A stretch of 64,000 nt of DNA from Betaproteobacteria bacterium TMED22 (GTDB taxonomy: Bacteria; Pseudomonadota; Gammaproteobacteria; Burkholderiales; Eutrophovitaceae): the NCBI GenBank assembly GCA_002167745.1, contig NHCB01000003.1, positions 16,377 through 80,376 on the forward strand, given 5' to 3'. Below, piece after piece: positions 1 to 64,000 of this stretch. The notes beneath the pieces were generated by a model. That model saw nothing but the letters and a program-made list of their open reading frames with translations. It was not told the DNA's origin and searched no databases. The translations under genes were made by a program, and so were the position numbers. The first letter of the stretch is position 1, and each line of letters begins with the position of its first letter.

Positions 1-211
1 GACGTGCAAGTGCAGGAAGTAATATGGAGAATTCTCCGATACCTACTTGGTGAGGTACGATCTCGATGAGTGTACCAAGAGGCCATCCGTGGATTTTGTT
101 GTCGATCTTGGGGAACCCAGAAGGTACGTATCCAAATGAGTTGGAATTATTATGTTCTGCACCTTTCCAGACATGAGAGGGTAGTATTGATTTGAGTAGG
201 GTGGATCTCAT
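1..211 (-). CDS. imuA: ImuA-like SOS-cassette protein, N-terminal 70 codons only (runs off the window edge)
   Basis: Absent from the ORF track because it is open at the window edge. ATG at 211..209 is preceded by AGGTGA (RC of 220..225) and lies 14 nt after the lexA stop. The translation MRSTLLKSILPSHVWKGAEHNNSNSFGYVPSGFPKIDNKIHGWPLGTLIEIVPHQVGIGEFSILLPALAR fits the ImuA N-terminal pattern (VW.G...SGF..LD....GWP.G.L.E....GIGE..LLLPAL). lexA-imuA(-imuB-dnaE2) is a known gene order. Confidence 0.6.
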   Translation of the reverse strand, partial: MRSTLLKSILPSHVWKGAEHNNSNSFGYVPSGFPKIDNKIHGWPLGTLIEIVPHQVGIGEFSILLPALAR

Positions 212-225
212 TGCTCGGTTCACCT

Positions 226-828
226 CTAATTGATTTTGCCATTACGGATAATGCCAACCGCAATACCTTCTATCGCGAAATCATCTCGCTCGCTATTTAA
301 ATGTATGTGAGGAAAATCAGAATTCTCTGCTTCTAGCCAGATTTCTTTATTTTTTCGTTTGAATCGTTTGACGGTGACTTCTTGGTTAATACGAGCAACT
401 ATGATTTGTCCAGATCGAGCTTCCGACGTGGCATGAACGGCGAGCAAATCACCATCTTGAATACCAACGTCTCGCATACTGCTGCCTCGTACTTTCAGTA
501 AGTAGTCAGCATTAGGTTTAAATAAAGACTGCTCAACTTGGACTCTATTTTGGATATGTTCCTCGGACAGGATAGGCTGTCCAGCGGCGACTCGGCCCAC
601 GATGGGTAGCCCAGAGTTCTTGAGAAGTTGTATGCCTCTTGATGTTCCGCGTGTGAGTTTGATATGTCCTTTTTTCTCTATTGCTTTGAGGTGATCCTCT
701 GCCGCATTTGCAGATTTGAAGTTCAGCGCCCGTGCGATATCTGACCGTGTAGGGGGGAATCCAGTGTTTTCGACAAAGCTTTGGATGAGATTGAGAATTT
801 CGGTTTGTCTTTGTGTCAGTGGTTTCAT
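226..828 (-). CDS. lexA: LexA repressor (200 aa)
   Basis: [54 protein letters not shown], the AAGQPI cleavage region and the S24 peptidase motifs (VRGSSM, VTVKRF) are present. I start at ATG 828 (M17 of the track ORF) because the upstream TTG extension would run through the SOS operator. Confidence 0.93.
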
Positions 829-842
829 ATCGATAATGTTTA

Positions 843-880
843 AATATTGAATACTGTAATTATATACAGTATTCAATATT
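843..880 (-). promoter_or_regulatory. LexA (SOS) operator: CTGT-N8-ACAG core (854..869) inside a 15+15 nt perfect inverted repeat
   Basis: AATATTGAATACTGT (843..857) / AATTATAT / ACAGTATTCAATATT (866..880). The arms are exact reverse complements. The site lies 15-52 nt upstream of the lexA ATG. Confidence 0.8.
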
Positions 881-1055
881 TTCCAAGTCGATTTTGGAGG
901 GGCCGCACCAATAGAGGGCGATAAGCCGGTGTTGTCCTCATAAAATGAACATTATTTGTGCGTTTTTTTTAGTATCACCTACTGAAATTTTATATCGGTA
1001 AAGGACTTCAAATAGCTTGCCTATATCCTATTGTTTTGTATGATTTTTAATCTGC

Positions 1056-1071
1056 TGGCATGGTTTGTGCT
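1056..1071 (+). promoter_or_regulatory. Candidate sigma-54 (-24/-12) promoter upstream of urtA
   Basis: TGGCATGGTTTGTGCT compared with the consensus TGGCAC-N5-TTGCW. GG (1057-1058) and GC (1069-1070) are separated by exactly 10 nt. The site is about 100 nt upstream of the urtA ATG. Nitrogen control of urea uptake via NtrC/RpoN is well known. Confidence 0.5.
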
Positions 1072-1171
1072 TCGTACTATGTCAGCAACTCAGAATATGA
1101 AATTAGTGTTGATCAGTTTCAGTAAATGAGTTGAAGATAAATTTTTTAATAACCGTTTAAGGATCATAAGA

Positions 1172-2422
1172 ATGAACCGAAAGCAATTTATAAAAACTGT
1201 ACTTGGTGCAACAATCGGACTCAGTGCCGCATTTACACTCACTACTCAAGCTGCTGACACCATTAAGGTTGGTATCCTCCATTCCTTATCGGGAACCATG
1301 GCGATTTCAGAGACGGCGCTGAAGAATACGGCGCTTATGACTATTGAGGAAATTAATGCCAAGGGTGGATTATTGGGCAAGCAACTTGAGCCAGTAGTGG
1401 TTGATCCAGCTTCGAATTGGCCGTTGTTTGCTGAGAAAGCACGACAATTAATTACTCAAGATGAGGTTGACGTCGTATTTGGATGTTGGACTTCTGTTTC
1501 AAGAAAGTCGGTGCTGCCGGTTTTCGAAGAATTAAATAATCTTCTGTTCTATCCCGTTCAGTACGAAGGTGAAGAGTTATCACAAAATGTTTTCTACACG
1601 GGAGCGGCGCCTAATCAACAAGCCATACCTGCTGTTGAATACCTTATGAGTGAAGAGGGTGGTGCAGCTAAGCGTTGGTACCTTCTGGGAACCGACTATG
1701 TCTACCCACGAACAACCAATAAAATTCTACGAGCTTTCTTGATTTCTAAAGGTGTTAAAGAATCAGATATCGAAGAGGTCTATACGCCTTTTGGTCATAG
1801 CGATTATCAAACCATCGTGGCTAACATTAAGAAATTCTCAGCTGGAGGAAAAACGGCTGTAGTTTCTACTATTAATGGTGACTCTAATGTTCCTTTCTAT
1901 AAAGAGTTAGGTAATGCGGGCTTGAAAGCAACTGATGTTCCAGTTGTAGCATTTTCTGTTGGTGAGGAAGAGCTTCGTGGTATTGACACTAAGCCATTAC
2001 TAGGACACTTGGCTGCGTGGAACTATTTTATGTCAGTCAAAGGTAAGCAGAACAAAGCATTTACTAAAATGTATAAAGTCTGGGCTAAGAAAAATGGCGT
2101 TCCTAACCTAGATACGGTGGTTACTAATGATCCGATGGAAGCAACCTACGTAGGAATTAAAATGTGGGCTCAGGCCGTCGAGCAGGCTGGTACGACCGAT
2201 GTAGATGCAGTACGTGATGCGATGGGCGGCCAAACATTTAAGTCACCGTCTGGTTTTACACTCAAAATGGATGAGACAAATCACCATCTTCACAAGCCAG
2301 TCATGATTGGTGAGATCCTTCCCAATGGTCAGTTCCAGGTGGTTTGGAGAACTAAAGGGCCAATTAGAGCGCAGCCATGGAGTCCATTCATTACTGGTAA
2401 CGAAAGTAAGCAAGGATTGTAA
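1172..2422 (+). CDS. urtA: Urea ABC transporter substrate-binding protein
   Basis: Signal peptide, then KVGILHSLSGTMAISE...GCWTSVSRKSVLPVFE...YPVQYEG, typical of UrtA (LivK-like). It is followed by urtBCDE. Confidence 0.93.
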   Translation: MNRKQFIKTVLGATIGLSAAFTLTTQAADTIKVGILHSLSGTMAISETALKNTALMTIEEINAKGGLLGKQLEPVVVDPASNWPLFAEKARQLITQDEVDVVFGCWTSVSRKSVLPVFEELNNLLFYPVQYEGEELSQNVFYTGAAPNQQAIPAVEYLMSEEGGAAKRWYLLGTDYVYPRTTNKILRAFLISKGVKESDIEEVYTPFGHSDYQTIVANIKKFSAGGKTAVVSTINGDSNVPFYKELGNAGLKATDVPVVAFSVGEEELRGIDTKPLLGHLAAWNYFMSVKGKQNKAFTKMYKVWAKKNGVPNLDTVVTNDPMEATYVGIKMWAQAVEQAGTTDVDAVRDAMGGQTFKSPSGFTLKMDETNHHLHKPVMIGEILPNGQFQVVWRTKGPIRAQPWSPFITGNESKQGL

Positions 2423-2482
2423 TAAATCCTCCTCTGACTGGTATGAATTTATTTAATTTATCAGTCTAAATAAAACACATTA

Positions 2483-2513
2483 AAGGCCTGTTCTTGCTCC
2501 AAGTACAGGCCTT
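2483..2513 (+). terminator. Intra-operon hairpin (attenuator or partial terminator) between urtA and urtB
   Basis: AAGGCCTGT (2483..2491) / 13-nt loop / ACAGGCCTT (2505..2513), a 9-bp perfect stem followed by TAATT. The placement after the binding-protein gene is typical, but the U-tract is weak. Confidence 0.4.
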
Positions 2514-2529
2514 TAATTGTTAAATTGAC

Positions 2530-4155
2530 GTGAGTATGTTTAAGAACAAACGAAACGCATTATTATTTATTTTGAGTTGCTTTACGCTTGTTTTTCCAAT
2601 AGTTGGTAAGGCGCTTGATCGGACGGATATCTCTGGTTTGGCGTCTGAGACAGCGATGGAGCGATTGAGGGCGATAGAGGAGATCGCAGCAATAGGGGAT
2701 GCAGATGCTCTTAGGCTTTTGGAGAATCTTCAAAAGAGCGAAGTTATGGTTACGGATGCCGGCCAAATTGTTTTAGAAAATGAGGACTGGGATGTTATTG
2801 ATGCTATCACCTTAGAGGTACTTGATCCGCAGCCGGATATGTACGACACGGTTATCGTAAACAATCGGATGCGGTCACAGCTTGAGCGTGCAGTCGGAGT
2901 ATTGCAGTTGTTATCAGAGGATAGAGAGATACGGCTTACTTCGGCTAAGTCGTTACAAGACAATTTATCGCCATCGTTACTGAGTATTTTAAATAAGGCG
3001 CTTGCTCAGGAAACAGATCAAGAAATCATAAAGATTCTAAAAGAGAGTCAGTCAGTTATTTTATTAGATGCTGCTGATGCTCAACAGCGTATAGACGCAG
3101 TTAATTATTTAAACTCAAGCAATGAACGACGTATTCGTGAATTACTTGCGGCAAAGTTAGAAAAAAATGAGTTGGGTGTATATCAGGAAGATTCTGCCGA
3201 GGTTCGCGTTGCCATCGAGTCTGCTGTTGCTTCGATTGATCGAAAGCTTACATTTATTGACTATTTTGGTCGTTTATTTAGCGGTCTATCACTAGGTAGT
3301 ATTTTATTACTAGCCGCTATGGGGCTTGCCATCACATATGGGCTGCTGGGTGTTATTAACCTTGCTCATGGCGAGATGTTGATGATTGGTGCCTATGCAA
3401 CGTATGTTACCCAGCAACTATTTGTTGCCTATTTGCCGAATCATTTTGATTTTTATGTTCTAGCGGCTATTCCAATGGCATTTCTTTGCTCAGCGATTAT
3501 TGGGGTGATACTTGAGCGCACTGTGATTCGTTGGTTGTACGGTCGCCCGCTTGAAACGTTATTAGCCACCTGGGGTATCAGTCTTTTTCTTATCCAATTG
3601 GTCCGGCAGATCTTTGGAGCACAAAACGTTGAGGTATCAAATCCTAATTGGTTGTCGGGTGGAGTTGAATTATGGAATGTTGTTATGCCGTTTAATCGGA
3701 TAGCGATCATTGTCTTTGCTGTTTTAGTGCTTGTTGGGATTTGGTTGGTTATTAGTCAGACCAGATTAGGTTTGTTTATTCGTAGTGTGACACAGAATAG
3801 AAGTATGGCGGCGTGTGTTGGCGTGAATACTGCGAAAGTTGACATGCTTGCCTTCGGACTAGGGTCCGGGATCGCGGGCTTGGCGGGGGTTGCTCTATCT
3901 CAAATAGGAAACGTAGGTCCAGATCTTGGCCAGGCTTACATAATTGATTCATTTATGGTGGTAGTTCTCGGTGGTGTTGGCCAGTTAGCCGGAACGGTCT
4001 ATGCGGCTCTTGGTCTCGGAGCTTTCTCTAAGCTCATTGAGCCAGGCGTTGGCGCAGTTCTTACCAAGATAATTATCCTTGTATTTATCATCGCTGTTAT
4101 TCAAAAACGTCCTCAGGGTTTGTTCGCCCTCAAAGGCCGCTTTGTGGAGGACTAA
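2530..4155 (+). CDS. urtB: Urea ABC transporter permease UrtB with a ~245-aa N-terminal extension
   Basis: The C-terminal ~295 aa is a LivH-type permease (LAAMGLAITYGLLGVINLAHGE...). Starts with GTG at 2530; an alternative ATG is at 2536. Lies in the urtABCDE context. Confidence 0.9.
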   Translation: MSMFKNKRNALLFILSCFTLVFPIVGKALDRTDISGLASETAMERLRAIEEIAAIGDADALRLLENLQKSEVMVTDAGQIVLENEDWDVIDAITLEVLDPQPDMYDTVIVNNRMRSQLERAVGVLQLLSEDREIRLTSAKSLQDNLSPSLLSILNKALAQETDQEIIKILKESQSVILLDAADAQQRIDAVNYLNSSNERRIRELLAAKLEKNELGVYQEDSAEVRVAIESAVASIDRKLTFIDYFGRLFSGLSLGSILLLAAMGLAITYGLLGVINLAHGEMLMIGAYATYVTQQLFVAYLPNHFDFYVLAAIPMAFLCSAIIGVILERTVIRWLYGRPLETLLATWGISLFLIQLVRQIFGAQNVEVSNPNWLSGGVELWNVVMPFNRIAIIVFAVLVLVGIWLVISQTRLGLFIRSVTQNRSMAACVGVNTAKVDMLAFGLGSGIAGLAGVALSQIGNVGPDLGQAYIIDSFMVVVLGGVGQLAGTVYAALGLGAFSKLIEPGVGAVLTKIIILVFIIAVIQKRPQGLFALKGRFVED

Positions 4156-5271
4156 ATGCAGTACCAACCGAAAATTGAACCGTTATTCTCAACGCTTGGT
4201 TGGATTGGGTTGATAACATTCGCTCTGCTCACCCTTATCGTTGTTCCTTCTCTATACCTGGCAGTGCCAGACGGCAGTAGTTTCCATATATCTTCTTATA
4301 CAGTGACATTAATTGGCAAGATTATGTGTTATTGCATCGTTGCCGTGGCAATGAACTTGATTTGGGGCTACGCGGGGATATTGTCTTTAGGACAGGGATT
4401 ATTTTTTGCGTTAGGAGGATATTGTTTTGGTATGTATCTGATGCGACAAATTGGTCGTGATGGTCAGTACCAAAGTCTTTTGCCTGACTTTATGGTTTTT
4501 CTTGATTGGAAAGAATACCCGTTGCATTGGATGGGTACTGAGAGCTTTTTATGGGCAATAATTCTGGTGTTGTTAGTGCCCGGTGTCTTAGCTTTTGTTT
4601 TTGGATATTTTGCGTTCCGATCTAGAATTAAGGGAGTTTATTTTTCTATCATTACTCAAGCCCTTACATTCGCTTTTATGTTGTTATTCTTTCGTAACGA
4701 AACCGGGTTTGGTGGGAATAATGGATTCACTGATTTTAAGCGGATTCTTGGGTACTCCATTACCGATCCGACCATGAGAGCGGCGTTATTCGGGCTCAGT
4801 GCCTTCTTCCTGTTGCTCGTGTTAGTCCTGTCTCGGGTATTAATTAAGTCTAAGTTTGGACGAATATTGACAGCAGTTCGAGATTCCGAGTCACGTTTGA
4901 TGTTCTGTGGTTATGACCCGATTCGCTACAAACTCTTCATTTGGACCTTGTCCGCCGTCATCTGTGGGGTCGCTGGAGCGCTATATGTGCCTCAAGTTGG
5001 TATTATTAATCCGAGTGAGATGTCCCCAGCAAATTCAATTGAGATTGCGGTGTGGGTAGCGGTCGGAGGGAGAGGGACTATTGTCGGACCGATAATTGGG
5101 GCGGCGTCTGTTAACGGAGCGAAGAGCTTCTTTACGCAAGCTTTTCCCGAATATTGGTTGTTTTTTCTGGGGTTACTTTTTATTTTTGTAACCTTATGTT
5201 TGCCCTTCGGTATTGTAGGCTTAATAAATAAGTTGAAACGTAAATTCACAAAATCAGGAATAGAAAGTTAA
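4156..5271 (+). CDS. urtC: Urea ABC transporter permease UrtC
   Basis: LivM-type permease (NLIWGYAGILSLGQGLFFALGGY). The ATG directly abuts the urtB stop. Confidence 0.9.
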   Translation: MQYQPKIEPLFSTLGWIGLITFALLTLIVVPSLYLAVPDGSSFHISSYTVTLIGKIMCYCIVAVAMNLIWGYAGILSLGQGLFFALGGYCFGMYLMRQIGRDGQYQSLLPDFMVFLDWKEYPLHWMGTESFLWAIILVLLVPGVLAFVFGYFAFRSRIKGVYFSIITQALTFAFMLLFFRNETGFGGNNGFTDFKRILGYSITDPTMRAALFGLSAFFLLLVLVLSRVLIKSKFGRILTAVRDSESRLMFCGYDPIRYKLFIWTLSAVICGVAGALYVPQVGIINPSEMSPANSIEIAVWVAVGGRGTIVGPIIGAASVNGAKSFFTQAFPEYWLFFLGLLFIFVTLCLPFGIVGLINKLKRKFTKSGIES

Positions 5272-5275
5272 TCAC

Positions 5276-6094
5276 ATGCAAGAAATGTTAGGCATTAAAA
5301 ACCCCATTGGGCGAAGTACGATCGGCCACGTCACGAAACCAGAGGTAGATATATCGCATGGACCAATCTTATATCTTGAAGATATTTCAGTGAGTTTCGA
5401 TGGCTTTAAAGCGCTCAATGGTCTGTGTTTAACGGTTGATGCGGGTGAGCTCAGATGTATTATCGGACCTAATGGTGCTGGAAAAACTACGATGATGGAC
5501 GTGATAACTGGCAAGACAAAGCCTGATTCGGGAACCGTATTTTTTGGTCAGTCAATTGATTTAAGTCGGATGAATGAGCCGCAAATTGCCTCGGTGGGAA
5601 TTGGCCGTAAATTCCAAAAACCCACTGTGTTCGAGAACCACACAGTCTTTGAAAATTTAGAGTTAGCAATGAAGTACGATAAGAGTGTTTTGAAAAATCT
5701 CTTTTCGAAGAGGAAGCAATCACAAATCCAGAAGATTACCGAAACGATGGAAATCATAGATTTAGTGGATCAGGCAGATCGTCTGGCGGGTCTCCTGTCT
5801 CATGGTCAGAAGCAATGGCTTGAAATTGGCATGTTACTGATGCAAGAGCCGCAACTCTTATTATTAGATGAGCCTGTTGCTGGAATGACTGATGATGAAA
5901 CTGAGAAAACAGCAAAGTTGTTTAAATCTCTTGCCGGTGATCGCTCGCTAGTTGTAGTAGAGCATGATATGGAATTTGTTGCAGAGATCGCATCGACAGT
6001 TACCGTTTTGCATGAAGGCTCAGTTTTAGCTGAAGGTTGTATGGAAGATGTTCATTCGAACGAGCGTGTGATTGAAGTGTATCTGGGGCGTTAG
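5276..6094 (+). CDS. urtD: Urea ABC transporter ATP-binding protein UrtD
   Basis: Walker A GPNGAGKTT, signature LSHGQKQWLEIG, Walker B LLLLDEP. LivG-like with an N-terminal extension. Confidence 0.9.
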   Translation: MQEMLGIKNPIGRSTIGHVTKPEVDISHGPILYLEDISVSFDGFKALNGLCLTVDAGELRCIIGPNGAGKTTMMDVITGKTKPDSGTVFFGQSIDLSRMNEPQIASVGIGRKFQKPTVFENHTVFENLELAMKYDKSVLKNLFSKRKQSQIQKITETMEIIDLVDQADRLAGLLSHGQKQWLEIGMLLMQEPQLLLLDEPVAGMTDDETEKTAKLFKSLAGDRSLVVVEHDMEFVAEIASTVTVLHEGSVLAEGCMEDVHSNERVIEVYLGR

Positions 6095-6097
6095 ATC

Positions 6098-6796
6098 ATG
6101 TTAGAAGTAAAAGATATTAATCAGTTTTATGGCTCTAGCCACACGTTGCGTAATGTGAGTTTTACCGCGCCAGCTGGCGCTGTTACAACGGTGTTAGGCC
6201 GAAATGGTGTTGGAAAAACAACGTTACTTAAGTGTTTGATGGGTGTTTTGGAAACTGAGAGTGGAACGATATCCATTAATGGGGTAGATCTGACAGCTCA
6301 GCCTTCTCACGCGCGTGCTCGGTCCGGAGTTGGTTATGTGCCTCAGGGTCGTGAGATTTTTTCTCGATTAACGGTGGAAGAGAATTTATTAATGGGGCTT
6401 GCGACGAAGTCTGGGGGAGCGGTATCTGATTTGCCTCACGAAATATTTATTATGTTTCCCGTTTTGAAAGAGATGCTTCATCGCAGAGGAGGTGATTTAT
6501 CTGGAGGTCAACAGCAGCAGTTAGCAATTGGTCGTGCACTCGCCATGTCTCCCAGCCTCCTAGTTCTTGATGAACCGACTGAGGGAATTCAACCATCGAT
6601 TATTAAAGATATAGGTAATGCAATTAGGTCTCTTGCAGCACGTGGTGATATGGCTATTTTATTGGTTGAGCAATACTACGACTTCGCGAAAGATTTAGCA
6701 GATCATTACCTTGTTTTACAGCGGGGTGAAGTGATTAAATCAGGTCTAGGTGCATCTATGGACGATGATAATGTTCGGCAATATCTCGCGGTATGA
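6098..6796 (+). CDS. urtE: Urea ABC transporter ATP-binding protein UrtE
   Basis: Walker A GRNGVGKTT, signature LSGGQQQQLAIGRAL, Walker B LLVLDEP. LivF-like. Confidence 0.9.
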   Translation: MLEVKDINQFYGSSHTLRNVSFTAPAGAVTTVLGRNGVGKTTLLKCLMGVLETESGTISINGVDLTAQPSHARARSGVGYVPQGREIFSRLTVEENLLMGLATKSGGAVSDLPHEIFIMFPVLKEMLHRRGGDLSGGQQQQLAIGRALAMSPSLLVLDEPTEGIQPSIIKDIGNAIRSLAARGDMAILLVEQYYDFAKDLADHYLVLQRGEVIKSGLGASMDDDNVRQYLAV

Positions 6797-7629
6797 GATT
6801 ATTCGATAGTCCATCATATTCCTGGCTCGGAGAATTAGATCTTGGTTTCGATTTGCGGGATGATAAAACCGTTATGTCTCGTAATCGGCATGAAGGGCCA
6901 CTTGTTGTCCAAAAAGCCTTATATCCTGAGGGTCCACAAATATGTCAGGTTTTAATCATTCATCCGCCAGGCGGCATAGCGGGCGGTGATGAATTAAGGA
7001 TTAATTGCGACGTCGAAAAAGGCGCGTGTGTTCAGCTCATTAATCCTGGTGCAACTAAATGGTACGAGAGTTTCGAGCGTCCCTCCAAACAACTTATTTC
7101 GCTAAATTTGAAGGCGGATAGCATCTGTGAGTGGCTACCACAAGAAAATATTATTTTTAATAAATGTTTAGTTGACATCGGAACGGACATCAATATCGAA
7201 GCTGGTGGTATTTATGTTGGTTGGGATTTTTTCTCCTTAGGTCGTCATATCGACCATGCTCCATTTATTGAAGGTCGATTAAAGCAAAAGACTAGGATCT
7301 TAATTGATGGATTGCCGGTATTCATAGAGCGGACGTTATTCAGCCCTGATCAGTTATTGGATGGGCCTGGAATATTGGATGGATTTTCTAGCTTCGGAAC
7401 GATGTTTATTGTCGGGTTGCAGCAAGATGAATCTCTGATTGATGATTTGAGGGAAATCGCCGCTGAGGAGACGCACTGCGCCCTAACATGGCTGAAGGAC
7501 CTGCTTGTAGCGCGATGGGTGGGAGAAGATATTGAACATGGACGACAAGTGTTTACACGCCTATGGGCACGCTTGCGTTCGGTGTATTCGTCGCATGCTG
7601 CGGTAAAGCCCAGAATTTGGAATACTTAA
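6793..7629 (+). CDS. ureD: Urease accessory protein UreD
   Basis: IIHPPGGIAGGDEL motif. ATGA overlap with the urtE stop. Lies immediately upstream of ureABC. Confidence 0.85.
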   Translation: MRLFDSPSYSWLGELDLGFDLRDDKTVMSRNRHEGPLVVQKALYPEGPQICQVLIIHPPGGIAGGDELRINCDVEKGACVQLINPGATKWYESFERPSKQLISLNLKADSICEWLPQENIIFNKCLVDIGTDINIEAGGIYVGWDFFSLGRHIDHAPFIEGRLKQKTRILIDGLPVFIERTLFSPDQLLDGPGILDGFSSFGTMFIVGLQQDESLIDDLREIAAEETHCALTWLKDLLVARWVGEDIEHGRQVFTRLWARLRSVYSSHAAVKPRIWNT

Positions 7630-7658
7630 TATTCGAAATAATTGGATGAGAGGATGTT

Positions 7659-7961
7659 ATGGATTTGACACCAAGAGAGAAAGATAAGTTATTGATTTTT
7701 GCAGCGAGTTTGTTGGCAGAGAGACGTCTTAAAAAAGGACTGCTTCTCAATTATCCTGAAGCTATAGCGTATATAAGTGCTGAAATTATGGAAGGTGCGA
7801 GAGAGGGTAGGACAGTAGCGGATTTGATGTCGTATGGTGCAACTTTGTTGAGGCGCGACCAAGTAATGGATGGGATTGCCGAGATGATTCCAGAAATTCA
7901 AGTCGAGGCGACATTTCCAGATGGTACGAAGCTAGTGACTGTTCACCAACCGATTGTTTGA
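7659..7961 (+). CDS. ureA: Urease gamma subunit
   Basis: [57 protein letters not shown] is near-canonical UreA. Confidence 0.96.
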
Positions 7962-7971
7962 GGAGTTTAAA

Positions 7972-8280
7972 GTGATACCAGGAGAAATTGTGACGGAAGA
8001 TGGAGACATCGAAATCAACTCAAATAGGACTTTACTGACAGTCGTTGTTTGTAATGCGGGAGATCGACCGATACAGGTGGGTTCGCATTATCACTTCTAT
8101 GAGACTAACGAGGCGCTTGAATTCGATCGTGAACAGACTAAAGGATTTCGCCTAAATGTCGCGGCGGGTACGGCTGTGCGATTTGAGCCTGGGCAAAAGC
8201 GAACTATTGAACTGGTGGCGATTGATGGTGATCGACGAGTGTTTGGGTTTAGAGGGTTAATAATGGGAGACGTCACATGA
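7972..8280 (+). CDS. ureB: Urease beta subunit
   Basis: VIPGEI...INSNR...[11 protein letters not shown] motifs. I start at GTG 7972 (canonical MIPGE start, GAGGAG at 7957..7962) rather than the track TTG at 7954, which overlaps the ureA stop. Confidence 0.9.
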
Positions 8281-9983
8281 CCAACAAGATCGATCGGCGT
8301 GCTTACGCTGAGATGTTTGGCCCAACGGTGGGTGATCGCGTGCGCTTGGCCGATACTGAGCTGTGGATTGAGGTTGAGGAAGACAAAACGATTCCTGGAG
8401 AAGAAGTTAAATTTGGCGGTGGGAAAGTCATTCGGGATGGTATGGGTCAAAGTCAAAGGCCAGCTCATGCAGTGCCTGATACCGTCATTACAAATGCTTT
8501 AATTGTGGATCACAGCGGAATTATTAAAGCTGATATTGCAATTAAGGATGGTCGTATTGCTGGCATTGGTAAGGCGGGTAATCCGGATGTGCAACCTGGT
8601 GTCGATATTATTATTGGGGCTGCAACGGAAATTATTGCCGGAGAGGGTTCCATCGTCACAGCTGGAGGAATAGACGCACATATTCATTTCATCTGTCCTC
8701 AGCAAATTGAAGAGGCGCTCTCTTCAGGAATTACAACTATGCTCGGCGGTGGGACCGGTCCTGCAACAGGAACAAATGCGACGACTTGTACGCCCGGTCC
8801 TTGGCATATATCCCGTATGCTTGAATCGGCTGATGCGTTTCCTATGAATTTGGGTTTCATGGGCAAAGGTAATGCAAGTTTGCCATTGCCGCTCGAGGAG
8901 CAAGTGGCGGCCGGTGCTATGGGTTTAAAATTGCATGAGGACTGGGGTACTACGCCAGCTGCTATTGATAATTGTTTGACCGTGGCGGAATCTGCAGATA
9001 TTCAAGTTGCAATTCACACAGACACTTTGAACGAATCTGGATTTGTGGAGGATACGCTCGCGGCGTTTAAAGATCGAGTAATTCACACTTACCATACGGA
9101 AGGTGCTGGAGGAGGACATGCACCAGACATCATAAAAGCATGTGGTTTTTCGAACGTTTTGCCGTCTTCTACGAATCCCACAAGGCCTTACACGGTCAAT
9201 ACAATAGATGAACATTTAGATATGTTGATGGTATGCCACCATCTAGACTCGTCAATAGCTGAGGATGTGGCTTTTGCGGAATCGAGAATCCGTCGCGAAA
9301 CAATTGCAGCTGAAGACGTATTGCACGATATCGGTGCCTTCAGCATGATAGCTAGTGATTCGCAAGCGATGGGTCGCGTGGGCGAAGTGATTTCTCGTAC
9401 CTGGCAGACTGCTCATAAAATGAAGGTTCAGCGAGGGCCTCTTCCAGAGGATTCTGACCGCTCTGACAATTATCGTGTTAAGCGCTATGTGGCGAAATAT
9501 ACAATCAACCCTGCTATTACGCATGGTATGGCTAATGAGGTTGGGTCGATAGAAGTAGGGAAGCTCGCTGACATCGTGCTTTGGAGACCCGCCTTTTTCG
9601 GCGTCAAACCCTCCATGATCGTAAAAGGGGGAGTGATTGCTATGTCTCTTATGGGAGATCCAAATGCATCCATTCCGACACCTCAGCCAGTCCATTACCG
9701 GTATATGTTTGGTGCTTATGGTGGTTCGTTGACTCAATCATCAGTAACCTTTACTTCCCAAGCGGCTATTGAATCGAATGTGCGGGTCAATTTAGGCTTA
9801 CAAAAGCAGCTTGTGGCTGTAAGCAATACGAGAACCATCTCCAAGTCGTCGATGATTCTGAATACGCTTCAGCCAAAAATAGAGGTAGATCCGCAGAATT
9901 ATCATGTTTATGCAGATGGTAAGTTGTTAACTTGCGAGCCAGCTACTGAGTTGCCCATGGCTCAGCGGTATTTCTTGTTTTAA
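8277..9983 (+). CDS. ureC: Urease alpha subunit
   Basis: [47 protein letters not shown] and MVCHHLD are diagnostic nickel-site motifs. Confidence 0.97.
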
Positions 9984-9986
9984 ATT

Positions 9987-10475
9987 ATGTTGTTAATTAA
10001 AAAGCGGATAGACAAGCCTTCAAAGTTCGACGTTGAAATCTCACTGCCCTTTGATCTGCGAAAAAAATGTCGGCTTAAGACGGTCAGTGCTGATGGTGAA
10101 GAGGTTGGGATTTTTTTAGAGCGAGGCACGATACTATCTGACGGCGATTATCTAGTAAGTGAAGACGGAAGAGTAGTCCGCGTGCTCGCTCAAGATGAGT
10201 CTTTATTACATATCACGCAAGGATCAGCGCGATCCTTAGCTCAGCTGGCTTACCACATCGGAAACCGCCACGTGTCGTTAGAGATTGATGATGATTGTCT
10301 ACGTATTGGATATGATGAGGTCTTAAAAGATATGGTCGAAGGCTTAGGTGCCAAAACACAGGCTGTGAGCGCTCCATTTCACCCTGAGAACGGAGCGTAT
10401 GGAGGCGGACATAGTCATGGGTCCGAACACGGACGTGGTCCAATTATTCATGAGTTTTCTAAAGGGGCCGGTTGA
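9987..10475 (+). CDS. ureE: Urease accessory protein UreE
   Basis: AYHIGNRHV motif, a His-containing C-terminus (GGGHSHGSEHG), and its position after ureC. Confidence 0.85.
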   Translation: MLLIKKRIDKPSKFDVEISLPFDLRKKCRLKTVSADGEEVGIFLERGTILSDGDYLVSEDGRVVRVLAQDESLLHITQGSARSLAQLAYHIGNRHVSLEIDDDCLRIGYDEVLKDMVEGLGAKTQAVSAPFHPENGAYGGGHSHGSEHGRGPIIHEFSKGAG

Positions 10476-10482
10476 TATTCGC

Positions 10483-11166
10483 ATGACAAAGAAAAATAAT
10501 ATGATGAACATCCTTAGACTCTCTAGCCAATCATTGCCAACGGGAGCCTTCAGCTATTCCCAGGGTATGGAATGGTTAGTGGATACACAACGTATCCATG
10601 ATGAGGATACTGTCTATCAGTGGATTGCCTCTATTCTGCATGGTCCTTACGTGAACTATGAACTGCCTATTTTGCGAGAAATGTATGAAGCATGGCTTAG
10701 TGCCGATTATAGGTCTGTTGAGGTGCTGAATAGAGATTATTTAACGTCTAGAGAGACATGTGAGGTTCAAAAAGAAACACTTCAGATGGGACATGCTCTT
10801 AAGGCGATCATCAAAGAGATGGATCTTGAATCTGATGGCTCAACGGGATTCTTATTGCAATTAGATGATTTTGCTTTTGTCACTGGGTTTTCCTTTTGTA
10901 GTTTTAAAACTGGTTTGTCTGTTGAGGACATGCTAACAAGTCACGTTTGGTCTTTTATCGAAAACCAGATCCTCGTGGGAATTAAAGCGGTACCGCTTGG
11001 GCAGAGCGGAGGGCAACGATTATTAAACAGACTTATCCCTTTGGGCAATGAAAGTGTCAGTCGGTCGATGGAAATTACTGTTGATAGTTGGTCAAATTTT
11101 TCTCCGCTACAGGCAATTTCTAGTTCAAAACATGAAACACAGTATTCAAGATTATTCAGATCGTGA
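10483..11166 (+). CDS. ureF: Urease accessory protein UreF
   Basis: LRLSSQSLPTGAFSYSQGMEW is a typical UreF N-terminus. Start moved to ATG 10483 (M29 of the track ORF), just after the ureE stop at 10475. Confidence 0.85.
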   Translation: MTKKNNMMNILRLSSQSLPTGAFSYSQGMEWLVDTQRIHDEDTVYQWIASILHGPYVNYELPILREMYEAWLSADYRSVEVLNRDYLTSRETCEVQKETLQMGHALKAIIKEMDLESDGSTGFLLQLDDFAFVTGFSFCSFKTGLSVEDMLTSHVWSFIENQILVGIKAVPLGQSGGQRLLNRLIPLGNESVSRSMEITVDSWSNFSPLQAISSSKHETQYSRLFRS

Positions 11167-11197
11167 AAAATAAATAATTATATTCAGGAGTTAAACT

Positions 11198-11818
11198 ATG
11201 TCCTCTTCTCCTCTTAGAGTGGGTATTGGTGGTCCAGTTGGATCAGGTAAGACGGCGTTAACTTTAGCCTTATGTCAAATCATGAGGGAGCGCTATGAAG
11301 TGGCGGTGGTTACCAATGATATATATACGCGCGAAGACGCCGATTTTTTAGTACGCAATGAGGCACTCACTCCGGAAAGAATTATGGGTGTTGAAACGGG
11401 TGGTTGTCCGCATACGGCGATCCGTGAAGACGCATCGATTAATCTTGAGGCTGTGGGGCGCTTGAGTAAGCGCTTTGATTTAGATGTTATATTCATTGAA
11501 AGCGGTGGCGACAATTTGGCGGCGACATTTTCACCCGAATTATCTGATTTGACAATTTATGTCATCGATGTCTCAGCCGGCGAGAAAATACCCAGGAAAG
11601 GTGGTCCAGGCATTACCAAATCGGATTTATTAATCATAAACAAGATTGATTTAGCGCACTTAGTCGGCGCTTCACTGGAAGTGATGGAGCGAGACGCAGG
11701 TCGAATGCGTGGAGAGAAGCCTTTTATTTTCAGCAACCTAAAATTAAAAAAAGGTTTAGATGAGATCTCTAATTTTATTATCGACGAGGGAATGCTTGAG
11801 GGGCGAAATTCAGTCTAA
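11198..11818 (+). CDS. ureG: Urease accessory GTPase UreG
   Basis: [12 protein letters not shown]-loop, [13 protein letters not shown] and ESGGDNL motifs. Confidence 0.96.
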
Positions 11819-11902
11819 TGCAAGAAATTTAGTATTTGCGCTGTCATGAAAATTTAAGGCGTTCGTAGTACTATCGTTGTACTACCAACTAGGAGGACAC
11901 TC

Positions 11903-12727
11903 ATGATTGACACAAAGTTTTCTAGATCTTTTTTTACTTCTCTTTTTGCCGCGCTGCTCTTGTCGGGCTGCGGTAGCGCCGATGTCGGGGAGCTCATTGA
12001 TGAAGCTTTGGTTGGGGAGCACCGGACCCCGGCTTATGTTGAGCGTGATTCATTTCGAAATCCCAAAGAAACCTTGCTATTCTTCGGTCTTTCTACTGAG
12101 CAATCGGTAGTTGAGATTACGCCTGGATTTGGCTGGTACGCGGAGATATTGGCGCCTCTGTTTCGGGATGCAGGGCAGTATTATTACACGTCCTATACTC
12201 TGCATGATGACATCAATCCGTACTTCGTTAGAGTCGAGAAGGCTTTTAAGGAAAAGATGGCCCTAAATCCAGATGTCTACAATAACCTCAAATGGATTCA
12301 CTTTGATCCAATGCAACCTGACTTGGCACCAGATGGTCCCGTTGACATGGTTTTGACTTTTAGAAACGTGCATAACTGGGCAAAAGCGGGTACTGCCGAG
12401 TCGATGTTTTCTGGATTTGCTAGTGCGCTCAAGCCGGGTGGTGTTATGGGTCTCGTAGAACATAGAGCTAAACCCGGAACGCCATTGGACGAGCAGATTC
12501 GTAGCGGTTATATGACGGTTGAATATGTTGTGCAAATGGCAGAAGATGCGGGCTTTCGGCTTGATGCCTCATCCGAAATTAATGCGAACCCGAAAGATAC
12601 GACAGATCATCCTGGGGGTGTTTGGAATTTATTGCCTAATCTGAGAAATGTTGCGGATGAGGAAAAAGCTGCGATTTCAGCTATTGGAGAGTCAGACCGT
12701 ATGACCTTGAGGTTCGTGAAAGAGTAA
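11903..12727 (+). CDS. Class I SAM-dependent methyltransferase-fold protein with a lipoprotein-type signal peptide
   Basis: N-terminal [14 protein letters not shown] lipobox. EITPGFGWY (motif I-like) and [21 protein letters not shown] at 11891..11896. Confidence 0.7.
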
Positions 12728-12732
12728 GAACT

Positions 12733-14409
12733 ATGAAGACTGATATAGAGATTGCCCAACAGGCAGAATTAAAACGTATCACGGAGATTGCCATTGAGCG
12801 GTTGGGTATTCCCGAGGAGCATATTGAGCCTTACGGCCATTACAAGGCCAAATTGACAAATGAGTTTGTGGGTAGTTTAGGGGGTAAAGCCGATGGCAAG
12901 TTGATTTTGGTTACTGCTATCAGTCCTACTCCGGCGGGCGAGGGTAAGACTACAACAACAGTGGGTCTTGGAGATGCGCTCAATTCAATCGGTAAGAATG
13001 CGCTTATTTGTCTTAGGGAGCCAAGTTTAGGCCCTGTTTTTGGCATGAAAGGTGGGGCTGCCGGTGGGGGATTGGCGCAAATAGTGCCCATGGAAGATAT
13101 CAACCTTCATTTTACGGGTGATTTCAATGCTATTCAGCTGGCTAATAATCTATTGGCTGCAATGCTTGATAATCATATTCATCATGGTAATGCGTTAAGC
13201 ATTGATGTGCGTCGCATAGCTTGGCGACGTGTTGTTGACATGAACGATCGAGCGCTTCGCTCGATCGTTGTTTCTCTTGGGGGACCAGGCAATGGTTACC
13301 CACGTGACGATGGTTTCGATATTGTTGTGGCATCTGAAGTTATGGCTATTTTATGTTTGGCCGACTCAATGGAGGATCTCAAGGAGCGGTTGGGCCGCAT
13401 TGTTGTGGCATATACACGGGATAAAGTGCCGGTCTTAGCTTCTGAGCTAGACGCTCACGGGGCGATGGCCGTGTTACTTAAGGATGCGGTCAAGCCGAAT
13501 TTAGTGCAAACGCTGGAGAATAATCCCGCGATTATTCACGGGGGACCGTTCGCGAATATTGCCCATGGCTGTAATTCGGTTATAGCCACCCGAACATCAC
13601 TGAAACTTGCAGATTATGTCGTTACAGAGGCCGGATTTGGCGCCGATTTAGGCGCAGAAAAATTTATTGATATCAAGTGCAGGAAGTCTGGATTAAGGCC
13701 TGATGTTGTTGTACTTGTTGCGACGATTAGAGCTCTAAAATTCCATGGTGGACAGTCTTTATCTGAGCTTAATCATGAAAATGTATCAGCGTTAGAAAGG
13801 GGCTTCGCAAACCTCGAGCGTCACGTCAATAATATGAGGAATGTTTTTAACCTTCCATGTGTAGTCTCTATCAATCACTTTACTCATGACACTGAGATGG
13901 AAATCGAGCGTCTACAGGAGCTTTGTAATGTGCTTGGTGTTTCAGTGGTTGTCGCGAAACATTGGGCTGAGGGCGGTGCGGGCGCGCAAGCACTGGCACA
14001 TAAAGTTATAGAGCTGATTGATCAGGAGACTGCAGACCTTACTTTTGCTTATGAAGATAAGGACAGTTTGGAACAAAAAATTGAATCAGTTGCCAAGAAA
14101 ATCTATGGTGCTTCTGAAGTAAAACTGGATACGAGGGCAAAAAATAGACTTGTTGAACTAGAAAAAGAAGGTCACGGTAATCTTCCTGTATGTATTGCAA
14201 AAACGCAATATTCGTTTTCTAGCGACCCGAGCTTAAAGGGTGCGCCGATCGGACATACGCTAACTGTCCGTGAGATTCGATTGTCCGCAGGTGCCGGGTT
14301 TGTTGTGGTGGTATGCGGTGATATTATGACAATGCCTGGTTTGCCAAAAGTGCCAGCTGCTAACCGTATTGATCTGAGCCCAGATGGCAAAGTTGTTGGA
14401 TTGTTCTAG
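12733..14409 (+). CDS. fhs: Formate--tetrahydrofolate ligase
   Basis: [32 protein letters not shown] and [13 protein letters not shown] motifs. Confidence 0.96.
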
Positions 14410-14451
14410 TGCTAAATATTTTCGCGCGTAACGGCGCAGGATATCTCTGAT

Positions 14452-16224
14452 ATGAAGTCGCAAACCATAACGGCCCTTACTCAGTCTGAGGGATTGAGCA
14501 GTAATCTTAGAGACATCACGTGGGTTGAGACAAATATACCTTGTCAGGTGGCTTGCCCTGCTGGTACGGATATTCCTGGCTACATAGAAGCCATTAATCA
14601 TGGGAGACTAGACGAGGCCTATACAATCAACTTTAGAGATAATATATTTCCAGGGGTTCTTGGCCGAGTTTGTGCTCGACCCTGCGAAGATGCGTGTCGG
14701 CACGGTCGGCCTAGTAACGGAGACTCGGTCGCGATTTGTTCGCTAAAGCGATCATCGCATGACTTGGGTGGCGTTCTTAGAACGTTGCCTAAAATAAAAC
14801 CTTCCAGCGGTCATCGTATTGCAGTTATTGGGGCTGGGGTTGCGGGGCTTGCAACTGCACGCGACCTTGCTCTTGACGGACATAAAGTAGTCGTTTATGA
14901 AAAACATCATCGTCCAGGCGGGATGATGGTGCAAGGAATACCGTCATTTCGACTGCCTAGAGATGTGATTGAGTTGGAAATTGACCAAGTCTTGTCTTTA
15001 GGTATTGACCTAAAATGCGGTGTGTCTATTGGTGATGATGAGAGTCTCGATAGTCTGGTTGAGTCTTATGATGCGGTCGTATTAGCTGCTGGCACTTTAA
15101 GCGGTAATCGTTTACATGTGCCAGGAGATGATCTACCTGGGATTGAACATGGTCTTCGCTTTCTGATGGAGGTGAACGAGCAAGGGCGAAGACATATAGG
15201 GTCGAAAGTTACGGTAATCGGTGGTGGGTACACGGCGATGGATTGCGCTCGAACGGCTGTGCGGTTGGGAGCAGATACAACTGTCTATTATCGTCGTGGT
15301 CCACAGGATATGGTTGTTTTGCCTGGAGAGGTCCAAGAATTATTAAATGAGAATGGAACAATGAAATACTTTCAGGCACCTCATCAATTTTTCGGTGAGG
15401 TATCTGTACAACAAGCTGAATTTCTCAAAACTGTTATCAACGTTGAAGACGGGAGACCAGTGGTACAGACTGAAGAAGGTAGTTCAATTGATATTGATAC
15501 TGACAGCGTGATATTGGCTACCGGACAAATAGCAGAAACCCACTGGGTGTCGGGTCAAATTGGTAAACTGATTATGCATGGTCAATCAAGAGTTTTGGTC
15601 GAGGACGAATTTAATACGCGTCATCCAAAAGTCTTTGTGGCAGGAGATTTTGCTACTGGTGCAACGACTCTAATTGATGCGATTGCCCATGGACGCAAGG
15701 CCGCTTTGCGAGTAACCCGATTCTTAACTAGAAGTAGTCTTTCTGAACATAAAGTTAAAATTGAGGAAAAACGGTTTGGTACTGATTTCACGGGAGGCCA
15801 GTTTCCTAGAACTCAGGAAATGAACGTGATACCCATTCAAGCCGTGCCTGTTATTGATACGAAGCAGCGAGTAGATAACAAAGAGGTAGAACTTGGTTAT
15901 GATCAAGCGTCAACAGATCAAGCCGCAAAACGTTGTTATTTGTGTCATTACAAATTTGAGATCGATAATAGGCTCTGCGTGCTGTGTGATGAATGCATCA
16001 AGGTGAAGCCCACCGAAGGTTGCATTCTGCCTGTTTCAGACTTAGAACTTAGTGATGACGGGTCAGTCGTCAAATATAAACAGTTACAGAAAGGAAAGTC
16101 GGACTCTCTTTACTACAATCAATTATGGATTGATCAGGATAAATGTATCCGTTGCGGTCAATGTGAGGCGGTGTGTCCGGTCGGGGCAATATCGATTCAA
16201 AAGGTGAGTTTCGTGAAAGTTTAG
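14452..16224 (+). CDS. GltD-like NAD(P)H-dependent FAD/Fe-S oxidoreductase with a C-terminal 2x[4Fe-4S] ferredoxin domain
   Basis: N-terminal CQVACPAGTDIPGYI...GRVCARPCEDACRHG (GltD Fe-S region), two Rossmann motifs (IAVIGAGVAGL, VTVIGGGYTAMD), and C-terminal CYLCH...CVLCDECIKVKP...CIRCGQCEAVCPVGAI. Confidence 0.8.
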   Translation: MKSQTITALTQSEGLSSNLRDITWVETNIPCQVACPAGTDIPGYIEAINHGRLDEAYTINFRDNIFPGVLGRVCARPCEDACRHGRPSNGDSVAICSLKRSSHDLGGVLRTLPKIKPSSGHRIAVIGAGVAGLATARDLALDGHKVVVYEKHHRPGGMMVQGIPSFRLPRDVIELEIDQVLSLGIDLKCGVSIGDDESLDSLVESYDAVVLAAGTLSGNRLHVPGDDLPGIEHGLRFLMEVNEQGRRHIGSKVTVIGGGYTAMDCARTAVRLGADTTVYYRRGPQDMVVLPGEVQELLNENGTMKYFQAPHQFFGEVSVQQAEFLKTVINVEDGRPVVQTEEGSSIDIDTDSVILATGQIAETHWVSGQIGKLIMHGQSRVLVEDEFNTRHPKVFVAGDFATGATTLIDAIAHGRKAALRVTRFLTRSSLSEHKVKIEEKRFGTDFTGGQFPRTQEMNVIPIQAVPVIDTKQRVDNKEVELGYDQASTDQAAKRCYLCHYKFEIDNRLCVLCDECIKVKPTEGCILPVSDLELSDDGSVVKYKQLQKGKSDSLYYNQLWIDQDKCIRCGQCEAVCPVGAISIQKVSFVKV

Positions 16225-16349
16225 TGACAGGACTTTTCTTTAAATGTAGTACGCTTTATACTCGTTATTCTTACGCGGGAGCTCCCTCCGCTCTTTCTGG
16301 TTGCTAGTTCTCGACATGTGAATTTCGTCCATTACTCTGGAGGCAAAGC

Positions 16350-16910
16350 GTGGCATTTGTATTAGCACTTGACGCAACTGGCGTGCCCAGTCGTTGGCTT
16401 AATGTAGAGAGCGCGATTACTTATCACGCGCGAGGTATGGTAGCTTGGTCGTTAGGAGATGCGTTAGCTACATTTCGTGGCGGTGTTTCGCGTTTAACTG
16501 GAGAACGGTCACAAATCCAGACGCAAAGTATCATTGCAATCAAAGGGGCTGTTGATAGATTTACAGGGAATCCGCATCCCTCGCTGACAAATAGTGCTTT
16601 ATTTTCCCGGGATCGAAAGGTGTGTGCGTATTGTGGCGATCGATTTCGTGAAAGAGATCTTTCTCGTGATCACATTATTCCTGTCCATACGGGTGGCGAG
16701 GATAAATGGATGAACGTGGTTACCTCTTGCCGACCTTGTAATATTCGAAAAGGCGGACGAAATCCTGATCAGGCGAAAATGCCCTTATTGTTTTTGCCTT
16801 ATATTCCTAATAGGTATGAGCATTTAGTTTTACAAAATAGAAAAATATTGCATGATCAGGCTGAATATTTAATGGCGAAGGTGCCAAAGCACAGTCGTTT
16901 ACATGGCTAG
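16350..16910 (+). CDS. HNH endonuclease-domain protein
   Basis: CAYCGDRF...LSRDHIIPVHTGGEDKWMNVVTSCRPCNIRKGG is an HNH/His-Me finger. GTG start with GGAGG 6 nt upstream. Confidence 0.8.
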   Translation: MAFVLALDATGVPSRWLNVESAITYHARGMVAWSLGDALATFRGGVSRLTGERSQIQTQSIIAIKGAVDRFTGNPHPSLTNSALFSRDRKVCAYCGDRFRERDLSRDHIIPVHTGGEDKWMNVVTSCRPCNIRKGGRNPDQAKMPLLFLPYIPNRYEHLVLQNRKILHDQAEYLMAKVPKHSRLHG

Positions 16911-16946
16911 AATGTAACGTGTCTTAATCTTTTATTGGAATAAATT

Positions 16947-17780
16947 TTGAAAAAAATAATTTCTACGGTACTCATTTGTTTTGTTTTGATTGGATGTAAA
17001 TCTAACCAGATCTCAGGTCGCTCACAATTTATGCTGATACCTGAAGATATGGCGATCAGTGAGTCGAATAAAGCATATAAAGCGATGCTTACTCCTATCA
17101 AGAAAGATGGGAAACTGAATACTGATCCCGTGATGCTAGAGAGAGTGAAAAATATTACTGAACGTTTAGTCGCTCAGGCGGTTCTCTATCGTCCCGATTC
17201 TAGTGGGTGGAATTGGTCGGTACAGGTAATTGATCAGCCTGAAGTGGTTAACGCTTGGGCTATGGCGGGTGGAAAAATGGCCATATATTCTGGGCTTATT
17301 ACAAAATTGGAAGCAACCGATGATGAAATTGCGCAAGTGATGGCTCATGAAATTTCACACGCGCTTTTGGCGCATACTCAGGAGCGCATGTCCCGTGCTC
17401 TCGCGATGCAACTCGGGATTACAGCTATGTCGATTGCGCTACAAGACGAAAAGTATGGGGGTGTTGCAGTCCAAGGAACTGCGCTCGCAGCAATCGTAGC
17501 ACTTGAGCTGCCGAATAGTCGGACGGCAGAGAGGGAGAGTGATCGGGTGGGTATTGAAATTGCAGCTAAAGCAGGATTTGATCCCAGGGCTGCGGTTACA
17601 TTATGGACGAAGATGGCTGATGAAAGTGGACAGAAAGATTCTCGTTTTGACTTTCTGTCGACGCATCCCGCACCAATAAAACGAATGGAGGAGCTAGAAA
17701 AGTTGACCGATGCGATGATGCCGTTTTATGAGGATAAATCGACAAGACCGTTGCATCCAGTTAGCGGAGGAGATCTCTAG
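16947..17780 (+). CDS. M48-family Zn metallopeptidase, predicted lipoprotein
   Basis: HEISHALLAH zinc motif, downstream ERESD, and lipobox LIGC near the N-terminus. TTG start, so the start is less certain. Confidence 0.85.
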   Translation: MKKIISTVLICFVLIGCKSNQISGRSQFMLIPEDMAISESNKAYKAMLTPIKKDGKLNTDPVMLERVKNITERLVAQAVLYRPDSSGWNWSVQVIDQPEVVNAWAMAGGKMAIYSGLITKLEATDDEIAQVMAHEISHALLAHTQERMSRALAMQLGITAMSIALQDEKYGGVAVQGTALAAIVALELPNSRTAERESDRVGIEIAAKAGFDPRAAVTLWTKMADESGQKDSRFDFLSTHPAPIKRMEELEKLTDAMMPFYEDKSTRPLHPVSGGDL

Positions 17781-17838
17781 CTTCAGGCCACAGTTTTAGT
17801 CACATTAAAGTTTGTCTGCGAGAAGAAACAATTAGCAC

Positions 17839-17863
17839 AAAAAAAAGGCACCCAGAGGTGCCT
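17839..17863 (-). terminator. Rho-independent terminator (minus strand), about 130 nt downstream of the acyl-CoA dehydrogenase gene
   Basis: On the minus strand: AGGCACC-TCTG-GGTGCCT followed by T8 (plus-strand A-run at 17839..17846). Confidence 0.6.
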
Positions 17864-17991
17864 GTAAAATCCTCATAAAAAATGATGAGGATATAGGGGA
17901 ATGTAAACGCCGCCGGAGTCGAGAAGCGACGCTACATAGTACTAGACTGAGTAGAGATATTAAGGTTCCCGGAAATTTCAAGATTCAATAT

Positions 17992-19140
17992 TTACAGCTT
18001 CCGGCTGATAATCTCTTTCATAATCTCATCAGTGCCACCATAGATCCGTTGAACACGGGCATCAGAGAACATTCGACCAACGAGATATTCATCCATGAAT
18101 CCATAGCCCCCATGAAGCTGAACACAATTATCAATCAGCAGATTTTGTTGTTGAGCCATCCATAATTTTGCTGCCGAAGCAGTTTCTGTATCTAAGTTTC
18201 CAGAAAGTATCTTTTTTATACAATCATCAATGAAGGCCCGGGCTACTTTGATGGTAGTGACCATTTCGGCTAGAATGAAACGTGTATTTTGTTTTTCGAT
18301 CAGTGGTTTGCCGAAAACCAATCGATTTCTAACGTACTCAACTGTCGTTCGATAGGCGCCTTCCATCGCACCTAAAGCCATATCCGCGATTAATAAGCGT
18401 TCGTAGGGTAGGTCCGCCATGAGCTGGTATAGCCCCTGACCGGAATTACCACCCAAAATATCCTTATTACTTAAGTTAATATCTTGAAAAAAAAGCTCTG
18501 AAGTATCCTGTGCTTTTAGTCCAATCTTTTTGAGCCGGCTACCAACTGAATATCCTTGGTGTTTCTTGGGCTCGACAATGAATACAGAAAATCTACCGTT
18601 ATCTTCGGGCGTATCCATTCTGGCAAACACTAGAACAACTTCAGCTAAATAACCGTTTGTAATAAATGTTTTTGATCCGTTCAGCTTAAATTTATCGTCG
18701 CACAAGGTTGCCCTAGTGCGAATGCCTCTTAGGTCAGAACCCGCGTCTGGTTCACTCATGGCAATTGCGCCAACCAATTCGCCTCTAGCTAATTTTGGAA
18801 GATAATATCGTTTTTGCTCTTCGGTTCCGTGATTAAGAAAATAGTGTGCGACGATGCTGTGAACGCTTGGGCTCATTCCTGTGAGTCCACGGTGTCCCAT
18901 TGATTCGTGGAGAATAGCTTCATGCCTGAAGTCACCATCACCCCCACCGTATTCCATCGGAATATCTGTGCATAGAATGCCCACCTTCCCAGCTTTTCGC
19001 CAGATTTCATGTCCGACATGTCCGCGCTCTCTCGATGATTCATCGTTAGGCACCATTTCCGCATCTAAGAATCGCTCAACAGTCTGTTGATATGCCGTTA
19101 ACTCTTCATCTAGCCACGCTGGTTGGAATTCATATGTCAT
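17992..19140 (-). CDS. Acyl-CoA dehydrogenase
   Basis: AMSEPDAGSDL, GSKTFITNG, QLHGGYGFMDEY and RIYGGTDEIMKEII are typical ACAD motifs. Confidence 0.9.
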   Translation of the reverse strand: MTYEFQPAWLDEELTAYQQTVERFLDAEMVPNDESSRERGHVGHEIWRKAGKVGILCTDIPMEYGGGDGDFRHEAILHESMGHRGLTGMSPSVHSIVAHYFLNHGTEEQKRYYLPKLARGELVGAIAMSEPDAGSDLRGIRTRATLCDDKFKLNGSKTFITNGYLAEVVLVFARMDTPEDNGRFSVFIVEPKKHQGYSVGSRLKKIGLKAQDTSELFFQDINLSNKDILGGNSGQGLYQLMADLPYERLLIADMALGAMEGAYRTTVEYVRNRLVFGKPLIEKQNTRFILAEMVTTIKVARAFIDDCIKKILSGNLDTETASAAKLWMAQQQNLLIDNCVQLHGGYGFMDEYLVGRMFSDARVQRIYGGTDEIMKEIISRKL

Positions 19141-19155
19141 CTTGTTTGAGTTTAT

Positions 19156-20343
19156 TTAAAGCTGGCAGTTCTCGAAAATGGTAACGTTAGCCATTCCGCC
19201 GCCTTCACACATGGTTTGAAGTCCTAGTTTCTTATGCCGAGTTCGAAGGCTATGGATGAGCGTTGTGGCAAGTTTAGTCCCAGAGCTTCCTAGAGGGTGA
19301 CCTAGAGCTATTGCGCCACCATTAACATTGACTTTGTGATGCTCCACATGTAGCGCTTTTGACCAAGCTACTGGGACCGATGCGAATGCTTCATTTACTT
19401 CAAATAAGTCAATGCTATCGATCGTCATATCGGTTTTTTTCAGGGCTTTTTTGGTTGCAGGAATTGGCGCTTCTAGCATGATAACTGGATCATGTCCGAT
19501 CACCGACATATGGCTGATCCGAACAAGTGGTTCGACGCCCAAAATTTTCAGTCCGTTTTCGTTACAGACAATAAGTCCACTCGCACCATCGCAGATTTGA
19601 CTTGCCGTTCCAGCAGTAAGTAACCCTCCATCCAAAATTGGCTTTATCCCAGCTATGCTCTCTAGGTTGGCATCAAAACGAACGCCTTCGTCTATATTAT
19701 GAGTTTCTCCAGTAACAATGCCTTCGGTATCCCTAATAGCAATGGGCACAATTTCTTTTTCAAATGCTTTTTTATTAACTGCCTCAGATGCTCGTCGATG
19801 ACTGTTTAGCGCATAGGCATCAAGCTCATCCTTTGAAATTGCGTACTGATTAGCCATCATTTCCGCGCCTTTGAATTGACTGAATTCAATGTTCGGATAG
19901 CGCAATTGAAGCTCTGGGCTCATGTAATGCCCCAATCCATTTTTTTGAGGGAGCAAAACGGTTGAGAACATCGGGGTGCGTGTCATGCTCTCGACGCCTC
20001 CCGCGATAACTATATCCATCGTTCCAGACATGACGGCTTGTGCGGCAAAATGCAGCGCTTGTTGCGATGAGCCACATTGTCGATCCACGCTCGTAGCAGG
20101 AACAGACTCAGGTAGTTCGGACGCTAAAACTATGTTTCGCGCAACATTCATTGCTTGTTCGCCGATTTGACTGACGCTACCAAAAATCACATCTTCAACG
20201 ACACTCGGTGGACAGTCAATGTCATTAAGCAGAGCGTTTATAACCTGTGCACCGAGATCAACGGGGTGCCAGTTAGACAGACGGCCACCTTTCTTACCGC
20301 CTGCTGTTCTTAGAGCAGTAACAATGTACGCATCATTCATCAT
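19156..20343 (-). CDS. Acetyl-CoA C-acyltransferase (thiolase)
   Basis: VDRQCGSSQQA (active-site Cys), NVNGGAIALGHPLGSSG and CEGGGMANV motifs. Confidence 0.92.
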   Translation of the reverse strand: MMNDAYIVTALRTAGGKKGGRLSNWHPVDLGAQVINALLNDIDCPPSVVEDVIFGSVSQIGEQAMNVARNIVLASELPESVPATSVDRQCGSSQQALHFAAQAVMSGTMDIVIAGGVESMTRTPMFSTVLLPQKNGLGHYMSPELQLRYPNIEFSQFKGAEMMANQYAISKDELDAYALNSHRRASEAVNKKAFEKEIVPIAIRDTEGIVTGETHNIDEGVRFDANLESIAGIKPILDGGLLTAGTASQICDGASGLIVCNENGLKILGVEPLVRISHMSVIGHDPVIMLEAPIPATKKALKKTDMTIDSIDLFEVNEAFASVPVAWSKALHVEHHKVNVNGGAIALGHPLGSSGTKLATTLIHSLRTRHKKLGLQTMCEGGGMANVTIFENCQL

Positions 20344-20406
20344 GAACCTCGTATTGTACTGTGCTACTTATTGTTTGTTTACCTATGAGATAAACCTCCC
20401 GCATGT

Positions 20407-21453
20407 TTAAATCATCCCCCTGCGGGACGCTATCGATTGCGTGACGGCGAGACTTGTAATGAACAGTAAAGATCCAACAGCTTGATGGGCGACTCCGAGC
20501 GCGGTAGGTACATGTAACATGAGCGTCGATACTCCGAGTGTCATCTGTATGACGAGTAATCCTAAAAGCAAAGAAGATAACTTCTTTGTGCGCGATAATA
20601 CCTCTCTACGTCGTAATCTGAACCAGAATATGGGTATTAATAAAGCGAGAATGTAAGCAATTATTCTGTGATCAAATTGCACGGTGATCATGTTTTCAAA
20701 AAAATTGCTCCACAAAGGAGTCAGTACAAATAAATCAGGTGGTATGAAGTTATCGCCCATTAACGGGAATGTGTTGTAAATTAATCCGGCTCGCAATCCG
20801 GCTACGAAGCCTCCAGATAAAACCATTAGAAAAATAACGCCGTTCACGATCATCGAGAACTTATACATATTTCTAACAGGAGGACTTAGATTAGCTCTTG
20901 AGGGATATAGGATTGATAACGTCGTCCACGTAATTGCCCCAAAAATGAGAAAGGCAATACCAAGATGTGCAGTTAAACGGTATTGACTCACGTTGGGGTC
21001 ATCAACGAGTCCGCTTGCCACCATATACCATCCCATTGCTCCTTGAAGTCCTCCGAGCGCAAAAATACCAATTAACCGAGTTGTTATATCGGAATTTAAA
21101 CGCCTCCGGATCAGGAAGTAGGCAAACGGCACAAAAAACACGAGACCAATGAGTCGTCCGAGGAGTCGATGAAAGTATTCCCACCAGAAAATAACTTTAA
21201 ATTCATCAAGTGACATGCCAAAGTTTACCAATTGATATTCTGGACTTCCCTTGTACTCATCAAAAACCTGGTTCCAGTCTGACGAAGTAATTGGTGGCAT
21301 CGTGCCAACGATTGGCTCCCACTCCACAATGGATAAGCCAGAGTGTGTTAGGCGTGTAGCCCCTCCAACAACAATCATGCAAAATACCAAAAATCCACAT
21401 ATCGCCAGCCAGGTGACAACTTGCTTTCGGTAAATGGTTTGAAGGTTTTCCAT
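20407..21453 (-). CDS. ctaA: Heme A synthase (COX15/CtaA family)
   Basis: Polytopic protein with GGATRLTHSGLSIVEW.P..G..PP, EYFHR and QFDHR motifs. Confidence 0.85.
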   Translation of the reverse strand: MENLQTIYRKQVVTWLAICGFLVFCMIVVGGATRLTHSGLSIVEWEPIVGTMPPITSSDWNQVFDEYKGSPEYQLVNFGMSLDEFKVIFWWEYFHRLLGRLIGLVFFVPFAYFLIRRRLNSDITTRLIGIFALGGLQGAMGWYMVASGLVDDPNVSQYRLTAHLGIAFLIFGAITWTTLSILYPSRANLSPPVRNMYKFSMIVNGVIFLMVLSGGFVAGLRAGLIYNTFPLMGDNFIPPDLFVLTPLWSNFFENMITVQFDHRIIAYILALLIPIFWFRLRRREVLSRTKKLSSLLLGLLVIQMTLGVSTLMLHVPTALGVAHQAVGSLLFITSLAVTQSIASRRGMI

Positions 21454-21485
21454 AAAATTTTTCTAAATCACTAGTAGCGCGTCTA

Positions 21486-22412
21486 CTAGAAATTGACTTG
21501 ATCTTTACCTTTTAGTTGCAACATATCCCGAGCTTCGTTAGGCGTTGCAGTCTCCAATCCTAATTCTTCCATGATATTTTTGATTTTAGTTACTTGTTCA
21601 GCGTTAGATTGTGCTAGGGTTCCCTTGCCCCCCCATAAGCTATCTTCCAGGCCTACGCGAACATTTCCACCCATTACGGCTGATTGAGCAGCAACATACA
21701 TCTGATTGCTACCAGCACCAAGCACTGACCAAAAATAATCATTACCAAATAAGCGATCTGCCGTGCGTTTCATGTGCATAACATCTTCGGCATGCGGACC
21801 GATCCCCCCTCTTAACCCAAAGACCGATTGAATAAGAAACGGAGCCTTTATAAGTCCGCGGTCTACAAAATGTGCAGCCGTGTATAGATGACCTATGTCG
21901 TAACATTCGATTTCAAATCTGGTTTTATTGTTGCCACAAGACTCAAGAATAAAGGCAATATCCTTAAAAGTGTTCTTAAAAATTCGATCATCTGATTGTT
22001 CCAGATAGGGTCGCTCCCAGTCGTATTTAAAGTCTTTAAAACGACCTAACATCTCGTACAATCCGAAGTTCATGGAACCCATATTCAAAGAGGCGACTTC
22101 TGGTTTCAATTGCAGAGCAGGCTGGAGTCTCTCTTCCACACTCATGGTCGGTGCGCCCCCCGTAGTGATATTGATGACTACGTCGCAACTATTCGAAATT
22201 TTCGGCAGAAATTTGCGAAACATGTCGGGATCTTGAGTTGGTTTACCATCTTTTGGATCTCTGGCATGCAGGTGTACGATGGCTGCCCCAGCCTTAGCAG
22301 CACCAACCGCGGCGTCAGCTATTTCCTGCGGCGTGACAGGAAGGTAGGGCGACATTGACGGCGTGTGAATCGAGCCAGTTACGGCACACGTGATCATTAC
22401 TTTTTTAGCCAC
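21486..22412 (-). CDS. BKACE-family beta-keto acid cleavage enzyme (3-keto-5-aminohexanoate cleavage enzyme family)
   Basis: MITCAVTGSIHTPSMSPYLPVTPQEIA...AGAAIVHLHARDP...TTGG is the DUF849/BKACE TIM-barrel signature. Confidence 0.85.
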   Translation of the reverse strand: MAKKVMITCAVTGSIHTPSMSPYLPVTPQEIADAAVGAAKAGAAIVHLHARDPKDGKPTQDPDMFRKFLPKISNSCDVVINITTGGAPTMSVEERLQPALQLKPEVASLNMGSMNFGLYEMLGRFKDFKYDWERPYLEQSDDRIFKNTFKDIAFILESCGNNKTRFEIECYDIGHLYTAAHFVDRGLIKAPFLIQSVFGLRGGIGPHAEDVMHMKRTADRLFGNDYFWSVLGAGSNQMYVAAQSAVMGGNVRVGLEDSLWGGKGTLAQSNAEQVTKIKNIMEELGLETATPNEARDMLQLKGKDQVNF

Positions 22413-22535
22413 GATAAGGTCCTCTTATTACCGATTGATAAACGTTTATTTTTTCAGTCGTACTTACGATAATTTTCTCTTTCAGCGCACCTATTTGCAT
22501 CAAGTCAAAAAGGTTAACACAAAACATCAAGGTAT

Positions 22536-23477
22536 CTAGCCCTCTTCTGACGGGCGCCGGGCTTTCTTGTGGGCAATGAGTTCCATCAATCGTCGATCCC
22601 GCCATGATTCTTTTTCATTGTGGCGTGAGAACGGTAAAATATTTCTTCTTTGGGTTTCAATTTTTTCTAGCAAGGCGCCATCCCAGGTTGGATGCTGTAT
22701 CCCGCTCATCATCTGTGCATAGGCGCTACCAAATCTTGCGGCATAATCCGCGATCCCTCCGGGCGCGTTTAGATCAATTGTTTCAAATGGTCCCATAAAA
22801 GACCATCTAAGTCCCAAACCGTCTTTCACGGTCTTGTCTAAATCCTCAACAGATACGTAGTCTTCGTCGATCAAGCGCCATGCTTCGCGTAATAGAGCTG
22901 CTTGCAGTCTATTTAAAATAAAACCTGGGACCTCTTTTTTAACTAATATAGGTACTTGCCCCACTGATTTTTGAAGCTCATATGTTTTTTCGATTACCGT
23001 ACTATCAGTCCAGGACGCCGGCGATATCTCTACGATCGGAACAATGTGAGGAGGGTTCACTGGATGAGCTACGAGACATCGATTACGTCTTGCAAGATGT
23101 TCGCTGAATAAGGAAGTCCGAATTGTCGAAGTAGAGCTAGCCAGAATACAGTGGCCGGGGGCGCAAAGATCCAGTGCGCCGAATACTTTTTGCTTGGTCT
23201 CAATGCTTTCGGAGGTGTTTTCTTGCACGTAGTCTGCATTTGCTACGGCTCGCTCCATGGATTCACAGACGACGATGCGTGCGAGTATATCTGAGACATC
23301 CTCGTCGACTAAGTTGTATTTTTTTAAATCGACGAGTCCTTGTTCTATTTGTTTCATTGCTCGATACGCGGCAGCCTTGTCATTATCAAATAAATATACT
23401 TGAAGCTTTGCTCTCGCGAAGACAATCGACCATGCGCGCCCGATGAGCCCAGACCCAATGACTGCGATGTGTTTCAT
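22536..23477 (-). CDS. L-carnitine dehydrogenase / lambda-crystallin-type 3-hydroxyacid dehydrogenase (313 aa)
   Basis: MKHIAVIGSGLIGRAWSIVFA Rossmann start, then VAHPVNPPHIVPIVEI, GFILNRLQAALLREAWRLI and GLGLRWSFMGPFET. Start set to ATG 23477 (GGGAGA RBS) instead of the 73-codon track extension. Confidence 0.8.
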   Translation of the reverse strand: MKHIAVIGSGLIGRAWSIVFARAKLQVYLFDNDKAAAYRAMKQIEQGLVDLKKYNLVDEDVSDILARIVVCESMERAVANADYVQENTSESIETKQKVFGALDLCAPGHCILASSTSTIRTSLFSEHLARRNRCLVAHPVNPPHIVPIVEISPASWTDSTVIEKTYELQKSVGQVPILVKKEVPGFILNRLQAALLREAWRLIDEDYVSVEDLDKTVKDGLGLRWSFMGPFETIDLNAPGGIADYAARFGSAYAQMMSGIQHPTWDGALLEKIETQRRNILPFSRHNEKESWRDRRLMELIAHKKARRPSEEG

Positions 23478-23733
23478 GCTTTCTCCCTGATTAGATCGTG
23501 ATTTTAATTCACGAAAATATTTGGCCGATAAACGTGTCAAATTATTATGAATTCTTATGGTACTAGTTCTCAGGCTGCAGTTCTCGAAGTGGTATGCTTG
23601 CGCCGCCTGCAGTATTTTTTTCAGACGGGGTATTATGGGAACGTAAAAAGTAAGGATTGTCAGTATCTGCATTCTAACCGCCACTACTGTTATCATTTGT
23701 CACAATTTTTTACTCAATATAATAGATAAAAAC

Positions 23734-24462
23734 ATGGTTCCTGAAGCGTCTAAAAAGGGCTTTAATACGCCATCGTTAGTGGTCCTCGCGATAGAGACAT
23801 CTACTGAGGTTTGCTCGATCGGTTTGTCGGTCTGCGGGAATATAACGGTGGCTGAGAAAACAGGAAATCAGAGCCACTCTGAGCATGTATTACCCATGAT
23901 TGATAAATTACTGGTAAGTAAAAATATCGGTTTAGGAGAAATTGATGTAATTGGTTTTGGGGCTGGTCCAGGGTCTTTTACAGGGGTGCGATTAGCTTGT
24001 GGTGTAGCCCAAGGACTAGCTTTTGGCGTTAACATCCCTGTAGTGCCTGTGTCGTCATTAGAAGCTATGGCCCAACATACAAAGATGGATAAAGTCGTCG
24101 TTTGCCAGGATGCTCGAATGAATCAAGTTTACGCCGCTGCCTTTGAAAGAAAAGGTGGCGCCTGGAGGGCGACGATTGATCCTTATGTTTGTGATCCGCA
24201 AGATGTGATTATTCCTGCTGGTGATGGATGGGTGGCATGTGGCAGCGGATTCGTGTCCTACCAGGAGATATTTGCCACCTCAACGAATTTTTCAATTCCT
24301 ATTCTTGACCATGCATATATAAGACCTAGGGCAAGGGAGATTATGCATATTACTTGTCGTGAATTTGCAGATGGTAACGCTGTTTGTGCAGAAGACGCGA
24401 TCCCTGTGTATGTTCGCGATAAGGTGGCGCTAACGCTAAATGAGCAATTATCGAACCGATAA
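23734..24462 (+). CDS. tsaB: tRNA t6A37 biosynthesis protein TsaB
   Basis: LAIETSTEVCSIGL...GAGPGSFTGVRLACGVAQGLAF. Confidence 0.88.
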   Translation: MVPEASKKGFNTPSLVVLAIETSTEVCSIGLSVCGNITVAEKTGNQSHSEHVLPMIDKLLVSKNIGLGEIDVIGFGAGPGSFTGVRLACGVAQGLAFGVNIPVVPVSSLEAMAQHTKMDKVVVCQDARMNQVYAAAFERKGGAWRATIDPYVCDPQDVIIPAGDGWVACGSGFVSYQEIFATSTNFSIPILDHAYIRPRAREIMHITCREFADGNAVCAEDAIPVYVRDKVALTLNEQLSNR

Positions 24463-24907
24463 AACAGATGTGATTATCAGAGAAATGCATCAAGAAGATG
24501 TCGATGCTGTATCTGGCATTGAGAAAACGATATATGCATTTCCGTGGACGGCGGGAAATTTTACCGACTGCTTGACTTCTGGATATCGATGTCACGTTTT
24601 GATCCGGAATGATATGCTCGCTGCGTATGGGGTACAGATGCCAATAATGGATGAGATGCATCTATTAAATTTGAGTGTAGCCTCGGAATTTCAAAAACTG
24701 GGTATTGGAAAAGTACTTTTAAATTTTTTAGCAACTGATGCAGTGAGGCATAAGGCGAGTAAGATGATCCTAGAGGTGAGGCGCACTAATTTGGCAGCTA
24801 TTTTTTTGTATGAGTCGTCTGGCTTTAACCAAATTGGACTTCGAAAGAACTACTATCCTGCGTCAGATTGTCGGGAGGACGCAATAGTAATGGAGATGTC
24901 TTTGTGA
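24440..24907 (+). CDS. rimI: Ribosomal-protein-alanine N-acetyltransferase
   Basis: GNAT fold (LNLSVASEFQKLGIGKVLL, EVRRTNLAAIFLYESSGF). Overlaps the end of tsaB. Confidence 0.88.
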   Translation: MSNYRTDKTDVIIREMHQEDVDAVSGIEKTIYAFPWTAGNFTDCLTSGYRCHVLIRNDMLAAYGVQMPIMDEMHLLNLSVASEFQKLGIGKVLLNFLATDAVRHKASKMILEVRRTNLAAIFLYESSGFNQIGLRKNYYPASDCREDAIVMEMSL

Positions 24908-25587
24908 GTACCCGAGATGAAATCCTTATGGAGCTTGGAATATCACCTTTTTGGAAGAGAAATGTAGAGGGCAACGCGACACCTCAATGTGAAGATATCG
25001 GTTCAAATAACGAGTCGGCGAGCGTATCTTCGAGTGAGCGTCAGTCTGGTATTTTATTTAAATCAAGTACTCATACCATTTTAGGCGGCGGTGATCTGAA
25101 GGCTAGATGGCTATTTATAGCAGAAGAGCCTGGCAATGAGCTTAATTCAGTAAAGGGACCGCTCGTCGGAGATGTGGGTAAGTTGTTCGACAATATGCTT
25201 GAGGCGTTGCGACTAAATCGAGATAAAGATGTGTATTTACTTGATGTTCGGCGAACTTTCTCCGAGAGTGAAGAAAGCTTGGTTTTAGAGGAGCAATTAG
25301 CGTGTGAAGAATTTCTTAATCAACAAATAGATTTGATTCAGCCTTTGCTCATTGTCACGATGGGATCTGCAGCTTTAAAGCGCTTAAAAGGTGATAATCA
25401 TGCTTTAGATCATGGTCATAAAGTTTACGATTATCGAGGCATTAATTTCGTCGCAACTTTTCATCCTTTGGACTTACTGAGACGCTCATCACAAAAAGCG
25501 ATAGCTTGGAGAGATCTGTGTTTTGCTAGCCAGGTTATGCGAGTGGACCGTTCTGGCAAGTCGGATGATAATAGTCATGCAAAATAG
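24868..25587 (+). CDS. Uracil-DNA glycosylase, family 4-like
   Basis: WLFIAEEPG...KGPLVGDVGKLFDNML...HP motifs in the tsaB-rimI-udg context. The start is uncertain: GTG 24904 or ATG 24928 are alternatives. Confidence 0.75.
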   Translation: MSGGRNSNGDVFVSTRDEILMELGISPFWKRNVEGNATPQCEDIGSNNESASVSSSERQSGILFKSSTHTILGGGDLKARWLFIAEEPGNELNSVKGPLVGDVGKLFDNMLEALRLNRDKDVYLLDVRRTFSESEESLVLEEQLACEEFLNQQIDLIQPLLIVTMGSAALKRLKGDNHALDHGHKVYDYRGINFVATFHPLDLLRRSSQKAIAWRDLCFASQVMRVDRSGKSDDNSHAK

Positions 25588-26650
25588 ACCAATTCGAGCA
25601 ATAATCAAACGTGACGCTCTGCGCCACAATATCTCCGCAATAAAAAAGTTATCGGGTGGGTCAAAAGTTTTTGGAGTTGTTAAAGCAGATGGGTACGGAC
25701 ATGGTTTGAAACGTATCTATCACGGACTCTCGGCTTTGGACGGACTGGCGGTGATTGAGATGGAGGCAGCGTCCTATCTTAGAGCGCAAGGTGATAATCG
25801 ACCAATATTGTTATTGGAGGGCGTTTTTAGTCCTCAAGAAATGCGTGACGCGATCCGACTTAATCTAGATTTAGTCGTCCATTCTTTTAGGCAGATCGAA
25901 TTATTAAGACAAATTGATCTGGGCAAACCGCTTAATGTCTTTATGAAAGTGAACAGTGGAATGAACCGACTGGGTTTCCCAGTCGATGACGTCGCTCAAT
26001 GCTACCGTGCGCTTAAGGACTGCGCTGCTGTCAAGAGCATTACTACGATGACACACTACGCTGACGCGGACAATGAACGGGGAGTGAGTTGGCAGGATGC
26101 TAAGTTTTCGCAAGCGGTGGACTCGCTGGGGATTCCTACATCGAAGAGTAATTCTGCTGCTTTGATTCGTTTCGGCTCTAATGCTCAGGGTTGGATTCGT
26201 CCTGGAATCATGCTCTACGGTGTATCGCCCGTCGAAAGTTTATCTGCACTTTCCATGGATCTAATGCCCGTAATGACTCTCAAGTCGGAAATCATTTCGG
26301 TACAAAATCTTAATGCGGGCGATCGAGTGGGTTATGGCGGCACTTACACAGCAAAATGCGATTTAAGGATAGGTATCGTGGCGGGAGGCTATGGTGATGG
26401 CTATCCACGGGCGATGAGAAACGGTAGTCCGGTGTTAGTAGAAGGTGTTCGAGTGCCCCTGGTGGGGAGAGTATCTATGGATTCCCTTGCGGTGGATATT
26501 ACTAAAGTTCCTGCAGCGAATGTCGGTTCAAGTGCCGTACTTTGGGGTGAGGGTTTGCCAGTTGAAGAAGTAGCAGAGCACGCTGGTACGATCAGTTATG
26601 AACTCCTAACTCGTGTCACGAGACGGGTGCCGTTCGTATGCTTCGATTGA
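25577..26650 (+). CDS. alr: Alanine racemase
   Basis: GVVKADGYGHG (PLP lysine), GIMLYGVSP and RVSMDSLAVD. Start set to ATG 25577 (M19 of the track ORF). Confidence 0.92.
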   Translation: MQNRPIRAIIKRDALRHNISAIKKLSGGSKVFGVVKADGYGHGLKRIYHGLSALDGLAVIEMEAASYLRAQGDNRPILLLEGVFSPQEMRDAIRLNLDLVVHSFRQIELLRQIDLGKPLNVFMKVNSGMNRLGFPVDDVAQCYRALKDCAAVKSITTMTHYADADNERGVSWQDAKFSQAVDSLGIPTSKSNSAALIRFGSNAQGWIRPGIMLYGVSPVESLSALSMDLMPVMTLKSEIISVQNLNAGDRVGYGGTYTAKCDLRIGIVAGGYGDGYPRAMRNGSPVLVEGVRVPLVGRVSMDSLAVDITKVPAANVGSSAVLWGEGLPVEEVAEHAGTISYELLTRVTRRVPFVCFD

Positions 26651-26687
26651 ATTGATGATGCCTCAGTAAGTATCGATATAATGAGAT

Positions 26688-28040
26688 ATGGGTAAATCAA
26701 AGACAATGTATGTGTGTTCGAGTTGTGGCGGTCAGACACAAAAGTGGGCTGGTCAATGCCCTCACTGTCACGAGTGGAATGTTCTCCAAGAGACTATCGT
26801 TAACAAAGGTGCGGAACGTTATCAGCCGCTCAGTAATGCTGGCGGTTTAATTCCGATAGGCGCTATCGAGACATCAGAAGAGGCGCGTTTTTCAACCCAT
26901 AGTAATGAGTTAGACCGAGTTTTGGGTGGAGGTCTCGTTACTGGTGGAGTGGTCTTGATCGGCGGTGATCCGGGGATAGGAAAATCAACTCTATTGCTTC
27001 AGGCGATGAGTGCGATGAGCGAAAATCACAAGGCTATTTATGTCAGCGGCGAGGAGTCTGCGCAGCAAATCGGTCTTCGGGCGCAACGACTTGATTTGAA
27101 ATCTGAGAAGCTGTCACTTCTTTCCGAAATACAGTTGAATACAATTCTAACCACTTTGGCGCGCGAGAAGCCTGATGTGGCGGTAATCGACTCTATTCAA
27201 ACTATCTACTCTGAGGATATTCAGCCAGCTCCCGGCAGCGTTTCACAGGTAAGAGAGTGCGCAGCACAACTGACACGTTTTGCTAAAGCGAACGCTACAG
27301 CGTTATTACTCGTTGGGCACGTAACTAAAGAAGGTGCTATTGCTGGTCCTAGAGTTCTTGAGCATATCGTTGATACGGTTTTGTATTTCGAAGGGGATAC
27401 GCATTCGAGTTTTCGTTTGGTTCGTTCGATTAAAAATAGGTTTGGTGCGGCCAACGAACTGGGTGTTTTCGCGATGACAGACCGAGGACTTAGGGGAGTA
27501 GCTAATCCGTCGGCGCTATTCCTGTCGCAGCAGGAAAAGCAAGTTGCTGGCTGCTGTGTCATGGTGACACAGGAAGGTAGTCGGCCTCTTTTGGTTGAGC
27601 TTCAAGCACTTGTTGATACGTCGCATTCGGCCAATTCACGACGACTCACCGTCGGACTTGAACAAAATCGATTGGCTATGCTGCTCGCAGTTTTGCATCG
27701 ACATGCGGGTATCGCTGCCTTTGATCAAGATGTTTTCGTAAATGCGGTAGGAGGAGTCAGGATCAATGAGCCAGCATCTGACTTGCCTGTCCTTTTAGCC
27801 ATCGTGTCTTCGTTGAGAGGGCATGTGGTTGGCGGAAAGACAGTAGCTTTTGGTGAAGTCGGGCTGTCAGGGGAGGTGCGCGCGGTCCAGCGGGGACAAG
27901 ATCGATTAAAGGAGGCATTGAAATTAGGTTTTAATCGAGCAATCATACCGACGGCTAATGCACCTAAAGTAATTCCCAAAAATATGGAGCTGATTAAGGT
28001 GGACCATATTAGTCAGGCGATAGACGCGGTTTTCCGATAA
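26688..28040 (+). CDS. radA: DNA repair protein RadA
   Basis: N-terminal zinc finger CSSCGGQTQKWAGQCPHCHEWN, Walker A GGDPGIGKST, KNRFG motif and a Lon-like C-terminal domain. Confidence 0.96.
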   Translation: MGKSKTMYVCSSCGGQTQKWAGQCPHCHEWNVLQETIVNKGAERYQPLSNAGGLIPIGAIETSEEARFSTHSNELDRVLGGGLVTGGVVLIGGDPGIGKSTLLLQAMSAMSENHKAIYVSGEESAQQIGLRAQRLDLKSEKLSLLSEIQLNTILTTLAREKPDVAVIDSIQTIYSEDIQPAPGSVSQVRECAAQLTRFAKANATALLLVGHVTKEGAIAGPRVLEHIVDTVLYFEGDTHSSFRLVRSIKNRFGAANELGVFAMTDRGLRGVANPSALFLSQQEKQVAGCCVMVTQEGSRPLLVELQALVDTSHSANSRRLTVGLEQNRLAMLLAVLHRHAGIAAFDQDVFVNAVGGVRINEPASDLPVLLAIVSSLRGHVVGGKTVAFGEVGLSGEVRAVQRGQDRLKEALKLGFNRAIIPTANAPKVIPKNMELIKVDHISQAIDAVFR

Positions 28041-28080
28041 ATTGAAGAAATAGAATTATCGAAAGAAGGTTTTCCGGAAA

Positions 28081-29709
28081 ATGCATGAGTCATTTAATCT
28101 TGATCTAGAAAAAAACGAGGGCAACTACTCTCCGTTATCACCGACCTCTCTGATTTCATGGGCTTCAGATGTTTATCCCGATCGGTTGGCCGTTGTCTAT
28201 GGTGAGTGTAAACAGACGTGGCAGGAGACTTATACACGTTGTCGGCAATTTGCTTCTGCTTTGAGACAGCTAAAAGTAGGATACGGCGACACCGTAGCGA
28301 TAATGGCTCCAAATATTCCAGCTATGTTTGAGGCGCACTATGGCATTCCAATGTCGGGTGCTGTTATTAATGCGCTTAATACCCGTTTGGATGCGGGCGC
28401 AATTGCATTCATGTTAGAGCATGGTGGTGCTAAAGTTTTTTTTGTCGACCGTGAGTACCGAACGGTCGTTAATGAGGCATTGAAAAAACTAGAAAAAAAA
28501 CCGTATCTCGTTGATATTATCGATTCAAGTATGCCTGATATGGAGCCTATCGCAGAAGTCGAATACGAGAACTTTCTCAAGAGTGGGGACTCAGGGTTTA
28601 AATGGAGTTTGCCGAATGATGAGTGGGATGCTATCGCGTTATCTTATACCTCCGGAACTACGGGTGATCCAAAGGGTGTGGTAACGCATCATCGAGGTGC
28701 TTATTTAAACGCTTTAGGCAATGTGGTGACGTGGACTATGCCTTATTTTTCCAGGTATTTATGGACGCTTCCGATGTTTCATTGTAATGGTTGGTGTTTT
28801 CCTTGGACATTAGCAGCGGTTGCTGGGACTAGTATCTGCCTTCGTCGAATAGAGGCTCAGACTATTTTCCGCTTAATTCGAGACTACGATGTGACTCATA
28901 TGTGCGGCGCTCCGGTTGTTTATAACACGTTGCTTAATACCTCGGAAAGTGACCTCCAGATCGGTTTTTCACGAGTTAAAGGCATGATCGCTGGTGCTGC
29001 TCCTCCCAGGTCCGTTATTGAGGGTGCAGAAGTAATTGGTATTGATTTGACTCATGTTTACGGGCTGACTGAAGTATATGGTCCTGCGGCTGTTTGCGCC
29101 CAGCACCCGGAGTGGGAACAACTATCATTAGAGCAGCGCGCACAGAAAAATGGTCGACAAGGAGTGCGTTACGTTGTGCAGGACGGGATGGAGGTGTTGA
29201 ATGGTGAGACGATGCTGCCAGTTCCGAGAGACGGGAGAACTATGGGAGAGATTTGTTTTCGTGGAAATATAACAATGAAGGGATATCTCAAAAATCCCAA
29301 TGCGACAAATGAAGCGTTTGAGGGCGGTTGGTTTCGTACGGGGGATCTCGCTGTAATTGACGAGTTCGGATATGTGACAATCAAGGATCGATCGAAAGAC
29401 ATAATTATTTCGGGTGGTGAAAATATATCGACGATCGAAATAGAGGACGTTTTATATGAGGATGATCGAATACTTGAAGCAGCTGTTGTTGCGCAAAGTG
29501 ATGAGAAATGGGGTGAAGTCCCGTGTGCTTTTGTTACTTTGAAATCTAACGAGGTCGCTTTGATGGAGTCAGAAGTGATTGACTTTTGCAGAGAACGTCT
29601 TGCACGGTATAAGTGTCCTAAGCGTGTAGTGTTCGGCGTTTTGCCTAAAACGTCAACGGGTAAAATACAAAAGGCGATACTTAGAGATCGTCTTGAGCAA
29701 AACAAGTAG
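28081..29709 (+). CDS. AMP-dependent acyl-CoA synthetase
   Basis: YTSGTTGDPKGV, YGLTE, TGDLA and ISGGENIS motifs, and the C-terminal TSTGKIQK lysine. Confidence 0.88.
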   Translation: MHESFNLDLEKNEGNYSPLSPTSLISWASDVYPDRLAVVYGECKQTWQETYTRCRQFASALRQLKVGYGDTVAIMAPNIPAMFEAHYGIPMSGAVINALNTRLDAGAIAFMLEHGGAKVFFVDREYRTVVNEALKKLEKKPYLVDIIDSSMPDMEPIAEVEYENFLKSGDSGFKWSLPNDEWDAIALSYTSGTTGDPKGVVTHHRGAYLNALGNVVTWTMPYFSRYLWTLPMFHCNGWCFPWTLAAVAGTSICLRRIEAQTIFRLIRDYDVTHMCGAPVVYNTLLNTSESDLQIGFSRVKGMIAGAAPPRSVIEGAEVIGIDLTHVYGLTEVYGPAAVCAQHPEWEQLSLEQRAQKNGRQGVRYVVQDGMEVLNGETMLPVPRDGRTMGEICFRGNITMKGYLKNPNATNEAFEGGWFRTGDLAVIDEFGYVTIKDRSKDIIISGGENISTIEIEDVLYEDDRILEAAVVAQSDEKWGEVPCAFVTLKSNEVALMESEVIDFCRERLARYKCPKRVVFGVLPKTSTGKIQKAILRDRLEQNK

Positions 29710-29810
29710 ATTGGCTTAAGGGTTTAAATTTATGAGTGTCAGCCGAGACTCGAGTGGTGCGGTAGAATATGTCTTTATTTAATTTATGTTTTAGATAAGG
29801 TCAAAATTTA

Positions 29811-30560
29811 ATGAAGGTCATAGTCCCAGTAAAAAGAGTTGTTGACTACAACGTAAAAATTCGTGTTAAGGCAGATCAAAGCGGTGTTGAAACAGCAAAT
29901 GTCAAAATGTCGATGAATCCTTTTGACGAAATAGCGGTTGAAGAGGCCGTTCGTCTGAAAGAGGCAGGAGTGGTTAGCGAGATTGTAGCGGTATCAGTGG
30001 GAGCCACGGCCTGTCAGGAGACGCTAAGAACGGCATTAGCGCTCGGTGCGGATCGCGCAATTCACGTTGAAACAGATCATGAAACGCAACCATTGGGCGT
30101 TGCTAAAGTTCTAGAAAAAATCGCCTTAAACGAGCAGCCTAAGGCTGTCATTATGGGGAAGCAGGCTATTGATGATGACTTTAACCAAACAGGCCAAATG
30201 TTAGCCGCGAAACTCGGATGGTCGCAGGCAACCTTTGCTTCAAAAGTTGAAGTTGATGGAAGTGAGGCGTTGGTAACTAGAGAAATTGATGGTGGACTGG
30301 AGACACTTAAGGTGACGCTCCCTACCGTTATCACGACTGATCTTAGACTTAATGAACCAAGGTATGTGACGCTGCCCAATATTATGAAAGCTAAGAAAAA
30401 AGTGATAGATCAGGTATCGCCTGATTCACTAGGTGTTGATTTATCGCCAAGGCTTAAGACTATCAAAGTCACTGAGCCTGCGGAGAGGAGTGCAGGTCAA
30501 AAGGTCGATTCCATTGCGGATCTATTTGATAAATTAAAGAACGACGCTAAGGTGATTTGA
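29811..30560 (+). CDS. etfB: Electron transfer flavoprotein beta subunit
   Basis: [19 protein letters not shown]...[17 protein letters not shown]. Confidence 0.94.
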
Positions 30561-31489
30561 TGCCTATTTTAATTATTTCAGAACACGATAACGTTGCGGT
30601 TAAATCCGCAGTTCTCAACACTGTTGCTGCTGGACGAAAGTTAGGAGAAGAGGTCCATGTATTGGTTGCTGGTTTTGAATGTGACCAGGCCGCCAAAGCT
30701 GCATCTAATATTGAGGGCGTCACCAAAGTGGTAATGGCTGATAGTGAATGCTATCGGCATGGTTTGGCCGAAGAAGTAGCGAATGCAGTTGTTTCTATAG
30801 CTGCAGGTTACTCACATATCTTAGCCCCTGCGACTAGCTTTGGAAAAAATATCATGCCACGTGTGGCGGCACACCTTGATGTGGCTCAAATTTCAGATAT
30901 TGTTGAGGTTGTTAGCTCAGACACTTTTGTACGGCCGATATATGCCGGAAATGCACTAGCAACCGTAGTTTCAGCAGACGAAATTAAAGTGATAACGGTT
31001 CGAGCTACTGGTTTTGATAGCTGTGCAGATAACGGGGGTAGTGGTATTGTTGATTTAATCGACGCGCAGCCAGCTAAGGGACTCTCGTCACTAGTGAATC
31101 AAGAGTTGACTCAGTCGGCTCGGCCTGAATTAACCGCTGCGAAAGTTATTGTTTCCGGTGGCCGAGGAATGGGAAGCGCAGATAATTTTGCAATGCTCGA
31201 AGCTTTAGCGGATAAGCTCGGGGCCGCGGTTGGTGCCTCTCGGGCTGCTGTTGACTCGGGGTTTGTGCCAAATGATTATCAGGTGGGACAAACTGGGAAA
31301 ATTGTAGCGCCCGAACTCTACATTGCCGTAGGAATATCCGGAGCTATTCAGCATTTGGCAGGCATGAAGGACAGCAAAATTATCGTTGCGATAAATAAAG
31401 ACGAGGAAGCTCCTATCTTTCAAGTTGCCGATTATGGCTTCGTGGGAGATCTCTTTGAGGCCGTACCGCAGTTAACCGATTTGATATAG
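30560..31489 (+). CDS. etfA: Electron transfer flavoprotein alpha subunit
   Basis: [10 protein letters not shown] and [22 protein letters not shown] 30560 overlaps the etfB TGA; the track TTG at 30557 is one codon upstream. Confidence 0.94.
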
Positions 31490-31523
31490 TAAATACGCAC
31501 GAAAAATCAGTAGAGGAATCGCA

Positions 31524-33320
31524 ATGTCTATATACCAAGCCCCTGCAGCTGACATGGAGTTTGTTGTTAATGAACTCGTAGGTCTAGAATCGACCCAGGC
31601 TCTTCCTGGAAACGAAGACGTTAATGCGGAGCTGGTTAGCTCGATAATTGAAGAGGCAGGAAAGTTTGCAACTGGGGTGTTGGATCCATTGAATTGGCCA
31701 GGAGATCGAGAGGGCGCGAAGTTGGATAATCACGTCGTTACTCCGGCTACCGGGTTTACTGATGCATATAAACAGTTCTCTGAAGGTGGTTGGGGAGGTC
31801 TCTCTGATGATCCGGATTGGGGTGGTCAGGGTTTGCCCCATATAATTTCAGCTCTCACATCTGAAATGTGGCATGCCGCGTGTACCTCTTTTGCTTTATG
31901 TCCGATGTTGACTGCCGGTGCTGTTCAGGCAGTTAAGCGGCATGCAACAGATGAGTTAAAAGATATTTTTCTAAGTAAATTGATTAGTGGTGAGTGGTCA
32001 GGGACGATGAACTTGACTGAGCCACAGGCAGGATCAGATCTATCGGCGGTTCGAGCGAAAGCAATCCCAGAGGGCGGTCATTATCGAATTTATGGGACTA
32101 AAATTTATATTACTTGGGGCGAACACACGATGGCGGATAATATCGTCCATCTTGTTCTTGCGCGGACCCCAGATGCGCCCGAAGGCGTTAAAGGTATTTC
32201 CTTATTCGTGGTTCCTAAGTATTTAGTGAATGATGATGGTTCGATAGGCAGGAGAAACGATGTTAAATGTGTATCGATTGAGGAGAAACTTGGCATCCAT
32301 GCCAGTCCTACGTGTGTTTTGGCATTTGGCGATGACGAGGGGGCGACGGGGTACTTAGTAGGCGCGGAAAACCGAGGACTCCAGTACATGTTTACGATGA
32401 TGAATTTTGCGCGTTTAGAGGTTGGGATTGAGGGCCTAGCGCTGGCCGAACGCTCTTATCAACGTGCGGCTGAATTTGCAAAAGGCCGTATCCAAGGACG
32501 CAGTATTGGCCAAGGTTCAGGAGAGCGCGTTTCAATTATCCATCATCCTGATGTCCGACGAATGCTGCTCACTATGAAATCTCAAGTTGAGGCAATGCGG
32601 TCAATTGTGCTCCAAACATGTTCCTATCTGGATCAAGCCTTGAAGCATGAGGACGAGGAGGAACGGGCCAGGTATCAAAGGATGTTCGATTTGCTTACGC
32701 CAGTAGTGAAAGGATGGTGTACAGAACAGTCGATCGAGATCACCTCTTTAGGTGTTCAAGTTCATGGAGGTATGGGTTTCGTTGAGGAAACCGGTGCTGC
32801 TCAGTATCTTCGTGATGCGAGAATTACTCCAATTTATGAGGGAACAACTGGTATCCAGGCAAACGATTTGATTGGTAGGAAAGTTGCTACAGAACGGGGA
32901 CTGACTGCGCTGGAATTGATCGGTTTGATGCGTGAAACAATCAACGACCTAAGTAAATTCAAAGGACATTCGGGTCTCGCGAAGATTCAAGATAAATTCA
33001 GCGAAGCGGTTACGTCGCTCGAGGAGTCGGTTAAATGGGTAGTTGATACTTATATGGACGATCCTGAAACAGCCTCTGCTGGATCGGTGCCGCTTCTTAA
33101 ACTGTTTGGAGTGGTTGCCGGGGGGTGGATGCTCGCGCGCTCTGCAATCATTGCAAAGCAGAGACTTGATAATGGGAGTGAAAACACGAAATTTTATCGG
33201 GGAAAACTTGCGACATGTCGTTTCTATTCTGAGAATATTCTTCCTGTTGCCAGTTTGCTTAATGAACAAATTGTCGGTGGTCACAAGACGATCGTAGCGC
33301 TCGATGAATCGTATTTTTAA
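31524..33320 (+). CDS. Long-form acyl-CoA dehydrogenase (about 598 aa, with a C-terminal helical extension)
   Basis: LTEPQAGSDL, KIYITWGEH, QVHGGMGFVEE and IYEGTTGIQANDL. Confidence 0.9.
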   Translation: MSIYQAPAADMEFVVNELVGLESTQALPGNEDVNAELVSSIIEEAGKFATGVLDPLNWPGDREGAKLDNHVVTPATGFTDAYKQFSEGGWGGLSDDPDWGGQGLPHIISALTSEMWHAACTSFALCPMLTAGAVQAVKRHATDELKDIFLSKLISGEWSGTMNLTEPQAGSDLSAVRAKAIPEGGHYRIYGTKIYITWGEHTMADNIVHLVLARTPDAPEGVKGISLFVVPKYLVNDDGSIGRRNDVKCVSIEEKLGIHASPTCVLAFGDDEGATGYLVGAENRGLQYMFTMMNFARLEVGIEGLALAERSYQRAAEFAKGRIQGRSIGQGSGERVSIIHHPDVRRMLLTMKSQVEAMRSIVLQTCSYLDQALKHEDEEERARYQRMFDLLTPVVKGWCTEQSIEITSLGVQVHGGMGFVEETGAAQYLRDARITPIYEGTTGIQANDLIGRKVATERGLTALELIGLMRETINDLSKFKGHSGLAKIQDKFSEAVTSLEESVKWVVDTYMDDPETASAGSVPLLKLFGVVAGGWMLARSAIIAKQRLDNGSENTKFYRGKLATCRFYSENILPVASLLNEQIVGGHKTIVALDESYF

Positions 33321-33718
33321 TGGATATTGATTCAGATAAGGTTCTGCCAACCGGGCGAGCACCAACGTTGCGTGTTGTACCCATGCCCTCCGATGCAAAT
33401 TATAGTGGCGATATATTCGGTGGGTGGATAATGTCGCAAGTTGATATTGCCGGAAGTATTCCAGCCGTCCTTATAGCAAAAGGAAGAATTGTTACGATTG
33501 CAGTGAACTCGTTTTTATTCAAGCAGCCAGTCCACATTGGAGACCTCGTTAGTTTTTACGCGTCAGTGTCTAAGGTTGGTAACACATCCATTACGGTAGA
33601 TGTTGAGGTTTATGCCCAAAGACGCTCTCTGGAAGCAACCGTCAAGGTTACCGATGCGACCCTCACATACGTGGCGGTGGACGAAGAGCGAAAGCCACGC
33701 TCCATTTTGAAGGTTTAA
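33320..33718 (+). CDS. YciA-type acyl-CoA thioesterase (hotdog fold)
   Basis: VVPMPSDANYSGDIFGGWIMSQVDIAG...IVTIAVNSFLFKQPVHIGDLV. TAATG overlap with the upstream ACAD gene. Confidence 0.8.
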   Translation: MDIDSDKVLPTGRAPTLRVVPMPSDANYSGDIFGGWIMSQVDIAGSIPAVLIAKGRIVTIAVNSFLFKQPVHIGDLVSFYASVSKVGNTSITVDVEVYAQRRSLEATVKVTDATLTYVAVDEERKPRSILKV

Positions 33719-33767
33719 GGGCCGTTTCTATTCTTGATTTTTGTTGATGATAATCGTTAGGTTGTGA

Positions 33768-35396
33768 TCACATATTCGGGTAGTTTGGTCCGCCTCCACC
33801 TTCAGGTGGGACCCAGTTTATGTTTTGAGTTGGATCCTTGATATCGCACGTTTTACAGTGAACACAGTTTTGTGCGTTGATCTGCAATTTAGGAATAGTC
33901 TCCTCCGTAATTATTTCGTAAACACCAGCCGGACAATAACGTTGTTCCGGCGCATCATACTCACTAAGGTTGATTTTAATCGGTGTCACATCATTTTTAA
34001 GTTGTAAGTGGCAAGTCTGATTTTCCTCATGATTTGTATTAGAAATAAAAACCGAGGTTAATCGATCAAATGTAAGCACTCCGTCCGGTTTCGGATAATC
34101 AATTTTTTTAGCTTTCCTAGACGGGATGAGTTGTTTATGGTCTTCGTGGTGTTTAAGTGTCCAGGGTGCTCTACCGCGAAGGACGTAAGTGTCAATTGCT
34201 GAGTAGATCATGCCCAACCAAAATCCCCACCTAAAAGAGGGTCTAATATTTCTGACTTGTTTTAATTCTGTCCAGAGCCATGAATTTGATAATCGGTGAC
34301 TGTAATCCAGCGTTCGCTTTGATTGTTTTGCGTTGATAGAAGTGTAGATTGATTCTGCAGCGACCATGCCAGATTTCATTGCAGTATGGGAGCCTTTAAT
34401 TTTGGGCACATTTAAGAATCCCGCCGAGTCTCCGATCAGAAGGCCGCCAGGAAATGATAGTCTAGGAATTGATTGGTAGCCTCCCTCTGAGATAGCTCTC
34501 GCGCCGTATGACACTCGTCGGCCACCCTCAAAAGTTTTACGAATATCTGGGTGAGTTTTAAATCGTTGGAATTCCTCAAATGGAGATAGGTATGGGTTTT
34601 TGTAGTCGAGCCCTATAACAAATCCTACTGCGACTTGATTATTCTCGAGATGGTACAAAAATGAGCCGCCATAAGTGGTTTGGTCGAGCGGCCACCCAGT
34701 TGAGTGTATAACCAATCCTTCTTCGTGCTGTTCTGGGGTGACTTCCCAAAGCTCTTTGATCCCGATGCCGTACGTTTGTGGCTGAACGCCTTTTCTAAGA
34801 TTAAATCGGTCTATGGCTACTTTGGTCAGCGACCCACGACATCCTTCAGCAAAAACAGTCTGTTTAGCATGAAGTTCTATACCTTGCTGATAGCTATCGG
34901 TGTGCTCCCCGTCTTTTCCAACTCCCATGTCTCCGGTGGCTATTCCTTTAACAGATCCGTCATCATGAAACAGTATCTCGGTGGCCGCGAAACCTGGATA
35001 GATTTCAACGCCCAGTGATTCTGCTTGTTCTCCGAGCCAGCGTACGACGTTACCTAAACTAACAATATAGTTGCCGTGATTATTCATGTAGGAAGGAGTC
35101 GGGAGAGAATAAGATTTCGATTTCGTTAAAAAAAGGAGCCGATCTTCAGTTACAGGAGTGTTTAATGGCGCTCCCAGTTTTTTCCAATCCGGTAAAAGTT
35201 CATTCAGGGCTCGTGTTTCAATTACTGCACCAGACAAAGTATGCGCTCCAACTTCTGAGCCTTTTTCTACGACACATACATTCAATTCTCTCCCGGAATC
35301 GCTCGCTAGTTGTTTCAGTTTGATTGCACACGCTAAACCTGAAGGTCCAGCGCCAATAATTACGACGTCGTACTCCATTGATTCTCGATCCGCCAA
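33768..35396 (-). CDS. Electron transfer flavoprotein-ubiquinone oxidoreductase
   Basis: [15 protein letters not shown] and the C-terminal CPAGVYE...[16 protein letters not shown]...[11 protein letters not shown]. Confidence 0.96.
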
Positions 35397-35504
35397 TATC
35401 TACTCCTACTTTCTCAGGAATTACCCGTGTTAAGTCTGTTATATTCGTTGATACAAATGTTAATTCATTTAAACCATAATTTCAGCTAATTACGGACACA
35501 AATA

Positions 35505-35930
35505 ATGGACGTTAGTTTAAAAGATTCGATGCGATTAGTTCGAACTGATCGGATGAGTATGAGGTGGGGTGAGATGGATAGCCTTGCGCACATGAATAAT
35601 GTTGCCTATATGCGTTATTTCGAGGAGTCACGTGTGGCTTGGTTTAACGAACTGGAAATCGACTATGACGCGAGCTCTGAGGGCCCTATTCTTGGAACAA
35701 TCTCGTGTCGTTATATGAAGCCTGCAGTGTATCCAGTCACCTTTTTTGTAACGAGTTACGTAGGCGGGTTGGGTAATAGTAGTTTTGGGATGTATCACCA
35801 GCTGATCAATGTTAACGACGAATCAGAGATTTATGCAGAAGCTCAGGCAATTTTGGTGTGGGCCGATATTACTGTTGGAAAATCGCGGCCTGTGCCAGCA
35901 TGGTTTCGATCAGTAATTCAGGGTCAATAA
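35505..35930 (+). CDS. 4HBT/YbgC-family acyl-CoA thioesterase
   Basis: RWGEMDSLAHMNNVAYMRYFEESRVAWF is typical of the hotdog 4HBT class. Confidence 0.75.
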   Translation: MDVSLKDSMRLVRTDRMSMRWGEMDSLAHMNNVAYMRYFEESRVAWFNELEIDYDASSEGPILGTISCRYMKPAVYPVTFFVTSYVGGLGNSSFGMYHQLINVNDESEIYAEAQAILVWADITVGKSRPVPAWFRSVIQGQ

Positions 35931-36670
35931 CCAAAATTTTCACCACTTATGTCATGACTTGAGTCGCTCAATAAATAGAGATAAGTTGGCACCAGGGAGT
36001 CTATTGATCGTAAGTGGCCGCGGTCCTCCCCAGGGTGGGTTCTTGAGCGCATCGGTGAGTTAATAGGCCCGGGCGTCACTAGATTTATTCGATAGGATTT
36101 TTGACCATGCCATTCATTCGATTGTAATGTCGCGTAGGCGTTAAGAGCTGATTTGGAAATAGCGTAGCCGCTCCAGTATGCATCCAGTGATAATGCGTGA
36201 TTATCCGAGGTTAGCACGACTGAACCGTAACCGGATTCGGCGAAAAGCGGTTCACAGTTTTTTATCAAAAGTGCCGGGGCGATAACATTCACTCGAAATA
36301 ATTGTTCCCATGAGGTTAAGTCTAATTGGTTAATACGACCCAGTTCGGTTAGGTGGGTAGCGCAATGAACAACACCGTGAAGACTGCCGATACTTGATTT
36401 GACGATACCGCAGAGATTTATATATTCCGCTTCGGTTGCCTCAGCTAAATCGAGCTCTACGATGGCGGGCTCAGGATTCCCTTGAGATAAGATAGAGTCA
36501 TATATTTCATTCAGGGCAGTTAAGTTCCTACCGTTTAAAATAACTGTAGCTCCCATACCGGCGCAGGCAAGAGCTACAGAGCGTCCTATTCCGCCGGACG
36601 AGCCAGTCACTAATATGGTTTTACCCTCTAATGTTACTTCAGAATTTAGCGTTTCAATTGGCGTTTTCAT
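35924..36670 (-). CDS. Short-chain dehydrogenase/reductase (YciK-like)
   Basis: ILVTGSSGGIGRSVALACAGMGATVILNGRN and YAISKSAL (YxxxK). Confidence 0.85.
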   Translation of the reverse strand: MKTPIETLNSEVTLEGKTILVTGSSGGIGRSVALACAGMGATVILNGRNLTALNEIYDSILSQGNPEPAIVELDLAEATEAEYINLCGIVKSSIGSLHGVVHCATHLTELGRINQLDLTSWEQLFRVNVIAPALLIKNCEPLFAESGYGSVVLTSDNHALSLDAYWSGYAISKSALNAYATLQSNEWHGQKSYRINLVTPGPINSPMRSRTHPGEDRGHLRSIDSLVPTYLYLLSDSSHDISGENFGY

Positions 36671-37953
36671 GATGATTCTAGAATAATTTTTGAAGCCTTG
36701 ATGCCGCTTCGGACGGCGGCCTCGAGGGTGGCAGGATAGCGTTCATAGGTATAGTCTCCCGCGAGGATGATGCCGTTTACCTCTGTGATTTGTTTTGGTC
36801 TTTCTAATTGAGGTGAGCACGTAAAGGTGGCCCGTTTTTCAGCTAGGACTTTACTCCATAATGGACGACCAAATCCGAACCTATCATCAATGACCTTTGC
36901 AGACTCTTTTGATAGCTGTTCGTGAGTCAAACTTTGATGCTTGCCCGATCCGCTAATGACCACCCCGATTAAACCTGATTCATTGTGTGTTATTCCACGA
37001 TCGAAAACCCAATGCGCATAGGGCGAGTTAAGTCCGATCATTCGATGATTTGTTGAAGTATTCTCCGCATATTTGTGGTAAATCGTATAAACGGGCTCAT
37101 ATGTAAATTGATCAATTGTGGAAAGTGTCCCTTCTATTTTTGACGGGTCTTTAAATGTATTTCTTACATTGTGTGGCGCAGTTGCCACGATTATATGGGT
37201 AAAGTGCTCATTAGAACCACTCAAACTTAGCTGTTGGTTTGTGTCATGGTTAATAAGAGCTCTCTTTCCCAAGTAGATTTTTCCTTCATGTCTCTGAATG
37301 TATCGCTCAGCGAGCGATGCGAATAGAGAAGTTAAATCATTGGTCGGAAATATAAGATCACTGCTCTTCCCCGATCCAAGCAAGGCGTCCCCAATCACGT
37401 TAATAAATACTGAGGAACACCCTCGTGTGCAATCGACGTTGAGAGCAGACAAGCAGATTGGGTTCCATAACAGTTCGATTAGTGTCTTTGATTGTCGGTG
37501 GCGTTTCAGCAGGCGATACACTGTTTCTGAAGATCTAGGTATTATTTTACCCGTTTGAATATGACGCAAAAATTTAAGCGCTACAAATTTATTGGAGAGG
37601 CTTATGCCGCGCGCAAACAAAATCCCAAAAAGTTTTTCGGCGGGGAGTCTGACGCGCGGTTTGGTAATATTGAGAGGACCATATGAATAGTGGAATGGTT
37701 GTCGATCTATATTGGGCGGATCGTTTGGTGTTCTTATCTGGTTTAGGATGGACAATGTTGACGAATAAGCTCCAGACAGGAGATGTATGCCATTGTCTAC
37801 TGTTGTGTTGTTAACGGTTAATTTTCGTGCCCGACCCCCTAACGTGTGTGAAGCCTCGAAAATCGAAGCGCTGGCTCCTGACTGTACGAGTTTTATGCCG
37901 GCAGTGAGTCCAGCCCAGCCAGCACCTACAATACCTACGTTTATCGAGCGCAT
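36667..37953 (-). CDS. hpnE: Hydroxysqualene dehydroxylase (squalene-associated FAD-dependent desaturase) HpnE
   Basis: VGIVGAGWAGLTAG...FEASHTLGGRAR amine-oxidase fold, directly downstream of hpnC-hpnD. Confidence 0.8.
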   Translation of the reverse strand: MRSINVGIVGAGWAGLTAGIKLVQSGASASIFEASHTLGGRARKLTVNNTTVDNGIHLLSGAYSSTLSILNQIRTPNDPPNIDRQPFHYSYGPLNITKPRVRLPAEKLFGILFARGISLSNKFVALKFLRHIQTGKIIPRSSETVYRLLKRHRQSKTLIELLWNPICLSALNVDCTRGCSSVFINVIGDALLGSGKSSDLIFPTNDLTSLFASLAERYIQRHEGKIYLGKRALINHDTNQQLSLSGSNEHFTHIIVATAPHNVRNTFKDPSKIEGTLSTIDQFTYEPVYTIYHKYAENTSTNHRMIGLNSPYAHWVFDRGITHNESGLIGVVISGSGKHQSLTHEQLSKESAKVIDDRFGFGRPLWSKVLAEKRATFTCSPQLERPKQITEVNGIILAGDYTYERYPATLEAAVRSGIKASKIILESS

Positions 37954-37956
37954 CAG

Positions 37957-38793
37957 TTATGGGTTGGACCAAACTCTCCACGCAATCCAAAGTTTGTAGA
38001 TTGGTGTCAACGATTGTCTTTTTATGAATGAACGAGATGGTTTTGAGGCGATCTTGCCAAGCAATTTACGGTATATAGCACTCATGATTAAACCGGTTTT
38101 TTGAGATTCTCGATCATCAGTATGTAAATTACTGTGAGCAGAATCAAAAAGGTCGTGAGCGATATTTGCCTGATTGACAATTAGATTGTCGAAAGCTTTT
38201 GTACCCACTGAGCCCCGAAGATTTTCTCGTTTAATTTCTACTTTATCCAGTTCTTCGAGCGGAATGTATATTCTGCCGCGTGAGAGATCCTCTTTGACAT
38301 CACGAAGAATATTCGTTAACTGAAGTGCGAGCCCTAATTTCTCAGCGTAGATTAGTGTTGATGAATGCGAGTATCCAAAAATATTTGCTGATAGCACGCC
38401 AACTGCGCTGGCGGCTCGGTAGCAGTATTGATTCAACTGATCCATTGTTTCGTAATTTCTTTGCTCAAGATCCATCAGCATGCCCTCTATAATAAGCTCG
38501 AAATATTTTTGCTCTAGGTTGAACGGTTGAATGAAGTTTTGAAGTGCGAGAGTCACAGGATGTTGAGATGTGCCCGCCCACATTTTTTCGATCTCTTCAG
38601 CCCACCAACTTAATTTCGATCGAGCAACGTATTCATCCATGGTGCCGTCTACAATGTCGTCAACTTCTCGACAAAACGCATAAAGCGCTGTAATCGCGTT
38701 ACGTTTGTTTTTATCGAGAAACAAGAAGCTGTAGTAAAAACTTGATCCACTCTGTGCTGTTTTTTGTGCGCAGTATTCTTGAGGCTTCATCAC
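37957..38793 (-). CDS. hpnD: Presqualene diphosphate synthase HpnD
   Basis: SSFYYSF, YAFCREVDDIVD, NILRDVKEDLSRGRIYIP (squalene/phytoene synthase family). Confidence 0.85.
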   Translation of the reverse strand: MMKPQEYCAQKTAQSGSSFYYSFLFLDKNKRNAITALYAFCREVDDIVDGTMDEYVARSKLSWWAEEIEKMWAGTSQHPVTLALQNFIQPFNLEQKYFELIIEGMLMDLEQRNYETMDQLNQYCYRAASAVGVLSANIFGYSHSSTLIYAEKLGLALQLTNILRDVKEDLSRGRIYIPLEELDKVEIKRENLRGSVGTKAFDNLIVNQANIAHDLFDSAHSNLHTDDRESQKTGLIMSAIYRKLLGKIASKPSRSFIKRQSLTPIYKLWIAWRVWSNP

Positions 38794-39602
38794 GTGCGAA
38801 AAGCGGTTTGGTATAAAATCTTTATAAAGTCTAATGAATTCATTTTATGATCGGTAACGAAAACATTTCCCCTTGAGGCGTTGAGCTTGGTGATGACTTG
38901 TAGCCCCGACTTCACGATCATTTTGATTTCAATGCCTAGCCTACGTGGAAGATTTTCGTAAAGGTTAGATCCGTCATCTAAATATCGGTTAGCTCGATCC
39001 AATTGGAAGTTCATGAAGTTCAACCAATGAAGATCGAAAATTCGATTTTTAATGTGATCTTCGGTCACGCCAAAAGAATCCATCTCATCTTTAGGAAGGT
39101 AGATCCTTCCAAGATCATAATCATCCTTAACGTCTTGTAGAAAATTAATGATTTGAAGGCTGGTGCATATGGAGTCTGACCAAATTAAATATTCCTCGTC
39201 TGTGTGCCCAAATAGGTGCAATACAATCCTTCCAATTGGGTTAGCCGAGTTAGCGCAATATTCCTCTAGTCGCGTAAAATTTTCGTAACGTTTGACATTC
39301 AGATCCTGTTCGAACGCGTCGAGTAACTGAAAAAATAAGCCGATTGGTAACTTATACTGTGATATCAAGATACTGAGTTCTGAAAACAGAGGAGTTAGTG
39401 GAGGAGCATCAGATTTGATTTGTTTCAGTTCCGTTCGAAAGAAAGCTAAGCGGTCACGTTTGAAGTCTGGTGGCAAGTCAGTAGCATCTGCAATGTCATC
39501 TGCTGATCGTGCAAATCTATATATCGTTTCGATAGGAGCTCTTAGATATTTGGGCAGAATAACCGAGGCAACAGGAAAGTTTTCGTAGTGATCAACGGAC
39601 AA
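38790..39602 (-). CDS. hpnC: Hydroxysqualene synthase HpnC
   Basis: HYENFPVAS start, YRFARSADDIAD and NFLQDVKDDYDLGRIYLP. TTG start with a weak RBS, so the start is uncertain. Confidence 0.82.
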   Translation of the reverse strand: MSVDHYENFPVASVILPKYLRAPIETIYRFARSADDIADATDLPPDFKRDRLAFFRTELKQIKSDAPPLTPLFSELSILISQYKLPIGLFFQLLDAFEQDLNVKRYENFTRLEEYCANSANPIGRIVLHLFGHTDEEYLIWSDSICTSLQIINFLQDVKDDYDLGRIYLPKDEMDSFGVTEDHIKNRIFDLHWLNFMNFQLDRANRYLDDGSNLYENLPRRLGIEIKMIVKSGLQVITKLNASRGNVFVTDHKMNSLDFIKILYQTAFRT

Positions 39603-39713
39603 AGCAATATATCCAAAAAAATAATGCGGTGGATGGTTGATGAATGAACTAAAAATTAAAAGTTACAGTCGCAATCAACCGTGATATAGGGATTATAGTA
39701 GAATGTGAGGTAT

Positions 39714-39798
39714 GCGAATGTGGCGGAATTGGTAGACGCACCAGATTTAGGTTCTGGCGCCGAGAGGCGTGAGAGTTCGAGTCTCTCCTTTCGCACCA
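39714..39798 (+). tRNA. tRNA-Leu (anticodon UAG), type II with long variable arm, CCA encoded
   Basis: GCGAATG acceptor stem, anticodon stem-loop CCAGA-TTTAGGT-TCTGG, variable arm GCC-GAGA-GGC, T-arm GAGAG-TTCGAGT-CTCTC. There is one U:U mismatch in the acceptor stem. Confidence 0.92.
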
Positions 39799-39894
39799 AA
39801 TTAAGTAGTAGCTCGAGACGTTATACGCGTCGTTTTAAAGCAATCGAACTTCACTCGAGGTCGGTTGCTTGTATACCTAATTTTTGGGAACAGT

Positions 39895-41202
39895 ATGGAC
39901 GCAACATTAGAGACAGTTAGTAATCTAGAACGAAAAATGTCGATTTCAGTGCCAATGGCAGAAATTAATTCAGAGGTCGTCTCTCGGCTCGGGAAGCTCT
40001 CTAAGACCGTTAAAGTCGCTGGATTTAGGCCGGGTAAGGTTCCGGTTAAGATCGTCGAACAGCAACACGGAGGTCAAGTTCGCAGTGAGGTAATGAGCGA
40101 CGCAATTGGAAAGAATCTTGGAGAGGCATTAGAGCAAAAAGATCTAAGGATAGCTGGCCTGCCAAAAATCGATGTTAAAGCGAAGGAGCAAAGCGACGAT
40201 CATTTCGTTTTCATAGCGTCATTCGAAGTGTATCCACAGATCGAAGTAAAGGACGTCGCGGGGTGTTCCATTGATAAGCCTACCGTCAAGGTAGGGGATG
40301 CTCAGATCGAATCAACGCTAGCAACCATGCAGAAGCAAAGGGCGACGTTTGAAGTCACAGAGAAGATCGCTGAGGCGGGAGATCAAATCAAGATCGATTT
40401 TAAAGGATCTGTTGATGGAGAGTTATTCGAAGGTGGTTCCGGAGACGGGGTGGTCATGTCTCTTGGCGAAGGAAAGTTGGTTGCAGATTTTGAAAATTCC
40501 CTGACCGGCATGAAAGCAACAGATCAGAAGACATTTGATGTCAATTTTCCAGATGATTATCCAAGCAAAGACTTAGCTGGCAAGAAGGCGCAGTTTGATG
40601 TCAAAGTGCATGAAGTGTTAGCTCCCGTATTGCCGCAGATTGATGCAGAGTTTGCGAAGCAACTCGGTTTTGAAGATGGTGATGTCGATCGACTTAGAGT
40701 CGAAGTTAAGAAAAATGTCGAGGTAGAGGTCGCTAAAAGGTTGGAGTCGCGTCAAAAAGATCTCGTTATGAAAACTTTACTTGATCAGGCGGAATTTGAT
40801 GTGCCGCAGGCATTGATTGAGGAAGAGGGTCAGAGACTCGCGGAACAAATGAAAGAGAATATGAAGTCGCGCGGAATGAAAATAGATGATGCTCCGCTTC
40901 CTAAGGAAGTTTTTGCAGAGGAGGCTACCCGCCGCGTAAAACTGGGGTTGATTATCGCGCACATCGCAGAAAAACATGAATTGCAACCTAAGCCAGATCA
41001 ACTCAAAGAAGTAGTGGAAGAAATGGCGACGGGATATGAAAAGCCTCAGGAAGTTCGAGATTGGTACTACAAAAACCCACAAAGATTGAGGGAAATAGAA
41101 TCATATGTCGTTGAGAAAAATGTAGTAGCGTGGGTCCTAGGGGCTGCGCAAATCAATGATACCGAGATAGCTTTCGAAGAATTAATGGGTGTAGAGAAAT
41201 GA
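39895..41202 (+). CDS. tig: Trigger factor
   Basis: [16 protein letters not shown] and the internal FKBP domain. Start set to ATG 39895 (M11 of the track ORF). Followed by clpP-clpX-lon. Confidence 0.93.
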
Positions 41203-41822
41203 ACGTGAACACTAATGGATATCAGGAGCCTTCGGCTTTAGGGATGGTTCCAATGGTTATTGAGCAGAGCGGTCGTGGCGAACGGGCTTATGACATTTAC
41301 TCTCGCTTACTGAGAGAACGAGTCATTTTTTTGGTTGGACCAGTTAATGAATTAACGGCTAATCTTGTCGTTGCACAGCTTCTTTTTTTAGAATCTGAAA
41401 ACCCAGACAAGGATATATCCTTGTATATCAATTCGCCTGGTGGTGTTGTGTCAGCTGGTATGGCTATTTATGACACGATGCAATTTATAAAGCCTGATGT
41501 CAGTACCTTATGCATAGGTCAGGCGGCAAGCATGGGCGCATTTTTACTGACGGCTGGTCAAAAAGGGAAGCGATTTATTCTGCCAAATTCACGCGTCATG
41601 ATTCATCAACCACTCGGCGGTTTTCAAGGGCAAGCTTCTGATATTGAGATTCATGCAAAAGAAATTTTATATTTAAAAGACCGTTTAAATCGTTTATTGG
41701 CGGAACATACGGGACAACCCATTGAAACACTTCAAAAAGATACTGATCGTGATAATTTCCTAGGGGCCGATGAGGCGGTAACCTATGGACTGGTAGATGA
41801 GGTACTATCTAAAAGACCTTAG
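41199..41822 (+). CDS. clpP: ATP-dependent Clp protease proteolytic subunit
   Basis: [29 protein letters not shown] (active-site Ser), MIHQPLGG. Confidence 0.97.
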
Positions 41823-41892
41823 AACTTGGCAAGCTTGAGCTTGTCACAGCTTCTATACACGATAAATATACGCAACGACAGATTAGCACTCC

Positions 41893-43176
41893 ATGACTGA
41901 TAAAAACGAAGGTAATTCAGAAAAACTGCTCTACTGCTCTTTCTGTGGTAAGAGTCAACAAGAGGTCAAAAAGCTCATTGCTGGTCCGTCCGTTTTTATT
42001 TGTGACGAGTGCATCGAGTTATGTAACGACATCATCCTGGAAGAAGCCCTAGCGGACACAGATTCTGCCGAAAAGTCGTCGTCGTTGCCAGTGCCTCAGG
42101 GTATTAGGGAAGCGCTCGATGAGTATGTGATCGGTCAGGAGTTGGCTAAACGAACGCTCTCGGTTGCGGTTTATAGCCATTACAGACGGTTACATGAATC
42201 CAATGACGACGGGATTGAGTTGTCAAAGTCAAATATTTTATTGGTAGGGCCAACTGGCTCGGGTAAAACTTTACTCGCCCAAACGCTCGCTCGATTGTTG
42301 AATGTTCCTTTTGTGATGGCCGATGCAACGACTCTAACTGAAGCGGGATATGTTGGAGAAGACGTTGAGAACATCATTCAAAAATTACTTCAAAAATGTG
42401 ATTATGACGTAGAGCGTGCCCAAAGAGGTATAGTTTACATTGATGAAATTGATAAGGTTTCGCGAAAAACTGATAATCCATCAATCACGCGTGATGTATC
42501 TGGTGAAGGTGTGCAACAGGCTTTATTGAAACTAATTGAGGGAACAATTGCATCTGTGCCGCCTCAGGGTGGGCGTAAGCATCCCAATCAAGAATTCGTT
42601 CAGGTAGACACCAGCAATATATTGTTTATTTGTGGTGGTGCATTTGATGGATTAGAGAAGATCATTCGTGATAGATCAGATAAAAGTGGGATTGGTTTTG
42701 GTGCTGAAGTGAAACCAAATAGAGCCGCGAAGGATTCTAGTCGAGTTTTGAAGGGCGTCGAGCCTGAGGATCTTATAAAGTTCGGTTTGATTCCAGAGTT
42801 TGTAGGACGACTTCCAGTTTTAGCTACGCTCGAGGAGCTTGACAAGAGTGCGTTGATAGAAATTTTGACTGAGCCAAAAAACTCTTTGGTTAAACAATAT
42901 AAAAAAATGTTTGCGATGGAAGGCGTCGATCTGGACCTTAGGCCAGATGCGTTATTAGCTATCGCAAGTAAATCTCTGGCGCGTAAAACAGGCGCACGAG
43001 GGTTGAGGTCGATTATCGAGAATGTGCTGCTAGATGTAATGTACGATCTTCCTTCCCTGAAAAACGTGGAAAAGGTTGTTGTGGACGGTTCAGCAGTTTT
43101 AGAGGGAAGTAAACCGCTGCTTATTTACTCGAAACAAGACAACGGGGTTGGTCAATCAATTGCGTCCAGTGCCTAG
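41893..43176 (+). CDS. clpX: ATP-dependent Clp protease ATP-binding subunit ClpX
   Basis: Zinc finger [30 protein letters not shown], Walker [12 protein letters not shown], and the IGF-type loop region. Confidence 0.97.
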
Positions 43177-43188
43177 AGCGGACTTGGT

Positions 43189-43216
43189 CTTGAATTTTTT
43201 TATTCTGCCTCAATGT
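43189..43216 (+). promoter_or_regulatory. Possible sigma-32 (heat-shock) promoter for lon
   Basis: CTTGAA (43189..43194), 13 nt spacer, CCTCAATGT (43208..43216), compared with consensus CTTGAA-N13-14-CCCCATNT. The -10 match is imperfect. Confidence 0.35.
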
Positions 43217-43247
43217 AATAAGTAACATCACCACAAAAGGTCTTAAA

Positions 43248-45665
43248 ATGAGTGAGATACATCAAGCTAACGGTCCAAATGCTGCATTTCCTTTAATTCC
43301 ATTGAGAGATGTCGTTGTTTTTCCGCACATGGTCATTCCATTGTTCGTTGGCCGTGCAAAGTCAAATAAGGCCCTTGAAGTAGCGATGGAGGCTGGGAAG
43401 CATGTCATGCTCGTTGCGCAAAAAACTGCTGCTAAGGATGATCCTGAGGAAGCGGATCTCTACCAGGTGGGAAGTGTGGCGAACATACTGCAAATGCTAA
43501 AGCTGCCTGATGGAACTGTAAAAGTTTTGGTCGAGGGTGTAAATCGAGCGCGATTGAACAGTGTCATTGACGAGGAAACGCATTTAAGCTGCGAGACGTC
43601 AGAGATTGCATCAGAGGTCACGGATCCCGCGAAGCTTGAGGGCATGAGGCGTGCCTTAGTGACTCAGTTTGAGCAATACGTCAAAGTCAATAAAAAAATT
43701 CCTCCAGAGGTTTTGTCTTCTCTAGCTGGTATCGATGAGGCTGGGCGATTGGCGGATACGGTTGCAGCTCACCTTCCATTAAAGATTGATCAAAAGCAAG
43801 AGATTCTTGAGCTGGCTGATGTCAAAGTGCGCTTGGAGCATTTATTGGGTTTATTAGAATCTGAGCTTGATATTATGCAAGTGGAGCGACGTATTCGTGG
43901 TCGCGTTAAGCGACAGATGGAAAAAAGTCAAAGAGAGTACTACCTCAATGAGCAAGTTAAAGCGATTCAAAAAGAGCTTGGTGATTCAGAGGACGGTGCT
44001 GATCTGGAGGAACTCGAGAAAAAAATTAAATCAGCTCGGATGCCTAAAGACGCAAAAAATAAGGTAAACGCAGAGTTTAAAAAATTGAAGTTAATGTCTC
44101 CAATGTCGGCTGAGGCTTCAGTAGTGAGAAACTATATCGATACATTAGTGGGGTTGCCTTGGAAGAAGAAAAGTAAAGTCTCTGCTGACCTCCAGGTAGC
44201 TGAAAAGATTCTTAATGAGGATCATTACGGTCTTGAGAAGGTCAAAGAGCGAATTATTGAGTATCTTGCGGTTCAACAGCGGGTAGACAAACTCAAAGCA
44301 CCTATATTGTGTTTAGTGGGTCCGCCGGGAGTGGGGAAAACGTCTTTAGGTCAATCTATAGCAAAGGCGACGAATCGCCATTTCACGAGAATGTCACTTG
44401 GTGGCGTCCGTGATGAGTCGGAGATTCGTGGTCATAGAAGGACCTATATTGGTTCGATGCCGGGTAAAATTTTGCAGAATATGAGCAAAGTCGGCGTTAG
44501 AAATCCCCTATTCCTATTGGATGAGGTTGATAAGATGGGTATGGATTTTCGTGGAGACCCATCGTCAGCATTGCTCGAGGTTCTGGATCCTGAACAGAAT
44601 GATAAATTCGCCGATCACTATGTCGAGGTTGACTACGATTTGTCTGATGTGATGTTCGTTGCGACTGCAAATTCGATGAACATTCCGGGTCCTTTGCTGG
44701 ATAGAATGGAAGTAATTCGTTTGGCGGGTTACACCGAGGACGAAAAAGTTAATATCGCTTTGCGTTATTTGTTACCAAAGCAAATGGGAAACAATGGTAT
44801 CGATGGGCAGGAGATATCCGTTTCTGAAGGTGCCATTAGAGATATTGTTCGCTATTACACGCGTGAAGCCGGCGTTCGTTCTTTAGAGCGAGAGATTTCG
44901 AAAATATGTCGTAAAGTAGTTACTGCGATCTCCATGAAGAAATTGTCAAAGAAAGTAATGGTCACCGCCAGGAACCTGAACGACTACCTCGGTGTGCGTA
45001 AATTCAATTTCGGTCTTGCGGAGAAGAATAACCAAGTTGGTCAGGTTACTGGGTTGGCATGGACAGAGGTGGGAGGCGAGCTGCTTACCATTGAGTCGGT
45101 AATCTTGCCCGGTAAAGGTAACATTCATCGGACCGGCTCGCTTGGTGATGTTATGAAGGAATCTGTTGAGGCGGCGCGTTCAGTGGTTCGGTCTCGGGCG
45201 CATGTGCTAGGAATAGCTGACGACGTATTTGAGAAGCATGACATCCACGTTCACGTTCCAGAAGGGGCGACTCCAAAGGATGGGCCATCAGCGGGTATAG
45301 CAATGACAATAGCTTTGGTGTCCTCTATTACGAAAATACCAGTTAGGTGTGACGTCGCAATGACTGGTGAGATTACTCTTAGAGGTGAGGTACTGGCCAT
45401 CGGAGGTCTAAAAGAAAAACTTCTAGCTGCCCATCGAGGGGGTATCAAGACCGTGTTAATTCCTCATGAAAACGAAAAAGATCTTATCGACATCCCGGAT
45501 AATATCAAAGGTCGACTTGAGATACGTCCTGTCAAATGGATTGATGAAGTTTTGGATTTAGCTCTGGAACATAGTCCGATCGCACTCCCAACTGATCCTG
45601 TCGATGACGTCACCATTCCAGCTGTAAAAAATAACGATGGAAAGTCGTCTAGAGTCAAGCATTAA
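43248..45665 (+). CDS. lon: Lon protease
   Basis: [20 protein letters not shown], Walker [10 protein letters not shown] and catalytic [11 protein letters not shown]. Confidence 0.97.
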
Positions 45666-45717
45666 TTAAGCAATTATCGCTGGATCGTTAAATTTACTGT
45701 TTATTTGGCCGCTGCGC

Positions 45718-45747
45718 TTGACACGTGCTTTTTACAGTTGCTATAAA
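45718..45747 (+). promoter_or_regulatory. Candidate sigma-70 promoter for hupB
   Basis: TTGACA (45718..45723), 18 nt spacer, TATAAA (45742..45747), about 120 nt upstream of the hupB start. Confidence 0.45.
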
Positions 45748-45869
45748 CACTCTTGGAACAGGAGTACGTGAAATTTCTTCTACCCATGCTTAGGTAAACA
45801 AAATTGCGGTCCCTGGATAAGTCCGCTTAACAACCATTATTATAATTATTAAAAACGAAAGGATTCGAT

Positions 45870-46142
45870 GTGAATAAATCAGAATTAGTAGAAGCAATGG
45901 CCGCTGCTGCGGATATTTCGAAAGCCTCTGCAGAGCGCGCGTTAGATGGAGCAACCTCCGCGATTTCAGGAGCTCTTAAGGCCGGCGATCAGGTGACTAT
46001 CGTTGGTTTTGGTAGCTTTCTTGTTGGAGAAAGAGGGGCGCGCATGGGTCGTAATCCACGTACTGGTGAGAGTATTCAAATTAAGGCCTCAAAATCTCCT
46101 AAATTTCGGGCTGGTAAAGCGCTTAAGGATGCAGTAAACTAG
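45870..46142 (+). CDS. hupB: DNA-binding protein HU-beta
   Basis: [11 protein letters not shown]...GFGSF...[14 protein letters not shown] start; the overlapping ATG frame terminates immediately. Confidence 0.93.
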
Positions 46143-46207
46143 CGCGCTTTCTAACACAGTTAAGGTGAATATTTACTCTGAATCTTGAGCTCGATCTCGA
46201 GATTCTT

Positions 46208-46283
46208 GGGTGCTTAGCTCAGCTGGTAGAGCGTCGCCCTTACAAGGCGAATGTCGGGAGTTCGAACCTCTCAGCACCCACCA
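46208..46283 (+). tRNA. tRNA-Val (anticodon UAC)
   Basis: GGGTGCT/AGCACCC acceptor stem, anticodon loop CTTACAA, T-loop GGGAGTTCGAACCTC, CCA encoded. Confidence 0.95.
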
Positions 46284-46295
46284 GACTGACGTTAA

Positions 46296-46372
46296 GGAGT
46301 GGTAGTTCAGTTGGTTAGAATACCGGCCTGTCACGCCGGGGGTCGCGGGTTCGAGTCCCGTCCACTCCGCCA
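46296..46372 (+). tRNA. tRNA-Asp (anticodon GUC)
   Basis: GGAGTGG/CCACTCC acceptor stem, anticodon loop CTGTCAC, T-loop GGGTTCGAGTCCC, CCA encoded. Confidence 0.95.
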
Positions 46373-46380
46373 ATAGAAAA

Positions 46381-46405
46381 AGGCGAACGTAAGTTCGCCT
46401 TTTTT
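46381..46405 (+). terminator. Rho-independent terminator after tRNA-Asp
   Basis: AGGCGAAC-GTAA-GTTCGCCT followed by TTTTT. Confidence 0.8.
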
Positions 46406-46453
46406 GTTAATCTATGCCATCGATAATTACGGTAATCAAATCAGGTTGACTCC

Positions 46454-48370
46454 ATGTTCGATTTCATAAGTAAAAATAAAATATTTTCACAGGCGATCTT
46501 AGTTCTGATCGTGTTGACATTCGCGCTCTTTGGTGTTGATTCTTACTTCCGCGGTCAGGACTCTGCGCAAGTTGTTGCCGAAGTAGGTAATAGCGCAATT
46601 TCTCAGCAGGAATTGAGCATGATGGTGCGTCAAGAGCAAGACCGACTTCGTCCACAAACTCAAGCCAATCCGCAAGCTTCTGAGTATCTTCAAACGCCAG
46701 AATTTAAAATGTCCGTATTGAACAATATTATCCAGAGAAGACTACTGCTTAATCAGGCTAACAGCATGGGAATGATGGTTTCTGCTGAGGAGCTGCGAGA
46801 AGTTATATCTGGTGTGCCAGCATTTTTTGATGATTCCGGTGAGTTTTCTGTCGAGAAGTACGAACGATTATTGAGAGCACAAAATCTCAGCCCCGCAGAA
46901 TTTGAAATACAAATTACGCAGGATTTATTAGTCGGCAGATTACAAAACGTTGTAACACAAACAGCAATCGTTTCGGATTCAGTCGTACAACGACTTGTTA
47001 AGCAACGCGGTCAACAGCGTGAAGTAAGTCAATTGATTTTCTCGCCAGCGAAGTATCGTGAATCAATTTCGGTCACGGATGAGGAGGTAAGAGCTTATTT
47101 CGATGAAAACCGTAGCTTGTTCGTACTGCCTGAGCGAGCTAAGGTCGAATATTTAGTGCTTAATGAAGAGTCTGCAGCGGCGTCGGTTTCAGTTTCAGAG
47201 GATGAGTTGGAACAAGCTTATCAGGATCGCCTTTCGGAATTTCAGACAATCGAGGAGCGAAAGGCCAGTCATATTTTAATTTCAGTTATTGAGGATGCAC
47301 CGGATTCAGAGAAGGCTGCTGCAAAGGCGCAAGCAGAAAAGCTTCTGGCAGAAGTTAGGAATGACCCGAATCAATTTGGACCACTTGCTCTAGAATATTC
47401 GAACGATCCCGGGTCCGCAGAAAATGATGGAGATCTTGGTTTTCTATCGCGTGGTCTTATGGTTGAGCCTTTTGACAAAGCTCTATTTGAAGCCGATAAG
47501 GGATCGATTGTTGGTCCTATTCAGACTCAGTATGGATTTCACATCATACGTGTCGATGATGTGAAGAGCGTCGAAACAACCCCATTCTCTGAGGTTAGAG
47601 ATGATATAGAAAAAGATATTCGTACGTCGAAGGTGGAAGAAACGTACCTAAGTGCATCTCAGGTGTTTAGTGACCGGGTATATACTGACTATGACAGTCT
47701 ATTACCTGTTGCAGAAGAGTTAGGACTGACTGTGCAAACCAGCGATTGGATTACTAGAGAGAGCGCAGGCTATAACACGTTACTCGGTAAACCCGAGTTG
47801 CTACAGGCTATTTTTTCGGCAGAATCAATGGAAGAAAAACGTAATACTGAGGCTTTTGAGGTCCAACCAAAAACTCTAGTTGCTGCCCGAATGGTCGAAT
47901 ATGCCATAGAGGAGGATATGGCATTTGAGGATGTTGCTGATGAAGTTAAGGATTTTTTAAAGTCGCAAGGAGCGTTAGACAAAGCGGTATCGGAAGGCGA
48001 GTTGGCGTTAGGGTCTCTTGAGGCAGGACAAGAGGTTACGGGTGCCGAATGGTCCAAGCCGGGCATGGTGACATTAGTGAAGAGACAAGGTCTCCATCCC
48101 GAGGGGTTAAGGGCAGTGTTTGGTGTATCTAAAGATGCTTTACCCGCCCATGTTGGTATGCCTATTGATGATGGTCGTTATGTCGTGTTTCGCGTCTCAA
48201 AGATTGTTGATTTAGACGAAGTCACTGAGAATGATCTTGATACAGCGAAAAGACAGCTTGAGCAGATGATGCAACAACAACAAATGGACGCGTATATCGC
48301 GAGTTTGCGTGAAAAAGCCAACGTCCGTATCAAGAGTGATGCTATCGGGCTGGACGGTTTAAATAACTAG
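46454..48370 (+). CDS. ppiD: Periplasmic chaperone / peptidyl-prolyl isomerase PpiD
   Basis: N-terminal TM anchor, SurA-N-like region and a parvulin domain (ASHILI...GDLGF...FGFHII). Lies downstream of hupB as in many proteobacteria. Confidence 0.88.
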   Translation: MFDFISKNKIFSQAILVLIVLTFALFGVDSYFRGQDSAQVVAEVGNSAISQQELSMMVRQEQDRLRPQTQANPQASEYLQTPEFKMSVLNNIIQRRLLLNQANSMGMMVSAEELREVISGVPAFFDDSGEFSVEKYERLLRAQNLSPAEFEIQITQDLLVGRLQNVVTQTAIVSDSVVQRLVKQRGQQREVSQLIFSPAKYRESISVTDEEVRAYFDENRSLFVLPERAKVEYLVLNEESAAASVSVSEDELEQAYQDRLSEFQTIEERKASHILISVIEDAPDSEKAAAKAQAEKLLAEVRNDPNQFGPLALEYSNDPGSAENDGDLGFLSRGLMVEPFDKALFEADKGSIVGPIQTQYGFHIIRVDDVKSVETTPFSEVRDDIEKDIRTSKVEETYLSASQVFSDRVYTDYDSLLPVAEELGLTVQTSDWITRESAGYNTLLGKPELLQAIFSAESMEEKRNTEAFEVQPKTLVAARMVEYAIEEDMAFEDVADEVKDFLKSQGALDKAVSEGELALGSLEAGQEVTGAEWSKPGMVTLVKRQGLHPEGLRAVFGVSKDALPAHVGMPIDDGRYVVFRVSKIVDLDEVTENDLDTAKRQLEQMMQQQQMDAYIASLREKANVRIKSDAIGLDGLNN

Positions 48371-48382
48371 GCCTCTTGAAAT

Positions 48383-49174
48383 TTAGTTCTCTAACGGCGC
48401 AATACCGGATGTGTTAAATCCCGCGTCAACATAAGTTATTTCTCCGGTGATACCACTAGCCAGGTCGCTAAGTAGAAATGCTGCTGTGTTTCCTACTTCA
48501 TCAATCGTTACGTTTCTTCTTAAGGGGGCTGTTCTTTCTGCAAACGAGAGTAGCTTAGAAAAGCTACCAATTCCCGCGGCTGCCAGAGTTTTGATCGGAC
48601 CTGCTGATATTGCGTTAACACGAATATTGTCTGCTCCAAGACTGCTTGCCATGTAACGAACATTAGCTTCTAAGCTTGCTTTCGCTAACCCCATAACGTT
48701 ATAACTTGGAAATGCTCGTTGAGAACCTAGATAGGTCAAAGCTAAGAGCGATCCGTTGTTACCCAGCATCAGTGGATGTGCAGCCTTTGCGAGCGCAGAA
48801 AAGCTATAGGAGCTTATATCATGAGCAATTTGAAAGGATTCTCGACTTACCGATTCAAGATAGTTACCACTTAGTGATTCTCTTGGAGCGAAAGCGATCG
48901 AGTGAACTAGTCCATCAAGTCTTCCCCATTCCTTCTTTAGAGAATTGCATAAGGATTTAATTTCTCCATCTTCAGCCACATCGCAAGGAAAGACTAGGTC
49001 CGTATCGAAATCACGTGCAAGATCTTTCACCCGTTTTTCAATTTTTTCACCGCCGGCATAACTGAATGCGAGTGTGGCCCCTTCACGTAAAGCGGCTCTA
49101 GCAATGCCGTAAGCTATGGACCGATTACTGAGTAATCCGGTAATAAGTAATTTTTTATCCGATAAGAATCCCAT
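48383..49174 (-). CDS. fabI: Enoyl-[acyl-carrier-protein] reductase (NADH) FabI
   Basis: GLLSNRSIAYGIA, YNVMGLAKASLEANVRY (Y-x6-K), RVNAISAGPIKTLAA. Confidence 0.94.
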   Translation of the reverse strand: MGFLSDKKLLITGLLSNRSIAYGIARAALREGATLAFSYAGGEKIEKRVKDLARDFDTDLVFPCDVAEDGEIKSLCNSLKKEWGRLDGLVHSIAFAPRESLSGNYLESVSRESFQIAHDISSYSFSALAKAAHPLMLGNNGSLLALTYLGSQRAFPSYNVMGLAKASLEANVRYMASSLGADNIRVNAISAGPIKTLAAAGIGSFSKLLSFAERTAPLRRNVTIDEVGNTAAFLLSDLASGITGEITYVDAGFNTSGIAPLEN

Positions 49175-49206
49175 GGGTACACCATTTATTTTTAATAGAC
49201 GTTATT

Positions 49207-50802
49207 TTAACTCTCTAACATTTGTGATACACGGGGAATTGCGAGATCTTTATATATGATTAATTTTTTACCGACTCGTATTGTTGAGTTTTTTAACCCA
49301 TTCCACTTTTTAAGGGCCTTTATGGACACTCCATACCGTTTGGCAATGCCTGAAAGAGTGTCTCCACGTTTAATTCGATATACGAATTCCTTTCCGTACA
49401 GTGAACTTGCTTGTGAAAATTCTGGTCGAGACCAGGTCTGACTAAGATTTGAGGCCTCGTGAGTGTTTGTCCAAGGGACCAATATGGCTTGTCCCACTCG
49501 AATTGGGAAGTGGGGCTTTAAGCCATTGATAGCTCTTAATTTATCCAGTTTTATATTAAAACGCTCTGCGGTTTGCGATAGCGTATCGCCCTCTTTAAAT
49601 TGGTATGTCCCCCAATTTGTTAAGGGACCGAGGTGTTTTTTTAGATTCTGATTAAATATATTCACACGGTTACTCGGTAATAGCATGAGTGTTTCGCCAT
49701 CCGTAGTAAAGACGGGACGGTTATGTGACGCATTAAGCATCTCAAATTCTTCTAAATCAATTTGGGCGAGTTTAGCAGCGAGCTTTATGTCAATTAGATT
49801 GGGAACCGAGACTGCGGTGAAATAGGCATAGTCAGCCACATGTGGCAGTAGTAATTTGCCTGAATCCACTTCAAGTACGATATTTTTAATAGCTTGCAAT
49901 TTAGGGACGTAATTTCTTGTTTCACGCGGCATCCTAAGGTCTGAGTACTTAGTTCCCCGTCCACGTTTCTTATTTTGCTTGATGGATCGTCTTAATCCGT
50001 TTTCTCCCCAATTGTATGCTGCTAAAACAAGCTGCCAGTCATTGAATTCAGCGTGTAATACTTGAAGGTAGTCAAGGGCTGCTTTGGTCGAAGCAATGAC
50101 ATCCCTACGTTCGTCTCGCCACCAATTCTGCTCAAGTCCGTAGTTTTTTCCGGTCGATGGGATGAATTGCCATAAACCAGCCGCGTGCGCTCTGGAATAC
50201 GCTACTGGATAGTAAGCACTCTCGATCATGGGTAGCAAAGCCAATTCTGTTGGCATCTGTCTTTTTTCTAATTCACCTAAAATAAAGTGGATGTACTTCT
50301 GACTTCGATTAAATATGCGTGTCAAGTAAGGTAGATTAGTTTTATACCGCTTCTCATAATTCCTGACACGCCGTCCTTGTCCGTCCTTGTGTAGGATTAG
50401 TCTTTGTCCTGTTTTTATCAATGAGCCGCTTAAGTTATTCCATTTTTTTATAGCTTGTATTGCGACACCATATCGACTGGAAATTCCTGACAATGTATCT
50501 CCTCGCTTCACGGTGTGTATAAACTCATTGTTGTGGTACATCTCAGGCATGCCAAAGCCAGCGATAAGGCGAGGCCAGATGCTTGGGATAGAGGTGAGGT
50601 CTATGGTTTGCGGTTCGTTTTTCGAGTTTAGGTCAATATAATTAAAAGACCAGAAACTTACAGTTTTAATATCATGTTCATGAAGGGATTCTTCGATAAT
50701 TTTTTGATCGCTTTGTTTTGATTGTTGTGCGATCGCTTCTCCTAGCGTTAGCCCGATCGCTACCATAACCACAAATGAGGAAATGTATATTCGGAGATGC
50801 AT
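49207..50802 (-). CDS. mltD: Membrane-bound lytic murein transglycosylase D-like protein (SLT domain plus three LysM domains)
   Basis: SLT core LPMIESAYYP...GLWQFIPSTG...AAYNWGE and three LysM repeats. Start set to ATG 50802 (signal-peptide-like MHLRIYISSFVVMVAIGLTLGEAIA) so that it does not overlap gloB. Confidence 0.85.
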   Translation of the reverse strand: MHLRIYISSFVVMVAIGLTLGEAIAQQSKQSDQKIIEESLHEHDIKTVSFWSFNYIDLNSKNEPQTIDLTSIPSIWPRLIAGFGMPEMYHNNEFIHTVKRGDTLSGISSRYGVAIQAIKKWNNLSGSLIKTGQRLILHKDGQGRRVRNYEKRYKTNLPYLTRIFNRSQKYIHFILGELEKRQMPTELALLPMIESAYYPVAYSRAHAAGLWQFIPSTGKNYGLEQNWWRDERRDVIASTKAALDYLQVLHAEFNDWQLVLAAYNWGENGLRRSIKQNKKRGRGTKYSDLRMPRETRNYVPKLQAIKNIVLEVDSGKLLLPHVADYAYFTAVSVPNLIDIKLAAKLAQIDLEEFEMLNASHNRPVFTTDGETLMLLPSNRVNIFNQNLKKHLGPLTNWGTYQFKEGDTLSQTAERFNIKLDKLRAINGLKPHFPIRVGQAILVPWTNTHEASNLSQTWSRPEFSQASSLYGKEFVYRIKRGDTLSGIAKRYGVSIKALKKWNGLKNSTIRVGKKLIIYKDLAIPRVSQMLES

Positions 50803-50833
50803 GATGGTGTGCGACGAAAGGATCAACATTAGC

Positions 50834-51604
50834 TTAAAAGTTATCTTTCCAAGCACGTATCGTAGCAAACACCTCTATTTCATTGGAAACCGGAGTTTCT
50901 GAGCGAGTCCGAGCGGCCTTAATCACCGTGGGTTCGTTGTATCGAAGAAAAGGGTTAATTAATTTTTCTAGACCAATTGATGTGGGAAGCGATATCTGTT
51001 TGTTCGCAAGCTTATGCTCAACGAGCTTTTCGTAATCCTCGAGATCTTTATTATCCGGCTCGACTGTGCGTGCAAATTTTATATTTGATAGCGTGTATTC
51101 GTGAGTGCAGTAAACTTCCGTTAAGTCCGGCAGGTTGGTTAGCTTTTCGATTGAGCGAAACATTTGCGGCGGAGAGCCTTCAAATATTCTGCCGCACCCA
51201 CAAGAAAATAAGGTATCTCCGCAAAATAATCGTTGATGATCAAAATATGCGATGTGGCCCGCCGTGTGCCCGGGTATATCAAGAACTTTAAAGGTGAGGC
51301 TTAGTTGATCTAATCGAACCAAGTCGCCTTCAACGAGTTTGTGTGAAATTCCTGGAATCGCTTCTGTCTCTGGCCCGTAAACTGGGATATCGTATTGATC
51401 TAAAAGATTTTTAATTCCGCCGATATGGTCAGGATGGTGATGGGTGATTAGAATGGCTATCAACGTAAGCTTTTTTGACCTCAAGAAGTCAATAACAGGT
51501 TTTGAGTCGCCAGGATCAACAACTACCGCATGGGTTTCATTATTTATCGTCCAAATGTAATTGTCCCGAAATGCTTTAACCGGATAAACTTGCATATTAT
51601 TCAT
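50834..51604 (-). CDS. gloB: Hydroxyacylglutathione hydrolase (glyoxalase II)
   Basis: ITHHHPDHIGG metallo-beta-lactamase motif, GHTAGHIAY and CTHEYTLSN. Confidence 0.93.
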   Translation of the reverse strand: MNNMQVYPVKAFRDNYIWTINNETHAVVVDPGDSKPVIDFLRSKKLTLIAILITHHHPDHIGGIKNLLDQYDIPVYGPETEAIPGISHKLVEGDLVRLDQLSLTFKVLDIPGHTAGHIAYFDHQRLFCGDTLFSCGCGRIFEGSPPQMFRSIEKLTNLPDLTEVYCTHEYTLSNIKFARTVEPDNKDLEDYEKLVEHKLANKQISLPTSIGLEKLINPFLRYNEPTVIKAARTRSETPVSNEIEVFATIRAWKDNF

Positions 51605-51634
51605 ATAGCTATATCTTTGGTGTCTTAGCGTTAA

Positions 51635-52396
51635 ATGTCAACACACAATAACGAAGTAAACTTGCTTAATTGTTTTGATGGATCTTTGGGTAGAGATCTA
51701 CTGAAATTGGAACGCTCAATAATCGATATTATGGTGTCAGATATTTTTGGATATAACGCTATTCAAATCGGAGGATATGGGCATGATTTTCTCTTAGATA
51801 GTCGTATTCCAAACAAGTTTGTTTTGTCCGAATATCGGTCGAGTGATATCTTGGGGCGTTCTAACCAAAGTCCCATAAAGTCCTCTTCAATAGATCTTGT
51901 CGTACTCCCCCATGGGCTAGAATTTAGTGCAAATCCACATAGTGTTATCCGAGAGGTTGAGAGGATTTTGGTGCCTGGTGGTTCTTTTGTGTTGTCATCG
52001 TTTAATCCAACCAGTTTATGGGGCATTCGGCATACGCTATTGAAGTACCTTTCAAAGAAAAATGTTGACGCTCCAGATTTGCTGAGTTTGTGGCGAGTAA
52101 AGGATTGGCTTAAATTATTGAGTATCGAGATTGAGGCTGGACGGTGGGGTTATTATGGTTTGCCTGTTCATGCTGAGAAGTGGCGCGAGCGACTTTCTTT
52201 TATGGAGTCAGCGGGCGATCGTTGGTGGCCTATATTTGGTGGCATTTATGTATTAAAAGGGATCAAAAGAGTTCGAGGCATGCGACTAAACATTAGCCGA
52301 TGGCCAGCTTACGGTTCAGTTCGTGGCGCGGTTAGGCCAACTCGTAGAGAAGCCGCAAAGGCATTACAGTGTCAAGAGGTAGACAATTGCAAATAG
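51635..52396 (+). CDS. Class I SAM-dependent methyltransferase (YafS-like position between gloB and rnhA)
   Basis: [22 protein letters not shown] and conserved synteny with gloB/rnhA/dnaQ. Confidence 0.72.
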
Positions 52397-52830
52397 AAAA
52401 TATTGTGGACATATACACGGACGGAGCTTGTAAGGGGAATCCTGGGCCTGGTGGATGGGGCGCATATCTTGTTTATGGACAGCATGAGAAAGAGATATAT
52501 GGTGGCGAGATGCAGACCACAAATAATCGTATGGAGCTTCAGGCAGTTATTGAAGCCCTACGAGTTTTGAAAAACCCATCAAAGGTTCACTTATATATCG
52601 ATTCTCAATATGTTAAAAACGGAATTAATCTATGGATTTCTAATTGGAAGAGAACAGGATGGATGACAAGTAGTAAGAAACCTGTAAAAAATGTTGACTT
52701 ATGGAAGCCCCTTGATGAACTCGTAGCGAATCATGAGATCAAATGGGTGTGGGTTAAGGGGCACACAGGAAACGCCGGAAATGAACGGGCAGATGCATTA
52801 GCTAACAAAGGTGTGCCCCTGGGATGGTAA
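52369..52830 (+). CDS. rnhA: Ribonuclease HI
   Basis: [31 protein letters not shown] and [17 protein letters not shown]. The GTG start is uncertain; GTG 52405 is an alternative. Confidence 0.92.
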
Positions 52831-52859
52831 AAGAGTTAGTTCGGTTTTAGGAGAACGGT

Positions 52860-53561
52860 TTGCGCCATGTAATTTTAGATACGGAAACAACTGGACTCAG
52901 CGCTGCAGCGGGTCATCGGATTATTGAGGTTGCAGCAATTGAGGTGGATAACCGAACGGTAACGAGCAATATTTTTCAAGTCTATGTGAATCCGCAGCGT
53001 ACTGTTGATCACGGTGCGTACGAGGTGCATGGATTGAGCGACGAGTTCTTAGAGGATAAACCAACATTTGACCTGGTGGTTGAGGATCTACTGACTTTCA
53101 TAAAAGGCAGCATTATTGTCATGCATAATGCTTCGTTTGACGTTGGCTTTTTGAATATGGAGCTAGATAAGCTAGGGTTGGGTGTATTGGGGGATTATTG
53201 TGAAGAAATAATCGACTCATTAGCGCTGGCTAGAAGGTTGCATCCAGGAAGAAGGAATTCATTGGATGCGCTTTGTGAACGTTATGCCGTTGATCGATCT
53301 TCTCGCACACTTCATGGAGCGCTAATTGATACGCAACTTCTTGCTGAGGTTTACCTTGCGATGACACGGGGTCAGGATAGTTTGCTCCAGGAAGGCGTCA
53401 ATAAGAGGCAGGCGTCTTCGTTTAATGCGTCAAATAATCCTCATAGTAATGTTCTTGTTCTTCAAGCTTCCGGTGAGGAACTGGATAGGCATTCAAAGTA
53501 CCTTCAAGCATTAGAGGAAAAAGAGAGCGTTAAGCCAGCTTGGTTACGCCGTTCTGACTAA
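52860..53561 (+). CDS. dnaQ: DNA polymerase III epsilon subunit (3'-5' exonuclease)
   Basis: ExoI ILDTETTGL, ExoII HNASFDVGFL, ExoIII HGALIDTQLLAEVY. TTG start with an AGGAGA RBS. Confidence 0.92.
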   Translation: MRHVILDTETTGLSAAAGHRIIEVAAIEVDNRTVTSNIFQVYVNPQRTVDHGAYEVHGLSDEFLEDKPTFDLVVEDLLTFIKGSIIVMHNASFDVGFLNMELDKLGLGVLGDYCEEIIDSLALARRLHPGRRNSLDALCERYAVDRSSRTLHGALIDTQLLAEVYLAMTRGQDSLLQEGVNKRQASSFNASNNPHSNVLVLQASGEELDRHSKYLQALEEKESVKPAWLRRSD

Positions 53562-53732
53562 ATGGTGCGTTCTAGGAAAGGGCAACCATCAGGCGCCTAT
53601 AAAACAAACTTACCAACCAAAGTGTGTTCGTCGTGTAGAAGACTATTTTCGTGGCGAAAAAAATGGGAAAGAGACTGGAGCCACGTTAAGTTTTGCTCTA
53701 TTCGATGTCGTCGTTCGAAAGAGGTTGGCTAA
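53562..53732 (+). CDS. DUF2256-type small zinc-ribbon-like protein (56 aa), not in the ORF track
   Basis: The ATG directly abuts the dnaQ TAA (TAAATG). The translation is MVRSRKGQPSGAYKTNLPTKVCSSCRRLFSWRKKWERDWSHVKFCSIRCRRSKEVG. The pattern C-x2-C...W(R/K)KKW..(D)W..V..CS.RCR is what I recall for DUF2256, which commonly neighbours photolyase-related genes. Confidence 0.7.
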   Translation: MVRSRKGQPSGAYKTNLPTKVCSSCRRLFSWRKKWERDWSHVKFCSIRCRRSKEVG

Positions 53733-53735
53733 GAC

Positions 53736-55262
53736 ATGAAAGAGTTACGCTTAATTCTTGGCGATCAACTCAATCTTAACCACTCTTGGTATCAGGTGAT
53801 TGATCCTAGTGTGATTTATCTCATGATGGAAGTTGCGTCTGAAGCTGAACGCTCGCCTCAGCACGCTCAAAAAATACTGGGTACGTTTGCGGCGATGCGT
53901 GCGTTTTCTGAATCTCTAACCTCTCTTGGGCATCGTGTTCATTATGTGACTATCAGCGCACCTGATAACCAGCAGAGTTTTTCCAGCAATGTTTCTTACT
54001 TTTGTCAAAAGTTTGCTGTCTCTTCATTTGTATGGCAAGAACCAGATTCTTGGTATGTTGATCAAGAGTTGAAGAAGTTTTTTAACTCATCTTCATTAGA
54101 TGGTGGAGATACCACTACTGAGCATTTTCTTGAGCCGCGTGACGGTCTTTCTTTGTTCATGAAGAGCCGTTCGATTTGGAAGATGGAAAATTGGTATCGA
54201 CACTTGAGGGTAAAGCATAACGTGTTGATGGAGGAGGGAAAGCCTATTGGTGGCGCTTGGAACTTCGATAAGGAGAATAGAAAGTCTTGGCGCGGAGACC
54301 CTTCGCCAGACTCAACATCAAGACCAACTCATGATCATTCCGCACTTTGGAGTGAAATCATTAAAGCAAAAGTTATAACGTTTGGAAATCCAGACGCCGC
54401 GGCATTTCAATGGCCTTCAAATCGTGATGAGTCTCTTGCGATGTTAAAGCGGTTTTGTGATACTAATTTACAATTTTTTGGTGACTATCAAGATGCGATG
54501 TCAGAGAAAAGCCAGACACTTTTCCATTCTTTGTTATCGTTTTCTTTGAACCTAAAAATGATTTCTCCGCATGAGGTACTCAACGCAGCCTTAGATGCGT
54601 TAGAGCCGGATCACAACAATATAGCAAGCGTTGAGGGATTTGTGCGTCAAGTACTCGGTTGGAGGGAGTATGTGAGAGGGATCTACTGGGCGAAAATGCC
54701 CGATTATTTATCAAGTAATGCATTTGCATTCTCTAATAAATTACCGGCTTGGTTTTGGACTGGAGAGGTTGACATGAAATGTATGAATGTAACCATAAAC
54801 CAGTCATTAGATACAGCTTACGCGCATCATATACAGCGCTTAATGATCGTAGGTAATTTTTCATTATTAGCCGGCCTTGATCCACGTGACGTACATTTAT
54901 GGTATCTCGGGATTTATATAGACGCTTTGGAGTGGGTTGAAGTGCCTAACACCATCGGCATGAGTCAATATGCGGACGGTGGAATACTCGCGACAAAGCC
55001 TTATGTGTCGAGTAGTGCGTACATCAACCGAATGAGCGATTATTGTAAATCTTGCAAGTATCAAAGAAAAGAAAAACACGGGGCGCAATCCTGTCCCTTT
55101 GATACGCTTTATTGGGATTTTTTGATTACGCACCGAAAAGCCTTTAAGAACAACCCGAGAATGGCTATGATGTTGAAGAATATAGATCGTAAAACTGAGA
55201 GTGAGATGGTCAAGATAGCGGCTCGAGCCCGTGACTTGCGCGACAATATTGAGAATTTGTAG
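53736..55262 (+). CDS. Cryptochrome/photolyase-family protein of the Fe-S bacterial (6-4) photolyase / CryPro (COG3046) type
   Basis: MKELRLILGDQL start, GWREYVRGIYW and HHIQRLMIVGNF. Cysteine set MKC ... C-x2-C-x12-C (YCKSCKYQRKEKHGAQSCPF) has the same spacing as the PhrB [4Fe-4S] ligands as I recall them. Confidence 0.85.
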   Translation: MKELRLILGDQLNLNHSWYQVIDPSVIYLMMEVASEAERSPQHAQKILGTFAAMRAFSESLTSLGHRVHYVTISAPDNQQSFSSNVSYFCQKFAVSSFVWQEPDSWYVDQELKKFFNSSSLDGGDTTTEHFLEPRDGLSLFMKSRSIWKMENWYRHLRVKHNVLMEEGKPIGGAWNFDKENRKSWRGDPSPDSTSRPTHDHSALWSEIIKAKVITFGNPDAAAFQWPSNRDESLAMLKRFCDTNLQFFGDYQDAMSEKSQTLFHSLLSFSLNLKMISPHEVLNAALDALEPDHNNIASVEGFVRQVLGWREYVRGIYWAKMPDYLSSNAFAFSNKLPAWFWTGEVDMKCMNVTINQSLDTAYAHHIQRLMIVGNFSLLAGLDPRDVHLWYLGIYIDALEWVEVPNTIGMSQYADGGILATKPYVSSSAYINRMSDYCKSCKYQRKEKHGAQSCPFDTLYWDFLITHRKAFKNNPRMAMMLKNIDRKTESEMVKIAARARDLRDNIENL

Positions 55263-55297
55263 TCTGGGATTAATAATTGGAGTTTGAGACTTAACGT

Positions 55298-55642
55298 ATG
55301 TTGATGAGAGATAGCATTGTATTGTTTATATTAGGGGTGATGCCATGGCAAGTTGCTGGCGCTTGGAGTAGTGATGTTCAAGCATCGGGAGTATTTACCG
55401 CAACCGTAGCGTATGAACATCAAAATACCTACAAGGTACACATATCACCTGTTTCCAACTTACGCTGGATCAAAACGGAGGAGTGTGATTTAGAGCTTCT
55501 TTTCGATGATGTGATCGTTGAAATTTATGAAAAGAATGGGCAACGTTTTGGTGCTGTATTCAAGCTAGTCCAGGAAGCCAGTGCAGAAGAAGGTCCACCA
55601 GAATGCATCGTGACTGGACTGTTTAGCGAGGAGCCCAAATAA
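55298..55642 (+). CDS. Small hypothetical secreted protein (114 aa)
   Basis: Signal-peptide-like N-terminus (IVLFILGVMPWQVAGA) and two Cys residues. No recognisable motifs. Call rests on ORF length and spacing only. Confidence 0.45.
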   Translation: MLMRDSIVLFILGVMPWQVAGAWSSDVQASGVFTATVAYEHQNTYKVHISPVSNLRWIKTEECDLELLFDDVIVEIYEKNGQRFGAVFKLVQEASAEEGPPECIVTGLFSEEPK

Positions 55643-55648
55643 CTTGGT

Positions 55649-56314
55649 TTAAATGGGGTCTGGTTGACCTTTGATTTTTTTGGTTAAATCTACACTGATG
55701 CTATGCTTGAGCAAGATGCTTAGCGTTGGGTTTCGTGAAAGCAGTTGATCTAGAGCCAGCCTGTCCCACGCTACCAGCTTTGTTGACGTCAAGGTGGTCG
55801 TCGTTGCAGAGGCCCTACTATCATTGATGAAAGACATTTCACCTATAAAAGTGCCATCTGATATGCGAGCGATTTCCTTAGCGTCTCGAGTAACCAAGAT
55901 AGAACCATTTTGTACGAAGTACAATTTTTCAGGCACCTCATTTTCCTTGGTCAAAGTCGTACTTGCGTCGACACTTTCCCAATGACTAGCGCGCATCAGC
56001 TTGGCAAATTCAACTGGGTTGAAGTTAGAAAAGCTTGTGTCCAGCATCTCTAATTCAATAGAGCTTAACGAAACTTGATATTTTTCCGTATAGATTTGGC
56101 AAACGCGCCAGACATTTATCAATGCAAAGATGATGCACCACGATAACGGAATCCAGTCTGGAGAGCCCATTGGGTGGAAGTAATTGTAAAAAATAGCGGC
56201 AACGGAGCTGAATATTGCGAGTATTCTAAGTACCACAATGTCCTTAACTACAAATGAAATGGCGGTAAGAAAAAAAGCGAGGTGACCCACAAAAGAAACG
56301 AGGTGTATGGACAT
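55649..56314 (-). CDS. Membrane protein with three N-terminal TM helices and a C-terminal cyclic-nucleotide-binding (CAP/PKA-type) domain
   Basis: Hydrophobic N-terminal ~75 aa, then LYFVQNGSILV...GTFIGEMSFINDSRASATTTT (phosphate-binding cassette G-E-...-R-A-S-A-T). Confidence 0.75.
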   Translation of the reverse strand: MSIHLVSFVGHLAFFLTAISFVVKDIVVLRILAIFSSVAAIFYNYFHPMGSPDWIPLSWCIIFALINVWRVCQIYTEKYQVSLSSIELEMLDTSFSNFNPVEFAKLMRASHWESVDASTTLTKENEVPEKLYFVQNGSILVTRDAKEIARISDGTFIGEMSFINDSRASATTTTLTSTKLVAWDRLALDQLLSRNPTLSILLKHSISVDLTKKIKGQPDPI

Positions 56315-56466
56315 AGAATTATTACCGTTAGCTTAGTTGGTGAAATATCATACGTGTGTTCTGATTGTTCATGTAGCGATGTATATCATTCTAAATCTAC
56401 TTTCGACATACATTTGATAGAATCTGATCAGCTCTATATTCATTTTTTTATTTCGTGAGGTGCTCA

Positions 56467-57897
56467 ATGCATAGCAAGACAGATTTTTTTATTGATGGTG
56501 CTTGGGTAAAAGCGCATTCTGATCAGGCGTTATCCGTTATTAACCCGACGACGGAAGAGGTAATTGAGACTATTTCCCTTGGAAATGAGACGGATCTTAA
56601 TCTTGCGGTCGCTGCCGCGAAGAAAGCCCAAGCGGAATGGTCTGAGACATCAGTGGCGGAGCGAAAAGCGTTACTCGAGCGTCTTTTAGATATTTATAAA
56701 ACTAAAATGGATGACATGGCTGAAGTCATCTCATCAGAGATGGGTGCGCCGATCGCGCTTGCGAAAACGGCACAAGCTGGCGCAGGCTATGGGCACCTAA
56801 GGCAAACCATCAAAACGTTGGAGACATTTGAGTTTGTAACCCACGTCACGAAGAAGGATGGTATTGATAATGTATTTCATGAGGCCGTTGGTGTTGTGGG
56901 ATTAATAACCCCTTGGAATTGGCCCATGAATCAAGTCATGTTAAAGGTTGCGCCTGCACTCGCCGCTGGGTGTTCGGTAGTATTGAAGCCGTCAGAGATA
57001 GCGCCTTTGTCCTCGATGCTGCTTACGGAAATGATTGAGGAGGCTGGCTTCCCAAAAGGTGTATTTAATCTTGTTAACGGTGATGGCGCTGGCGTGGGAA
57101 CTTGGCTAACGAAGCACCCCGACGTAGCAGCCATATCATTTACAGGATCAACCAGAGCTGGCAGATTGATAATGCAATCAGCGAGTGAGCACGTTAAGCC
57201 AATTTGTCTTGAATTGGGAGGAAAGGGAGCAAATATAATTTTCGCCGATGCGGACGAAAAGGCCGTTGGGCGAGGGGTACGTCAGTGCTTTTTGAATAGC
57301 GGTCAGTCTTGTAATGCGCCAACGAGAATGCTGGTCGAGGAATCAATGTACGCGTCAGCAGTAGAACAGGCGCATGAAATGGCGAACAAAACGATGGTTG
57401 GTCTCGCTCATGAGGAAGGACGGCACATTGGGCCAGTTGCTTCAGCTACTCAGTATGAAAAGGTTCAATCACTCATTAGTCGTGGCATAGCCCAAGGCGC
57501 TAAGTTGGTTTGTGGAGGTGAAGGGCGCCCGGATGGATTCGCCAAAGGTTATTTTGTAAAACCTACGGTATTTGCCGATGTAACTCCCGAGATGGATATA
57601 TTTAGAGAGGAGATATTTGGTCCTGTCCTATCAATTATTCCTTTCAAAGATCAAGAGCACGCAATAGAGCTTGCTAATGATACCCCCTATGGATTGACGA
57701 ATTACGTACAAACTGGGGATGTCGATAGAGCCCGACATTTAGCTAGAAAATTGAAATCTGGCATGGTGGAAGTCAATGGCCAATTACTGAGTCCGGCCAG
57801 TCCGTTTGGCGGAGTTGGGTTGTCAGGAGTAGGGCGTGAAGGTGGTATCTGGGGTTTAGAAGAATTTTTATATTCGAAAGCGGTTAGCGGTATTTAA
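56467..57897 (+). CDS. NAD(P)-dependent aldehyde dehydrogenase
   Basis: TPWNWP, LELGGKG (catalytic Glu), FLNSGQSCNAPTR (catalytic Cys), EEIFGPV. Start set to ATG 56467 (GAGGTG RBS) rather than GTG 56455. Confidence 0.93.
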   Translation: MHSKTDFFIDGAWVKAHSDQALSVINPTTEEVIETISLGNETDLNLAVAAAKKAQAEWSETSVAERKALLERLLDIYKTKMDDMAEVISSEMGAPIALAKTAQAGAGYGHLRQTIKTLETFEFVTHVTKKDGIDNVFHEAVGVVGLITPWNWPMNQVMLKVAPALAAGCSVVLKPSEIAPLSSMLLTEMIEEAGFPKGVFNLVNGDGAGVGTWLTKHPDVAAISFTGSTRAGRLIMQSASEHVKPICLELGGKGANIIFADADEKAVGRGVRQCFLNSGQSCNAPTRMLVEESMYASAVEQAHEMANKTMVGLAHEEGRHIGPVASATQYEKVQSLISRGIAQGAKLVCGGEGRPDGFAKGYFVKPTVFADVTPEMDIFREEIFGPVLSIIPFKDQEHAIELANDTPYGLTNYVQTGDVDRARHLARKLKSGMVEVNGQLLSPASPFGGVGLSGVGREGGIWGLEEFLYSKAVSGI

Positions 57898-57948
57898 GCA
57901 GCTTGATGGCTGGATAATTAGGTTCGATTATTAAGTCTCTAAATCTCT

Positions 57949-58392
57949 GTGACTGAATTGCGCTCACATTTAATAGTCATTCAGAGCTTAGGCTACGGTG
58001 GTCTGATTCCCTTCTTTGGCTGTGCGTTCCTAGTCTATTGGTTTGATCAGGCAGAGTTTTGGGTATTTGCAATCCATCTTTATGCAGCATTGATTATCTC
58101 GTTTCTTGGAGCCATTTCATGGGGTTTAGCGCTCTCTAATCAGGATATGCCTAGATCGCTGCGAGAGGCGTTATTTTATTGGGGTGTTGCACCTGCGATT
58201 CTAGGGTGGATATGTCTGCTATTACCCCAAGCTGTTCGAGTAGGACCACTTTTAGTATTATTTTTGCTCACCCTCGCAGTCGATACCTATTTTAGCAAAC
58301 GACTAGCTTTACCCAAATTCTGGTTAAAAATGAGAATCAGTTTAACTTTTGGCGCGATCGTTGGGTTAATAGCGGCTGAGCTTGCATATTGA
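57949..58392 (+). CDS. DUF3429-like four-TM membrane protein
   Basis: LGYGGLIPFF near the N-terminus and four hydrophobic segments. GTG start. Confidence 0.6.
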   Translation: MTELRSHLIVIQSLGYGGLIPFFGCAFLVYWFDQAEFWVFAIHLYAALIISFLGAISWGLALSNQDMPRSLREALFYWGVAPAILGWICLLLPQAVRVGPLLVLFLLTLAVDTYFSKRLALPKFWLKMRISLTFGAIVGLIAAELAY

Positions 58393-58448
58393 CTCTCAGA
58401 ATTGCTTTTCCCGTTTGTAGCTTCTGAATTAAAAAGCAGTAATTCGAG

Positions 58449-59249
58449 TTAGAGATGAGAATACATTTGCGAAACGATATTTCTTCCCTCAGTCGTTTCC
58501 CTCAAAAGCATGATTTCTTCGCCGACAACAGGATATAGGCGTTCCCAAAAATATTGAACCCATTTTTGTCTGAAATCAGCGAGATCCTTAAATACGGTTG
58601 AATTGATTAAGTTTGCCTCTTTTGCTGACAAATAAAACTCCACCAGTTTGCGTTCATAGTTTTGATCTGACATCAGAGTTATGACTTGAATCGCACGAAC
58701 ATATTTGGCTATCTCACCGGCATCTGCAGAGGGATCTGGTGCTTTTCCGAAAAAGTCAGAGTATTCAATTGCTCGACTAACTAATTCGTAATTTATGCTC
58801 GAGTCTAAAAACGATATTTCTTGAATGAATTTAGTGCTTCGGAAGGATTTATAGGGCCATAGCGAGGAGTCGGTAAAGCTTTGATCTATGAAACGCGGTT
58901 TTTCATTATCTATTTTTTGATGATCGCCATTATCCTCGTTCAAAATACCCCTAATAACTCCTATATTACAAAATAGCACGGAAGCCATTAAGTTAATGAT
59001 CTGAGCTGGCCTGACCAAGCCGTCTCGGCATCGCATCGCATTAAGGATATGAAGCCCGACAATTGATGTGGAGAGTACGTGACTGAGTGAAAAATAGAGG
59101 CTACTTGACTTTGCGGATCGCGTGAACGAAATCAATGCCATATTTTTGATTACCTCTGATGCTGCAAGCACATCTGAATTCTGGTATTCAATGGACTCGG
59201 CTAGAACTTTTTCAAATTCTGCTTTAGCGATTCTCGTGAAATTAATCAT
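58449..59249 (-). CDS. Degenerate HD-superfamily paralogue (predicted catalytically inactive), translationally coupled to the upstream HD-GAF gene
   Basis: Aligns by eye along its length with the N-terminal half of the 59246..60592 product: LYFSLSHV vs LYHDVEHT, VLFCNIGVIRGIL vs LLFHDIGYVKNIL, TDSSLWPYKSFRSTKFIQE vs TDASLTPYHVERGKLFIHQ. The HD dyad is replaced by CN. ATGA overlap at 59246..59249. Confidence 0.65.
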   Translation of the reverse strand: MINFTRIAKAEFEKVLAESIEYQNSDVLAASEVIKNMALISFTRSAKSSSLYFSLSHVLSTSIVGLHILNAMRCRDGLVRPAQIINLMASVLFCNIGVIRGILNEDNGDHQKIDNEKPRFIDQSFTDSSLWPYKSFRSTKFIQEISFLDSSINYELVSRAIEYSDFFGKAPDPSADAGEIAKYVRAIQVITLMSDQNYERKLVEFYLSAKEANLINSTVFKDLADFRQKWVQYFWERLYPVVGEEIMLLRETTEGRNIVSQMYSHL

Positions 59250-60592
59250 TCGTGAAAGTCCTTACTTATATAAGTACTGACATGTTTCATGAGCTCTAAG
59301 ACGGACGGATCGAGTACTTCCGGGTCAGGGCTAAAAAACTCAAGAACCCATCGAACGCCCAAACCGTCACTTAATGGAAAAGCAAATGCGCCGCGGACTC
59401 CAATATCACTTGCTAATTTAGCACGAGGAAAATTAGGATCCACGGTGACATCGAAAACAGTTTGCAAAGCCCCTGTACTGCAAACTCTACCAGGCAGGCC
59501 TTCTCCAGATTTAAAAATATAACTCTCACTGATTTTTTTGAATTCCTTCAGCGCGTCATTAGTTTTGTCCGAGTACCAGATTTTCATTGACCGGAGCAGC
59601 GCATCATCATCATTTCGTTGGACAACATAGGCGTGACCTAACGGCCAATCTTTATACTTACATATTTTCTCTAAAATGAGGACAATCAATTCTTCAATTT
59701 TATATTTTCGCGCTTTTATTTTTGTGATTTCACTCAAAAGATCAATGCCACTTTTCTCAAGCTCCGCTTTGTGGCTTTGTGAAAATACGTGATAATTTAA
59801 ACTGGATATCCAGTCTCTGCCTTGATCACTAACTTTCAAATAGTCAAGTGCGGCGCCGATATGAGGTTTAACGAAATTAAGAAAAAATGCCGGATATCCG
59901 GCACGGAGATCATCAGGTGATTGATAACCCATCTTGCTTGCCGCCCCAGTTTCGCTGAATTCGTAAAATAATCTGGGTATCTTGATGTCATACATGGGGT
60001 CGGCGAGCTGACCTATTAAATCTGCAGATCCCACTAAGTTAGCTAGAGCATGAAATTTCTCTTCTTCTTTGCTGCTGGCCGCATTGCGATCAGGTATTGG
60101 GAACTGCGTATAGCTTATAAGGTTTTCGAGTAATGCTTTATCAATGTCTTTATGCCAATTTCTCTGATGTATGAAGAGTTTTCCCCGTTCAACGTGGTAG
60201 GGCGTTAAACTAGCGTCAGTATCGCCGGGTGCTAAAGTGCGGGTTTCACCATTGGAGTTAATGACTTGCGTCATGCCTTTGTCGCCAGCAAGAATATTTT
60301 TCACGTATCCGATATCGTGAAAGAGCAGGGCCAGGGTGAAGTGAAGCCAATCAGATGCGTCGAGTTCGCCTTCAAGAGTTTTTTTGCCTGCAAATATTTC
60401 CTGACCGCATAACGTGACCAGGGAGGTATGTTCGACGTCGTGATACAAGGCATCAGATCTACTAATAAGGTTCATTGATGTATGAACCGCATCAGCGATG
60501 ATGTTCAAATAGTCAGGCGGACTTTGAGGTAGTATCTCTTTTCTTTTTTGCTCTAGTCGAGAAATAAAGTCATTTTTGATGTTTATGAGCAT
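59246..60592 (-). CDS. HD-domain phosphohydrolase fused to a C-terminal GAF domain
   Basis: N-terminal YHDVEHTS ... LLFHDIGY ... GSADLIGQ (H..H / HD / D pattern). C-terminal GEGLPGRVCSTGALQTVFDVTVDPNFPRAKLASDIGVRGAFAFPL...VLEFFS is a typical GAF. Confidence 0.8.
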   Translation of the reverse strand: MLINIKNDFISRLEQKRKEILPQSPPDYLNIIADAVHTSMNLISRSDALYHDVEHTSLVTLCGQEIFAGKKTLEGELDASDWLHFTLALLFHDIGYVKNILAGDKGMTQVINSNGETRTLAPGDTDASLTPYHVERGKLFIHQRNWHKDIDKALLENLISYTQFPIPDRNAASSKEEEKFHALANLVGSADLIGQLADPMYDIKIPRLFYEFSETGAASKMGYQSPDDLRAGYPAFFLNFVKPHIGAALDYLKVSDQGRDWISSLNYHVFSQSHKAELEKSGIDLLSEITKIKARKYKIEELIVLILEKICKYKDWPLGHAYVVQRNDDDALLRSMKIWYSDKTNDALKEFKKISESYIFKSGEGLPGRVCSTGALQTVFDVTVDPNFPRAKLASDIGVRGAFAFPLSDGLGVRWVLEFFSPDPEVLDPSVLELMKHVSTYISKDFHE

Positions 60593-60601
60593 ATTGTTCG
60601 C

Positions 60602-60625
60602 TTATATTTTATATTGAAAATATAA
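60602..60625 (-). repeat. AT-only inverted repeat (9-bp arms, 6-nt spacer) between a GGGGAG motif and the HD-GAF start codon
   Basis: Plus strand: TTATATTTT (60602..60610) / ATATTG / AAAATATAA (60617..60625). RC of 60626..60631 is GGGGAG. The ATG of the HD-GAF gene is at 60592. Confidence 0.5.
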
Positions 60626-60725
60626 CTCCCCACATTTTCATGGTAACAGGTGAAATGACTTCCGGGGCATTAAGTTACACATGCCTAAAAACTTTTCGCT
60701 TCTACTTGGTGACGGGTAGGATTCA

Positions 60726-61571
60726 TCAAGGATTCCTTGATGAATAGCTCCCTTGTAAGCCGGATAATTGCTCATCAACAATTTTTTGTAACCCGAGGGA
60801 TCGCGCAGCCGGAGATGAGAACTTGGCATAGTGAGTTAAAAAGTAAATTCGTCCACCCCTTGATAGTAGACCCTCGGCAGAGATCGGATCTAGTTTTCTC
60901 CACTCATCGGCGAGTCTTTGTGTGAGGTTTTTTCCGAATTCGGGTATCGCGCTTGCAAGAATGTCGGCTTCTTGACAAATGACAGCTTGCCAAGCTGGAT
61001 GATTTAACTCAAATTCTGTGGTTTGGGCGCCTTTATGCAGTCTCGCATAGAGCGTTGGGTCGGTACTCCATATTATGCGTTTGATATCGTATATGTCCTT
61101 TTGATTGCATTTTGCAGCCTCTAATAAGGGGCGGATCAATCTAAAAGATCGTGATTCCAACTGGCAAGTCGAACTATTTCTGCTGCCATTATGGCCGGCA
61201 TCATGACCTGCCATTGCAACAAGTACGAGTATTTCTTCTCCGAGAAGAGATTTAGTGGTTATTTTGTTTATTTTTCGGTGCTCGAGCAATAAGGCGGTTA
61301 GGCTCTCCAGTACAATTGCGGTGTGTAATCTTGAGTGGTAGTTGGGCTCCTTATTTTTTCTTGCCATTTTTTTACACGAGTGTTCAACAAAATTAGAAAC
61401 AGCCAAGCCAGCAGCTATCAATCTGGACACTCTTTCGGTTTCTGGGTCAAATGGAGAGATGAGTCCGAGCCGCTCATAGCATGACCTGAAGGTTTCTCTC
61501 ATGCCGATCCAGTTGTCTGGCCAGTTGGATTGCAAGTCCCTAATTTTTTTTGATAAGACTTGTATCGACAT
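60726..61571 (-). CDS. HD-superfamily protein with a class I cyclic-nucleotide-phosphodiesterase-like motif set
   Basis: YHSRLHTAIVLESLTALL ... ILVLVAMAGHDAGHNGSRN ... QLES ... IIWSTD, compared with the eukaryotic PDE pattern YHNxxHAxDVxQ ... HDxxHxGxxN ... LENHH ... ATD. Start set to ATG 61571 (GGAG 8 nt upstream); the track start at 61610 adds 13 codons. Confidence 0.7.
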   Translation of the reverse strand: MSIQVLSKKIRDLQSNWPDNWIGMRETFRSCYERLGLISPFDPETERVSRLIAAGLAVSNFVEHSCKKMARKNKEPNYHSRLHTAIVLESLTALLLEHRKINKITTKSLLGEEILVLVAMAGHDAGHNGSRNSSTCQLESRSFRLIRPLLEAAKCNQKDIYDIKRIIWSTDPTLYARLHKGAQTTEFELNHPAWQAVICQEADILASAIPEFGKNLTQRLADEWRKLDPISAEGLLSRGGRIYFLTHYAKFSSPAARSLGLQKIVDEQLSGLQGSYSSRNP

Positions 61572-61752
61572 ATTCAATGCTCCAATAAACAGGTTGTTAT
61601 TTTGGCACATATCAGTCGATAAATAATCAGATTTTTTGATTACTTTTAGTATGTTCGTGTTTGCGCTTTATCTTCGCTGTGTTGTCCGCTGCTCTTGGTC
61701 TTTTCATTCGTTGTAACGTAAAATGTAATATTTAATTGATTGACTGATACCT

Positions 61753-63147
61753 ATGGTTCGTACTCGTTTTGCTCCCAGCCCTACCGGATATCTGCATATT
61801 GGTGGGGCGCGGACTGCGCTTTACGCGTGGGCCTATGCTAGGAAGCACGGTGGCCAGTTTATCCTGCGAGTTGAGGATACTGACCAGGAGAGATCATCTG
61901 CGGATTCAGTGCAAGCGATCCTTGACTCGATGTCTTGGTTGGGTCTTGATTATGATGAGGGTCCGGTTTTCCAAATGGATCGACTTGTTAGGTACCGGGA
62001 AGTTGCCGAGAGTTTGCTGATCAAAGGTAAAGCCTACTGGTGTTATGCGACGCCTGAGGAGTTAACAGCGATGCGAGAAGCGCAACGAGGCGCTGGTCTT
62101 AAGCCTCGCTATGATGGGAGATGGAGGCCTGAAAATTCTGTGGGAAAAACGCCTCCAGAGGACATTAAGCCTGTGTTGAGGTTTAGAAATCCTGACGCAG
62201 GTGATGTTGTTTGGGATGATTTGGTTAAAGGCAAGATAAGCGTTTCGAATGAGGAGCTTGACGATTTCGTGTTGTTGCGCGGAGATGGCACACCCACATA
62301 CAATTTTGGGGTGGTAGTTGATGATCATGATATGAACTTGACGCACGTGATTCGAGGTGATGACCACGTGAATAACACGCCAAGGCAAATTAATGTCTAC
62401 CAAGCGCTTAATCTTGAAATGCCTGTGTTCGGTCATGTTCCTATGATTTTAGGAGATGATGGTGAGCGTCTATCCAAGCGACATGGGGCGGTTAGCGTGA
62501 CTCAGTATCGAGATGATGGAGTTCTGCCTGATGCATTACTGAATTATTTGGCCCGTTTGGGATGGTCGCATGGGGACGAAGAGGTTTTTACTAAAAATCA
62601 GTTTGTGGCTTGGTTTGATTTAGAGCATGTGAGTCGTTCTCCTGCTAAATTCGATGGCGCTAAACTTAACTGGATAAATGGGGAGCATATTAAACTTGAG
62701 AGTAACGAGTCGCTCGCCGACATTATTCGTAACAGCCCTGCGACTAAGGAGGTTAAATGGGAAGATGGGCCAGATTTGCCGAAACTAATCTCGTTGATCA
62801 AAGATCGAGCGACCTCAATTCATGAGTTAGTAGAGTCAGTGCTGGTTTTTTTTCAGAAGATAAGTATTAGTGAGGAAGATCGAGTCAAGTTTCTGACTCC
62901 GGAGATAAAGCCAGTGATAGATTCGTTTACGAATTCATTACGACGCGTTGAGTGGGAGCGAGCATCAATAGGAGCAAGCATTAAAAATACGTTGAAAGAA
63001 TTTGGAATTAAAATGCCCCAACTGGCGATGCCTTTAAGGCTTTTATTGACTGGGCAAACACAGACTCCAGCGATTGACGCCGTCATTGAATTAATCGGGA
63101 GAGAGCAAGTATTGAGGCGCCTAGAGGCCGGAATTTCTTCTCTTTAG
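61753..63147 (+). CDS. gltX: Glutamate--tRNA ligase
   Basis: RFAPSPTGYLHIGGARTAL (HIGH) and KLSKRHG (KMSKS). Confidence 0.97.
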   Translation: MVRTRFAPSPTGYLHIGGARTALYAWAYARKHGGQFILRVEDTDQERSSADSVQAILDSMSWLGLDYDEGPVFQMDRLVRYREVAESLLIKGKAYWCYATPEELTAMREAQRGAGLKPRYDGRWRPENSVGKTPPEDIKPVLRFRNPDAGDVVWDDLVKGKISVSNEELDDFVLLRGDGTPTYNFGVVVDDHDMNLTHVIRGDDHVNNTPRQINVYQALNLEMPVFGHVPMILGDDGERLSKRHGAVSVTQYRDDGVLPDALLNYLARLGWSHGDEEVFTKNQFVAWFDLEHVSRSPAKFDGAKLNWINGEHIKLESNESLADIIRNSPATKEVKWEDGPDLPKLISLIKDRATSIHELVESVLVFFQKISISEEDRVKFLTPEIKPVIDSFTNSLRRVEWERASIGASIKNTLKEFGIKMPQLAMPLRLLLTGQTQTPAIDAVIELIGREQVLRRLEAGISSL

Positions 63148-63163
63148 CGGCCGGACAAAAAGC

Positions 63164-63192
63164 TTTACACGGTCATAGTCACTCCGTATAAT
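63164..63192 (+). promoter_or_regulatory. Candidate sigma-70 promoter for the tRNA-Ala/tRNA-Glu pair
   Basis: TTTACA (63164..63169), 17 nt spacer, TATAAT (63187..63192), followed by a GC-containing discriminator (TTAGCGCTCG), 16 nt before the tRNA-Ala 5' end. Confidence 0.55.
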
Positions 63193-63208
63193 TTAGCGCT
63201 CGTTTGCT

Positions 63209-63284
<76 letters not shown>

Positions 63285-63304
63285 AGCACGCGAAGACGAA
63301 TTAA

Positions 63305-63380
63305 GACCCCATCGTCTAGAGGCCTAGGACACTGCCCTTTCACGGCGGCGACAGGGGTTCGAATCCCCTTGGGGTCGCCA
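63305..63380 (+). tRNA. tRNA-Glu (anticodon UUC)
   Basis: GACCCCA/TGGGGTC acceptor stem, GTCTAGAGGCCTAGGAC D-arm, anticodon loop CTTTCAC, T-loop GGTTCGAATCCCC, CCA encoded. Confidence 0.95.
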
Positions 63381-63390
63381 TAAAATCAAG

Positions 63391-63419
63391 GACTTAGCCA
63401 AAAGCTAGGTCTTTTTTTT
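63391..63419 (+). terminator. Rho-independent terminator after tRNA-Glu
   Basis: GACTTAGC-CAAAA-GCTAGGTC (one G:U pair) followed by T8. Confidence 0.75.
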
Positions 63420-63527
63420 CGCCCAAAACCGCCATAATCCGCTATTATTTAATATGAATGGGTACCAAATGGGTACCGTAACGGGGGTGGGGATGGCTAA
63501 AATAGTATATCGAAGAGATCGTAAAAC

Positions 63528-63839
63528 TTGGCGGTTAGATTGGTGAAAAGAAGAAAGCAAAGCGTACGAGAAGCAACATTAGATTATCTTGCTAACCTGT
63601 ATTTAAATGATGAAAACATAGACAACTTTTTTACAAGTAAAACACTACGGGAATTTTGTTTTATCTATTGTGATGAACATGATCCAGAAGAACCCGTTAA
63701 CGCACTAAGACATTACAAAAAAAGCGGCATGATTGATTACACGTGTACCAATCGTAACAAAGGTGAATATCAATTAACGTTCATGAACATTTGTATTGAT
63801 ACGATTGAAGGTTTGGACGTCGAGCCAATTAAAATTTAG
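63528..63839 (+). CDS. Hypothetical protein (103 aa) in the AT-rich segment downstream of tRNA-Glu
   Basis: Only an ORF with a TTG start. No motif recognised. Composition is visibly more AT-rich than the flanking core genes. Confidence 0.3.
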   Translation: MAVRLVKRRKQSVREATLDYLANLYLNDENIDNFFTSKTLREFCFIYCDEHDPEEPVNALRHYKKSGMIDYTCTNRNKGEYQLTFMNICIDTIEGLDVEPIKI

Positions 63840-64000
63840 ATATGAACCATTACTGTAAGTTATATATTTGCCAACTGGCTATATCATAGGGACTTCTTTG
63901 GTTACTCAATGATCGAAATAGCAGTGGCTGTGAACGTCACCAATTTGACATCGATCGCGTCACCGGACTGAACTGACCCTATGACTGAAATATTACTACC

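Follow-up and report, generated by a model that had tools for sequence, protein, structure and literature searches.

A compact, divergent bacterial homologue of class I cyclic-nucleotide phosphodiesterases next to a coupled HD-GAF gene and its ligand-less paralogue

Class I cyclic-nucleotide phosphodiesterases (PDEs; PF00233), such as human PDE1-11, TcrPDEC1 and yeast Pde2, have an all-helical catalytic domain of approximately 330 residues and 16 helices. Reviews describe this class through animal, fungal and protist enzymes, and place bacterial cAMP PDEs usually in classes II and III (PMC4222275, PMC5617230). Class I enzymes are recognized by their metal ligands (His, His-Asp and Asp) and by a catalytic His within an H-x3-H motif (PMC13095499, PMC4222275), and they also have a PROSITE pattern, PS00126, which reads H-D-[LIVMFY]-x-H-x-[AG]-x(2)-[NQ]-x-[LIVMFY] (PMC5617230). 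In CAPE, a protein of 1610 aa from basal plants, a class I-type PDE lies N-terminal to a class III cyclase in the same polypeptide (PMC5159850). The animal GAF-PDEs (PDE2, 5, 6, 10 and 11) join a PDE catalytic domain, through a long helix, to tandem N-terminal GAF sensors. These animal enzymes are dimers. The HD superfamily is chemically diverse and, in the c-di-GMP families, inactive EAL, GGDEF and HD-GYP domains, usually fused in one protein, serve as receptors or regulators. For the Npun_R2479 family (NF045583) we found neither a characterised member nor a solved structure; a database annotation, cited in bioRxiv 10.1101/2021.04.09.436957, calls Npun_R2479 a putative cGMP PDE, and this is the sole such mention that we found. 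Literature searches for its Pfam counterpart (PF28239), for "HD domain-containing metalloprotein" and for bacterial PDEase_I returned no paper.

Here we describe three minus-strand genes, A, B and C (Table 1), in a 64,000-nucleotide stretch of a Betaproteobacteria bacterium TMED22 contig (NHCB01000003.1, positions 16,377 to 80,376), hereafter the window. The earlier note on this DNA had described these genes and a series of motifs in them, all of which are present in the open reading frames and their translations. The longest reading frame for gene A is 60726..61610 (minus strand), but the start that had been chosen, 61571 (M14 of that frame), is retained because it fits both the lengths of the homologues (273-281 aa) and a GGAG located 8 nt upstream. 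The ATGA overlap of the B stop and the C start is likewise real, as the junction reads GAATGATT and the genes share 4 bp. A scan of the region for promoters and terminators gave counts not above those of shuffled sequence, including the promoter-like sites of the A-B gap. None of the three genes matched a PADLOC defence model (E≤0.1) or a Pfam HD-family model, PF01966 included (E≤1), and the HD-GYP signature (HHExxDGxGYP) was found in none of 50 sequences. Our preferred explanation is that the region holds two independent units, gene A and the B-C pair, which adjoin each other in this Burkholderiales lineage only; together with the roles proposed below, we give it a probability of about 0.6.

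Table 1. Layout of the locus (positions are those of the window)
Feature	Position	Strand	Remarks
Gene A	60726..61571	-	compact class I-type phosphodiesterase homologue, 281 aa
A-B gap	60593..60725	-	133 bp; one weak promoter-like site
Gene B	59246..60592	-	448 aa; Npun_R2479-type HD domain and C-terminal GAF domain
Gene B, HD/PDE-fold catalytic half	59753..60592	-	residues 1-280
Gene B, GAF domain (GAF_2)	59264..59698	-	residues 299-443
B stop/C start ATGA overlap	59246..59249	-	junction sequence
Gene C	58449..59249	-	266 aa; ligand-less paralogue of the B catalytic half
POPDC-like membrane protein with cNMP-binding domain	55649..56314	-	4.4 kb from A

Although divergent, gene A is a true homologue of the class I cyclic-nucleotide PDEs, and this assignment goes beyond motifs to profile comparisons and the predicted fold. 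On its own, gene A scores 21.4 bits against PDEase_I, under the gathering score of 24.8, while 77 of 82 family members match this model at E≤0.01 (best, 1.1e-12). A profile of these 82 sequences had 149 matches in the PDB at E≤0.01, the best being PDE5 (E 1.4e-10); the 60 matches listed are all class I PDEs, and the YHNxxH, HDxxHxGxxN, TD and xAD motifs of the profile are in register with theirs. The AlphaFold2 model of the product (pLDDT 93) contains 14 helices, and its best 50 Foldseek matches in the PDB are all class I PDE catalytic domains (TM 0.5-0.68); in this predicted structure, gene A is a compacted version of the all-helical class I fold. The class I likeness that the earlier note had read from motifs is thus confirmed by both kinds of comparison. 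By contrast with the known members of the class, however, gene A is bacterial, stands alone without regulatory domains, shares only 15-20% identity with them and is smaller, at approximately 275 aa in the family. Its core would be about 47 residues shorter than that of PDE4, judging from the PDE4D2 sequence. The family comprises approximately 635 representative clusters, all of them unnamed ("hypothetical protein").

The catalytic residues point in the same direction. By alignment, the metal ligands of gene A are H83, H123, D124 and D203, and the catalytic His is H79; H79-x3-H83, H123-D124 and D203 align with the PDE5 motifs, and these five residues, together with H127 and E139, are invariant in all 82 sequences. 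Gene A therefore shares with class I enzymes the H-x3-H, HDxxHxGxxN, E, TD and xAD series, the four Zn/Mg ligands and the catalytic His, with a spacer of 40 residues between H83 and D124 that is slightly above the quoted 25-35. PS00126 is fully matched by 33 of the 82 members; it is not matched by the gene of the window, which reads HDAGHNGSRNSS and departs from the pattern at positions 3 and 12. R241 and F244 are conserved in 80 and 79 of the 82 sequences, respectively, and the GR241xxF244L stretch resembles, as a sequence pattern, the SQxxFI of PDE4. The near-invariant R241 may stand in place of the purine-binding Gln, which in class I is invariant and accompanied by a hydrophobic clamp; this Gln has no evident counterpart in A, for which reason the substrate could differ. 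We propose that A belongs to a divergent bacterial, stand-alone branch of class I (PDE1-11 type), in which Zn/Mg would probably be bound through the four ligands and H79 would act as the general acid.

The genomic neighbours of gene A suggest where such an enzyme could work. Related loci were sought with a 17-sequence alignment; the 94 A-type loci collapse to 25 clusters, 17 of which have flanks on both sides. A cNMP-binding reading frame lies within 6 kb in 16 of these 17 dereplicated loci, and in 10 of them it directly adjoins the A-type gene on the same strand; seven of the 17 hold a class III cyclase as well. All nine cNMP-binding neighbours that were sampled were confirmed by Pfam (cNMP_binding, PF00027). 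For instance, locus L051 has the order cNMP-binding gene, A-type PDE, CHASE2-cyclase, and the metagenomic protein P0246 (669 aa) fuses REC, cyclase and A-type PDE. P0246 thus resembles CAPE in joining a class I-type PDE to a class III cyclase, although in CAPE, which is eukaryotic and much longer, the PDE is N-terminal; the A gene of the window differs from both in being unfused. Control loci lacking A (260 kb; few and not independent) contained four cyclase and four cNMP-binding reading frames, mostly redundant, and a search of plasmids matched no A-type gene. In the window, no cyclase was found among ten other large reading frames scanned, and the sole cNMP receptor gene codes for a POPDC-like membrane protein and keeps its synteny with A across the whole of this lineage. 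We infer that this protein, encoded 4.4 kb away, is the signalling partner of A and, in this genome, the likely reader of the signal, and that hydrolysis of cAMP and/or cGMP by A probably ends the signals read by cNMP-binding proteins.

Gene B belongs to another catalytic family. It matches NF045583 with 267 bits (residues 7-274 on model positions 9-274 of 275, E 1e-79), and C does so with 117 bits (residues 31-265, E 1e-33), so that both follow the model along its full length but stay below its equivalog cut-off of 400 bits; PF28239 is the precomputed Pfam family of their homologues. The stand-alone relatives, which are annotated as "metal-dependent phosphohydrolase", lack the GAF domain that B adds, and their gene contexts are uninformative in metagenome loci and mixed on two plasmids. 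The ligand-type residues of B (H51, H55, H92, D93 and D191) show no variation among 50 homologues, and its motifs follow the order of the PDE series (H-x3-H, HD, TD, xAD). Among the best 50 Foldseek matches of B, PDE1B is the only one that is not a GAF domain (E 1.1e-4, 330 columns), and the only non-GAF matches of the B profile in the PDB are weak ones to PDE10A (E 0.14); a direct sequence search of the PDB with B and C returned nothing relevant. Taken together, the single Foldseek match, the weak profile matches and the motif order suggest a PDE-like catalytic domain. The C-terminal part of B matches GAF_2 (E 4.8e-7, over the gathering score), in agreement with the HD/PDE-fold and GAF architecture proposed earlier. 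Like the animal GAF-PDEs, B would combine a PDE-fold catalytic domain, a long helix and a GAF sensor, but it differs from them in its catalytic family, in having a single C-terminal GAF domain and in its ligand-less partner. The NKFDE motif for cyclic-nucleotide binding is absent from all 40 GAF-fused homologues of B, and, in terms of identity, Nlh2 and the nitrate sensor NreA are among the closest relatives of its GAF domain. We propose that B is the active member of the pair, a phosphohydrolase that depends on metal and has a PDE-like fold, and that its GAF domain responds to a small ligand other, probably, than a cyclic nucleotide.

Gene C is a paralogue of the catalytic half of B (BLASTP, 24% identity over 245 residues, E 7e-19; profile-profile comparison, probability 99.85%, E 1.6e-30) without its ligands. 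The residues at the four ligand positions are H57, C94, N95 and Q188, and the replacements that the earlier note had pointed out (YH to YF, HD to CN and AD to IQ) recur in each of the 21 C-type sequences, which extend to as little as 38% identity. B types that are further removed (35% and 48% identity) are also accompanied by degenerate partners. Both B and C are fragmented in L009, which we put down to assembly frameshifts, as the Aldedh gene next to them is also split. Similarly to degenerate EAL, GGDEF and HD-GYP domains, C keeps its fold under selection after the loss of the catalytic residues and is paired with an active-type relative; by contrast, it is a separate, overlapping gene and belongs to another HD family. 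In our proposal, C is catalytically dead, coupled to B at translation and made in step with it; the most likely role of this paralogue is that of a scaffold or of a regulatory (possibly substrate-binding) subunit in a heteromer with B.

Several other explanations have to be considered. The earlier note had grouped the three genes as HD paralogues forming a single system, and a common second-messenger hydrolase system or complex would agree with their position side by side on a single strand, both in the window and in related loci of Burkholderiales, of which there are at least six (L009, L012, L017, L018, L020 and L036), as well as with the PDE-like folds or motifs of all three. However, this co-occurrence, although it strictly escapes the refuting condition of the earlier note (no other genome with the three genes), is limited to one Burkholderiales lineage in which the overall synteny is conserved. 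All the alphaproteobacterial loci examined contain B-C but no A (L001-6, L015, L016, L019, L021-25, L034 and L035), and A occurs without B-C in L010 and L041, in the same syntenic setting (gltX ... A ... DUF3429-Aldedh-POPDC). The partners of distant A-family genes are cNMP-binding and cyclase genes, in no case B-C, and the gap of 133 bp between A and B compares with a 4-bp overlap between B and C. Paralogy holds for B and C but was rejected for A, as BLASTP against B and C was not significant and neither was hhalign, which gave a probability of 5% (E 0.0075) for the 82-sequence A profile against the B HD profile, in a collinear alignment with H-x3-H, HD and xAD in register. Consequently, we consider a single three-gene system very improbable. 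It is also unlikely, although less so, that A is a PDE-fold enzyme acting on a substrate other than 3',5'-cAMP/cGMP, such as a 2',3'-cNMP, a cyclic dinucleotide or a linear nucleotide. The short core and the apparent replacement of the Gln switch by Arg, judged from the sequence pattern, would agree with this possibility. So would the fact that specificity in other PDE classes is not readable from sequence (PMC4222275). Against it stand the cyclase fusion and the very strong linkage of A-type genes to those for class III cyclases and for proteins with a cNMP_binding domain (PF00027).

For the B-C pair, the substrate might not be a cyclic nucleotide at all: B could be another nucleotide or phosphoester enzyme, or an HD-domain oxygenase acting on a catabolic intermediate, with a GAF domain that senses a metabolite. 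We regard this alternative as rather unlikely. The chemical diversity of the HD superfamily, an NCBIfam family name that says merely "metalloprotein", the features of the GAF domain (no NKFDE; Nlh2 and NreA as relatives) and the variable, mostly catabolic, neighbours of B-C (Rieske oxygenases, TauD, PEP_mutase family, DAO/GCV_T) argue for it, as do the Inositol_P, isochorismatase and NUDIX genes that adjoin stand-alone relatives. By contrast, the only non-GAF structural match among the best 50 and the only non-GAF profile matches are class I PDEs, the motif order is that of the PDE series, a cyclase or cNMP-binding gene lies a few kb away in L004-type loci, L019/L021 and a Microvirga plasmid, and the quoted annotation of Npun_R2479 favours cGMP. 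As for C, the loss of all canonical ligands could be expected of a decaying duplicate without function, but its dN/dS is 0.077 (about 0.06-0.09; 0.057 for B), 40 columns are invariant across the 21 C-type sequences, its length is fixed near 266 aa and B lies directly upstream in all 14 C loci with upstream DNA. C is thus under strong purifying selection, and the pseudogene explanation, whose probability is negligible, was rejected.

Returning to the two-unit explanation, a more ambitious form of it can be put forward tentatively, although the odds are somewhat against its two parts holding jointly. A-type proteins would be the degrading arm of a widespread, as yet undescribed cassette for cyclic-nucleotide signalling in bacteria, in which the compact class I-type PDE, possibly with Arg for Gln as the switch residue, is joined by a small protein that binds cNMP and, in many cases, by a class III cyclase; independently of this, B-C would be the first heteromer of a PDE-fold enzyme and a pseudoenzyme in bacteria that a GAF sensor controls. 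If this is true, A-type proteins are prokaryotic relatives of a PDE family that was thought to be eukaryotic, and the family bears on the origin of eukaryotic PDEs. A bacterial family of several hundred "hypothetical protein" clusters has every element of the class I catalytic set, and it is a concrete candidate for signal termination in the poorly studied cAMP/cGMP pathways of aquatic bacteria. At approximately 275 aa, A is also a small natural version of a major drug-target fold. The B-C pair, for its part, offers a clean case in which to ask why bacteria keep a dead copy strictly coupled to an active enzyme.

The three neighbouring minus-strand genes A, B and C (see table) had been proposed in an earlier note to be paralogues forming one regulated nucleotide hydrolase system. 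We conclude instead that A is a predicted cNMP phosphodiesterase that stands alone and descends from class I, and that B-C is a two-gene module separate from it. Every motif quoted in that note for the three genes is present, and so is the ATGA overlap at the B-C junction (GAATGATT). The start that it gave for A, 61571 (M14 of the longest ORF), is likely, as the homologues have 273-281 aa and this codon is preceded, at a distance of 8 nt, by a GGAG. Paralogy holds for B and C (BLASTP E 7e-19; hhalign probability 99.85%) but not for A with either: no relation of A to B or to C was detectable by BLASTP, and hhalign of the deep profiles gave a probability of only 5%, in an alignment that is collinear across 236 columns and keeps H-x3-H, HD and xAD in register.

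Features of the three-gene locus and its surroundings
Feature	Position	Strand	Basis or remark
Gene A, longest ORF	60726..61610	-	ORF call
Gene B	59246..60592	-	ORF call
Gene C	58449..59249	-	ORF call
POPDC-like membrane protein, 221 aa	55649..56314	-	Pfam POPDC1-3 (Popeye domain) and cNMP_binding both match
DPRP (deoxyribodipyrimidine photolyase-related protein) gene	53736..55262	+	adjoins POPDC-like gene; position kept across lineage
114-aa ORF	55298..55642	+	hydrophobic, signal-like start; position beside DPRP gene conserved; no Pfam match
103-aa ORF	63528..63839	+	

A C-profile scan of species-representative genomes returned 15 loci, all in aquatic MAGs of Burkholderiales/Betaproteobacteria or Alphaproteobacteria/Rhodospirillaceae. 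In each of the 14 loci that include DNA upstream of C, a B-type HD+GAF gene reaches the start of C or overlaps it. Directly downstream of B types at 48% and 35% identity there is likewise a ligand-less second gene of the Npun_R2479 HD family, with different replacements, so the active/degenerate pairing is old and general. The earlier expectation that A, B and C co-occur in other genomes proved correct in the Burkholderiales set only, where synteny extends over the entire locus (gltX, A, B, C, DUF3429, Aldedh, POPDC, DPRP; loci L009, L012, L017, L018, L020, L036, L037, L040 and L043). B-C occurs without A in the alphaproteobacterial loci, and two loci related to the Burkholderiales set, L010 and L041, retain A and the flanking genes without B-C. 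The alphaproteobacterial pairs (L001, L016, L019 and L021, including Rhodospirillaceae) share 73-78% protein identity with the window pair in unrelated contexts; this identity and setting, together with the absence from the syntenic site in L010 and L041, suggest that B-C was transferred laterally, or else gained and lost recently. In L009:6969-9115, on a 162-kb scaffold, B, C and the adjoining Aldedh gene are each in fragments, more likely through assembly frameshifts than as pseudogenes.

The homologues of B and C belong to the precomputed Pfam family PF28239 (Npun_R2479); against NCBIfam NF045583 (“Npun_R2479 family HD domain-containing metalloprotein”), B scores 267 and C 117 bits, with an equivalog cut-off of 400. 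The window belongs to a marine betaproteobacterial MAG; a B protein 100% identical to that of the window is recorded under “Betaproteobacteria bacterium TMED22”. Relatives of B number more than 3,600, many GAF-fused (about 450 aa) and many stand-alone (about 280 aa), the latter named “metal-dependent phosphohydrolase”. Across 50 B-type and stand-alone sequences, Y50, H51, H55, H92, D93, D104, H133, R136 and D191 show no variation. As regards the GAF domain, the NKFDE motif was found in none of 40 GAF-fused homologues, Nlh2, NreA and Lcd1 are among its nearest relatives by identity, and the same subtype occurs in GGDEF, PAS and response-regulator proteins. In C, the ligand replacements described earlier (YH to YF, HD to CN, AD to IQ) are present in all 21 C-type sequences, which keep 40 invariant columns. 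The dN/dS values against the nearest relative (0.057 for B, 0.077 for C) are approximate because dS is high. C is nevertheless clearly not decaying.

B is predicted to be a GAF-controlled catalytic subunit and C its non-catalytic partner, and the two probably form a heteromer. Their PDE-like features, with cyclase or cNMP genes occasionally nearby, point to a nucleotide as substrate. GAF domains come first among the Foldseek matches of the B model (pLDDT 88; the structures of A and B are both predicted models), and the only non-GAF match among the best 50 is PDE1B (E 1.1e-4, 330 columns); in the PDB profile search, only PDE10A was matched outside the GAF domains, in the surroundings of H...HD (E 0.14). 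A different chemistry is possible, the neighbours of B-C being variable and catabolic. In L004 (8872-11307), a B-C pair is followed two genes downstream by a GAF-PAS-Guanylate_cyc gene, and on a Microvirga plasmid (L117:7342-8697) a distance of 1.5 kb separates a stand-alone Npun_R2479 gene from an adenylate/guanylate cyclase gene; both observations hint weakly that this family, too, is linked to cNMPs.

The class I PDE-like nature claimed for A is borne out at the family level. Alone, A remains just under the Pfam PDEase_I threshold (21.4 against 24.8 bits; profile positions 1-59 only) and, in the PDB, gives weak matches to PDE1B and PDE8A (E about 0.05). A 17-sequence profile, searched against 1.84 billion representative proteins, found 635 relatives at E<=1e-3 (322 at E<=1e-10), nearly all stand-alone and of 260-300 aa. 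An 82-sequence alignment matched 149 PDB sequences at E<=0.01, and every one of the 60 listed is a class I PDE catalytic domain. PDE5 ranks first (E 1.4e-10, profile positions 74-229), with YHNxxH, HDxxHxGxxN, TD and xAD matched. PDEase_I is found at E<=0.01 in 77 of the 82 members (best 1.1e-12). The AlphaFold model of A is confident (pLDDT 93.1, pTM 0.92, 14 helices), and its best 50 Foldseek matches in the PDB are all class I PDEs (TM 0.5-0.68, identity 15-20%), including PDE10A, PDE1B, rhodopsin-PDE, TcrPDEC1 and yeast PDE.

Y78, N132, T170, R241 and F244 are nearly invariant among the 82 sequences. From the sequence pattern, we take GR241xxF244L to correspond to the SQxxFI segment of PDE4D (purine-binding Gln and Phe clamp), which suggests that Arg may replace the Gln of class I PDEs in A. 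H79, H83, H123, D124, H127, E139 and D203 are invariant (82/82); by alignment, they include the catalytic His (H79) and the four Zn/Mg ligands (H83, H123, D124 and D203) that PMC13095499 describes in PDE4B. Of the 82 members, 33 satisfy the PROSITE class I pattern as quoted in PMC5617230; the window's A does not, differing from it at two positions. All source names found for the family are “hypothetical protein”, and we found no paper in the literature on bacterial PDEase_I proteins. Two A-family matches are fused, P0328 (377 aa) to a HECT ubiquitin-ligase domain and P0232 (321 aa) to an aminotransferase fragment; they could be of eukaryotic or effector-like nature, or could result from faulty gene calling.

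The sole cNMP-binding gene of the window is the POPDC-like gene, which accompanies A throughout the Burkholderiales lineage; its product joins a hydrophobic N-terminal region to a cNMP-binding domain, an architecture shared with the Popeye proteins of animals, which bind cAMP. Ten large window ORFs were scanned and none encodes a cyclase. Otherwise the window resembles ordinary chromosome; 2530..9983 and 12733..16224 hold a branched-chain/urea-type ABC permease, urease alpha subunit, formate-tetrahydrofolate ligase and Fe-S flavoprotein.

In other loci, A-type genes stand beside cyclic-nucleotide genes: a CHASE2-cyclase follows 3 bp on in L011, a 408-aa cNMP-binding protein 10 bp on in L007, and a cNMP-binding patatin and a dCache-cyclase flank the gene in L032; L030 has neither a cyclase nor a cNMP-binding gene. 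Additionally, the 669-aa metagenome protein P0246 is a Response_reg, Guanylate_cyc and A-type PDE fusion, with the reverse domain order of plant CAPE. With 80 further loci from a metagenome scan, 94 A-type loci fell into 25 clusters at 60% identity, of which the 17 flanked by 1.5 kb or more on each side were counted. Class III cyclase and cNMP-binding domains were sought in six-frame ORFs with ad hoc HMMs. A cNMP-binding ORF occurs in 16 of the 17 (directly adjacent and on the same strand in 10) and a cyclase in seven; Pfam confirmed cNMP_binding in 9 of 9 sampled neighbours (E 1e-17 to 1e-27). In 22 control loci without A (260 kb) there were four cyclase ORFs, all belonging to a single locus type, and four cNMP ORFs, two of them from window-type loci ending before A; the control being small, the enrichment near A is indicative rather than a statistic. 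At L051:1817-5429, a Pfam-confirmed same-strand cassette encodes a cNMP-binding protein, small and of one domain (about 120-190 aa in such cassettes), an A-type PDE and a CHASE2-class III cyclase, in this order. The cassette, which has the cyclase in some loci only, recurs in L050, L045, L062, L083, L084 and L112, and looks like a self-contained cNMP signalling unit.
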